This document shows positions 1 through 64,000 of a stretch of 64,000 nucleotides of DNA, in pieces. The first letter of the stretch is position 1. Every line of letters begins with the position of its first letter. The DNA comes from Leucoraja ocellata. Lineage: Eukaryota. The stretch is taken from assembly GCA_036785375.1 (NCBI GenBank), contig JAWMAR010000788.1, forward strand, positions 124,001 to 188,000, written 5' to 3'. The notes beneath the pieces are model-generated. The model ran no database searches, was not told the DNA's origin, and saw only the letters and a list, made by a program, of their open reading frames with translations. Position numbers and translations under genes: made by a program.

Positions 1-729
1 ATGTTTGGCTCATATCCCTCTCAACCATTCCTATCAATGAACCTGTCCAGGTGTCTTTTAAATGTTGTTATTGTACCTGCCTCAACCATGTCCTCTGGCA
101 ACACATTCCATCCTCTGTGTGAAAAAAAACGTGTAGTGCGTTTAGGTATGTGCAGCAGTGTTCAGGGAAAAACCCCAGCAAGCTCGGTGTAAATGAATCC
201 AATGCCAAGGATAACCTTAACATCTGATAGATGGTGTGGGAATGGGCAGATGAGGCAGTCGCTGGAGCTGGATGAGCAAGCATGTCGAGCACAGCACAAC
301 CTGAGGCAGCTGCACACAGCGAAAGGAACCAACAACATTATTTGGGGTTGACCGACCCCTACATCACCAATATCGCCACACTCTGGCCACTGGGCCTTAA
401 AGTGAGAAAGTAAAGAAACTCATATCGCTGAAGGCCAAGATCAGACTTGATATTTTCAGAGACTTGATGGATGCAAGATGGTACCTCAGCATGGCAACTC
501 TTTGCATGCGGCCCTAGATCTAGTATTATCCATTATAATCAATCCACAGTTTTGCTTGTGTATGATGTACTCATGTTATAATTTGACAGGAAAACACACA
601 AAATAAAGCGTTTTACAACATGTTAATAATAAGTTAAATTAAATTAAACCAAACCAATGTAAACTAAATTAAAAACAAACAGAACGGATCTGTGTAGATC
701 AGATGTGTGTAGATCAGATACTAGATCTG

Positions 730-890
730 TGAAGGAAGGTGCTGGTTTAAACTGAAGATTGACACAAAATGCTGGAGTAACTCAGCGGGACAGGCGTCTG
801 AAGAAAGGTCTCGACCAGAAATGTTATGCATTCCTTCCCTCCAGAGATGCTGCTTGTTCCTCTGAGTTACTCCAGCTTTTAGTGTCCATA
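730..890. mobile_element. Penelope-derived fold-back element
   Basis: Inverted arms GACACAAAATGCTGGAGTAACTCAG / CTGAGTTACTCCAGCTTTTAGTGTC around a degenerate CTGAAGA...GAAA motif. Confidence 0.7.
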
Positions 891-1189
891 CTAGGTCTGG
901 TTGCTTTGGACCTCTCTATGCTGGAGAGCTGTGGAGACTCGGACTTCGATTTCAAAACAAAAATTAATGTAACTATTAAATCAATAAAAGAAGAACAGTC
1001 CTGATCTTAAACATTGCCAATTCCATGTTCTCCAGACCTGCTGAGTTAATCCAGCACTTTGTGTCTTTTTTTTGTAAACCAGCATCTGCAGTTCCTTGCA
1101 GCTGGGAATCGATATATTTCTGGATATTAGAGGAATCATTGGACATCGGCAGAGGGCAGGAAGCCAGATTATTGCCCTTTCCCTATTAG

Positions 1190-1846
1190 GGGTAGCAGAG
1201 TGGTGCAGCTGTTGGAGCGACTGCCTCACCGTGCCAAAGACCTGGGTTCAATCCCCACCTCAGGTGCTGTCATAAGGTCATAAGTGATAGGAGTAGAATT
1301 AAGCCATTCGGCCCATCAAGTCTACTCTGCAATTCACTCATAGCTGACCTATCTCTCTCACTTAACCCCATTCCCCTGCCTTCTCCCCATAACCTCTGAC
1401 ACTTGTACAAATCAAAAATCTATCAATCGCTGCCTGAAAAATATCCACTGACTAGGTCTCTATACAGCCTTCTGTGGCAAGAAATTCAACAGATTCACCA
1501 CCCTAAAGAAATGTCTCCTCATCTCCTTCCTAAAAGAATGTCCTTTAATTCTAAGGCTATGACCTCTAGTCCTGGACTATCCCACTAGTGGAAACTGTCT
1601 GTGTGGAATTTGCATGTTCTTGCTTCGAGCATGTGGATTTCTTCCGGGCATTCCGGTTTCCTCCCAAATCCTAAAGACGTGCGGGTTTGTAGGTTCATTG
1701 GCCGCTGTAAATTGCCCCTAGTGCGTAAGGAGTGGATGCAAATGTGGGATAACATAGATACAGTGAATGGGTGACTAATGGTCAGCGTGGACTCAGTGGG
1801 CCAAAGGGCCTGTTTCCATGCCATACTATTAAAAATAGAACTAAAC
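1190..1846 (+). mobile_element. HE1-like V-SINE split by an antisense CR1 3' fragment (about 1272-1594)
   Basis: The SINE head ends at ...GGTGCTGTC and resumes CTGTCTGTGTGGAATTTGCATG after the CR1 insert. Confidence 0.75.
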
Positions 1847-2697
1847 ATGTGAGAGAGATTAAGTTGTAAGAATACAAAGAAATGAGAGGGGGAATGATTC
1901 TAATGGAAATTGCTGTGTTTAGAGTCTAGTGTGGACTTCAATAGCCTCCATCTGAGTGATAAATAAATTACCCCCAGGGAGAATGTGCCAACTCCACAAG
2001 GACAGCACCAGAGGTCAGGATTGAACACATGTTGCTGGAATTATAAGGCCACAGCCATAGTCGTGCCATCGTGGCATCCACATTCTAGGGCAACACTAAA
2101 GGTTGCCAGCCCTTCAGAATGGCAGAAAGGAGATGTACAGATCAGATCCACGTGGCCATATCTCAGGAAAAGTTAAGCTGGGCCAGAGAAAGAACAGAGA
2201 AAAAGAATGGATGGGGGAACAAGTGGCAGAAGAGTAGGTAGGCTGCAAGATAATAATCTAAAAAAGTTAACAGTAAAGAGCAATGATCGCGGTAGAAGAC
2301 AAGATAAAGTTAATAATATAAACACCCTGGGAACTGAAACGGTTATAGTCAGGAATACTAAAAAAAAATTAAAATAAAGCAGGTGTGAGGAAACTAAAAC
2401 ATTTTAAATTGTGCGAATGATAATATATTACAACCACAGTGTGAGAACTGCACTATCAGGGCATAGGGGGCAGCTTAGGTACTCTTTCCAAAATAAGGGT
2501 CCTGTATTGTACACATAGGAATTGCATGGGAATTAAACCAGCAAAGAGGCTTCAAATTGCTGAAATGCAATTGTTTTTTTAATGTGTTTTCTGAATGTAG
2601 CCATAGCAAAGCCAGCGGAATTACTGCCTTAAATGCACTGAAACTGCAGACGATGAGCTGAATTTGTAAATCCCTGGAGTCACTAAGTCTTTAAAAC

Positions 2698-2977
2698 TTT
2701 AGACATACAGCACGAAAGCAGACCCTTCAGCCTACCGAGTCCACACCAACCAGTGATCATTCCATACCAATACTATCCTACACACACTAGGACTAGGACA
2801 AGCTAATAAACTTATAAACCTGTACGTTTTTGGAGTGCGGGAGGAAACCGGAGCACCCAGCGGAATCCCACGCGGTCACAGGGAGAATGTACAAACTCCG
2901 TACATTCATAGTCAGGTTTGAACCTGGGTCTCTGGTGCTGTAGTGCAGCAGCTCTACTGCTACACCACTATGTTGCC
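2698..2977 (-). mobile_element. HE1-like V-SINE
   Basis: Reverse-complement V core (GGGAGGAAACCGGAGCACCC...GGGAGAATGTACAAACTCC). Confidence 0.8.
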
Positions 2978-3679
2978 ACTCAGCCCTTTAGCACAACTCA
3001 TGTCACCATACAGCCCTTTAGCATCCATGCTGACCAAATGCCCCATCCAAGCTGGTCCCATTTGCCTGGACCTGACCCATATTCCTCGAAATCTATTCAC
3101 GCACCTGTCCACATCATGAGGAAGGTATTCTCACGATGCTCCTGAGTAAAGTGTTTGTATTCAGACCCAGTAACATTAAAGGTCAGGCAACACATTTCCA
3201 GGTCAGGATGGCTTGGTAGAGGTTAAAAAGATAAAAGGAACAGGTGACGTTTCTGGTCGAGAACCATCTTCAGAAGAAGAAAACACCTATAACCTCTTGT
3301 CCTAGACCACCTTCTCCAGAGATGCTGTCTGATCTGCTGAGTTACTCCAGCTTTTTGTGTCTATCTTCAGTTTAAACCAGCATCTGCAGTTCCTTCCTAC
3401 ACATTACAAGATATTTAGTTAATTACATAAATGGGCAGGAAAAGGCAGTGGACAGAACTACGATATAGACGATGCAATGTGGAAACTATTTCAGATGCTG
3501 AAGTGACAAGGTAACTGGTGAAGCCTAACAGTGGACAGGGTGGACTCAGTGGCCTCAAGTACAGAGACATACAAAGCCAATGTCATTGTCTTCACAATGC
3601 ACAAATGGAGTCAATTATCACTTTGTTCAGTATTTGATATCAGATAAGGTCACAGGTGGACAATGTGGTCAAGACGTCT

Positions 3680-4010
3680 TTTGGTTCATTGGCTTTCATC
3701 AGTCAGGTATTGAGTATAAAAGTTGGGATGTAATGTTACAGTTGTGCAAGATGTTGGCAAGGCCACAATTGGAGTATTATGTACTGTTTTGGTCATACTG
3801 CTGTTGGGGAGGATGCTGTTAAGTTGGAAAGGGTACACAGAAGTTTTACGAGGACATTGCCAGGGCTTGAGGGCCTGAACATTTTCCACACAGAGGGTGG
3901 CGGGTATATTGAATGAGCTGCCAGAGGAGTTAGTTGAAACAGGTACCATAACAGCATTTAAAAAACCTTTGGACAGGTACATGGATAGGAAAGGTTAAGA
4001 CGGATATCAT
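3680..4010 (+). mobile_element. CR1/HER1 LINE ORF2 3' fragment
   Basis: IEYKSWDVMLQL.K.L.RPQLEY..LFWS, a CR1 RT C-terminal motif. Confidence 0.8.
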
Positions 4011-4961
4011 TCAAACCTGTTTGGGATACTATTCTATTCTGATTGAAACCTGCTTCTATTCAACCTGCTTGGTTCTGTTTGAAAATTGCAATTCCCATTT
4101 CATACCTTTGAACAACAAGCATTCAATATGTAATTCTAATCCACAGTGTTACCTGGCACTCACATTGCTCCAGCCAACAGAGCACAATGGAATCAAAAAG
4201 TAAACATAAAGCCTTATTCTAAATTATAGAACTTTTTAAATGCACAGAGGCGTGCAAAGGGGCAAGGTGCTTTTCGACAATGCAAACTCTGTTGCCTATG
4301 TTGGTTAGGTTACAGGTCAGTGCTGAGGTTCAGTGAAGTGCAACAGATCACAACATCCGACAAATAGTGATGACAGAAAAGCTGCCTAAATTCTCACAGA
4401 AACAATGTCCTCCTTTTGATGGTCTAGACAGGGAAACCTGACAGCAAGGTGTATCAAGGGCAATTAAAGTCCCCACTGGGGCAGCAGATACTGGTCATTG
4501 CTGCAAAATTCAACGGTGAGATGTAAAACATTCAGTGCCACATTGGAGGCTTCAACACTGATATCTGCAATGCTTAGAACAACTACAGTATTTCCACATA
4601 TATGTCGATCATCCTTCTGAGAGCAGAGCAGGAAACTTGCATGATCAGAGTCATAAAGAATCATGAAAGGATCGGAAGGGGATCAAGGACTTCAGGATTC
4701 TGGAGGAGCAAGTTGATGAGGTACAGGATTAGCCATAACCTTGTTGACCAGTGGATCAGGTTCAAGGGTTGAGAGGGCCTGCTCATACTTCCACAAGCAA
4801 CACTTCTCCACAGAGTCAGAAAGTCTATACTTTCCCACTGGGACAAAGGCATGCACAAAATCAGAAGGCCCACTCCTCATCTGTAATTTTAATATTTAAA
4901 TATGTTTATTGATAATTTATTCCAGTTTCAACATTTCGGCAAATGGATAGTAAGTAAGGAG

Positions 4962-5049
4962 GGGTCTCGACCCAAAACGTCACCCATTCCTTCTCTCCAG
5001 AATTGCTGCCTGTCCCACCAAGTTACTCCAGATTTTGGTGTCTGTCTTC
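4962..5049 (+). mobile_element. Penelope-derived short element with a 13-bp TSD
   Basis: GGGTCTCGACCCAAAACGTCACC; TSD AGTAAGTAAGGAG at 4949-61 and 5050-62. Confidence 0.7.
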
Positions 5050-5849
5050 AGTAAGTAAGGAGCAATCTGAAAGAAAAGCAGAGACTGCTGCAAATACACG
5101 CAAGTCAGTCAGAGTGAAGAATGTAAGTGTGGTGCGTATTGTGAAAGAAAGGCTTCCTATCTGAAAAACCGAAACAAATTCTTGCTATTTTTAACATTTT
5201 AACATTTTTTCTTCCTCCCAGGGAAGTCATCAATTTTCCTTGGAACGTTCTTTCATTTTGTGGATTTAGAACATTCTTTCAAGATTTTGCACATGCCCAC
5301 AGGAAAATAGGTCTGTAAAAGACATCCTGATATGTTATAAGGTCATAAGTGATAGGAGTAAAATTAGCCATTCGGCCCATCAAGTCTACTCTGCCATTCA
5401 ATCATGGCTGAACTATATCTCCCTCCTAACCGTATTCTCCTGCCTTCCCCCCATAAAACTTGACACCCGACTGAAATTTGTGCGGTGTAAGTGCGAGGCT
5501 TTTCTCCTCTGGTAGGTCCAGACTGATTTTACATTGCAATACTAGACTCTGTTGCAAATGCCAGGAAAACTTTACAGAGCTTTGGCACATCACACCAATG
5601 GACCAGGCAACAGCTCATAATAATTGTAACAACATAATGTGCAGCAAATCTGTGAAATAGCTAAGTGCACTGTCTCACAATAGTCAGCAATATAATTGTC
5701 TATTTCTCAACTAGCCTGGGCATGAAAGAGTGAGACACAATGTTTTATTTCTTTTTGGAAATGTAAAGGGAACAAAATTGTGGCCATGCGCATCCATTTG
5801 CAAACTAACTTGTCAATACTCTCAATTGCATTGAATTAATTTGAAATGA

Positions 5850-6520
5850 AAGATATAGCATGGAAAAAGAACCTTTGGCCCACTGAGCCCAGGCCAACCA
5901 CCGATCACATGTCCTCTCTAGTTCTATGTTACCCCCACATTTCCATATGTCTTCACACACTAGCGGCTATTTACAGAGGCCAATTAATCATTCAAACTCA
6001 CGTCTTTGAAACATATAAGATTATTAAGGGCGTGGACACGCTAGAGGCAGGAAACATGTTCCCGATGTTGAGGGAGTCCAGAACCAGGAGCCACAGTTTA
6101 AGAATAGTGGTAAGCCATTTAGAATGGAGAGGAGGAAACACTTTTTCTCACATAGAGTGGTGAGTCAGTGGAATTCTCTGCCTCAGAGGGCGGTGGAGGC
6201 AGGTTTTCTGGATGCTTTCAAGAGAGAGCTAGATAGGGCTCTTAAAATAGCGGAATCAGGGGATATGTGGAGAAGGCAGGAACGGGGTACTGATTGGGGA
6301 TGATCAGCCATGATCACATTGAATGGCGGTGCTGACTCGAAGGGCCAAATCGCCTACTCCTGCACCTATTGTCCATTGAGCAAAGAAACTGAAGCACCCA
6401 GAGCAAACTCACACAGTCACAGGGAGAACATGCAAACTCCATACAGACAGCAATCGAGGGCAGGATTGAATTTAGGTGTCTGCCGCTAGGAGGCAGGAGG
6501 TCCACCAGCTGTGCCACTGT
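5850..6520 (-). mobile_element. HE1-like SINE interrupted by a CR1 3' end (about 6008-6375, + strand)
   Basis: SINE tail at 5850-6007 and head at 6380-6520 flank a CR1 ORF2 end (ETYKIIKG...TRSHSLRI) plus its 3'UTR. Confidence 0.75.
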
Positions 6521-6919
6521 ATCAAGTAGATCAACAACACACTCGGTCACAATATTTCAAGAGTCACTGTGACCTACCCTGAATGACTGCCTGTAACTTT
6601 GCAGCAACACATGTTTTGGGCAATCTCCACATCACAACATGTTTGGACATGACGACTAAGATTACTGCATAATCATACGCCAGGGACAGGAATAACCAAC
6701 AATGGAAGACAGTCACGCTATCAATGACCTTCACAGTTACACATAATGACTATTACACATCTGTGAGTTTAGAGGTTAAATGTGAGCGCCCATCAGAAGT
6801 CATCACACTGGAGCCCATCCACAGTCTTTTTTTGCTGGAAAAAAACAGCAAGAAGGGGAAGAAGGTGTCCATCCACCAAGGGGGGAAGTAAATGACTGCG
6901 TATATAAATATCGAGTATA

Positions 6920-7260
6920 TAAAATGATGAGAGGCATAGATAGGGTGGACAGTCAGAATCTTTTTCCTGGGATGGAAAAACCAAATACTAGAGGGCATAG
7001 CTTAAAGAGGAGAGGGGCAAAGTTTAAAAGAGATGTGCTGAGCAAGTTTTTTTTTTTTACACACTGGGCAGTGAGTGCCTGAAATGTACTACCGAGGGAG
7101 GTGGTTGAAGCAAAATTATTAAACCACTAATTAAATATTAGCGGTATTAAAAAAACATTTCGACAGGCACATGGATATGCAGGGAATTAAGGGATAAGGG
7201 TTGTGTCCAGTAAATAAGTGATGGCCAGCATCAAGTTTGGCACTGACATTGTGGGAGTAG
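6920..7260 (+). mobile_element. CR1/HER1 LINE 3' fragment
   Basis: YKMMRGIDRVD...TRGHSLK motif and 3'UTR. Confidence 0.78.
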
Positions 7261-9782
7261 GACATTCTTTAACTGGGGAGAAACATCACAAAGCCAAGAA
7301 ATACACAGGCTGGGCATCTATATGCAGACTGGGTCTATTGCAGAAGTGAATCAGTGAATCAATAATTAGTTGAGGGAAGTGAGAAATCTGTGGAGGAAAT
7401 TGAAGGTGACGTTTGGGGTCAGAACCATTCTTTAGGGTTTGACGAAGGATCCTGACCTGAAATCTCATCTGTCCATTCCCTCCACGGACGTTGCCTGACC
7501 CAATGGTTTCCTCCAAGACCGTGTGTTTTACTCAAGATTCCCAACATCTGAAGTTATTTGTATCTCCATCTATTGGCACAAGTCAACTGTAACACACTAA
7601 ATAATAAACATTCTGAAGAGGCTCCGTCAAAATTACTAAATCAAAATTACTAAATCAATTTCTCCATACACAAATCCAGCTAGCTAGATATATTTGTTTA
7701 AATTGTGTTTTATTCCCCAAACAGCGAATAAATGGAACTATATCAAATGGGAGCTTACTTGTGGTGGAGCTGTGCATTATTTCCTGTAAAAAGAAACTAC
7801 ACTTCAAAAGGGCTTGAATGGCCTTGAAGCACTTTGTAACATCTGGACGAAGATGAAAGACTTCATATTGACACAAGGCCTTCCTTTATTACAGTAAGAC
7901 ACTTTACAAGCTTAATGTGGCCAATACTGACCCCCAAAAGGTTGCAAATGTCTGGCTTGCTGCACCTGACCCAAGAACATGTCAACTTGATGCGTGACAA
8001 GAGGATAAGTAGAACCGCAGGAGGTGGTGACTGAAGATCTTGGGAACAAAGAAGTTGCCAAAAGAAAATATATAAACAGGCTGAATGAGCAGCCAATTAT
8101 TAAAATATAATCTGAGCAGTCTGAAGAACTGTTCCAACCCGAAAAATCATCTATCCATGTTCTCCTGGATCGCAGCCTGACCCACAAAATTACTCCAGAA
8201 CTTTGTCTGTTTTTTAATTAAAATATTTGATTAATTCCAGGTGCTTCAAAAGAATTATGTTTAATATTACACATATTTTTAAAATTAACAATCTTATACC
8301 AAAGTACACTATTTACATTCAAAAAAAATGTTCTTGAAACTTCATTTTGTTTCTTTAATTTCCTGAAAGCAAATTTCTTTTATTTAAGAATCTGAGATTT
8401 TTTTATTTAGTTTAGAGATATAGCATGGACACAGGTACTTTGACCCACCGAGTCCATTCACACGATTTCTATGTTATCCCACTTTCCCAACCATTCCCTA
8501 CACATTAAGGGACATTTTACATAGGCCAATTAATCTACAATACACACATCTTTGGGATGTGAGAGGAAACATTAGCATCTGGTGGTAAACCCATGTAGTC
8601 ACAGGGAGTACGCACAACCTCCACTCACACAGCCACTGAGGTCAGGATCCAATCTGAAAAGCCAAGAATCAGAATGCAATTGGTTTGAAAATGCTGGAAA
8701 ATTAGGTAGGTACCTGATGGTTCTTGTGCTTTGGACATGGTGGACCAAAGGAACTGCTTTTTTTGCTGCATGACTATACAATCCTATATACTGGGCAGAT
8801 CTCTTACCCACAATGAGATCTTTGTCCTCACTAAGACCTCTGATCTCCAAATACAATCTCACGTGTGCCCTGACAGGTTTGTTTTATTTAAGAATAATGA
8901 CGCATTAGGATGTTCAACTACACACTCAAGGAGAGAAGACATTATCTACCTAAACCCATTGCAGCAGGTATGGGTATTGCCCTGCATTGCGTTCATTCAG
9001 ATACTACACTCATGGTAGTATATTGGTGCAGCAGTTAGTATGGATACATCATGGACTTCAGGGGTTTCGGGTTGGAACTTGACTGTGAGGAGTTTGTCAG
9101 ATTCCCCATGTGGCTGTGTGGGGTTGCCCCCTAATGCTCCAGCGAACACCTCCATGTGTCAAAGACCTACATGGCAGGTTAACTAACTACTGCAGGCTAA
9201 CACCAAAAAGAATCAAAGAGAATCCGAGTTGCAGGTGTGCAGAAATGGAAGAGAGAATGGGACTAGTGTGATTGCTTCCCTGGAGGTCAGAATAGACCTG
9301 ATGGGCCAATGACGTCAAATAAGACGTTCTTGCAAAGCGATGTTTAATGCTGACACAAGATGAATTGTTGTAGGTGACACAGCCAGGAGCCATCTTTCTG
9401 GCCATACCACTAAAAAGGCAGCATTGTTCAGCCAACAGGGAGAGCGGCCAATGAATGGAATAGATGTAGGTTTCAAGGTCAATTTATTGTCACATGTACC
9501 AATTAAGGTACAGTGAAATTAGAGTTATGAAATGGGAGAGCATCAGAGCACAAACCAGCTGTAGCCATAAAAGACCTCCATGGACCCCATGCACAAAGAA
9601 CACATGTTGTGTGGGTGGTGTGCTACACCGCCCCTCCAGGTTTCTGTGACCAGTGGGGCCACTATCCCATAATTGCAATAACCACTCCATTCATTAGCTG
9701 CACTCCCTGTGGACAGAACAATGTTGCCTTTCTCATGGTTTGCCCAGAAAGTTCACACCTGCTGTGTCACTTTATCACAATT

Positions 9783-10082
9783 GGGCAGCACAGTGGTAGA
9801 ACTGTTGCCTCGCATCACTAGAGACCCAGGTTGGATTCTGACCTCAGCTGCTGTCCGTGTGGACTTTGCATGGGTTTCTGGTTGCTCCGGTTTCCACCCA
9901 CATCCTACAGAAGTGTGTGTTTGTAGGTTAATTGGCCTCTGTAAAATTGCCTGACATGTGTTGGGATTGGAAGAGAAAGCGGGATGGCATAAAACGAGTG
10001 TGAATGGGTAATCTATGGTCAGCTTGGAATTGATGGGCCAAAGGGCCTGCTTCCTTGCTGGACTCTAAACTAAAAACTAAAC
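9783..10082 (+). mobile_element. HE1-like V-SINE
   Basis: Head, V core and CTAAA tail. Confidence 0.78.
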
Positions 10083-11201
10083 CAATTCATCTTGCATAAC
10101 CAGCAAACACTGCTGAAACCAATAATGTGAGTTTGTGCCCATTATTACATGGGGAATTGTAACCCAATGATATTCATGGGAACTTCACATTTGAAATTCT
10201 CTCTCTCTCTGGCCTACAATGCTGCTTTAACACCCAATGAACAAGCGTGGATCAATTACAGGGTTTACATGTCCTCAACGACAGATACAGTTTAATGTAT
10301 TTTCCTAATTAAAGTACTCTGACAACACATCATTCCCTCAGTGTTGTACTGATGTGCCCACTTAACATTTGGGTTCAAGGTCTGAAGTATAGCTTAAATT
10401 CACGACCTTCTGACTGAAAGGCAGGAAACACTTATCTATTTTGAGTTCTATAAGCATTGACAATCATCTGGTAAATTGGGTAAGCAGGCATTTGAAATAG
10501 TTGCCATGTTGTAAAAAAAAGTGCAAATTACTAAAACCTATGATTGATAGAAACATCCAGGGCTATGGGACCGAGAGCGAATAACTTACTAAAAGATTCC
10601 TCCTTGAGCCAAGTTTGAATTTTACATGGCATTTCCTATCCTTCAGGCATTTTCATGAAGGTTTTATAGACCATCCGTGCTTAAACTTTAAGCCAAACTC
10701 CCATGAATTGATATTATCTGTAAAAATGCTAAATCTGTCTATAATCTGCATTGCAAGTGATATAGAAAATTATTTGATCAAAACAGGGTAAAATTGAGTG
10801 CAAAATTTACTTGGAATCAAAATTCACATGGAAGCTCAGCAAACAAGTTAATACTCAGAACGGACCAAGGTGTGAAGTCAGCCAAGTCTGGAGAACTCTA
10901 GGGTATTGTTGATAATAAACAAGTCTGGCTCACTCATCATGTCCATCATGGTGGGCTGAGATTTTCCCCTCACTCAGCTACTCATATTCCCCTGGCCAAG
11001 CTCCCACAGGGAAGGTGGTCCTGGCAGAGATTTTCCATTGCTTCCTGGTAAGGAAACTGTATGGATTACTTGGCTGAACTGAGGCAAGAAAAACATTTTC
11101 TTTTAGATTTTTTTTCTTTGCTTACACAGAATGGAAATAAGCCATTCAGCACACCAAGTCATCCGGCCATTCCCCTCACAGATGCTGCATGACCCTCCAG
11201 C

Positions 11202-11336
11202 CATTTGTCTAAAGTCTGAAGAAGGGTCTTGCCCTAAAACGTCACCCGTTCCTTCTGTCCATAGATACTGCCTGAGTTACTCCAGCATTTTGTGTCTATC
11301 TTCGGTGTAAACCAACGTCTGCAGTTCCTTCTTACA
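11202..11336 (+). mobile_element. Penelope-derived short element with a 14-bp TSD
   Basis: CTGAAGAAGGGTCTTGCCCTAAAACGTC motif; TSD CATGACCCTCCAGC at 11188-201 and 11337-50. Confidence 0.75.
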
Positions 11337-13066
11337 CATGACCCTCCAGCAGGTTAATTTAAGTCACCTGTCCATTCCCTCCAAAGATGCTGCCTTAAGG
11401 ACTGAATTCCTCCAGCACATTGTGCTTTGCACTAGAATTAAAGTTGTCTTTGTCCTGATTAGTTCACACTGGAAGGTGCAAAGAAATTGGAGGATATGCA
11501 GCTCAGGAGTTTGGAATAGAGGAGACAGCTGGTCACCTCACTGAGTGCACTCCACCATTCAGCATCTCTTGAAGCTCTCACCTACAAATATTAATTTATT
11601 TTCATTGTTTAGTTCAGAAATTAGACAATGGAATATTTCTGTATTCTGCCTAAGTTCATTCCCTCAATCTTTATTTACTGATAGTAATATACATAAATTC
11701 ATACATGCAGATAACTGGCCCTAAATTACATAGAATCTTAGAATTATGCAACACAGAAACAGGTCCTTCGGCCAAACTCTCCATGTTGACCAAGGTATCT
11801 ATCTGAGCAAGTCCCATGGTGCGCTTGGCCCATATCCCCGTAAACCTTTCCTATCCACGAACCTGTCCAAATGTGTGCTAAAAGTAGTAAATATATCCAT
11901 CTCCGCAACTTTCTCTGGCAGCTTGTTGCTTATAACTACGTGAAAACCTTCCCTCTCAGGTCCCTTATAAAGTTTCCCCTCTCAGTTTAAATCTACCATT
12001 GGTAATGGAGGAGCTGAAAGTGTATTCAATTGTACTTTATGCAAGAAAAGATGCTCGATTTAAAGGACAAAATCTGTCACACTTTTGCTTTGTGTTTGTT
12101 GCGAATAGCCAATTAAAAAATTTAAAAATATACTTTATTCGAGGAATAAATATATCCAATACATGATTCTTACACGACTCCATCCGACATTCTCGAAGGC
12201 AATACATACATTGAATAGTGTTTACACATATTACACAAATATACAAATGTAACACATATTTACTTTTCAACCATTTTCACTAAATGTTGCTTGCTAAACC
12301 TTCCTCAGGCCTCACTTTTGTTCTGTGCCACTGCCCCACCTAGAGGGTGGCTCAAGTCTCCTTTGTTAACAGGCAGCTGGCCGTGGGCTAATGAAGCTGT
12401 GTGTGCTTCAACCTTCATCACTCTTTTGTTAAGAGTCTGCTTAAGATCAGGGGATTTCATAAGCAGGAAGGCACAGCGCAATCTAGAGAAAGGAAACAAT
12501 GTGCACTAAACTACATCCTACCTGGTGTACCCTCCCCCCACCACCTCCCCCTCCTGCTTAAGTTGCTGATAGTATTGCCTGTTACTCTGATGTTGATAAC
12601 AATGAAACCACTGGTGCCTGGGCAAGGGTCACAACGATCGCATAGTATAGGGTTTGTGCTCCCTGGTGCGTGCCGGCATTGTTTTGGAGAGCAGGGAGTG
12701 TCAAGCAAGGGTGTGCCAGTCCAACGTACCTGGAGTACTGCAGTCGTGTTACAGTAGATTAGAGATTGATAAAGACCTGTTAGTGGATTCTACTTCGGAT
12801 TTGCCGCATTGTTGTAAACTTAATGAGAATGGTAAAGCAATCCCAGTCTCAGCTCATACCAGTAACAGAGCGCACACACGCACACACACACATGGGAGAA
12901 AGTATACAACTCCACCAACAGAGTGCTTTATTTTCACCAGGAAAACGGAAGGAACAGATATCATGACTTCACGTGAAAGATTCAAGAAATTTGTCCTTTC
13001 TAAGATTCATTGGTTGGATCATGGCACGAGGGATTGTCTTTGATCCATTTATTGAAAGATGCAGAT

Positions 13067-13334
13067 TGAAAATGGCCCTTGGGACCATTGAGTTCACACC
13101 GACCCGTGATCACCCACTTTCTCATCCACTCCCTACATAATGTCGGTGTACATATGGAGGCCAATTAACCTCTAAACCCACATCACTGGAATGTGGGAGG
13201 AAACCGGAGCAACTGGAGGAAACCCAAGCAGTCACAGGGAGAAGGTACAAATCCCACACAGACAGTGCCCGAGGTCAGGATTGAACCCAGGTCTCTGGCG
13301 CTGTGAGGCAGTAACTCTACCAGCTGTGCCACCA
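13067..13334 (-). mobile_element. HE1-like V-SINE
   Basis: Reverse-complement V core and B box. Confidence 0.78.
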
Positions 13335-14140
13335 GGAGTGATGAGCAAGATAGGCCACCTCGCTCTGGTGTATAGAAGAACAAAAGGCAATTTCAAGAAA
13401 GTTAAGATTTGGAGATCAACTGAGAGGGGAGATGGCAAGGTTCTTCACTGGGCTGGAACATCACAGCAACGGTGCATGGCGTTAGGAGAATAGTAGACAG
13501 TTTCAGTATGTATTTTTTACCCAGGATTAAAAATCTCGAACAATTCTCCAACAAAGTGAGATAACATAGAACCAATGCGATTGACGGTTGGCGTGGACTC
13601 GGTGGGCCGAAGAAACTGTTTCCATGTGGTATCTCTCAACTAAACTAAAACTAAATTCTGAGGAATGTCTGCCTTGCCCCAGGAATCTCCAGTCTGCCAA
13701 CTGTAAACTAGACCTGGTGCACCGCCTGTAAATACTTATTCCCTTTCTGCCTTGTTGAACGTGCATTGCCTGAAGTGGTTGACCCCTTTTAACCAGTCTC
13801 AAGTTAGTCACAAACACAAAGGCAAAGCCAAGTTGGAGGCAGTGCTGGGAAACTGACTGAAGAATGTTAGCCTTTTGCCCCTCAGCCTGAGACAGGACGT
13901 TCTTCTGCTTTGAGTGACTACTTCCATACTTCCCACCAGACAGAATGTTTACTGAAAACAGTATCTTTTTTGTTGCTTCATAAGGGCCACATTCAGGATC
14001 CATACCCAGGCGAGACGACTGAATCCCTTCCCTCAATTGTCTGGGCTCTGTGCCGTCCCTGGAGCTGACCCACTGCACCGAGAACAAATAGAAATATAAA
14101 GTAAGGCATGAAGTAACTGAAAGGCAAGGGTTTGTGTCAA

Positions 14141-14159
14141 GTGTGTGTGTGTGTGTGTG
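14141..14159. repeat. (TG)n microsatellite
   Basis: Direct reading. Confidence 0.85.
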
Positions 14160-14434
14160 CGCTTATGCATGTAAATGTACAGTAACTTCATTGATGCCCT
14201 ATGGTGATACATATTTTATCCTCCAGCACAGGGAAGTGGTGAAAAGGATTGAAGATTAAACATGAGTTAATCTGCTGACAAACTGCCCGCATCTGGTTTT
14301 AAGGGCGGGTAATCAGTATCATGAATCAATCGTCACCCTGACGATAAGGGCAGAAAGGCACCTCTACTGGAGCGAAGAGGGCCAAGAAAACAGGTCCAAC
14401 TATGATCGCCTATCAAAGCCATAACTATACAGTT

Positions 14435-14738
14435 GGGGCGGCATGGTGGCACAGCGGTAGAGATACTGCCTTACAGCCCACAGACCCGGGTTCGATCCTG
14501 ACTACGGTTCTGTCAGGACGGAGTTTGTACGTTCTCCCCGTGACCGCGTGGGTTTTCCCAGGGTTCTCCGGTTTCCTCCCACATTCCAAAGAAGTACAGG
14601 TTTGTACGTTAATTGACTTGGTAAAGATTGTAAATTGTCCCTAGTGTGTAGGATAGTGTTAGTGTATGGGGATCGCTGGTCGGCACGGACTTGGTGGGCC
14701 GAAGGGCCTGTTTTCGCAATGTATCTCTGAACTAAACC
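14435..14738 (+). mobile_element. HE1-like V-SINE (tRNA-derived head, V core, CR1-derived tail)
   Basis: A box TGGCACAGCGG, B box GGTTCGATCC, V-domain GGAGTTTGTACGTTCTCCCCGTGACC...CCGGTTTCCTCCCAC, CTAAAC tail. Confidence 0.88.
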
Positions 14739-15824
14739 AGCAGGCCAGGCAGCATCTATGGCCTAAATGGACAGGACACATTTGGGTTGGGCCCTGTCCA
14801 ATTTGGCCAAAGCAGAGTTTACCTTCAGCAGTCCAACACATTAGTGCACAGTGGCATTAAAACTAATAAGAACTGTGGCTGGAAAATACAGATAACAAAA
14901 TTAATATTTATCAAAGCTAGTCAGAATTAGTCATTGCAAATCCCTCAAGGCTTTTAAGTATTTAATGAAACAAATATTACTTTCTGTTATAATAAGAAAG
15001 CACTCCCTCAGATAATTAATGATACCTCTCAGAAAACGACACATTTTTTAAGTCTCTTTCAGAATCAAATGCCCGAGGTCAGTTGTTAAGAACATTTTGG
15101 GTATGGCATTTCACTCAGGATGGATTCTTGCTTGCACTCAGCTGTGACTAAATGAGTGCACAACAGAGCCTGAAAGGTCTACTGACCAAGCTGTGGTGTG
15201 GAACTGCATTCCAATGACAGGCCCCTGGCATTTCGAACTTGAGATTCAAGTTATGCAGGAAAATGATCTAAGACCGATGGGCAATTACAGCGATGGTCAT
15301 GGCTCTGGGAGACCTGTTTGCTTAAAAAATATAGTATCAATCGATGGTGATCAAAGTGGAAGAAAGCAGAAATTGTACTGTGGCACATAGAAAATTTCAG
15401 CAAGACGCAGGAATAACTCAGTTATTGGAACAACATCAACCGCGATGTTGTTTTCATACATGAATGGCCACTAGACATGCCGTTTCCTTCATTTGTCTTA
15501 TTTAAATGTTTCCCAGTCTATTTCTCAGTGATTAAACTCATGACCTTAACTAAAGAATGTTCCAATCCCAACCTGAAGTGTTCCCAGTACATGATGTTTA
15601 AAATCACAGCCAGGTGAAGTCACGTTTTGCAATGAAATTCCTTCCCGATGTTGGTGAATTCGCCTCATAGTGGGAAGCCTGTGCTAGGTTTCTTTTCCAA
15701 ATGTTGTCTTATAATTCACTGCTGACCAGCAAGACAAAGGGACTGTGATATCATGAAGGAGATGTCTACCAGCAGGCTCAATTCTGGTGCACCAGCAAGA
15801 GATGGGACTCGAGAATGGGACTCG

Positions 15825-16097
15825 GGTGGCATGGTGGCACAGCAGTAGAGTTACTGCCCTATAGGTTCAATCCTGATTACAACGGGTGCTGTCCACACGG
15901 AGTTTGTACATTCTCCCCGTGACTGCATGGGTTTTCTCACGGTTTCCTCCCACACTCCAAAGACATATAGATTGATTGGGCAATTGGCTGTAGTAAAATT
16001 GTCCTGAGTGTGTAGCATTATATTAGTGTACGGAGTGATTGCTGGTCGGTGCAGACTCGATGGGCCGAAAGGCCTGTTTCTCTAAAGTCTAAAGTCA
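15825..16097 (+). mobile_element. HE1-like V-SINE
   Basis: Head, V core and CTAAAG tail. Confidence 0.78.
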
Positions 16098-16698
16098 AAT
16101 CTAATGAATTCTTACACCTGATAATGATCTAGTATCCTAGAAGGTCTGCAGATATGCACATCGGGGTAAAAATCCAACCTTGGTTGGATGTGCCCGAATA
16201 GACTTTCCATGTGGAACTCTTTTTCTAAAACTCACTTCTGTTGCTGCAGTGGAATTTAAGAAGTGGAATTCAATGCACACACATCAGCATATTCCTTGTA
16301 TAAGTGTTCATCTGTAATGCTCCTGACTTTGGAATCAGGCTATTAAACTCGCCATCAAACAAACTCTGAACTATAACAGCCTATTGCACTTTATCTGTTT
16401 ATTTATGTGTATATATATGGTCTATGTGCTATATAGACACACTGAAATGTTCAGTATTTATGCTTACTATATTCTGTTGTGCTGCAGCAAGCAAGAATTT
16501 CATTGTCCTATCTGGGACACATGGCAATAAACTCTCTTGACTTGACTTGACTTAAGTGAAGTAATATCACTGGGAGCAGAATTTTGAAGAACTTTCCTAT
16601 GTCCAACAATGCTACCCAACCGTACAAATATTTGATGTCATTCCTTGGCCAGAAATGAAGCCATTTCCCATGAACATGTAAAACAATCTTCGATATGT

Positions 16699-16975
16699 GG
16701 CAGCACAGTGGCCAGAGTGGCCAGAGAACTGGGTTCAATCCTGACCTCAGGTGCTGTCTGTGTGGAGTTTGGACATTCTGCCTGTGACAGAGTGGGTGGA
16801 AACCCACACCCCAAAGACTTGCGAGTTTGTAGATTAATTAGCCTCTGTAAACTGTCCCCATGTGTGTAGAGAGTGAATGAAAAAAATGGGATAACATAGA
16901 ACTAGTGTGAATTGGTGATTCATAATCAGTATGAACATGGTGGGCCAAAGTACCCGTTTCCATTCTATATCTTTC
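16699..16975 (+). mobile_element. HE1-like V-SINE
   Basis: B box GGTTCAATCC, V core, tail. Confidence 0.72.
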
Positions 16976-19098
16976 AGTGATTCAATGGGTATGGAGTCTT
17001 GTGGACATATAGTGGGTGAGGGTGTTGACATTAGGAGTACAGTAGGAGGTTCATGAGCCAGCTCGCAGGCAATGTGATTAGAATTTCATTGTCCTGTCAG
17101 TTTGTGCAGGTGCTCGCTATGGGAAGAAAAAGTTAATTCCTGAAACTCTCAATAAAGATAAAACGAATAATTGCTAAATCTGAAAGATTGAGATTAAAAA
17201 AAGCAGAGCACTATGGAAATACACCGCAGGTCAGTCGGTGTCTTAAACGTTTTTCTTTTAAGTGCTGAGCCATCTATTCTATTTTAAATGCTCGTGGTCT
17301 TACCATATATTTGCAATAAATTCAAAAAGAACAGGAGAAGGGGAAAAAAAAACCTATGCAATTCCTGTAAATATTGTTAATGTTTTAGCCACTGTTTTTG
17401 TTGTACTTTGGATGCTAATTCTTCTGCAAAGCAGCCCTAGGCAGATACAATGTGTAATACTTACGAGCTGTTCTCATTACAATTGTTCCCATTACACATT
17501 GCACATAGGAATGACCAACATCCTTGTCCATTACGCTTCAGATCATTATTTATGTACATATTAGTCTCAATGCCAGAAATAACAACAGTCATATCAGACT
17601 TAAAATTTCCAATCCTTATTTGGGAATATCAAGTGAAAGAATTTTTCCTTCCTGACCCTAAAAAAGTTTCCCGTGACATCATTAGCTCCAGTACACAAGT
17701 AACTGCGTGTCTGAGTTGACAGTGGTGCAAACCGGTTTGATAGTGTGGTTGTTTACGGACTTTCATTGTGGTTTCATGTGAGAGACTCATACGTTCAGAG
17801 GTATTGGTCACTCTTCCATATCAAGCACCTACAAAAACTGACAGGACAAACAGATTCCAACCACTTGCGAACATTTCTGGTGAGCTGGCTATAAAATGGC
17901 ACAATAACCTCCTAATGTACGCAGAGATAGATAGATTCTCGATTAGTACGGGTGTCAGGGGTTGTGGGGAGAAGGCAGGGGAATGGGGTTAGGGGGGAGA
18001 GATAGATAAGCCATGAGTGTATGGTGGAGTAGACTTGATGGGCCGATTGGCCTAATTCCGCTCCTATCACTTATGACCTTATGTACTCCTTAAACATTCG
18101 ACAATCAAACATGGGTACTGCCCAAATCAGACCCTAACTCTACAATAACTAATGAAAATTACAGTGGATGAAATTACTCCAGATTATTGAAGGCAGCAAA
18201 GCTTGCCTCAAGGAGAACATTAGAAACATCTCAATGTACAACTAGTAGAGCTGCCGCCTCAGAGGGCCAGAGATCCAGGTCACTTGCTCTCCACCTCCTC
18301 TCCCAGATAAATATAAATGAATAGTTTAACTGAATAAGATGCTCATCAACACACAAGGGTGTTGTGAAAGAAAAACTGACAGGTAGTGACTGGAAATTAG
18401 ATTAGAGAGAAAATGGTAATCAGATCTATAAAGGCTCCAGTGTACTAGATTCTCTGTTTTGCAATGCTGGTGGAACATTTGAATCATCATAATAGGATAA
18501 CACAAAACTTGTTCTTCCTGAAGGAGAACTTTGATATATTAAAAAAAACTACACATGAAGCCTTGGGAACGAGTTTAAATTCTCTGCGATTGGCCCATAT
18601 TCGATTTACAACAACATTAATAAATAGAGTGTTAAAAGAGTTTGTCACATCTATTTGAGAAGTTTATTGTTTGTTTTAAATTGCTATATTGAGCACTTTT
18701 TTGTTCCACTGTTAATCCCCTCCAGGTTAACTTGATGGTGCACTCTGTGCATTTACTGAACAGACGCACAAATAGCTTGTTCTGAGATTTCTCCCAATGC
18801 TGCTACGTGAGATCTATTGGTAAGGTGTAAAACTAATAAGCCCTGTGATTTAATTCCAGAGGAACTGCAGTGTAAAATGGGGAGGTCATGCTAAAACAAA
18901 ATTGAACCTTGATTAGACTAGACGTAGAACACAGATTTGAGTTGGAGAATTACAGCACAGACACAGACCCTTTAGCACATATTGTCCAAGCTGTTCTACA
19001 TGCACCCATCTCAACAGGTAGCAAGGATAAAGCCCAGGATGACAAAAATGCTGGAGAAACTCAACGGGTGAGGCAGCATCTATGGATCGAAGGAAATA

Positions 19099-19131
19099 GG
19101 CAACGTTTCAGGTCGAAACCCTTCTTCAGAC
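19099..19131 (-). ncRNA. Minimal hammerhead ribozyme motif in a Penelope-derived unit (unit about 19040-19131)
   Basis: Reverse complement reads GT-CTGAAGA-A-GGGT-TTCG-ACCT-GAAA-CG-TT-GCC. Confidence 0.6.
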
Positions 19132-21252
19132 CCTTCTTTGCCACCTTGTGATACAAAGAGTGGAACAAGAATTCTGTTGCCACAAAATCTATGGAGACAT
19201 CATAAGTAAACCTACTTCTGAACTGATATTAACTCCTGTCATTAAAAAGATATTATGTAGCATTTACAAAACTGGATAAAAAACCTCTGGGCAATTCATT
19301 TCACATGTCATGTTTTGTTTTGATGTACTGCGGAAAACAATTTATCATCAATGGATCCACCTGTTTAAAGTATGAGCCAAATCCAAAGTCCTAGCTTGGC
19401 GAATTGTTCAGGTGCTCCCAGTGTAATAAGAGTACATGGGCTGAGATCCCACTGCTCAGCAGAACAACAGGTGAAACGGGGAGCATTAAACGTGATGAGC
19501 TAATGTTGTAAAAACCTGCCATAATTCATCGCATGACGTCTTATGAAATTGACGCTCGAATTGGGACTTGTGAGGGGTGGGCAAATAGAGCCATAACAAG
19601 AAAAGCTGGAAATCTATAGAAAGTCACACTGCAGCTGAATTGATTAAGAAAAAGGAAAACAGTTTTAATATGTAGAGCAATAGGGGACGGGGAACAAAAG
19701 GGAAGATTTATTATAAGGTGGAAGGCAGGAAAAAATATCACAAAAAGGAAAATGTATCAAGGTAACAAAAGCTGAGGAGGAAATTGTACAATGATTATCT
19801 GAAGCATAAATGAGGATGATTACCAATAATTATCTGAGTCACATATGGTTATCGCAATGATTATCACAATGATTATCTGAATCACAAATAAGGATACTTG
19901 AGAAAGGCACTGGAAACTGTCAGCACCCATGGATCTATAAAATGAGCAATGGCACTGGTCACAATGGACAGCTAAAGTTCCTGTACAAAATTATTAATCC
20001 ACATAGAATTATTAATTTCCACATAACTCGTGGAAAACAGTGCCCCTGCGCGTTGAAAATTCTGCGCAGTTTGCTGCGAGGAGCAAAAGCATTGTGACGT
20101 CATCCAGCTCGCTTCAGCACATTAGATTTTTAAAAGATGTCAGATCGGTGAACAATTTTAGTAAATAGCTCGGGAAATAATGAATGATGATACTTTTACA
20201 ATCCAAAATATAACTTCACCAAGAATATTAAAGCATGGAACATAGAAAAATAAAAGCCACCACATGATCAGACCCTTTGGTCCATGCCGAACATGAGGCC
20301 GAGTTAAACTAATCTTCTCTGCCTGCGTGTGAGCAATATTTCTCCATTTCCTGCATATCCGTGCACCTTTTAACATTGCTAAAAGTCAAGATGCACCAAA
20401 TGCACAGAGAAAAATGAATAACTAACAGGGAGAAGCCAATCTGCAACTCAATCAAATGGTTCAGGTACTATTGCAATCACCATTTACCCTCACAAACCAT
20501 GGAAAATGTGACGCCTCAGCAGTTTGTAAACACCACCAAAAGCTTGAGAACATGCAGAAGTGGAGATGGTATCAGGATTTATTTATGATTCAGATTTGAA
20601 CTGCCTGATTGAAAAGCAATGAAACACAAGGCCAGTGTCTTCAGGAGTGTAGGTGTGGGAATGGGGGTCATATCCCATCAAACTGTCACATAGGAGGTAT
20701 TCACACGCCATTGAGATTGCAAACGGAAAGAATGCAAGTTCCCATAGGTTGCATCCCTTCAAGATTGTTGCTTCCAACAAATTTCACACACACTAAAAAG
20801 TTCATGCTTGCTAATGTTATGACATGCCCACTTTTCCTCAGAAACAGCAGGATCTATCTGATTGCATCAATTGCTTGTTTTCCAAACAAGTTAAATGTGA
20901 AAAGGAAAGGTAAATGCTTCTTTCCAATTCATCACAGTCCCACAATGTGCTTCAATGCTGACTACACTACTACGATAACAATGATTTTGCAGCCTTTTTC
21001 ATCAAGGCAAGATAGAGACACAGTGATCGGTTATTTTGTCTCAACATTCAGCTGTTATGCCACCTCTAGGTTGGAACATTGAAAATAAACACTGAGGTCC
21101 TTGCAGAAAGTGCATGCGAGAATAGGATCATAGTTGACCAGAGTTGTACAGTCTGCCAGTATTCATTGCTTAGTCTTCCATGATCAGAATGACTTCTCAG
21201 AGAAGTTACTAAAGGTTTTGCACCCCAACAACTATCAATACTTCCAACAGAG

Positions 21253-21270
21253 GGGGGGGGGGGGGGGGGG
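21253..21270 (+). repeat. Poly-G tract (G18)
   Basis: Uninterrupted G run. Confidence 0.9.
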
Positions 21271-22153
21271 TTGAAGGCAAATGATGAAGAGAAAGCAGTA
21301 CTTGTACTTCAGACCAACTCTGGACTACTTTTTTGAATGCACTTAATGGTGTTATAGCAGTTAGTGGCTGAGGCAGCAAAGGCCATGGAGAAGCAGTTGG
21401 AGAGCAGAGGTAGGAGATCCAGAAGTAGGGGTGATCTTCCACAGATAATTCAGCAGCAAATGCTGGAGCTACAACACGTATTGCACATTCTCCAACACAG
21501 GGAGAAAGTAGGATGGTGGAGTCATGGGATTCTACCCGCTACTAAACTGTATAGGAGCTCCAAGGGCTGCTGGTGTAAATTGCACCTAGTGTGTAGGTGT
21601 GTGGTAAATCTGGGGGGAAATTGCTGACAATATCGAGAGAATAAAAATTGGATTAGATTAGCGTAGGATTAGCATAAATAGATAGTTTAAGGGCAATGTG
21701 GATTCGATGGGCCAAATAACCTGTTTTGATGTTGTATCTCTCCCATTCTCTCATTCCATAACGTCAGCGGATCCTGCATATACTACCATGAAAACTGTGG
21801 CCAATCCACACCTAAATGCTAGACTTGCAAGTGTCTGCTTTATATTACAGAGAGTTCAAATTACGGTCTTGAGTAATCTGGTGTAAAGATGCATGCTGAA
21901 ACCAGACTTTCAGTCATGCTTCATCTGCACAGCACCAACTCTGTGCCTCTTTCAGCTGAAGCATATGTCAACAGATAAGCTGTGCTGCTATCAGCTCCTT
22001 CCAAATTTCCAACGCATACAGACCCATGAATTAAAGCAAAGGGGCATCGAACCTCTTTACTTGAGACTACTGTCCCAGGTTTGTAGTTACTTGTGGCTAT
22101 GCTGAACACCCTGTCCATCACACCTAGTTGTTCACTTACCTTATCTAAGCGAC

Positions 22154-22438
22154 TTTAGAGATAAAGTGTGGAAACATGCCATTCGTCCCACCGAGTTCAC
22201 GGCGACCAGCGATCACCTGCATATAGGTTCTATCTTACACGAGGGGCAATTTACAGAAGCCAATTAACCTACAAACCTGCACACTTTTGGAATGTGGGAG
22301 GAAATTGGAGCACTCCGAGAAGACCCACGTGGTCACAAGGAGAACGTGGAAACTCCGTGCGATCAGCACCTGATGTCAGGATCAAACTCGGGTCTCTGGC
22401 GCTGTAAGCGACCCCAATACTGTGCCACTGTGCCACCC
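22154..22438 (-). mobile_element. HE1-like V-SINE
   Basis: Reverse-complement tail, core and head. Confidence 0.78.
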
Positions 22439-22658
22439 GTTTCAATTAATTTATAATATAGTACTTCTGTCATAACATACATGAAAAATTATTTAAAATG
22501 GAAACAAACATCTGAAGCTACAGTCTGTGTTGGAATATTCAGGTGAGAATATATTGCCCCATTTATTAGATAGACCCCTGCAAACTACATTGTTGATTGA
22601 TCTCAATATAATGCACTCAATTTTGAACTCACAAAAATTACACCAAGAATCAAATTCT

Positions 22659-22977
22659 GTTTAGGTTAGAGATTTAGTTTAGAGATACAGCACGGAAACA
22701 GGCAATTCAGCCCACCGTGTTCATGCCAGCCATCAATCACCTGCTCTATCTAGTTCTACGTTTCCCATTTTTGCATCCACTCCCTATGCACTAGGGGCAA
22801 TTTACAGAGGCCCTACAAGCCTGCACATTTTGGGATGTGGGAGGAAACTATAGTACCCGGGGGAAACTACACAATATTAGGGAGAACGTGCAAACTCCAC
22901 ACCGACAGCATCCAAGGTCGGAATTGAACCTAGGTCTCTGGTTTTGTGAGGCCGCAGCTCCATCAGCTGTGCCACCC
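22659..22977 (-). mobile_element. HE1-like V-SINE (apparent source of the inverted copy at 23740-23956)
   Basis: (TTTAG)n tail at the left end, reverse-complement core and head. Confidence 0.8.
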
Positions 22978-25005
22978 TCATCAAAAAGTATTGATAGTCG
23001 TGCATCATGAACTATCTATCGAAACAAAGATATAAAATGCTTATTTTTAAAATGCACTAGTTGGGCCACAAAGTGAAGCATTTATCAGGACAAGCCACAG
23101 CTGTCTGACTTCAGCAGCTTTTACAAGGGTTAAAAATACCAATGGCTCCTGATGACTCCGTTGACACTCACTCTACGCAAAGTGACAGGCTGAGTGGGTT
23201 AGAGAAGTGAACTCTTTGACATTTGCAGCAGAGGTCAGGTGCAGTGATATTAGAGTTTGCGCTGACAGTTCCATCAGAAACGATGCTTTGTGGTCATGCA
23301 CCAGGTCTGGAACAACTCCAGCGTCACCTTAAACCACATTCAGAACTTTTGTGAAGCCAATTTACCAAATTCCTCCACATCACAAACACAATAGAATGAA
23401 GTAGCTTTCTTCCTGCACCACCATAGGTCCCTCCTGGAGCTTTCTCCCATCATTTTTCTCCCATGTTATTTGCATATCTACAGTGTTTTTTTACAGCTCT
23501 CTCTTTTCCTGTGATATTAAATGTCCACTGGCCAGGGATTTACCCTCTCCCCTCCCACCCCAACTACCAACCGACTGAATAACCTCCCTTGCCCCCACTA
23601 CCAATCCCAACCAAATCAATGATCCTCCCCAACCACTTTTCCCAACATGGGTTAGAAAGAACTGCAGATGCTGGTTTAAATCGAAGGTGGACACAAAATG
23701 CTGGAGTAATACAGCTGGACAGGCAGCATCTCTTCTGTACAAAATATGCATGTTAGTAGGGCCTCTGTAAATTGCCCCTAGTGCATAGGTAGCAGATGCA
23801 CAAATGGGGAAACATAGAACTACAGTGAGCTGAATTGCCTGTTTCCGTGCTGTATCTCTGAACTAAATCTCTAAACTAAACAGAATTTGATTCTTGGTGT
23901 AATTTTGGGAGTTCAAAATTGAGTGCATTATATTGAAATCAATCAGCAATGTAGTTAAAGTGCTGAGCAACCGGGAGATCAGGTAAGTTAAGGCGGACTC
24001 TCCAGAGTTAAGTTAAGGCATAGATCTCTCCAGAAAACCTCTCCTACTTTTTCCTCTTTCAATGGTCATTCTCAGTGGAATTGAGAAATCCCAATAATCC
24101 GCTGTGGTGAAATTTCACTGCCCGCAAGAAGTAATTCAAGGTTAATAAATAGAGTGCTTTCTGGGAAGGTCTCCTTCCTTTTAAACAGGCATTCATTCTA
24201 ATAGCAGTGCTTTGTGCTGATGTAATTTGTATTTAGGTCCAAGAACGAATAACCCAATGAACTCACATTGTTTTCCAGGCCGTTAGTGACAAAAGCCAGT
24301 TCGGAGTAGAGGTGAATTTATTTATTGGCTATGTGATTATCAAGAGATTCATACTGATTTCTGTTACGTATACGCAGATTGGTCAGGACCACATAACTTT
24401 GCGATGCAATGTCAAATTAAAATGGGTATATGTTCTAAGGTGGAAACCAAGGGCAGTGACCCAGTCTAATGTCAACTGACAAACAGGCAAATGGTCTTCA
24501 TAAAGGTGATTGGTTTTGACAGCTCAGGCTGTGCTCTTGTTTATTTTCGGTGGGGTAGGAGGTGGTGGCTTGTATTCATTCTGTCTCAGACAATAAGCAG
24601 AAGTTGGAAAATGCAAGGGTGTTGACACGGCGCAACGCTGCAAAAGAGCTGCCCTCAGAGGCGGTGATTGTACTGCTTCACACAGCAGCATGGCTGTCTT
24701 GGATGGGAACCAGGTCAGTGAGCTTGAGCACTGTCACACGGACCTTATTAAGATAATAAATGGGTCAGTTTCCAGAAGCCAGTCTGGAAGAACTTGCCAA
24801 ATGGTGAGGAAGCACACTGCATCAATTGTTTAACTATGCCACCCTGCTGCCCATAGTACATCAGTCCCCTCATCCCCTCATCACCATCCTATGCCAACCA
24901 GTTATCATTTTTTGCTCATGAATACAAGTTATTTGGAGCATCGTGTTTAGCTACCAATGTGTCCCCATGGAAACAAATTTGCACATGAGAGACGGTTCCA
25001 GTATC

Positions 25006-25231
25006 AGCCCCTGTCCCACTTAGGAAACCTGAACGGAAACCTCTGGAGACTTTGCGCCCCACCTAAGGTTTCCGTGTGGTTCCCGGAGGTTTTAGTCAGT
25101 CTCCCTACCTGCTTCCACTACCTGCAACCTCCGGCAACCACCTGCAACCTCCGGGAACCGCACGGAAACCTTGGGTGGGGCACAAAGTCTCCAGAGGTTT
25201 CCGTTCAGGTTTCCTAAGTGGGACAGGGTCA
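25006..25231. mobile_element. Harbinger-like MITE, 226 bp, long TIRs (copy 1)
   Basis: About 85-bp terminal inverted repeats starting GCCCCTGTCCCACTT; TAA at the right flank; near-identical reverse-complement copy at 50998-51223. Confidence 0.85.
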
Positions 25232-25460
25232 TAACTATCTGGAGAGAAAGAAGAACTGAGTGACTTTTCCTGCCAGCTCTGAGGTTGTAAGGTGGCCAGG
25301 CCATGTAGCTTTTACCTTAAGAGAATCTTCCAAGGTTCAGCTCAAACAATGAGAATGTTGTTTATGTTTTTATCTTTTGAAAGTTCTCCAGCCACACCAC
25401 ATTCTTGCAAATAATTCCATGGCCTTTGATGTCTTCCTGCCTGTGAGCTTAAGTATTCAA

Positions 25461-25759
25461 TTTAGCTTAGTTTAGTTTAGAGATACAGCACGGAAGTAGG
25501 ATCTCCAGCCACCGAATTAGTGCCGACCAGCGATCTGCGCACGCTAACACTATCCTAGGGATAATTTTGTAATTTTGCCAAGCCAATTAACCAACGAACC
25601 TGTACGTCTTTGGAATGTGGGAGGAAACTGGAGCTCCCGGAGAAAACCCACACAGGTCATGAGGAGACAGTACAAACTCCATACAGACATATACAGACAT
25701 ACAGTCAGGATCGTAGTCTCTAGTGCTGCAAGGCAGCAACTCTACCATTGTGCCGCCCT
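25461..25759 (-). mobile_element. HE1-like V-SINE
   Basis: (TTTAG)n tail and reverse-complement V core. Confidence 0.78.
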
Positions 25760-26994
25760 TTGAATCATAGCTAGAACTAATCTTATTTGCATTTAGCACA
25801 TACATTTCAAAGAGGTACAGTTTAAATAAATGACCACCAACGAGCAAGTCTGTGGCAGAGATAGCTAGATTCTTGATTAGTGCAGGTGTCAGAGGTTATG
25901 GGGAGAAGGTAGGAGAATGGGGTTAAGAGGAAAATGTAGATCAGCCATGATTGATTGTTGAGGCTAGACTTGATAGGCCAAATGGCCCAATTCTGTTCCT
26001 ATCACTTATGACCATTAACAATCCCCTGATATCCTGCAAAACTATCAGGAGACACGGAGCATGACACAGAATTTCTTCCCTCTTGCTGACAAAACAGACA
26101 GCTTTTCCTTTTACGTGCAAGGGCAAGCAATGTGCTTGCCAACTGCTCTATATCGTGGGATGTCACAAGTGATTCTGTCCTAAGTCCACGATGAAAAACG
26201 TGCACATTTCAGCATGCATCCTGAGATAGAGATCAGGAGCAGGAGTCATGGTTTAAATTCCCTTCCCCAGGACAGGGATAAAAGGCTAATTGTATCCAGA
26301 ATCACCCAAATTAAATCAGTAACTCAGTCTAGGCTGGGAATTAAACCTGGGATGTAATCTGCAATGCTGATAGAATCTATAATGTCCTTGAGACTCTTGA
26401 AAAGCACCCATAAATAAAATTTATTATTATTATTATTATTGGTGGCATCTTACTATTAATGAATGAGTGAATTTCAGCTGAAAGAAATCATTATTTTTGA
26501 GCACTGCTTAAAGAAACCAGCTGATAGCTTCATCTGCTTGTAAGGCAACAGCAATTTTACCCACGGTTCCACTTTAGTTAATACCAGCTGTTCATAAAGA
26601 CACAATTTGAGTTGCAAAAATTTCCCATATTTTAGCACTCTTCTATCTTGGCTTCCAATGATGCTAATCATATACAACCCCCAAACTGTGATTTTGTTGC
26701 GATTTAAAAAAACGTTGATCTGAATTACAGGCGATGCTATTGACTTCTGGAAGATCTAGGTTTTAACAATTTTGGAGACCATTCGGAGAATGTTGCGTTG
26801 CTCTCTGCTAAATACATCTCGAGTTCACCAAACAAAATTGGGAGCTCTAGGCCACACCCGAGGTCATTTCAATGGGTTCTTCCTCAAAATTGTGGCCAGC
26901 AATGCCAGAAGAAATTGGGCATAAAATGAGTCCACATTCATCAAGTTTTAAAGAAAACAAGAGAGAGAGACTTCTGGCAAGAGGTAGCATCAAA

Positions 26995-27279
26995 AGGCAG
27001 CACAATGACAGAGCTGCTGCCTCACAGCACCAGGGGCCCATGTTCAATTCTGACCTTGGGTGCTGTCTGTCTGGAGTTTTCACAATCTCCCTGTGGCCAC
27101 ATGGGTTTTCTCCGGGTGCTCCAGTTTTATCCCACAACTCCAAGACATTCAGGTTTGGCCGTTAATTGGCCTCCGAAAATTGTTCCTAGGGTGTAGGAGT
27201 TGGATGTAAAAGTGGGATCTATAGAACTAGAACTAGTATGAATGGGTTTCCATGCTGTATCTCTAAACTAAACTGAAAC
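26995..27279 (+). mobile_element. HE1-like V-SINE
   Basis: Head, V core and CTAAA tail. Confidence 0.75.
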
Positions 27280-28485
27280 TTTCTTCACCTGACCTCAGAT
27301 AGTAGCTGTCAGGGAGACACACTACAACCTAGCCAGCGATCGTTCACCTAGAGCTTTTTGAAGATAAGAAGGCAGCTTTTTGGAGCAAAGAGCACATGGC
27401 AGATGAATGGCATGCCACTGAAGTATGTATAACAATACGAGCACTTCAGCCTAAGATCACATTCAAACACTGTGGACTTAGACAGCACAGTTTTATTTGC
27501 TTTCTACAACAGAGATATGTCAAATATGGCAAAAATAATCAAAGGTTTGGAGCAAAATTCTAACAAGGCACTCCTAAATTTGGCAATAGTGTAGGCACAT
27601 GTTTATTCCCTTTAGCACAGAAAACAGGTAGCATAGTGGCACAGTTAGTAGAGCTGCTGCCTCACAGCACCAGAGACCCAGGCTCGATGTTGACCTTGGG
27701 TGCTGTCGCGTAGAGTTTGCATGTTCTCCCTGTAACTTCCTGGTGTTCCTCTGGGTGCTCTGTTTTCCCCCCACATCCCAATGTGATTTATAGGTTAATT
27801 GGCTGCTCCCCCTCTTCTCATTACGCCACCTATCTTTCCTCACCACTCTCATGGAGTAGGGTCTCGGTCTAAAACGTCAGCAATATGGCAGTGGTGTGTC
27901 AGCTACATGGTGTGAAGAGCTAACAAGAAGTGGAGATATGGAACCCCATGTTAATGTGAAGTAAATGCCAGACTTCTTTTAACTAGTATTGGCAACACAC
28001 TTTGGAACACAAGATGATTTTTTTTTGATTTTTTTTATTAGAAGTACATTAAGTTGCAGTAATACACACCACATATATCTCATTACATTTGTTGTACCCC
28101 TTCATTTTTGAACTTTAAAATAGAAATAAAAGAAGTAAGGAAAGTGAGGAACACAAGATGATAATGCCACTAAGATTAATTTAGTAATCTTCCTAGTTAG
28201 ACTATTATGGAGTTTCATCACCCTCCCCAAGAGGGAATTCCTACTGAACCAACGGTTTGCCTTCCAATGGAAGACACAAGACCCTGACTGGACTGATCAT
28301 TAACAACCTGGACACCATACAGAATTTAGTTAATAAATAATGAAGTGTTTTCAGACCATGTTCTTTTGACAGTGCTCAGTCAGATAAAACTGACTGGAAA
28401 CATTAAAACGGTGCAAGAATGTTGAAGAATCACTCACCCTTATCATCGTGCAGAAGAAACTACCCACTTCTGAGACAGGCCTGTG

Positions 28486-28499
28486 GCTCCATCTGGTGG
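28486..28499 (-). promoter_or_regulatory. Putative CTCF site
   Basis: Reverse complement CCACCAGATGGAGC, close to CCASYAGRKGGCRS. Confidence 0.45.
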
Positions 28500-28699
28500 T
28501 ATGATTAAAAAATACAATTAAATGTAATTAATTTTGAACACACATGGGCAGCCTTAAATTTATTTTTTTGCTTTCCTAAGCGACAAGGGCTGAATGACAA
28601 GGTTACAACAAGCTTAGAAGGAGTAGTGAGATAAATTAGCACGATGACTTATTCTATAACTTTGAATAATATGACTAAGAAATCAACACAAGTAGCTTA

Positions 28700-29240
28700 A
28701 GTAGGAAAGAAGGCATATGGTATACTTGCCTTTATTGGTCTGGGCATTGGATATAAGAGTCAGGAGGTCATGTTGAGCTCTATAATACTCTTGCTAGGTT
28801 ACATTTGAAGTATTCTATGCAATTCGGGTCACCCCAATACAGGATAGATGTGGCTTTGGAGGGGGTGCAAAATAATTTTACCAGAAAGCTGCCTAGATTC
28901 TGAGGTATTAGCTACAAGGAGCAAAGTTTTCTCTGGAAAGCCAGTGTCTGAGGGGAAATCTGATATTAAAAAATATATATATAAAATTATGAAGGGATGT
29001 ATATACTGTATATATAGGGTAGACAGTTAGAACCTCTTTCTTGGTGGAAATGTCAAAGACTAGACGGCATACCTTTAAGTGAAAGGAGGAAAGATTAAAG
29101 GAGATGTACAGGAGGAAGTTTCACATGGATATGCAGGGAATGGAGGAATGTGGATTGTGTGCAGGTAGATAAGAGTTGTTCTTGGCATCATGTTTGGCAC
29201 AGACATTGTGGACTAAAGGGCCAATTCCTGTTCTATGTAA
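28700..29240 (+). mobile_element. CR1/HER1 LINE 3' fragment (degraded)
   Basis: KKAYGILAFI...YKSQEVML...QFGSP motifs plus 3'UTR. Confidence 0.78.
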
Positions 29241-29299
29241 TACCGTTCACCATCATGTTTTAAAGTTCATTTCAGCCGAGTATGAACTTCTTAAGTACT

Positions 29300-29470
29300 T
29301 TTTCAAAGTACATTTTGTGCACAACAGCTTCCCACAAACAGCAACATGGTAATAGCAAGAGGCTCTTTTTTGACAATGTTAAATGAGAATAAATGTTGGC
29401 CAGAACACCAGTTACAAAACTTGCCTGCTTCAAAATAATGCCATGAAATCCATACTCCTGAGACAAATAA
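29300..29470 (-). mobile_element. DeuSINE (SacSINE1/AmnSINE-like) remnant
   Basis: CCCACAAACAGCAA...ATAAATGTTGGCCAGAACACC...AATAATGCCATG matches the Deu-domain pattern; similar remnants at about 10310-10425, 35690-35820, 41180-41330 and 49240-49420. Confidence 0.55.
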
Positions 29471-29549
29471 TTCCCACCTCCAATCAACCTTGCTTTAGTG
29501 ACAAATTTTTATATCGTTTCAAGGATTCTTTCCTTTAGTCACTTTGATT

Positions 29550-29901
29550 CAAGATTCCAATATTCAAGAGAGTTTATTGTCATGTGTCCCAGATAGGACA
29601 ATGAAATTCTTGCTTTGCTTCAGCACAACAGAATATAGTAGGGATAAATAAATACAGAGCGGAACAGATCAGTGTGACCATATACCAATGAATATATATA
29701 TATACACACACACACACACATAAATAAACAGATAAAGTGCAATGGGCTATTAATGATCAGAGTTTTGTTTGAGTTGAGTTTAATAGCCTGATGGCTGCCG
29801 GGAAGCAGCTATTCCTGAACCTGGATGTTGCAGATTTCAGGCTCCTGTAACATCCAGGTTCAGGAATAGCCGCTTCCCCACAGCCATCAGGCTATTAAAC
29901 T
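29550..29901 (-). mobile_element. Rex1/Babar-type LINE 3' end with a 5' fold-back
   Basis: Antisense 3'UTR and tail; 57-bp inverted arms at 29777-833 and 29845-901. Confidence 0.75.
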
Positions 29902-31255
29902 ATTAATTGAAGACAGCGGATCAGAAGACAATCCATACACACTCACGAGACATTCAATGCCGTCGAAAGATAAATCTTCCAAACACAGTCTCTTGATTAA
30001 TAGTTTCTTTATTATAGTCATAAAAAGTAAGATATTCATCCAAACCTTATATAAGTACGTTTTAATCTTACTCGTGGTCATACTCGTGCATGGTCGAAAG
30101 CTGTGACCTCTCCCCCATGCTTCTTCAAACTAAACTAACTACTAGCGAGTCTGCGCGATAAACCCAGCCGCAAACACGCCTCAGACTACGTATAAATCCT
30201 ACCCACATAATTACAGGCAGATAAAATTTAAAGGTAACTGGTTATAGTTATAACTCACTGAGTTAAGCTAAATGGCTATTAGACTCGCTGCAACCCATGC
30301 ACTTTCTTTATCTGCAATTTCTCTGTTGCAAGCAAGTCAGAGTGATAATAGGATGGATAGTTGAAGTGATGAGTGACTGGAAGTTTAGAGCTGGACTTGC
30401 AAACTGAGAAGGTGGTGATGCTTAGAGTGGTCACCTAACCTTGGTTTCCCAGGAACCAAAGTCATGATGTCAGCACAGACTCTGTGAGCTTAAGGGACTA
30501 TTTTGATGCTACATGATTCATCTATTTGTACTAAGTGCTTGGAGGATGCAATGAGTCCGGCAGCATCTGTAGAGGGAATGGACATGTGATGTTTTGGGTC
30601 AGGACCCTTCTTTAGACTCCGGAGTCTGAAGACGAGTCCCGATCAGATAAGTTGCCTGTCCATTCCCTCCATAAATACTGCCTGATCCACTCTTCCTCCA
30701 GCACATTGTCCTTTTGCTCAGGAATCCAGCAGTTTTTTGTGTCTCCGCCTTCCATTGAGGCACCTTACAGTCTTCTTGGCCCAACACCAAGTTCTACAAT
30801 ACGATTAGATATGATTCTTCTATTTCTCTTTACACCTCCTTGCTATTGGTATTAGTTTATTATTGTCATATGTACACAAGTAAAATAAAAATCTTTTAAT
30901 GGATGCTATCCAATTAAATCAGATCAAATCATAAATGAACACAATCTTGCCATACACAACCACAACAGATAATGCAAAGAGAAAAATACCAGAGTGCAGA
31001 ACATAGTTTAGTATACCTAGTAATCCTGATAGATTTGCAATTGGAATACAGTTTTACAAGAGTAGACCCTCTTCTGGGACCAGCACGTCAAGCACCATCA
31101 CACTTATGTGCCAACTTTCACCATCTTCTCTTTAGTCCTTTTCACCCCTGCATTCCTCTGCATGCTAAAAGCTGTGGGCTTGATAGATACAGGGGCCACA
31201 ATTTTCTCTCATTTTCATAAAATCAAAAAATTCTCTCATTTTGATGTAAACATTT

Positions 31256-31637
31256 TGATGCCTCAAAAAGGCTGGCAGTATCATCAAAGACCCACACCAT
31301 CCTGGCCACACACTCATCTCCCTGCTACCTTCAGGTAGTAGGTACAGGAGCCTGAAGACTGCAACAACCAGGTTCAGGAATAGCTACTTCCCCTCAGCCA
31401 TCAGGCTATTAAACCTGGCTCGGACAAAACTCTGATTATTAATAACCACTTTCTGTTATTTGTACTTTACCAGTTTATTTATTCATGTGTGTATATATTT
31501 ATATCATGGTATATGACACATTTATCTGTTTTGTAGTAAATGCCTACTATTTTTTCTGTGTGCTTAAGCAAAGCAAGAATTTCATTGTCCTATACAGGGA
31601 CACATGACAATAAACTCACTTGAATTTGAACTTGAAC
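31256..31637 (+). mobile_element. Rex1/Babar-type LINE 3' end
   Basis: KAGSIIKDPHHPGH...LLPSGSRYRSL...RFRNSYFPSAIRLLN, 3'UTR and (CTTGAA)n tail. Confidence 0.8.
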
Positions 31638-32493
31638 CTCTCACCATTTACTCTCACTCTGATAAAAAAAAACTCACAAAGTACTTGCGGTAACATTTCA
31701 GTTTTCTCTCATTTTGATTGCAAACTCTAATTTTTCCCCCCATTCTGATTAAACACGCAATTTAACTTTCATTTGGATGAAAACTCACGCAAATTACTCT
31801 CAGTTTGATGAAAGCTCATTTATTTTGTTTCCCACTGGATTTGATGCTGGGTTTTGTTAAGTATTTCCAGCTGAATTTGACTTAATTCCCTCAGTATTTC
31901 TGATCTTTCCAAAGGAATGATTTTTATCACCAGATTAGAATTTTGTTAATGCATATTTTTGTTAATGCATTAAAAAAAACTGTTCTTTTAAAATCTACAA
32001 AATGCACTTCAACTTGATACTGCCTTCCTACAACAATTCCTAATAACAAAAAAAAAAAACGTTATTATCTAAATTGTAATATTTAGCCCCTATTTGGAGA
32101 ATATTAAAAAATATATTTAATCAAAGCAACAAAGTCAAAAGACAAAAATAAATTTATATTTTCAATGATTTGATTTATCTTTGATTAGTATTATTAAAAT
32201 AAAGATTTATCCCCCCCGCCCCATCGGTTAATATAAACCTCGAGACAAAAATGAATTTATATATATATTTTTTTATGTTATTTCATAATTATAATTCTAA
32301 AATACATTATAAAGATTTCTGCAGTACCTTGTTTCTATAAAGATGTTCCCCCCCCCCATTTGGTTTGGATAATCTAAAGAGGGCATAAAGCACGGGTTTT
32401 GTTTTAATACATATAAAATATAATATATATATAAGTATTCCGAGTCTTAATAAAAAATTGCGAAAGTTCTATTCGACATAGTCAGGTGGAGAC

Positions 32494-32498
32494 AAAAA
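32494..32498 (-). terminator. Pol III oligo-T terminator of the tRNA-Arg gene
   Basis: TTTTT on the - strand, 5 nt downstream of the tRNA 3' end. Confidence 0.85.
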
Positions 32499-32503
32499 GA
32501 ACT

Positions 32504-32588
32504 CGACTCCGCCGGGACTCGAACCCGGAACCTTTGAATCGCTTCACCCACTAGAAGTCCAATGCGCTATCCATTGCGCCACGGAGCC
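32504..32588 (-). tRNA. TRR-TCT: tRNA-Arg(TCT) with a 12-nt intron (32540-32551, GTGGGTGAAGCG)
   Basis: Reverse complement reads GGCTCCGTGGCGCAATGGATAGCGCATTGGACTTCTA[intron]ATTCAAAGGTTCCGGGTTCGAGTCCCGGCGGAGTCG; intact cloverleaf, A and B boxes, anticodon at 32553-55, intron after position 37. Confidence 0.97.
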
Positions 32589-32799
32589 ACCTGTTGGATC
32601 CAAGCTGGAAATAGTCTATTCATTCTCGCATCAGAAGCGTACGATAATCACCTCGTATTTTCTGTCGATTCTCATCGCCTTGTAACGGTGTCGTCTAAAT
32701 GTTTCGACTCCCGGAGGTTCGGAGTCGTGAACGAGCTTCCATTTCACTTATTAGATATAGTTTAATTGGGTTTTTTTTTAATGTTAGTGTGAGAGTGTG

Positions 32800-33010
32800 T
32801 GTGAGGCCGGAGTGTGGTGAAGCGCTGGCTGCGGCCGCTAGGAGCTCCTCGGCCCGGCTCCGTGTGACGTGAAGTGTGGGGGCGGGAGCGCGCTCGAGCC
32901 GTTGCCATTGGCAACACCCTCGGGGCCAACGGCCGCGGCCGTTCGATCTTTGGTTCGAATGTCGGCGCGCGCCGCGACCGTTGCGTTCAAAATGGCGGCG
33001 GCAGCGCCTC
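32800..33010 (+). promoter_or_regulatory. CpG island / probable Pol II promoter divergent from the tRNA
   Basis: The only strongly GC- and CpG-rich tract in the window; TGACGT (CRE half-site) 32865-70, GC-box 32878-87, RFX X-box GTTGCCATTGGCAAC 32901-15, YY1 CAAAATGGCGGC 32988-99. Confidence 0.75.
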
Positions 33011-33582
33011 AGATCCAGATTCAACTTTAATTGTCAGTGTACAGTACAGAGACAACGAAATGTAGTTAGCATCTCCCTGGAAGAGCAACATAGAATATGA
33101 TTTCAATAAATAAATCTATTTACATGCATACAGTCATAGTGTTTTTCCTGTGGGAGGAGTGTCGGGGGGTTTGCAGTCACCGAGGTACGTTGTTGAGTAG
33201 TGTGACAGCCGCAGGGAAGAAGCTGTTCCTGGACCTGCTGGTCCGGCAACAGAGAGACCTGTAGCGCCTCCCGGATGGTAGGAGGGTAAACAGTCCATGG
33301 TTGGGGTGAGAGCATGCTGAGCACCCTTCGCAGACAAGGCTTGCTTTGGACAGACTCAATGGAGGGGAGTGAGGAACCGGTGATGCGTTGGGCAATTTTC
33401 ACCACCCTCTGCAATGCTTTCCGGTCGGAGACAGAACAGTTGCCATACCATACTGTGATACAGTTGGTAAGGATGCTCTCGATGGTGCAGCGGTAGAAGT
33501 TCACCAGGATCTGAGGAGACAGATGGACCTTCTTCAGTCTCCTCAGGAAGAAGAGACGCTGGTGAGCCTTCTTGACCAGAGT
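33011..33582 (-). mobile_element. 5'-truncated Rex1/Babar-type LINE (RT C-terminus and 3'UTR) with a 6-bp TSD CGCCTC
   Basis: ORF reads TLVKKAHQRLFFLRRLKK...FYRCTIESILTNCITVWYG...LPSGRRYRS; TCTGAA-like tail at the left end; CGCCTC at 33005-10 and 33583-88. Confidence 0.88.
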
Positions 33583-33619
33583 CGCCTCGCCCCGCAAGCT
33601 TAAACCTGAGTGAGTCCAT

Positions 33620-34328
33620 GCACATAACGCAGCAGCAGCGGACAAGCGAGGGCCCACTGATAGTTCTGTCTACTCCAACCGCAGATGTAGATTCTGAAAG
33701 AACTTCAGAGGGTGACGAACCTTTCGTCCACAGTGATAATACAACATCATAACCAGAACCACAACCAGAGCCTGATATCTCAGATAACATGCAAAATCCA
33801 ACACAGACAGATAGATGCATGTCTAGTAGAATTACAAGAACACCTAAAAGATTTGATAATTTTGTTATTTATAAGTGTAACATATAGTTGGCACAAAGCA
33901 ATATGTCCTTTATTTGGTTTGTCACACCACGTTTAAGGAAGATGAGTGGAATGTAACAATCATAAGTACCAAGTTTAGATAAACGGTTTACTTTATGCAT
34001 GGTTATTACTGCCTGGTAAAGTATGCGGGGTATAATGGTTTAAACATCAGGTCTTGTTTGCATAATCAAAGAAATTTTATAAGTTTTGGTGTTACAGTAA
34101 GGATTTTGTGTAAAAGATCATAAAGAGTGAAGATTGTGTTATCTGCGTCCAAGTTAAAGGGGGAGGAGTGTTGTGTATGAGACTATGAATGGTATAATTG
34201 AATGACTTGCACAATTGTACGCATGTGCAGTGAGACTCAAGATGGCGATTTCAATACAACAAGCATGTTAAATTACTGGTGTGTTCCGAGTCTTATTTTA
34301 AATCAGATTCCAGCACCAATATATCACA
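33620..34328 (+). mobile_element. Gypsy-like LTR retrotransposon 3' remnant: integrase tail, PPT and 160-bp LTR (34169-34328)
   Basis: Frame ends SRITRTPKRFDNFV...stop at 33887 (typical Gypsy Pol C-terminus); PPT AAAGGGGGAGGAG at 34156-68 is followed directly by TGTTG, and the LTR ends ...ATCACA. Confidence 0.65.
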
Positions 34329-36135
34329 TTATTCATTCATTATTTTCAGCAACTGGACTAATCACTGCTTAAATAGCTGGGGAGTGGGAACTGAACCCAC
34401 GTCAACCATCTGCTGGAAAGTTGGATGGGCCAAATGGCCTTCTTCCATGAGCAGGAAGGAACTACAGATGCTGGTTTACACTGAAGATAGATGCAAGATG
34501 CTGGCGTAATTCAGCTGGCCAGGCAACATCTGGAGTGAGGGAATGGGTGAAGTTTTGGGAAGGGTCTCGACCCGATACATCACCCATTCCTTCTCTCCAG
34601 AGATGCTGTCGGGCTTCTTCCATGATGGAGAGGTCTCTGATTCCAAATTGTTAGTGAAAATGTTTTGTTCTTTCCAATTGGTATGTTGGAATGCTTTGGT
34701 CATCCAGATCTGACAATGCCACTGTAAGAATTATTATTATCACCAGTTTGCTTGCCCGAATCGGAATGATGAGGAGACACAAGAGAATGCAGACAATTGA
34801 AAAGTATAGCACAGGAACAGGCCCACGATGTCTGTGCCGATCATAATGCCAAGATAAACTAATCTCACCTGCCTCCACATGATCCATAACCCTCCACTCT
34901 TTGCATATCCATGTACCTATATAAAAGCCTCTTAAACATTTTACCATCTCTCCTCAGTGCACTAATCACCCACTGGCCCCAGTCTCACCTCTTTCCCATT
35001 CCTCATTTTGCACAGGTTATCTTTGCCCATCGAAATCTGACAATGCCATTATAAGATGTCACCGGTGTATGTCCGAGTTAGAAGGATAAGATGCACAGGG
35101 GACGAGATGCTTCAACTTCACCTTCACCTGTCCAGAGTCCACCAATCACTCACATTCCCCAGTCATCTTAAACTCATGTTCACTAGACTCCTCTGCCTCT
35201 TTTAAAAATATATTGTCGATTAAATCTATGCCCCCTCAAAATGTTATAAACCTCCTTAAGGTCACCACTCAACCTCCTACATTCCAACTAGAGTAACTCC
35301 AGCCTCTCCATTCTCTCCTGATATCTTCAGCCCTCCATTCCAGTCAACATCTTAATTACCAAACACAAAGTACTGGACAGTCTTAGCGGATCACTCAGCA
35401 TCTGGGGAGGGAATGGATAGGTGATTATTCGAATTGAGACCCTTCAGTCTGAAGAAGGGTCCCCACCTGTCCGTTCCCTCCCCAAATGCTGCCTGGCCTG
35501 CTGAGTTCCTACAGCCATAGATACAGTTCCTACAGCCTTTGTGTTTTGCCTGAAATTCCAGCTTCTGTAATTTCTTATCAACAATTGATGAGTCTCGTCT
35601 TCACACCCTATATGGCTACCACATTCAATATATTTTGTATAAAATTACAAGTATAACAAGTATAACAAATATTCTCGCTGATTTGGATGGAGGAAGGGAA
35701 TTATTCCAGATATCCTGCTCCTATAGATATTCCTCATTCAACATCACTGCAACAGAATGTCTAATCATGATCATATTGCTGCTTGTGGAAGCTTGCTGTG
35801 TGCAAATTGAATAGCTTTTCTTCCTTCAGCTGGGTGTAGTGTAGAGGGCTCTGACCAGTTGCTATGGCAAAATATAACAATAAAATAATCAAACCTGTAT
35901 AGAAGTGTAAATAATGTAGGGAGGGGGTGGTGTTCATACTTGACAAAAAACAACAACGCTATGAAGATTTCTGAACCCATTGCTCGATTCACATAAGATT
36001 GCAGCTCCAAGGATTGCGGCTCCAAGGATGCCAATCTGATTTCTAGGTGTATTATGTTAAATTTACTCCCACTGCACAATATGGCACACAAACATGCTAC
36101 ATTTTTCATGCTATAAGAAAGCATAGATTTCAGAA

Positions 36136-36165
36136 TGCAGGTGAAATGCTTCCAGCAGAGGGTGC
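36136..36165 (+). promoter_or_regulatory. Putative CTCF site with upstream motif
   Basis: Core CCAGCAGAGGGTGC (36152-65) with TGCAG 11 nt upstream. Confidence 0.5.
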
Positions 36166-37469
36166 ACGTAACCAAAAGAACTTTCCAGAAGCTTCAGCAT
36201 TACAGTCGCTAATCGGAAGCCAATGTGAGAACAGAATACCATTGCAAGGGGACAGAGTTCCCAGGGAGAAAGGAAATGGATTTCAGTTGGCATAGTAACA
36301 ATCACATTATCTGATTAACCTCGTCTGGGAAACAGGTAGAGACCGACATGATTTATGACTGATGATCAAACTCCAGTATTATGTTGATAGAGCTTAAGCC
36401 TTTGAGAGTGACGAACCATTGACTCATTCATATATGGAGGCCATTTGGCCCATTGTATCTATGCTACTTCTTTGAAAGGACTGTCCAATGAACCCAACTG
36501 TCCCACAACTCTGAAATTGATCTTCATTTATGAAAACGGCAAATCTAGCTGAAGGAGTCAACAGGATGGCTCGAGTCAAATCAAAGAGGCCCAAGAAAGG
36601 AGAGGCTTGTCCGCACCAACCCTAGATCGCTGTCATCCTTCCAGTAGCCCAGAGGGAAATGAGTAAATGCTAGTAGTCACCTGATTAATACAAACAGGAA
36701 GTGCAGCCTGACTGGTTATCCCCTGTTGCGGCTTGGGTTTTGCTTCAAGGCAAAGTACATGGCAACTAACTGGGGAGAAAGGATTGGGAGAAAGAACAAA
36801 ATTGAAAGATATAATTGGATACTCGCAAAGGCACAATGGATCAATTCCTTCTATGCCATTTGAATTTATGATTCACCATATGCCGTTTACATTCAATTAA
36901 TATAATAGTATAATCCACTCATTAAATGCCTCAAACCATTCCAGTACTTTAAACTACAGCTAGTGAAGATTTAGTTAACTGATGTTGGTAGTGGCCACTT
37001 GCCAATCTGCGCCTCTCTATTGTTTGAATGTACTGAAGAAGTTAAACATTGATGTGAAAATTATCATTGGGACTTAACTTGCATCATCTGACACTTGATT
37101 TCATTACTTTATTGGGCCCACTAACTGTTTCAGGCAGCAATCATAGTTGTTTGAAAACAAGTAATTATCTCAGGTCAATAGGTGCCTAGGGAGTCTTTCA
37201 AGCTCAAAGGATGATTTGCTCCCACTCTAGTTTTGGATAATCGAAAGAGGCTAACATGTTTACGCAAGAATGCTGATTCTTCCACAAATGGAGCAAAAAG
37301 AAACGTGGGTCTGTATTTTAGGATAGTGTACACTTCCGCTGCTATTTGCGCATTGCCTCTGTGTGCTCCTGTCACTGAAACTCAAGGGTCTCAGTCCCAT
37401 CCCAAATACTGCTCAATTTTAAACAGGGTTTCCCTTCGGTGATTGTGAATGTTACATTTCTTCTAGGTG

Positions 37470-37830
37470 GCTTTAAGAACATCTTTGAAGCACTTTCTCT
37501 GCCTTCCTAGAAATGTCTGCCTGTTACTGAACTCAAGGTAGAATGATTGCTTTTGAAAGACTGGTGACAGACAGATCCACAATGCATCTCATTCAAGGAA
37601 GGTTGTTGAATATGACCAGGCCTCGCTGCTGAGTACATTGAGTTCATCAATCTTGCTTCACCTCTCCTGCCAAATGACTTGCAGGATTTTGTGGACATAA
37701 TAATGGCACTAAGGTCTCTACTGTCGGTTGGGATTGACCCAGCAATGATCACTACTGATCCATAGGTCAGGAGCTTGAGATTTTGGCCGTTGTTCATCCT
37801 TCATCAGCCAAGGGATGACTGTTGCACTGC
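37470..37830 (-). mobile_element. Degraded RTE-clade LINE C-terminal remnant
   Basis: Antisense sequence resembles the RTE motif L.K.I.Y.EL..G.R..G.QRK.FKD.LK. Confidence 0.5.
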
Positions 37831-39235
37831 AGGTGATGAATTTTGTTATCAATTTCTTCACCATGAAAAAGAAATGTAACACTCAAAATGGAGGAGCATT
37901 TTGTATGATTGGTTTATTGTATTTTAACATTGTTTTTTACCTGCTTTTAACTATTTATACTGTTCCATCAGGGACTGGATTGTTTTTAGTGTTATTATGT
38001 GTGAAACGTTTTAAATTTCATGTGCGATGCTCCGCTATTCACTGGGAAACGTCTTTTCATTTTGCACTGTACAACTGTTGCTTGCAAGATGACAATAAAG
38101 GTTGATTGATTGATTGATAATCCAAAGAACCATGTGCTTTGATGAAGGTCCTGGGATAAGAACATTAATTTGCAGTTTCAAGCTACAATTGGTTATTGTA
38201 GGGAGCAGTGATTATAATGTAGCAAAGCAAGATTAGTAGTGGACCTTTGTCTTCTGGATGTTTTGTGTGAGAACCATCTTTTCACTAAATTAAATGAGTC
38301 AATGGTGTGGAGCATGTTTTCTAAAGCCGGACTATCTTGACTTTGAAGAAGAGGCAACAGAAATTGAACAGTTTTCTGCTCCAAATGTAGACCAACACTC
38401 CAGTTGGAGGTGAAGTGCAGTGTTTCAGTGAGGAAGTTTGATAGATCACAGATTATATATGATTGGGCGGCAGATGTTGGATCCAATGGCTTTTGGAAGA
38501 CAGCCACTTCTGAAAGGAATCATCCATATTTGGGCGGTGTTAAATGTTTATACAGTATCAAAAAGGATTTTACGGTTGGAGCTGTCTTCTGCATTTTTCA
38601 TTGATTTTTCACATGCAGCAATATGTTCATAGGATTTCTTCATGGAAATTTGCTATCATAACTCCTATGCTGATATGAGGGGACAGATGAGGAGGATCCT
38701 TGTGATGACTTTCCCTGCATCAGATAACTGGAAGACCCCACTATAATTACCGTAATCAGACCTCCATTCTTGAGGAACACCAGGTTACAGATACTATAAT
38801 CAGAAGCCAGAAAAAGGAGGGAAACTGGAAGAAATTAGCGGGTCAGGCAGCATCTGTGGAGGGAAATAGATAGTCGGTGTTTTGGATCGAGGCTTTTCAT
38901 CAAGGCAGTGGCTATGATCATAGCATCTCTAAGGCTCTCTTGCATTCTCTCATCATCTTATATGTGGGAAATGAGATCATGAATTAAAAGTACTTCTCCA
39001 CCATGTTTTAATACATCTCAATGGGATTTCCCCGCTCCAGAGGCCTTGTACAACAAAAGATTCCCACATTTGTCATTCAGAAGATAGATTTAGGAATGTC
39101 TTCCCCAGACTGGATGAAGAAGCAAATTAATTGCTTGGAGATGGCAAAAGCAAACTCAGTTGAAATTATATAAAATAACATGTGAATTTGTATCACTATA
39201 AATGACAGGTGAAGTAACAGACAAAGATATTTGTT

Positions 39236-39361
39236 TAAAAAGGAACTGCAGATGCTGGAACAATTGAAGGTAGACAAAAATGCTGGAGAAACACAGCGGG
39301 TGAGGCAGCATCTATGGAGCAAAGGAATGGGTGACGTTTCAGGTCGAGGCCCTTCTTCAGA
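39236..39361 (-). mobile_element. Penelope-derived short element with hammerhead motif (39330-39361) and about 15-bp TSD
   Basis: AAGGAACTGCAGATGCTGG end; reverse complement CTGAAGAAGGGCCTCGACCTGAAACGTC; ACAAAGATATTT(T)GTT on both flanks. Confidence 0.75.
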
Positions 39362-42112
39362 ACAAAGATATTTTGTTCATTGTTCATGATTCTGCTATTG
39401 GTATGAATTGTAGTTAAGAGTCCAACTGAAATATGAGTCCTAAAGTACTTAATCTTGCATTATCTACAGTTCATACCAATACTAGAATGATGAACAATGA
39501 ACAAAATATCGTTGTCAAAATTTAGCAAGATTAAGTACTTTAGGACTCGTATCTCATTGTGGATTTGGTAGTTTTTGGATAATGGGCCTGCTGTCAAACA
39601 TTATTACCCACTCAGTTTCTACTTTGCACTTTGAAGTTACATCTTTGTGAATTCTCTAAAGTCCACAATCATAACACATATTCTTCGTTCTATTTATTAT
39701 AACTACCTCACCATTATAAATCGAGAAACAATATTAATGTTCATTAATATTAAATAAAATAATATTTTGTATAATAGGCATGAATGGATCTGGAAGGCCA
39801 AATTACCTATTTTGGGGCTACTCATTCTTTGCACTATTTTGCAAATTAGGCTTCCGGCTTGAATAACCATCCTCTAATTGAAGGAGCACTTATGCCAAAT
39901 AGAGCTCACCCACCTGCTGCTAATTTACATCAAATCAGCAGTTGAACCTAATGCTCTGTTCATTTGTTATGGTTCTTCAGCCACTGTCTAGAGCAGCAAA
40001 AAGATTTGAAAAGCCTTTAATTACCTGTTGACATTTTGTTTGAAACAACCAAGGATAAATGTGTGTTGCTTCACCAAATGAAACAGTCAAATGTTTTTCC
40101 TTCCTAGACTCAGGTCTCCGACTCCCTTGATGATTCAGTGCAATAGAGTGAAGTTTTGATGATATTTACTTTATGACTTCCTTAGTTTGTACTCACATTT
40201 ATTGGCCTCTGGCTTCCAATCCCGTTCAAATAACTTTTCACACTCCAGGCTAGTACCTTTCTCTTAATAACTATTGAGGAAGTGAAAAAGTTAAACAATC
40301 CCTAACAAAAGCTCAGGATAATGTCCAGAATATATCCAGGAGGTCCTGCAAGCTACAGTCAAAGTCTTTAACTCTAGTCAGGCACATTTTAACCTTGATT
40401 GGCTTATTCCTACCTCGTTCAGACATGCCTGTTTGATCATTTGGCTGTTTTCATGGAATTCCTTTGAGGCAGCTCTGAATGGTATGTCGGTAATGTATCG
40501 ACAAGTCTACACTGAACAAATGCCTAAAAAATAACTCACTTACATTGTTGATCAGCAAAGCAACTGATTTCAGCCCCGGACAAAAAGTATCTTACTGGGA
40601 AACAGTCCATTTGTTGATAGACTCAAAATGCTGAAGTAACTCAGCAGGACATGCAGCATCTCTGGATAGAAGAAATGGGTAACGTTTTGGGTCTCAATCC
40701 AAAACATCACCCATTCCATCTATCCAGAAATGCAACCTGCCCCGCTGAGTTACTCCAGCATTTTGTGTCTATCATCGATGTAAACCAGCATCTGAGTTCC
40801 TTCCTAAACAGTTTTCCACTTAACTTGTTGCAATCATCAATGTTGTTGCTTAAACCAAATAAAAATGAAACATGTTATTTTGCTAGGTGGAAAGTGCCTA
40901 GACATTTTCCCTATGAGATTTAAACTCCTTGCGCTATCCTTCAGGGGATAAGATAGTATTGTAGTTAACTTGGAATCACAAGGAACTGCAGATGCTGGAA
41001 TCTTGAGCAAAACGCAAAGTGCTGTAGTAACAGGTCAGGCAGTATCTGTGGACAGAAATGGATAGTGACATTTTGAGTTGGGATCCTTCTCCAAAGATCC
41101 TGAATCTGACCCTGATAATAAATGGTCAGTGACACCTATATTCTCTTGCATAAATACTTTGTATTTGAAATGTGACATCATTCCATGACCCCATCTGCTT
41201 TCAGTTGGGACAAATGATCCAAGGGCACTATTTTTCCTTTGTTTTCCAACCAATACTTTCCCCTTCAAAATAAGTTTAATCATATTTGTGGGAGCTTGCT
41301 ATCCATAATGTGACTACCGAGATGACCTAATTATGAAATTAACCATTAATTAAAAAAATCTTGGTTGACAGTAAACATTTTTGGGACGATGTGACTATAA
41401 ATGCAAATTGTTCAATTTTGTGGAAAAAAATTACTCAATAATTGTCAGCTATTCTTCAATACATCCATAAGCTTCTTTCAAAATATTTTATTTTACGTTT
41501 CTGGATTTAAAAAAAAACTTGAACTATGAATTCAACATTAATTTTTCAAAGCACATTATTATGTAATTGTTGTTGTCGGTCCAAAGCCAAGATCCAGTTG
41601 TCCAGGCACCATGATAACATCACAGTTCCAACAGTAGAGATTTTGAGGGGTTAGGACTACAATAACACATACCCCATTGAGATGTCGCTGGTGCAGGCAT
41701 TCCAAAACTGTCTAACTGGGAGATGTCTGCTTGGCTGTGTTTCGAACACATTAACAACAAAATGAAAATTTAAAAAATACCTACATCCCCTATTAATTAC
41801 TTGCTGGATCACAACAATATTGATTATGTTAAGTTAAAGGAATGCTTGTATTACAAGGATAGGAGCATTTTACCATCCAATGAATTCTAATAACCACTTC
41901 CAAGGAAATGCAAGCACAATTTACATAATTTCTTCTTAGCAATTAGCCCTTGCGGCCCTAATAATATTCTGATGAATCCGGGATGCACTCTGTTAACATA
42001 ACTTTATTTTAGTTTGATACTCAGCAGAGTACAGAGTATTCCAAATATAAGGTAGATACAAAATGCTGGAGTAACTCAGCGGGACAGGCAGCATCCCTGG
42101 GGAGAAGGAATG

Positions 42113-42145
42113 GATGACGTTTCGGGTCGAGACCCATCTTCAGTC
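42113..42145 (-). ncRNA. Minimal type-I hammerhead ribozyme motif in a Penelope-derived unit (unit about 42050-42147)
   Basis: Reverse complement reads GA-CTGAAGA-T-GGGTCTCGACCC-GAAA-CG-TC-ATC: CUGANGA core, stem II, GAAA, palindromic ACGU loop III, GUC triplet. Confidence 0.65.
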
Positions 42146-45100
42146 TGATCAGAGAGAGTGAGTTTGCTGAAAATGTAGAATTTGATAATGAATCCAAAGG
42201 CAGCAATACAGAAGATGGGGTATTGTTCCCAAGTTTACATTATAACAGGGCCGGAGGCCACAATAGGGCAGAGTGGGAGTGGGGTAGAGAATTGAAGTGT
42301 GAGGGAGAAAAGAAAACTCAGTGACACCGCTGTGGCGACTGCAGGTATTCTGCAAAGCAATCACCATATCTGAGGTTTGTGTAAAGGAAACCACCTTGAG
42401 AGTACTGAATGGAATATATTACCTTAGAGGAAGTGCAAGTGGATCATTCTTTCAACTGCAGGGAATGTTTGAATGGTAGAAAGAGGAGAGATAAAAGAAC
42501 AGGTGTTGCACCTGGTGCAGTTGTGTGGGAAAGTGCCAAAGCAACCAGGGGCTGAGTACTATTACACCAAAACCAGTGTCCAGGTGCTAGACTAATATTT
42601 GTATTTGAATCGGCAGGATTTGGAATACCAGAAAATATTTGTCTCTTTGTATGATACATCACGTCTCGGTGTTATTAAATAACTATGAACATCCAACTTA
42701 GGCCGATGTTTGTGTTCAGTGAGTCAAAGACGGTCTAATCACAGCTGGTAAGTAAAGCTATCAAACCAAGCAATAATGGTGTATGAAAAGCAAAGGAAGA
42801 TGGATGCTGGAAATCTAAATGTGGAAGAGAAAAGAGCGTGATGAAATACCTGGCAAGATAGGCTGCATCTGTAGAGAGAGTAAACTTCACACAAAGGGTG
42901 GTGGGTGTATGGAACAAGCTGCTAGACGAGGTAGTTGAGGCAGGGACTATCCCAACGTTTAAGAAACAGACAGGTACATGGATAGGACAGGTTTGGAGGG
43001 ATATGGACATGGAGGGATATGGCAGGTGGGACTAGTGTAGCTGACACATGTTGGCCGGTGGGGAAGTTGGACCTGTTTCCAAGCTGTAACACTCTATGAC
43101 TCTCTCTCAGGAGAGAGAATAAACTGGGTACACGTTACAAATAGATAACCTTTCATTACATAATCTGATAAAGTCTTGAAATGGTGACTATCTGACATTG
43201 CTGAATTCAGTGATGAATCCTGAGGGCTTTACTGTTCCAGGTCAAAAGATCAGACATTGTTTCTGAAGCATATTTTACTGGAAGAGGGTACAAAACTAAA
43301 GACAGAGGGGGCAATGGGGGAGTGGGATGGGGAATTAAAGTGACAGGCAACTGGAAGCTCAAGGTCACCTTTGCAGATTAGATAAAGCTGTGTTTCATAA
43401 AGTGGTTCGATTTCTCCAAATAGAAGAGACTGCATTGTGTACACTAAATGCAATACACTAGAATGAGAGTACATCAACCATGGATTCACCTGAATTCAAA
43501 CTGGATCGCTAGATAGCGAGAAGGGGAGAGCTAAAAGGGTAGGTTGCAAGGGAAGTTTTGGTGGAGATGGAAGAATGAAGCTGGAAGTTGCAAAATGGTC
43601 CCTTTAGATTGTTGAAAGATGAGAGAATGGGAAGATGTATCCAGTGGTGGCTTTCAGTAGCATAAATAATCGAGGAAATGTGTTAAATATAGAGACTGGT
43701 GGGTGGAAGTGGGAGGACAAAGAGATTCCTGTATTTTTGTTGCGTGGGAGGAGAGGAGGTTAAGAACAGAATTGTGGGAAATGGAACAAATGTGATTGAG
43801 AGCCCTGATAATTATGAAGAGGAGTCACAGCACTATTGACAATTAAGAAGAAAGGAAAACATCATTATTTTTAATTGCTGTCTAGCTGCATGAGGAGAGA
43901 CGTGTAATGCCATAGCAATACTCTGGGTGATGTGTGTTTTTGCTGCCTATGCCAACTTGGAATTAAAACATTGACCATAAATTTGTCAAATTATAATATA
44001 AAACTCAACTGGTTAATCTCAGTTCAACCTGCCCCCTGTGAGAAGTGTTGATATCAGATTTCACTCTTGCACCATTTCTCCTCTCTGACCCAACAAGCCC
44101 CTCAACTGTGTCAAACAGAAGTAAGAGTTCCTTCAACACATCGTACAAGCAAGGAAGTGTAGATGCTAGTTTATAGACTACTGAGGAAAAGTCCCGACCC
44201 GAAATGTCACCTATGTTCTGCAGAGATGCTGCCTGACTCTTTGAGTTACTACAGCACTGTATGTCCTTTCCTTCAATACAAAACTGAATGCTTTAAGAAA
44301 AAGGTGACTCACACCACCTACTCAAAGATAAATATAGTTTGCCAATAAATGTTAGGTTATTCAAGCAGTGATCATCCAGCCTTTGCCATTTGCCATAATG
44401 ATAAAAATGAATCCTAATAAAGTACTTAACAGCTTGAAAGAAAAAAAGGATTTTGATGAAATGGTGCAACAGTATGAGTGAATGAAGCTGTCATCTCTTC
44501 ATCAAGCAAATAGTTCCAGCATCAATTAATTGAATTCTGCAGCATAATTACTTTGAATGCTTGTTACAGACATCATTGGTTCAATGGAAACGTGCAATAG
44601 TGGGCTGAAATCATCTGTAAATTTTTCTGGAATGAATGAAGTTTGCAGAACATTCATTTGTTCATTAGTCCAACTCCCACTTTTTGAAAAATATTACTTA
44701 AATTGCATCCTGCATCCTTCCAAACAATGAATATCGCTCATAAAACTATAGAACAACTTATTTTTGACAATTGTCTTAAATCTGTGTGTTTTTTGATTAA
44801 CAGTCCATCTTACCGAAGCAGCTTTTCCCTAACTAAATGAAGTCCCTCACATTTTGGATTCCTCTATTGAATCTTCTCTTTTCCTCTTCTTTGATTTACT
44901 TCCCCAATCTCTTCACTTTATGCTCACTGGTATCTTGAAGTAGATGATGCAGAGTGAATTGCATAAAGAAAATTCAGCCCGGTATCAGAAATGTTGTATT
45001 CCCTCTGCATGAATTACACAGAATTGGTCATGCATCAAAGACTATTTGGTCAGTGCTGGTGTGTATGACCTTTTACAAGCCTTCTCCACCTCTCTTCATC

Positions 45101-46877
45101 TCAGTTTATTCCTCTTATCGTTCTTCCTCATGATTATATCTAGATGCATATATGGTATTTGCCTCAACTATTCCTCCCATTTTCTGCACCGTTCTCTATT
45201 GGCAGTACCTTAATCTCGTTTCTCCCGGTCTGCTCTATTCCTTCTGTATTTCTATCATAATCACCATAACTTCATCTCAGTTTATAAGCTGAGATGAGGA
45301 GAGGTAGAGGTTTGTAAAGGACATAAACATCAGAACTGACTAAAAAATGTTAGATTTCTATCAAATCACTATAACATACCCTTTTCAAAAAGAGTTCCAG
45401 CTTGTTCAATCTTACCTGAAGGGTGGAATCTCCTATAGTTCTGAAATTAATCTTGTAAATCACTTCTGCACCTTCTGATATGTTTTGTTATGCTTTTACA
45501 ATATGGACACCAGAATATGTTTCATTAAACACTGTATTTGCTAAGCTGCTAATGATGAACATTTAGACTGTAAGAGAATCAAGGGTAATACTAAATGGGC
45601 AGGAAAGTGGAGTAGAAGCCCACAATTATATCAGATCTGATTATATTAAATGGTTAAATAGTGAAGTGGGTTGCATGGTCTACATCTGTCACTTGTAATG
45701 GTTCTATGTGATCTCAACTGTCTGCTCTAATCAAGGTTTGATATATTTTACATTCCTGCTTTTTAGTTCTACCTTCAGAAATGAACCCGTTGTTTTGCAG
45801 AAGTCCAAAGAGGCTGCAGATATTGGAAACTACAGCAAAGAACAAACTGCTGAAGGAACTCAGTGGGTCAGGCAGTATCTGTGGAGGGAAATGGAAGGGA
45901 ATGGAAGACTTTATTGTCATCTGTGACAATGCACAGTGAATTTCTTTGCTTACATACCCAAGGTATGCAAATAGACGCCACATACGGTGTTGACAAAATT
46001 ACAAAGTAACTCTCCTTGTTACTGTCAGCTCCTCCTTTGTTCTCCCCTTCCCCTCCAGGTCCTCATTGTTCTCCCTCCACTCCCCTCCCACCGGGTGGTC
46101 CCACCAAGGCAGGTCCTCCATTGTTCATTGTTCTTCCCCACTCCCTCACAGCGGCCCCCCCACGCTGGGTCAGATACCATCATCAAAATAAAGAAGGGTG
46201 CTGACTCAAAACATCGTCAGTCCATTTGCCTCCGCGAATGTTGCATTAGGGTTTTAGCTGTATGTCTCCATGGCTCTTAACTACATGCACTCAATAAATG
46301 TAGCCATTTAAGAGAGATGTAATGCCAGTCCCCATTGAACTAAGTGGCAGGGCCCGGCAAGCAGAAGCTCTTGGGTAAAAGCCAAAGCATCTATTATTCA
46401 TCACTGTCTGCAAGTGCTGCCAAATCTACCTGGGTGTGTCGTGAGGTTTCATCGTATGATCTTGCTGTGTGCAATTCTGTTTGCCATGCTACAGGAAGGA
46501 TGTGATAATGTTGGAAAGCGTGCAGAATAGATTCACAAGAATGTTGCCAGGACGAGGTTTAAAGAAAGATTGAATAGGCAGGGACTCTTTTCCCAGGGAG
46601 GGCTGATTTTATAGATGTTAATAAGTTTCTTTTCTCAGGGTAAGTGTGTCTAAAACTAGGAGACAGAGTTTTAAGATGAGGGAGGAAATAGTTGAAGGGA
46701 ATCTGAGCAGCAAGCTTCACCCACAGTGTGATGGATATATGGAATGAGCTGCCAGAGGAGGTGGTTGAGGCAGGTGCAATTGCAATATTTAAAAGACATT
46801 TGGACAGGTACGATGAAAGGAAATGTTTTGGGAGATATGAGTGAAATGTAGATTGATAGGATTAACATAAAGAGGCA

Positions 46878-47081
46878 AAATGTTTAAGAAGGTAGTGCAA
46901 ATGCTGGAAAATCGAAGGTAGACAAAAATGCTGGAGAAACTCAGCGGGTGCAGCAGCATCTATGGAGCGAAGGAAATAGGCAACGTTTCGGACTGAAGAA
47001 GGGTTTTGGCCCGGAACGTTGCCTATATCCATAGCTCCATAGATGCTGCTGCACCCGCTGAGTTTCTCCAGCATTTTTGTC
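46878..47081. mobile_element. Penelope-derived fold-back element with a central hammerhead-like motif and 15-bp TSD
   Basis: Long inverted arms (GACAAAAATGCTGGAGAAACTCAGCGGGTGCAGCAGCATCTATGGAGC); TSD TAACATAAAGAGGCA at 46863-77 and 47082-96. Confidence 0.8.
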
Positions 47082-50000
47082 TAACATAAAGAGGCATGCT
47101 GGTTGGTTGGCTGGCATGGACAAGTTTGGCTGAAGAGCATACTTCCATGCAGAAAAACTCTAGTACATTTCCCTCTTGCCCTGGCCTTGGCAGTTTAATA
47201 TCCAGCTTTTTTTTTAACATTTCTGGTATTGTCACAAATGAAAAGTACACAATTATTACATACACCTATTGCACTGTGCAGTACTCTAGATGTTTTGATT
47301 GCTGAGCAACCCTTATGGTTGGTCATCTTGATTGGGTATTTGCAAGAGGGAAGGGCACTGTTTGCACAATCTATCCAGTTCCTGATCTGAATGACATGCA
47401 TTAAAGGTAGGCAGATTTGCTGTCAGGTGTCCTCTACACTAAGCTAAAGGGTGGAGTACAGTACTGGGATATTCCACATTCTGTGGGGGTGCCCTGCCTC
47501 TCAAACGCTCAGTAGACTAGTAGCACTAAATGGAATCAGAGTTGTCACTTTATTTGTTAAGGGGTTGCATAAGGAAATGACTGACTCTGCTGCGTCACTG
47601 AGGTTGTGCTCCCCATCAGGTATGAGTGTACCTGTCAACTCTCTTCAGACCCCTTGCATCTTGCCAGCTAATAGGTTTCCCTGGAGGTGCGGCTCCCCAG
47701 GGCTATGTTGAGGTGTTCTGCCACTTCTTACTAAAACCTCCACCCTAAATGGCTGTACCTTATGGTTAACGGACCAACAACCGGAGAAAAGAAGGTGAAG
47801 GTAGGCAAGAAAAGCTAATCGGTGGTTCTTTGTGGCACAGAAACTGAGACTTTGCGAGAAAAATGTGTGGAATGTGATTGATGAAGTGGTTGAGCTTTCA
47901 CTCTGTATTTGCAAAGAGAGTTGTGTCAGACTTGTACAAACCAGTACCAGCGTGTTCAGGCTACTGTAGCCATGAGAAAAGTAATATTATTTTCATTAAA
48001 ATGGAAAGAAATATTTGGAAGGAACATTAACCCATGTAATTAACTTTAATGTTTTTATATAAGGTAAATAGAGAGATTGTTCCCATTGTTGGGTGAAATG
48101 AGGACAGAATTAAATTGATATACAAAGGCTATGAGGGGCTGGTAGGAATTATGAGGAATACAAGGACATTGTTTTTTTTAAACTGCGGTTATGATGTGCA
48201 GATTGCCACCTTTGAGAGGAGTGAAAATATACTTTTCAGAAAAGAGCTGAAAAAGGTTGAGGGAAAATAATTTGCAAGCCTGTTGTGAAAGAACATGGAT
48301 AGACACAAAATGCTGGAGTAACCCAGCGGGACAGGCAGCATCTCTGGAGAGAAGGAATGGGTGATGTTTCGGGTCGAGACCCTTCTTCTCACAAACAAAT
48401 TGAGTTGAATGATGAAGAACCAGCATAGTCTGAATGGGTCAAATGGCCTCCTGTGCCATAACGATTCTAACTTCTGAATGATCTCTTTATCAATTTCTTG
48501 CACTGTCAGCTAAAGCATTTATAATTTTTGATGGAAGAATTGATACAAATCAATTTTTAACATCTGAACCCTGTTCCAATAAAAACACTTCTTGTTACTT
48601 TCATAAGAACACTGGAAAATAGAAGCAGGAACAGTCTAAAGAAGGGACTCGACCTGAAACGTTAGCTATCCATGTTTTCCAGGTGTGCTGCCTGTCCCAC
48701 TGAGTTACTCCAGCACTTTTTCTTTTTCCAAAAAAGAAGCAGGTACAGGTCATCGGACCCCTCCTCTTTAATACAATCATAGCTCATCTATGCTGACCTT
48801 AACTCCTCTTTTGTGCCAGTTTCTCACACCCCTCAATTCCTTAAATTTCAAATATTTTTCCACCTCTGTCTTAAATGTATCTAATGCATCTGCATCCCTT
48901 GTGGTCCCTTATTTTCTATGCAGCTTTATTTTACAGCTATGTCCATTTGATCATAACTCTCCCACAGGTTTTCTGCCAGGAGTCTCCATAGGCGGGTAAC
49001 TGTCATAGAAAGAAGGAATAAGTTTATTGGCCAAGTAGTCACATACAAGGAATTTGCCTTGGTCCTCTGCCCGCAAGTGACAACATGACATAGAGAGACA
49101 GTTAGGAATGACACATAGAACATTAAATATTGAGACTGCTTAATCATCATAGAGCAGAGTTTCAAATTCTTATTGGTTTGAACTACCCAGCATCAATAAG
49201 AATGATGTTTTGAATACTGCACCTACAGTATCTCTCCTCAGAACTTCCCAAAACACTTCACAGTTAATGAAGTAAAAGAGATAGACTTTGAAGTGCTGTC
49301 ATTGTGATAGTACAGGTAGATGAAAATCAGCATCCAATCTTTGCTGAGTGAGTTCTCACAAATAGCAATGTCATAACATATAGATAATCTGCTTTTAATC
49401 ATTATGGATAAACATAGGCCAAGATATCAAAGAATCATAACAAAATCTAGGAAAAGGCCATTTGGCCCATTGCTTTTATTTCAGTTCTGCATCTCCTAAA
49501 TCAAATTTCCAGTACCTGATCGCAGGTCCTGCAAATCATTGCTTCCTCAGGACATGTTCACACATGTTCTAAATGCAATGAGGATGTCTACCTATTTCTG
49601 TTCACTGTGAGGGAGCAAATTCAAGACCTCTAACACCGTCTGAATAAATAAACATTCCCTCATTCCCCTCTCATTCTTTATTTCAAACAATTACCTCCGA
49701 ATTATTGGTTCCTCAAACCGGAAAAATATTCCTTCCTTCTTTTTCACTCTATGTCTGAACTAAGTCTCCACGCACCCTCTGTATCAAAACGGACCTAGCC
49801 CATCCTCATTCTCGCCTATCATCATATCATTTTCCAATCCTGATAGCTTTCTCATGACTCCGATGCACTCATTCTGGTGCAATCACACGTCATGGATTAT
49901 ATCCTGCTCTTCTCATGAAATGTTGCTGTGGAAACCTTTCACCTAAGAGAGAAAACAATGCCTTGATGACACATCTGATGGATGACTCCTGCTCAACATT

Positions 50001-50202
50001 CCCTGACTGGTGTGCCATCCTAGGATGGGCCTTGAACCAATATCCTTATATGGAGAGAGGCAAGATTGCTACCCTTGGGCCATGCCAGACAACATCAGAT
50101 AAGATTGCCATTGGGGTTAGCACTTTATATTCTGCGTGAGAGATAAAACTTAGTTAACACTGTTACAAATGAGCCATACTGTTAAACAACGCTGATTGAT
50201 CT

Positions 50203-50232
50203 GCGCCCTCTGTTGACATTTCTACTTCCGGA
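50203..50232. promoter_or_regulatory. Putative CTCF (- strand) plus ETS site, 1.2 kb upstream of the first coding exon
   Basis: Reverse complement TCAACAGAGGGCGC at 50203-16; ACTTCCGG at 50225-32; locally retained CpGs. Confidence 0.35.
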
Positions 50233-50859
50233 TTTCCAGTTCAGCCTGACTGGTTAGATTTGTATATCATAGGTTAGGGCAGCATTTTGTATTCATTAAT
50301 TCTCACAAAAAATAGCAGAGAAACCATAAACAGGGAAAATTATAACCACCTAATTAGCAGATCGTAGCAAGCTGGATTGTACATTTTTACACATACTGAT
50401 TATTTCCCCTCCCTTGGGGTCTGAATAATTCATCTTCTGGCACTGAGATCAAATGGGTTCAAAGTTCTTATCTGCTGATTGCATTCAGCTTTTGGGAGAG
50501 CTGAATATCAGAGGGTAAGCCAACATCGTCAAACACATTTAGCATAGGAACTGAAGATATATTTATCCTCAGTGAGCCTCCATTAGGCTTTTTATGACCA
50601 TTTTATTTCACTTTGGTCTTTTGGAAATATTTCCTGTTGATTTGGAAGAGTTTTTTTTCTGTGTGATGCAGAATAAACAGTCCGGAAATCATCAACTGAA
50701 TGAATATTAAGGTCATAGACTATTATGACCTTAATATTATAAACCATCAACTGAATGAATATTAAGGTCATAATATCAAAGACTTGAATTTGACACCACT
50801 TCTTATAAAATTAAGGTACCTCATAGAGTTTTGTAGTCAAAGAAGGATTGTTGTAGTCA

Positions 50860-50997
50860 GTCAGTACTGCCATTGAACACACATAATCCTCCAAAATTTC
50901 AGCCACCTCCAACGGGATCCCACCACAAACCACATATTCCCATCTCCACCCCTTTCCGCCTTCCACAGAGACCATTCCCTAGCAACTCCCTGGTTAT
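50860..50997 (+). mobile_element. Penelope-like element coding remnant
   Basis: Translates to ...HLQRDPTTNHIFPSPPLSAFHRDHSL..., characteristic of the linker between Penelope RT and GIY-YIG. Confidence 0.7.
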
Positions 50998-51223
50998 TGC
51001 CCCTGTCCCACTTAGGAAACCTGAACGGAAACCTCTGGAGACTTTGCGCCCCACCCAAGGTTTCCGTGCCGTTCCCGGAGGTTGCAGGTGGTTGCCGGCG
51101 GTTGCAGGTAGTGGAAGCAGGTAGGGAGACTGACAAAAACCTCCGGGAACCGCACGGAAACCTTGGGTGGAGCGCAAACTCTCCAGAGGTTTCTGTTCAG
51201 GTTTCCTAAGTGGGACAGGGGCA
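50998..51223. mobile_element. Harbinger-like MITE, 226 bp (copy 2), inserted into a Penelope fragment
   Basis: TIR TGCCCCTGTCCCACTTAGG...CCTAAGTGGGACAGGGGCA, flanked by TAT and TAA. Confidence 0.87.
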
Positions 51224-51431
51224 TAACTCTTTCTCCAGAGATGCTGCCTGACCCGCTAAGTTACTCCAGCATTTTGTGTCTATCTTGGCTATAAATCATC
51301 ATCTGTAGTTCCTCCCTGCATGGTGCATCAGTGATAATGGATATTCTGATTTAGCGATCTAATTATTAGTACAAGATGTAACTTGGCACTAATCTCATTT
51401 TTTTTTTTCAGTGGGCTACTGATAACTTATA

Positions 51432-51539
51432 ATGGCCTCTGTGAAAGATCCACTAACAAAGGAGCTGGAGGAGGAACTAAAACTGAATACCGATGATATC
51501 CGTAGCCATGCCTGGTTCCATGGTCCTATCCCACGGCAG
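51432..51539 (+). CDS. SH2D3A: NSP-family (BCAR3-like/SH2D3A) first coding exon, MASVKDPLTKELEEELKLNTDDIRSHAWFHGPIPRQ; the exon itself spans 51412-51539
   Basis: Poly-T tract and AG acceptor at 51410-11; ATG at 51432 preceded by in-frame TGA and TAA; the motif KELEEEL.L...D.RSHAW.HG.IPRQ matches the pre-SH2 segment of BCAR3/SH2D3C; GT donor at 51540 (phase 0). Paralog assignment is inferred. Confidence 0.85.
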
Positions 51540-51735
51540 GTTGGAAATCTCTGTCCATTTCCCCCTATGTCTGTGAACCATGAAAATAATATATAAGTAA
51601 TTTCATACCAGCTGTATAATTTGCCTTTTCATAATTACCAAGGATTATGCAATTGACATTTTATTTCTTTTGAAGTTAAGCACCTTTGTCACCACTGGGT
51701 CATTCTGTGTCACTCCAAAATTTAAGTAGGCACTT

Positions 51736-52057
51736 GGGGCAGCATGGTGGCGCAGTAGCATAATTGCTGCCTTGCAGCGCCAGAGACCCGGGTTCGATCC
51801 AGACTACGGGCGTTGTCTGAATGTAGTTTGTATGTTCTCCCCGTGACCACGTGGGTTTTCTCCAGGTGCTCTGGTTTTGTCCCACACTTCGAGGACTTGC
51901 AGGTTTGTAGGTTAATTGGCTCGATAAAAATTGTAAATTGTCCCCAGTGTGTGTAGGATAGTGTTAGTGTACCGGTTGATAGCAGGTCAACACCGACTGG
52001 GTTGTCCGAAGAGCATGTTTCCGCGCTGTATCTCTAAAACTAAAACTAGAACTAAAG
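51736..52057 (+). mobile_element. HE1-like V-SINE
   Basis: Full head, V core and (CTAAA)n tail; intronic. Confidence 0.88.
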
Positions 52058-52504
52058 CTTTGTGGCATCAGTCAATTCTGCATCCTTTTGGAATTTTGAC
52101 AGAGGGATGCAATTCCAAGTGCATCACTCATAAAGGAATCTTGTAGGGGAAGATGGGCCACATTGTGTTGCCCATCTACTAGGTGAAATTTCCCTCCCCC
52201 TGTATTTAATTCTGCTGGTCCCGATTCCTTCTATTGTTTCTATAAATACCATGCCCAGTGATTTTGCAGATACTTTTTCTACCCTTTATCCCAACGCCAT
52301 TGATTCTGCCAGATCTTGACCAGTCCCCGTTCTATTACATTCACGAACATGTAGTAGGCAGGATTGGGTGTTGATCGTGAAGATTGGTTATCAGTTGACT
52401 TTTGGTGTTTAAAGTAGGAAAATGCTCTAATCCCAACCTGGAAACCTACAATTAATTATAAAAATAAATTGAAAAAGCAAAGAATTATTGTACTTTAGTT
52501 GTTG

Positions 52505-52800
52505 AATACTAAAACCTTTAAAACCGAGATGAGAAGAACTTTTTTCACGCAGAGAGTGGTGAATCTCTGGAACTCTCTGCCACAGAGGGTAGTTGAGGCC
52601 ACTTCATTGGCTATATTTAAGAGGTAGTTAGATGTGGCCCTTGTGGCTAAGGGGATCAGGGGGTATGGAGAGAAGGCAGGTACGGGATACTGAGTTGGAT
52701 GATCAGCCATGATCATATTGAATGGCAGTGCAGGCTCGAAGGGCCGAATGGCCTACTCCTGCACCTAATTTCTATGTTTCTATGTTTCTATGTTTCTATG
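52505..52800 (+). mobile_element. Young CR1 3' end with a (TTTCTATG)n tail, ending about 35 nt before the SH2 exon
   Basis: EMRRTFFTQRVVNLWNSLP motif, 3'UTR hairpin and octamer tail. Confidence 0.85.
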
Positions 52801-52835
52801 TAAATGAAGGCTGATTCACCTCTTTGTTAATTCAG

Positions 52836-53281
52836 GAAGCCGAAGTTCTAATAGAGAGAGATGGAGATTTCCTCATCCGAGAGTCTCGCTCCAGTCCAGG
52901 AGACTTTGTACTGAGCTGCAGCTGGAAACATGAGCCTATCCACTTCAAGATCATCCGTGTGGTCCTCCGACGTAAGGAGTCCTACACCCGAGTGTTGTAT
53001 CAGTTTGAACAGGAGAGCTTCGATAACCTCCCAGCACTGGTACGATTCTACGTGGGAAACCGCAGACCGATTTCAGAGGAAAGTGGAGCAATAATCTTTC
53101 ATCCAATAAACCGCATTGTACCCTTAAGATGCATTGAGGAAAAACACAGATCGGCAGTGGGTCAGAGATTACAACACAGAGAACAGGCAGCCAGAGGCAC
53201 TGATCAAAATAAAAGATTCAGTTTAAATCTATCCGGAGGAATATCGTTGGACCAGCTTGAAGTGGATAGCAATCTTCTGAG
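52836..53281 (+). CDS. SH2D3A: NSP-family gene exon encoding the SH2 domain (EAEVLIERDGDFLIRES...YVGNRRPISEESGAIIFHPINR...SNLLR)
   Basis: ttcag acceptor ends at 52835; 446-nt open exon with the GDFLIRES SH2 signature and strong similarity to the BCAR3 SH2 exon; AG|gtaatt donor (phase 2). Confidence 0.93.
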
Positions 53282-54648
53282 GTAATTAATGATTTGGATT
53301 CATCAATCAGTTAAGCTCCCCAATGGCTTAATGTCAAGTTTAATAGATTATAAAGTGTAATCCATCATCTTCCATGCTCCATAAATATGGGTCATCAAAA
53401 CTCTTCTGATATATGCCAGCATTCACCATGTGCCATTCATTCACCGTTCCCTGAGCTCACTGACCTACATTGATTCCAGGTTTGTCTGCACTTAAATTTA
53501 GAAATCCTTGTTTTCATATCCTTCAGTGGTTTGGCCTCTTCCAATCACAACAATTTTCTCCATCCCGATCCAGTTTCCCAATTCTCAAACTTTCTGTGCT
53601 GGGAGGTTATCGAAGTTCTCCTGTTCAAACTGTGCCCTAAATTTCTCCAGCCAGCTATCTTTCTCTTCCCCTTTATACCTTAAAGCTTTTGGTGACATAA
53701 CTTGATTTCTCATTGAAAGTTTGGTTGATAACTCTCTGTAAAGTGCCTTGGGAATCTTTTAGTGTACTAATCCCAACAGAAGCTGGGACATCCCTTGAAA
53801 TCCACAGGGAAGGAAATAAATAAATCAGACAGAGATTTCTCTAGCAGGCAGTCTGATGATGGGGAAGAACAATATTAGGTTTGGCCATGAAGCTTGGATG
53901 GCTCTTTTCAATGAGGAAGCACAAGACTTCTGTAACAATCATGTGCACATGTTCATCCTTTAAATACATCCTATTTCCTTGTGAGGGTTACTATTGAACC
54001 GACTTCCACCAACTTTTCAAACAATTTATGCTCGATCAGAACTCACTGCAGAAAAATATTTTCACATTTATTCAAAAGTCTTCTCTGACACCCACTCCTC
54101 TGCCACTGGGAACTACTTCCCTTATTTACCCTATCAAAATTATTTGTGATTTTAAAAGCCTCAATCCAAATCTTGTCTTTGCTGGAGGAGGTATTATATG
54201 ATTAGGATTAATTATTAATTTTGCTCTTGTTGTCTCTCCTCACACTATCTGCATACTTGAGATAGCTGCAAACCTCCTTGTCGGCCAGAAAACGTTTGGT
54301 TGGAGCCCCATTGAACATTAATATCCAAGTTCCCAATGCAATACTAAGACAGCTGCATTGTATACATTGTGGTTTATTGTCAGTTGGTCTTCGAGTCCTC
54401 AGTAGTTACAGAAGAAATATGCTGAAATGGAGAAATAAATCAACTCTCACCAGAGTATGTAACTAATATGATTAATGTTTCCCACATTACAGCATTTCCA
54501 TCAATAGACTGTAGATTGTTTAAAGGTTATGAAAACACTATAGAAATGTATGTTCTTTAACTGCCAGTTGTATTTTACAATATCAATTTTTTGGTAAAGT
54601 GTAATCAGCAATGGCATTTCTATGTTTATCGGCATGTTTTTATGGCAG

Positions 54649-54743
54649 GAATAAGGACAAGAGTGGCAGCCATCCAAATATTCTGGACTGGATTGACAAA
54701 AGGCCATTGCAATCTGCCCAGTCTGACAGTTACCTTTCTGGAG
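54649..54743 (+). CDS. SH2D3A: NSP-family gene small exon NKDKSGSHPNILDWIDKRPLQSAQSDSYLSG (not visible in this frame in the ORF track)
   Basis: ggcag acceptor, 95 nt, GAG|gtgagt donor; enters in phase 2 and exits in phase 1, fitting both neighbouring exons; resembles BCAR3 NKEKSGSQPACLDH...QSESYL. Confidence 0.88.
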
Positions 54744-54805
54744 GTGAGTCCATTTAGAAATCTCTCTGGCACTAGATGTATTCTTATCCAACTTGTAGAT
54801 TTTCC

Positions 54806-54984
54806 CTCGAAGATAGACACAAAATACTGGAGAAACTCAGCGGGACAGGCAGTTGAGAAGAACGGTCTCAACTTGAAACATCATCCATTCCTTCTCTCCA
54901 GAGATGCTGCCTGTCCTGCTGAATTACTCCAGCATTTTGTGTCTATCTTTAGTGTATAACCAGCATCTGCAGTTCCTTCCTACA
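54806..54984. mobile_element. Penelope-derived fold-back element about 60 nt downstream of exon 54649-54743
   Basis: Inverted arms; TSD TTGTAGATTTT(T)CC at 54793-805 and 54985-98. Confidence 0.75.
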
Positions 54985-55879
54985 TTGTAGATTTTTCCTG
55001 CTGCATTATTATTTCAACTTTTGAAATAATATTTCTAGACGGTAATATTTTATGCAGCTGCACCATATTCTCTTTGATCTGGGGACTGAGTGTTGTTGTG
55101 GGATAAAAGTGGTAAATTATGAGCATGGATTGTTTATACTGACTTTGTGTTCCCTGAAGTATAAATCAAAAGAGATGATTTTAATTGATGTATCTAAGAT
55201 AATGAAAGGACTTGTTGAACTATTTCCTCCAGTGGGAGAATCCAAAACAAGGAACCTTAAATTTAGAACTAAGCCATTCAGGGTTGATGCAAGGAAATAC
55301 TTCTTCACTCAAATAATTGTTCCCCAATAGATAGACACAAAGAGCTGGAGTAACTCAGGAGAGAAGGAAAGGGTGACGTTTCGGGTTGAGACCCTTCGTG
55401 AAGAGTTGTGTGTTGTCAAGCTAGAGGAAGGAATGTAGGTGGAAGAGGAGGGGAGAAATGGGCGCAAGTCCAGGTGGTAGTAAAGAAGAGGGGTGACCCG
55501 AGGATTCATGCTTAAGATGTTTGGGAAAGAATGACAAGAGATTCAAGGCAAACAATTTTCTACATTAAATACCTCTGAAATGACAGCGGAAGCAGAGGTG
55601 AGCTTCACAAGAAAATTGGATGAATATTCAAAGGGGAAAATAATTACTACATATGGGGCAGGATTGTGAAAATGCAACTCATTGGGTAGTTAATTCATGG
55701 AGTCAGCATGGGTTCAAATGGCTTCTAAATGTCCTTATCCTTTTATAATCATGTTGCCTATCTTTGTGGTTAGTGTAAGACAGATGTGGTTATAAATTGG
55801 TGAAGCAGGTAAACGTTATGACTGTATTCGATGTTTCATCCGTTTAACAAGCTGTTATTTCTCAGTTACCTTTTCATTT

Positions 55880-56720
55880 AAGCTCTTTGACAAGTTCCCA
55901 CATGATAGGCTTGTTGAGAAAGTTAGTTCACGGTGTTTACAAACTGGATCAAAGATTGTTTTGGTGGTGGGAATAGAGGGTAGTGGTGAAGGGTTATTTT
56001 TCTGACCATAAGTCTGTAACAATGGTGTATGAGTGCTGGGACCTTTGTTGTTTGACATACGTAAGATGCATAAGAATGTCTGTCGTCTGATAAGTACGTT
56101 TGCCGATGACACAAAGATTGGTGGACTTGTAGATAGCGAGGATGTTTGCAGAAAGGTGCAGAGAGACATAGATCAGCTGAAAAGTTGGGCAAAATGTGGC
56201 AGATGGAACATGAGCCAGACAAGTGTAAGATAATGCATTTTGCCTCGACTACTACTGGTTGGTAAACACCAAGATGACAATGCACAGAGGGAGTTTGAAT
56301 TGCAAATTCATATTCTCTGAAAATGGCGAAACAGATGAATAAGATAGTATAAATCTCAATTTAGTTTGCTCGCCTTCATGGCCAGGGGTAGTCAAGTCAA
56401 GTCAAGTATGAGTATGAGTTGGGACATCATATTACAGTGATGCAAGATACATTCTGAAGAAGGGTCTCGACCCAAAACATCACCCACTCCTTCTCTCCAG
56501 AGATGCTGCCTGTCCCGCTGAGTTACTCCAGCTTTTTATGTCGTAACAGTGATACAAGGTATTGGCTAGTCCACACTCGCAGTTCTGGTCGCACCTGAAA
56601 GAATGCAAATAAAATTTACCGGGAATGTTATCCAAAATGAAGGTCTCTAGTTAGAAGGAGAGATTGAATAGGCTAGGGTTGTTTTTATTAGACCCCAGGA
56701 GGCTAAAGAGGGACCGTATG
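55880..56720 (+). mobile_element. Degraded CR1 RT fragment
   Basis: FDKVPH, SVLGPLLF, FADDTKIGG motifs with frameshifts. Confidence 0.8.
56447..56545 (+). mobile_element. Penelope-derived short element nested in a CR1
   Basis: CTGAAGAAGGGTCTCGACCCAAAACATC; TSD ACAGTGAT(G/A)CAAG at 56434-46 and 56546-58. Confidence 0.72.
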
Positions 56721-56796
56721 AAAATGAAAGGACAAGTACATTATGGGATTAACATAATTCACCATTTATATTAACACTTGTGTTTCTCTGCCACAG

Positions 56797-57425
56797 GACC
56801 CAGGGACTTCATTCAAGCAAATGGGACGCAGAAAATCATTCGCTCTTCGTCTGTAATGTATAGAGCAGGGAGTGATCCATTAATCAACCCGAAAGTGGGC
56901 TTAAGACGCCTTGGTTCCCAGTCCAGTATTGGATCGAGAGGTTCTGAAGGACAGTTGTACTCCAAGGCACCTCCAAAGCCATTCAGAGTTCCATCTGTCA
57001 TGGTCACAGACACCCCACACGATCCAAACTTGGATGGAAATGTCTATAGTGAGCTGGTGCCCAATATGCAAATACAAAGTCAGACACCCTCACCGCCAAA
57101 GAGTCATGTGGAGAGATTACGAGCTGCAGAACGATCGCAGGTCAGAACCCGAATGACAGACACCAATTTTTGCCTCCTGGATTTAGATATAAACTCAATT
57201 TCCATGAAGGCATGCCAGGAAGAAGTTGTGAAGGATGATGGCTGGTCATTCACTCGGCCAGAACTGGAAGCTACAAGCTCATTTAAACTTGACACCTTTA
57301 CATCAATCTTACTTCCCTTTGACAACAGATCTCTAGATCCGAATGTGCTTAAGCGTCTCAAAGAAATATTTCATGAAAATGATGCAAAGACTATTGCACA
57401 GCATATTCTGAAAGAGGATTGTCAG
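56797..57425 (+). CDS. SH2D3A: NSP-family gene exon: Pro/Ser-rich linker and start of the RasGEF-like (Cas-binding) domain
   Basis: ccacag acceptor, 629 nt, CAG|gtacat donor. Motifs RAGSDP, RGSEGQLYSKAPPKP.R.PS, YSELVP, FTRP, NRSLDPNVL and DCQ fit SH2D3A better than BCAR3. Confidence 0.9.
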
Positions 57426-58399
57426 GTACATAAGTGTTCGTGATCAGCCGGTTTATTATATGACCTTGCTCTTAGATTTATTTTGCATTGCTTTCACCTT
57501 TAAATAATTTATTTGAATAGGTAAACGGTAAATAACTGGCTCTGCGTTTAAACCTCTAATAGAGAAAGCAGTGAGAAGTGCCACATGAGGCCATTTGGCC
57601 CATTGGGACCATGCAGAGTAGCAGAAATTCTCACTGGAACTGTCTCGCCATGGCTCCCCCATCAATACTCCTTTACTTGTATCCTTATCACTCACCTGCA
57701 CAAAGGGATAATTTACCGTGACAGAACAGAGCTAAGATTTAGATGCTTTAAGGAGGTCATAAATATAACTAAACTTCGTGGTCTGTCTGGAGGCATAGAC
57801 TTGAACTAGAGGCCATATAAATATAATAAATCCAATAATGAAATCAGGATTACCTGTCAAACAGAAAATGGTTAAGTTATAGAAAAGTATGTAGAGACAG
57901 AACCATACAGAAACAACATTGAAACCGGCCCCTCAGCTCATTTGCCACACCCATTTTTACACAAATCGTACCCTAACCCATTTTATTCTCCCCATATTCC
58001 CATCAGATCAACCCCCACCACTCACTTGGACACTAGATGCAGTTTACACTGGAATAATAACCCATGCAGTCCTACTACTAACTGCACCACCCCCATTACA
58101 GCAGTAGGCCATTCATCTCCTAGAGTTTGTGCTAGCAATCCAACCAGTCCCATCCCCCTGGCCTTCAAATTACTTTTAATCTGCCTATCCAATCCCCTTT
58201 GTAAAATAACCCAAATTGACTTTGTTTCACGACCCCACGTGCAAGTTTCTTCCAGTTACACAAAAAAACATATTTCCCCTTGAACATTTGCCCAGAACAT
58301 TAAATTTGTTTCTGGTCCCTGAAGACAGCTTCTCTCTATTTACCCAATCTAAACCAGTGTTGATCTTGTATACCGCTAGTGAATAAAAACTAAATAAAT

Positions 58400-59430
58400 A
58401 TGAGCAGGAATAAACCAAACAGCCCACAAGCCTTCACCACTACTCATTAAGATTATTGTTGATATTCTATCCATTTTCCACTACAGTCATTTCCTCTGTC
58501 ATTTCCGTGCCATTTTTCACTACTGTCCCCTAAAGTTCTGAAATCTGTAGACTAATGTCTTGAATGAACACAGTGGCTGATCCTCCACCGCCCTCTGTGT
58601 GAGAGAACTTCAAAGGTGAAGAAAGTTCCCACCTCACTTCAGTCCTAAACGGTCTACCCTTTATTTTAAAACTGTGCCACTGGTCCTGCACAGCTCGGGG
58701 GGGAAACCTGCCCTGCAGAAAGCTCGTCAAATCCTTGAAGAATGGCGAGTTATGATGGGATTTCTTATTTTTCTGTACACTGGTTAACACAATCCCAGCC
58801 TGCTCCATCTCTGTTCACTCACACTGCAAACCCTCTAAATCTGAAACCACTCAGGTGAATTCTCATTTCACTCTCTCAGTGGCAAATACATTCTTTCTTG
58901 GGTAAAGAGATCTAAACTATACCCCAGGTGCAGTCTTAGTTATAATGAGACTTCCATCCTTTTTTCCCCAATCATTTTGCAATAAAGCTAACATACATTT
59001 TGCCTTTTCAATTGCTTGCTGCATCTACCCAATGACCTGTGATCTGAACACCTAAGCACCTTTGATAATCAATGTTTTCCAGTCTCTCTCCACTTAACAA
59101 ATATTTCAGAGTTCTATTATACCTACCAAAGGATACTACAAGCGGCACACTTCCCACACTATATTCCAAAAGTATATTATCACCCACTTACTCAGCATAT
59201 CTCCTTCTCCTCTTCAAATCCTCTTTCTCCACGATTGCAATATTCAACCTAATCTATTATCAACACACTGATCCGGCTTATGAAAAACTGGGGGCCCAAG
59301 CAGCAACCCCTGCAGTACATCACTATCACAGCCGGCCAACCTGAGATCAATCCATTTATTTCCACTCTTTGCTTTTCATCCGAGTACAAAATCTCCATCT
59401 GTGTCCGTTCCTTACTTCCAATTCCATGTA
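58400..59430 (-). mobile_element. Old, degraded CR1-type LINE
   Basis: Antisense remnants of QGLLLGP and RGHSFKIKGRPFRTEVR motifs. Confidence 0.6.
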
Positions 59431-59450
59431 ATAATAATAATAATAATAAT
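59428..59450. repeat. (TAA)n microsatellite
   Basis: Direct reading. Confidence 0.85.
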
Positions 59451-59882
59451 ATCTTTTATTGTCATTGCACAGAGGTGCAATGAGATTTGGTATTTTATAT
59501 TTCTCTGCTGACCAACCTCCTGTGTGAAATTTATTTAGTGATAATGGAATTCTTCCATCCCATTATTCTCATGAGTTCCATTTCCTTCCTATTCTTGCTG
59601 CTGACATTTGCACATGAATCATTGTGAGGAAAGCCATAATGCTATATACATGTATATCAGTAGTGGTCTTCAGTGGCCCCATATACTCTGAAGGAAAAGT
59701 CTTGGTGTCCACAAACATTTGTCATTTGAATCTAGACTTCAATGTAAATGTTGAATGTTTGTGTGCGGTTACTTGCAGAATAGGTAAGCCATTACACCAG
59801 AAACTGAGGACTCCTTTGGAAACAAAGTAGGAGTAGGAGCAGCAAATTATTTTAAGCTCACAGTAAGATTGATGTGCTTTGG

Positions 59883-60057
59883 AATACACAAAGTACTGAA
59901 GTAACTCAGCGGGTCAGGCAGCATTTCTGAAGAACACTGATAGGTGAAGTTTTGGATCGGGATGCATTATATCCAGAGATGGTGCCTGACCCACTGAGTT
60001 AGTCCAGCACTTTGTTTCTTCTTTTGTAAGCCAGCATCTGCAGTTCCTTGTTTCTTC
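59883..60057. mobile_element. Penelope-derived fold-back element inserted in the 3' splice region of exon 60077
   Basis: Arms 59888-929 and 59974-60015; TSD ATGTGCTTTGG at 59872-82 and 60058-68. Confidence 0.75.
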
Positions 60058-60076
60058 ATGTGCTTTGGTCTTGTAG

Positions 60077-60192
60077 GTGGCTCGCATCATCAATGTGTCC
60101 GCAGAACAGAAGAAGATGATGGGCGTGAACTCAGGACTTGATCTGATTACGTTGCCTCATGGACACCAGCTGAGGATGGATCTCTTAGATAG
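60077..60192 (+). CDS. SH2D3A: NSP-family gene exon VARIINVSAEQKKMMGVNSGLDLITLPHGHQLRMDLLDR
   Basis: ttgtag acceptor, 116 nt, AG|gtaata donor; hallmark NSP motif MGV.SGL.L.TLPHG.QLR. Confidence 0.92.
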
Positions 60193-60409
60193 GTAATATA
60201 TAAGCAATACCAACAAAGCACTCAGTAACATTAGATACAGATTCTAATAGGTCTGAGTTTCTGTTGTGGACAATTGATAAAGAAACTATGACTGTTTTCT
60301 AAAACAAACAGAAACCAAAAGCAGCAGGTCAGACCACATCCGCTGAGATTATTGCAGATTAATGACTTTTTGTCCATAGATATCTTGCCACAAGAAATAG
60401 ATGCAATCC

Positions 60410-60975
60410 TGGATAAAGTGGATGTGGAGAGGATGTTTCTACAAGTGGGAAGAGTCTACGAACAGAGGCCAGAGCCTCTGAATAAAAGGTCTCTGTTCGT
60501 AAGGAGATGAGGAAGAATTTCTTCAGTCAGAGGGTGGTGAATCAGTCCAATTCAAAGCCACATAAAGGGCCTGTCCCACTTTCACGACCTAATTCACAAC
60601 CTTTTTTACTCATGGCCATTTTTCATCAGGCTAGAAAAATGCCTCGACCTAATTGATGCCACGAGTATCTACGACTAGCATCACGACCTGCCTACGACCT
60701 CGTGACGACCATGCTGGAGTATGAGTCAAGGGCAAACTCGGCAGAGGTCGTGAATTAGGTCTTGAAAGTGGGACAGGCCCTTAAGGCTGTGGAGGCCATG
60801 TCAATGGATATTTTTAAGTCGAAGATTGGTAGATTCCTGATTAGTTCGGGTATCAGGGGTTCTGGGGAGAAGGCAGAGGAATGGGATTAAGAGGGAAAGA
60901 TAGATCAGCCATGATTGAATGGCGGAGGAAACCTGATGGCCGAATGGCCTAATTCTGCTCCTATAATTTATGAAG
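60410..60975 (+). mobile_element. CR1 3' end (host of the MITE at 60566-60781)
   Basis: LDKVDVERMF...EMRKNFFSQRVV motif and 3'UTR. Confidence 0.8.
60566..60781. mobile_element. Second Harbinger-like MITE family (216 bp), nested in a CR1 3' end
   Basis: TIR AGGGCCTGTCCCACTTTCA...TGAAAGTGGGACAGGCCCT with an exact TAA TSD (60563-65, 60782-84); the host CR1 reads through once the insert is removed. Confidence 0.88.
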
Positions 60976-61021
60976 ATGAATTAAAATATTGTTATTAACC
61001 TTCGCCTATTGTTTTTTTCAG

Positions 61022-61193
61022 GCATCATTTAATAGCACTGGGTATTGCTGTGGACATCCTAGGTTGCACAGGAAGTGTTGGACAAAGATCGGCAGTGCTG
61101 CATAAAGTTGTCCAACTTGCAGTTGAGCTGAAAGATTCCATGGGAGATCTTTTTGCATTCTCAGCAGTGATGAAAGCATTGGAGCTGCCTCAG
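61022..61193 (+). CDS. SH2D3A: NSP-family gene exon HHLIALGIAVDILGCTGSVGQRSAVLHKVVQLAVELKDSMGDLFAFSAVMKALELPQ; further exons expected beyond the window
   Basis: tttttttcag acceptor, 172 nt, CAG|gtactt donor; near-identical to the BCAR3 RasGEF-like motif AVDILGCTG...ELKDSMGDL...MKALE.PQ. Confidence 0.92.
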
Positions 61194-62102
61194 GTACTTG
61201 GATGGGTACCTGTGTTTTTACTTTCTCATTTCCCACCTCTTGGGTTACTTTTAGTCTCTTTTCAATTCTAACTCCTCCGAGGACTTGAGAATCACAACAG
61301 AGCATAATCTGCATCCTTCATATGTTCAGCAGAGTTAAAAATTGAATGATTAGAGCATTTCACAGAACGAGGCCATAATCTCCACTGAGCCTAATCATGA
61401 TCTAATTAGCTTCCGCGTCCTACTTTTTTCCCCTAACCCTGAAAATGTTTCCTTCTCATGTGTATGCACGTCCTATTTGAATCTGCTTCCACCACCCTTT
61501 TTCAGCATCATAACAATTAAATGCAGAAAAAAATATATTATTTTCTCCTCATCTAATTCTGTTGCTATTTTCAAGTTCTTGAACCTCTGTTGGGTTTAGA
61601 TTGTTTCATTATTTGTAAGTCAGGGTGATTTAATGATACGGAATTCGATCAACTGCATTTGTAGCAGTCCCCCAAGTCCAAATTGGGCTGAGTCTCTTTT
61701 AATTTATTTTAACGTAATTGCAAGAAGCTAGAAAGCGGTGAAGACAGGCTTCCACAGGCAGCAAGAATTCAGAAATCACTGACTGAAAGGGCAGTGAAAG
61801 AAGTTTCATTCGTAACTTTCAGAGGGGAATTGGATGAATACTTAGAGGGGAGAAATTTGCTGGGCTGTGGAAAAACGAGAAGGGAGTGAGTCTAATTTCA
61901 CGGTTTTTCCAATGATCCAGCACAGGCATCATAATAAAACCAAGTCTCTGCCTTGCTTAACTCCGGTATAATCCTGTGTGCCTGGTAAATTCCTGGTGGA
62001 CTTTAGTAATGTAACTGCGCAGAGGTAACAGAATAAACCTGTAGTCTATTATACCACAACGTGAGCAATGCCCTGCACTTACACATCAACAATTGAAAGG
62101 TG

Positions 62103-62204
62103 GACAAAAATGCTGGAGAAACTCCATAGATGTTGACTCACCCGCTGAGTTTCTCCAGCATTTATGTCTACCTTCGATTTTCCAGCATCTGCTGTTCCTT
62201 CTTG
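62103..62204. mobile_element. Penelope-derived fold-back element with a 15-bp TSD
   Basis: TSD AACAATTGAAAGGTG at 62088-102 and 62205-19. Confidence 0.72.
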
Positions 62205-63324
62205 AACAATTGAAAGGTGATCATTTTCAGAAACAATTTCAACAACTTCATTTTTAAAAATTTGATTTTGATTTTTGATGACTGCTGTCCATTTCATAAT
62301 CATTAGTATTTTGTGCTTGGGAATACACTCTGGGCAGGCTCAGGAGGCACTTGAATATAGCGGGCAATAAAGTTGCCCATATCTGATATTCTCATGCTGT
62401 ACAGAAAATAATGATTATAATCAATGCACATTTTTAAAAGGTTTTCCCATTCCTGGTATATATAGGATTGCAAAGGTCAGATGGAGGTCCCATTTTTTTT
62501 TTTAAACTGGCAAGTCCAGCTATCTTATTGCAGACCAGATATCAAACCACCATAGTCTGCTGGTGACTCTAGGGTTATTCAGAGTAGAAGATTATTCAAC
62601 CCAAGCCTGTTCCAAGATTCTCATTTTAGCTGCGGATTTCTCAGTAACCTTATCAACAATAATCTATCAATCTTGGTCATAAAAGCAACAGTTGGTTCAT
62701 TGTACACTGTCTTTTAGAAGAGGTTGTGCCAGTTTCCACTACTCCGTGTGCCAAAATGTGTTTTGATTTCACTCTTATACAATCAAGCTTCCATTTTACG
62801 ATTGTTTTAGATTTCCCCACCAGGTTAAATTATCTTATCTCTATTCACCCTTTCAAATCTCTTAAACATTTTAAACAACGTCAAAACAAGCCCTTAATGA
62901 GTTAGTGAAAAGGTACATGCTTGGGATACAAGTTGGTTGTGATATAATTTGAGCATAGGCTGTGTAACATTTGCTTGTATTCATTTGTTTAGAAGATTGA
63001 GGGTTGATCGAGATATCTTCATATGATGTCCTACAGTCTTCTAAGTTTAAAGGAACACCAGACAGTATTACATAAAATTAAACAACCCATTCTAATCACA
63101 TAACAGTCCAAACAGTTTCATTCTGTGACCTGACACTGAAATCCCTCTTAGTCCAATATATTATTTGAAGTGCTGTACACAAATCTGTTGGTATTTGATC
63201 AAGGCTGTGAACAATTCAAGCAACATTTCCTTCCCTTTGAATTCCCTCCCCACCTCCAACTCCAAGCTAATGGGTGGGGGTAATTATAATTTTGTTCCTT
63301 GACCTTACTGTATTCGGACAGTCG

Positions 63325-63630
63325 ACCAGTAATCTAGAGACCTAGATTAACAATCCAGAGATATGAATTCAAATCCCACAGTGACTGCTGTGGAATTTAC
63401 ATTTCAGCTAAAGGACTGGATTTTTTTCTTAAATTGGAATTTATGATCATGACCACAAAAATGACAGAATTTTTAAAAGCTCTTTATGGGAGAAAGCCAT
63501 CCTTACTTAGACTGGTCAAAATGTGGCCAGCTCCGCAACGATCTAGTACAGCACTCAGTTCAAAAGCATTTATGGGTCGACAATAAATAGTAGTTTTGGC
63601 AGTGACATTCGCATCCTGAACAAATGAAGT
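63325..63630 (+). mobile_element. Old tRNA-derived SINE with an L2-like tail
   Basis: B-box-like GAATTCAAATCCC and tail CAATAAAT...GGCAGTGACATTCGCATCC..AATGAA. Confidence 0.5.
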
Positions 63631-64000
63631 AAAGGCAATGAAATGTTAAAAATGTATTGTGTCATTTGGAGTTTGGGAAAGACTTCATAGAAAGTAGAAA
63701 CTATTCAAAATAAAATCTCAAAATACAACTAATTAGCAGGAACTTAACAAGTTCTCCCACAACAATCTCTCCACATAATGGAGTGAGTTAAAGATAGTTA
63801 CATAATTCAGAGTTTCCCCGTAAAACCAATTCTGGTCATTTACGACTGTTGTGTCTGCGGATGGCTGAGAAGGGTAGTTAATCTATGCTGGCCTCTAATG
63901 CTGGCTGCCTTTACAACGGCCATGTCAACCACATGAAAACCTGGGAACTAAACCTCCACTGTTGATTGGAAATTGTTCAACTCCAGAAATAGAGTAACGA

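Follow-up and report, generated by a model that had tools for sequence, protein, structure and literature searches.

A tRNA-Arg(TCT) gene divergent from SH2D3A in the skate Leucoraja ocellata: a very probable ohnolog of the BCAR3-linked copy and a candidate CTCF-type boundary

Syntenic 'core' tRNAs and tDNA insulators are both already known (PMC4981973, PMC6961574, PMC7567086), the 'core' orthologs being active loci (PMC6961574, PMC4981973). In active tRNA genes, the 5' flank is as a rule divergent and evolves faster than neutral DNA (PMC6961574), and tRNA genes have been treated as breakpoints in yeast (PMC2675101). The closest single gene to the one analysed here is human/mouse Arg-TCT-1-1 (n-Tr22), which is active (PMC7567086, PMC6961574, PMC11065635), has an upstream CpG observed/expected ratio (O/E) of 0.95-0.97 in human and mouse (PMC6961574) and, judging from the third motif given in PMC7567086, has a human intron starting with GAGGC. 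By published coordinates, the human gene is 85 nt long (chr1:93847573-93847657, + strand), lone and CpG-rich upstream, in agreement with the length given for it in a sequence-only reading of the skate DNA. We take it to lie at the distal BCAR3 promoter, and we know of no tRNA at human SH2D3A. As for human BCAR3, the only coordinates found in the accessible parts of the sources were those of a gene-body enhancer interval.

The skate gene lies in a 64,000-nucleotide stretch (contig JAWMAR010000788.1 of assembly GCA_036785375.1, positions 124,001 to 188,000), hereafter the window, to which all positions without a contig name refer; the contig itself is called C788. It is an 85-nt tRNA-Arg(TCT) gene on the - strand (32504..32588; Rfam RF00005, 56.9 bits; ARAGORN (tct) i(39,12)), the sole Rfam match in the window and the sole tRNA found by ARAGORN with introns across the 264 kb of C788. 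A full cloverleaf, the TCT anticodon, an intron after position 37 and a T-run terminator (T5, 32494..32498, - strand) are all present. The 12-nt intron (32540..32551, - strand) is at the canonical position according to the sequence, ARAGORN and the alignment to the BCAR3-linked copy described below, and its letters are exactly those previously quoted. Rfam, ARAGORN and a CpG scan thus confirm the earlier description of a lone intron-containing gene with a CpG island, the one strong island of the window, some 200 bp away, and the haplotig (C268) carries the same arrangement of tRNA, island and gene at 98% identity. To the left of the tRNA, a simple codon-model scan predicted no coding exon over about 150 kb (C788:4001-156000), possibly a gene desert with the tRNA at its edge.

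Three NSP loci were found in this genome, namely the window gene on C788, BCAR3 on contig C2 and SH2D3C on contig C243. In a careful tree of 23 proteins, picked from 240 listed database matches and completed with the C-terminal exons of the C2 gene, these three genes fell into clades named after the database labels of their members, SH2D3A (support 100/100), BCAR3 (100/99) and SH2D3C (100/100), respectively. The SH2D3A clade also contains tetrapod, coelacanth and teleost SH2D3A, and forcing the four chondrichthyan proteins into BCAR3 was rejected by the AU test (p-AU 1.4e-9); a quick tree of 42 rows agrees with the careful one on the NSP grouping. The + strand NSP gene downstream of the island is thus SH2D3A and not BCAR3, as the sequence-only reading had proposed.

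The NSP protein (P0001, 684 aa) maps to nine coding exons on the + strand, six of which (about 522 of the 684 aa) are inside the window and the last three (exons 7-9) past its end. The first coding exon (51412..51539, acceptor 51410-51411) carries the ATG at 51432 and is followed by the SH2-domain exon (52836..53282; Pfam SH2, E 2e-12), 97% identical to that of Amblyraja radiata, and by exons 3-6 (54647..61199, approx. 54647-54745, 56784-57428, 60077-60193 and 61020-61199), placed by tblastn of P0001/P0002 and matching PDB 3t6a/3t6g. Since in-frame stops stand just after the acceptor and before the ATG, an upstream non-coding SH2D3A exon must exist. Teleost SH2D3A (P0017, P0043 and about 120 teleost proteins) has an N-terminal SAM domain and the listed shark proteins have none; no SAM exon was found near any of the three skate NSP genes, and the N-terminal extensions of shark NSP proteins did not map upstream in skate. 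BCAR3 and SH2D3C have in common an alternative first coding exon (C2:5271184-5271276 and C243:2805230-2805322, 55% identical), which was not detected at SH2D3A.

Skate BCAR3 has its own divergently oriented Arg-TCT gene (C2:5365781-5365866), at a distance of 5.7 kb from the stop of DNTTIP2. It is of the same isodecoder type as the window tRNA, to which it is 97% identical over 94 nt, and its 13-nt intron is related to the 12-nt one of the window. The order on C2 is DR1-like (+, 5.085 Mb), F-BAR (+, 5.188-5.232 Mb), BCAR3 (-, 5.248-5.323 Mb), tRNA (+, 5.3658 Mb) and DNTTIP2 (-, from 5.3715 Mb); read in reverse, C788 gives DR1-like (+), F-BAR (+), SH2D3A (-) and tRNA (+), i.e. the order and strands of the four-element block of C2. 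The DR1-like exons of the two contigs (C788:317281-317481 and C2:5084937-5085137) are 85% identical, and the tail-to-tail neighbour of SH2D3A on C788, with its FCH, HR1_TOCA and SH3 exons, is assigned at family level to CIP4/TRIP10. For a given gene, the probability of having one of the 17 Arg-TCT-like loci in divergent orientation no more than 45 kb away is about 1-2e-4. Among the Arg-TCT-1-type copies, only the SH2D3A- and BCAR3-linked ones have unique sequence on either side. Since both loci show the collinear four-element block with a divergent Arg-TCT gene, the tRNA was very likely retained at both paralogs.

As for the third paralog, SH2D3C also has a tail-to-tail F-BAR gene, with no DR1-like match on its contig, and this third F-BAR and NSP block on C243 fits a whole-genome duplication (WGD). 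No Arg-TCT gene or remnant was found within 194 kb upstream of SH2D3C. The scan for Arg-TCT genes upstream of NSP paralogs that had been suggested for a range of vertebrates was run in this skate genome, and was positive for SH2D3A and BCAR3 and negative for SH2D3C. The skate keeps two DR1/NC2-beta-like paralogs, where human presumably has a single DR1. VAV1 is taken to lie upstream of SH2D3A in human; no RhoGEF (VAV1) match was found on C788 or C268 among the 150 of 207 candidates scored.

Cartilaginous and bony fish occur in the BCAR3 clade as well as in the SH2D3A clade, and the split between the two therefore predates crown jawed vertebrates; retention at both duplicated loci would then span over 400 million years. 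The NSP tree is unrooted, with no cyclostome or invertebrate outgroup among the matches listed, so that it does not distinguish 1R from 2R; an outgroup search via the teleost SAM region returned teleosts only among the 120 of 158 matches listed. From this one genome and the published human data, the window tRNA is very probably an ohnolog of the BCAR3-linked copy, older than the BCAR3/SH2D3A split, and we infer that this split arose through a vertebrate genome duplication. The two-round framework is that of PMC7269912 and PMC10115646, whose accessible parts give no assignment for these loci. The proposal that the tRNA-promoter pairing is older than the 2R duplications and was kept on two ohnologous loci is therefore narrowed: the age holds for the BCAR3/SH2D3A split only, given the absence of Arg-TCT near SH2D3C and a tree without outgroup, and what was kept is the divergent tRNA in a collinear block, the BCAR3-linked tRNA of skate having no island beside it.

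The CpG island (32640..33010, + strand) is present in one copy per haplotype; nowhere else in the window does the O/E exceed 1. Over 32500-33012 the GC content is 0.56 and the CpG O/E 1.32, vs. a window-wide O/E of 0.34; the core (32790-33012) has a GC content of 0.69 and begins about 200 bp from the tRNA 5' end, head-to-head. Weaker stretches, at 14.3-14.7, 22.2, 51.0 and 51.7 kb, attain O/E values of 0.64-0.89. We take its motifs to be a GC box (32879), a TGACGT (32865), an X-box-like palindrome (32901) and a YY1-like motif (32989). The right end of the island is interrupted, in both haplotypes, by the 3' fragment of a LINE (33011..33582, - strand) with an apparent 6-bp target duplication (33005-33010 and 33583-33588); this antisense LINE sits in the likely first exon of SH2D3A, just after the YY1-like motif, which contains an ATG. 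It is followed by a unique host remnant (33583..33642, + strand), whose consensus splice donor at 33610 is a candidate for the end of SH2D3A exon 1, and, from 33643 on, by a repeat fragment (33643..34328, + strand) with at least 46 other genomic matches (best 40 of 844 candidates scored), presumably an LTR retrotransposon by its integrase-tail and LTR pattern.

Because the island is the sole unique CpG-rich stretch from 53 kb left of the window to the exon at 51412, because it is associated with a donor and because an upstream exon must exist, it is likely the first exon of SH2D3A and likely its promoter. None of the listed sequencing runs with the gene is recorded as RNA. RNA reads mapped to 32640-52100 (four of the 24 runs listed, with a species label differing from that of the best gene-bearing run) gave joints mostly in repeats (15 listed of 15 + 1877), which speak neither for nor against a link from the island to the exon at 51412, and one contig on the first coding exon of SH2D3A, starting at 51443. 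At the BCAR3-linked tRNA, the 420 bp upstream have a GC content of 0.41 and an O/E of 0.56, i.e. no island; one has to go about 26 kb to meet a promoter-like unique stretch and 43 kb to reach the first coding exon. The element common to both skate loci is the tRNA with 10 bp, not the promoter. CpG-rich flanks are, moreover, typical of any active tRNA gene (PMC6961574).

Three other assignments were considered and rejected. The GC-rich flank of the C2 tRNA is 3' of the gene and provides no island on the BCAR3 side; the 'island' at C2:5.3465 Mb is 57-80% repeat and was discarded as BCAR3 promoter; and the window island is not a NOTCH promoter left beside the NOTCH 3' half on C268, since the 150 kb of C788 contain no NOTCH 5' exons and these are on C2976. 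This NOTCH 3' half ends abruptly on C268 (913-932 kb) where C788 begins, with the 5' EGF exons on C2976 (34-53 kb), probably through a contig misjoin or a haplotype rearrangement. The left-side synteny drawn from C268 is unreliable.

The first four bases of the tRNA and the 10 bp of its 5' flank form a 14-bp CTCF-type motif (32585..32598, + strand), called by identity to the published human motif. The identity to the human Arg-TCT-1-1 motif is 14/14 in the window and 13/14 at skate BCAR3, and no other match with one mismatch or none occurs in the approximately 1.1 Mb of genomic regions scanned. Concerning the flank alone, the window has 10/10 bases in common with human Arg-TCT-1-1 and 9/10 with the skate BCAR3 copy, the similarity between the two skate flanks being random beyond -10. 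The other intron-containing Arg-TCT genes of skate (on C59 and C5264) and an intronless one (on C4891) have unrelated flanks. Dispersed copies start at a leader of 3-7 nt and cease to be similar past the terminator, most of them being fused there to repeats; they have only about four leader bases in common, which would place the Pol III start near -4. Bases -5 to -10, of which five of six are common to the SH2D3A- and BCAR3-linked loci, would then be constrained as DNA and not brought by retroposition.

In human, the CTCF motif spans the 5' end of Arg-TCT-1-1 and is ChIP-positive in four of six ENCODE lines (PMC7567086, Table 3 and S6). In the available parts of that source, the gene appears in Tables S2 and S6 only and is absent from the CTCF+cohesin list S5; the CTCF ChIP signal, present at 40% of group-1 tDNAs, can be non-specific at highly occupied ones. 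The flank of Arg-TCT-1-1 has a positive phyloP (0.37 in human, 0.73 in mouse; PMC6961574), and skate TAD borders have oriented CTCF sites (PMC10115646). As for the cis role previously imagined for the retained tRNA, an adjacent promoter island is not common to both loci, and the best cis candidate is this CTCF-type motif, which had escaped notice.

Five unspliced copies of the BCAR3-linked pre-tRNA are present on C2 (3.453, 5.165, 5.358, 6.33 and 10.70 Mb; L008, L006, L045, L010 and L009, respectively), each with different flanks and each fused to a different LINE/SINE end. They are 8 kb to 5.3 Mb from their source at C2:5365781, on a contig of 25.5 Mb representing 0.7% of the assembly, a clustering with P of about 1e-9 if random, which suggests that nascent pre-tRNA was captured by a LINE reverse transcriptase inserting nearby. 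One further degenerate copy is on C126, and a copy on C647 is allelic to L008. No convincing target-site duplication was found within 1.3 kb of nine retrocopy-like loci, and a low-threshold ARAGORN search of the contigs gave noise. An older decayed copy with the trailer of the window gene (C2410/C1054; L081, L082) lies between SH2-domain exons of a GRB2-family-like gene.

On C25, copies at 10.10 and 10.85 Mb (L004, L003) go back to one insertion, doubled as part of a larger inverted duplication. They are unspliced, carrying the intron and trailer of the window tRNA gene at 99% identity, and the window gene is therefore probably transcribed, presumably by Pol III; they also provide indirect evidence for its transcription in the germline or early embryo. 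The window gene has no repeat fused at its own 3' end; it is the source of these retrocopies and not a chimera.

The explanation favoured here is that one ancestral Arg-TCT gene was duplicated within the block giving SH2D3A and BCAR3, which would have produced the window copy and the BCAR3-linked copy. In this lone active tDNA, the leader region and the acceptor stem would spell a CTCF site; CTCF, with TFIIIC, would bind the 5' end of the skate tRNA, and the bound tDNA would mark the 5' edge of the NSP gene's domain and so resist loss or movement. As most of the conserved flank bases stand upstream of the presumed Pol III start, the constraint would act on DNA. The joint claim, an ohnolog kept in place as a CTCF-bound boundary, appears to us about evenly balanced between true and false, and the idea of the tRNA and its 5' flank as a CTCF boundary element predating a vertebrate WGD and kept at both loci is tentative, slightly more doubtful than credible. 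The boundary is weakened by the absence of human Arg-TCT-1-1 from list S5 and by the possible non-specificity of CTCF ChIP at busy tDNAs (PMC7567086, as available), and the ohnolog and boundary together by the lack of Arg-TCT near SH2D3C. Both ohnologs might instead have been kept for supply only, as a major Arg-TCT source in a low-copy family, with a flank serving Pol III initiation or leader processing and a position that is passive synteny in a slowly rearranging genome. This is possible, if rather doubtful: in the non-neuronal brain cells of mouse, Arg-TCT-1-1 provides more than 50% of the Arg-TCT pool, with poor compensation by family members (PMC11065635), intact-looking Arg-TCT source loci number at least about five in this skate genome, skate genomes keep the ancestral gene order (PMC10115646), the ten conserved bases adjoin the start site and could serve initiation, and the absence of a promoter island at skate BCAR3 is counted for supply only. 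Yet the flanks of active tRNA genes usually change more quickly than neutral sequence (PMC6961574), those of the other skate Arg-TCT genes are unrelated, and the conserved bases reach past the presumed start and match a ChIP-supported CTCF motif.

That a module of tRNA and Pol II promoter (through promoter opening or Pol III/Pol II coupling) was kept on both ohnologs is unlikely, since at skate BCAR3 the upstream O/E of 0.56 and the distances of 26 and 43 kb to promoter-like stretch and first coding exon speak against it, as does the frequency of CpG-rich flanks at active tRNA genes (PMC6961574). It would nevertheless account for the window island, which carries Pol II-type motifs and a donor site and is 200 bp away from the tRNA, and such an island may be ancestral and lost at skate BCAR3, because human/mouse Arg-TCT-1-1 is CpG-rich upstream. 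Least probable by far is a gain of the tRNA at SH2D3A only once the duplication had taken place, whether through retroposition, conversion or chance, even though tRNA genes turn over fast (PMC4981973), this genome makes pre-tRNA retrocopies of this very gene and the two skate introns begin alike, which could be homogenisation. Such a late arrival is hard to reconcile with a tRNA placed and oriented alike in the two copies of a four-element block (p about 1e-4), with a shared untranscribed flank whose bases -5 to -10 are beyond the reach of a retrocopy, with a window flank that matches human at 10/10 bases but the skate BCAR3 copy at 9/10, and with the absence of a fused repeat at the window tRNA 3' end.

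No description of vertebrate tRNA ohnologs or of this locus was found in the literature outside subscription journals. A tRNA paralog pair on both products of an early vertebrate duplication, whose untranscribed flank is conserved, would be a dated example of a long-lived tRNA locus, in contrast to the prevailing view that tRNA genes are rapidly replaced and that divergence is fastest in the 5' flanks of active genes. It also supplies a candidate, defined to 14 bp, for the debated role of tDNAs beyond translation, as insulators; if true, this would be a testable tDNA-CTCF element older than jawed vertebrates, with a motif partly encoded by the tRNA acceptor stem. Hi-C and ATAC data exist for skate (PMC10115646), and so does a mouse deleted for the Arg-TCT-1-1 gene (PMC11065635).

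Compared with known systems, the dispersed unspliced copies fused to LINE/SINE ends are explained by Pol III RNA/LINE template-switch chimeras (U6-LINE; pre-tRNA retropseudogenes, PMC4476161), whereas the local clustering of copies round the BCAR3 source is not described in the accessible parts of that source. Human/mouse Arg-TCT-1-1 resembles the window gene in being 85 nt long, lone, CpG-rich upstream and endowed with the same 14-bp CTCF motif across its 5' end, but its true ortholog in skate is the C2 copy beside BCAR3, the window gene being a second, paralogous copy beside SH2D3A. Like the window, the tDNA insulators of human chr17 at ALOXE3/PER1 (Raab et al., cited in PMC7567086) have tRNA genes near Pol II genes with CTCF/TFIIIC-type features; they are clusters with tested insulator activity, whereas the window has a single gene and a predicted motif, made of flank and acceptor stem and common to the paralogs. 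The 'core' syntenic tRNA orthologs (PMC6961574, PMC4981973) are likewise long-lived, position-conserved loci, described within placental mammals, primates and flies, whereas the window very probably holds one member of a paralog pair older than crown jawed vertebrates, with a 5' flank conserved against their rule.
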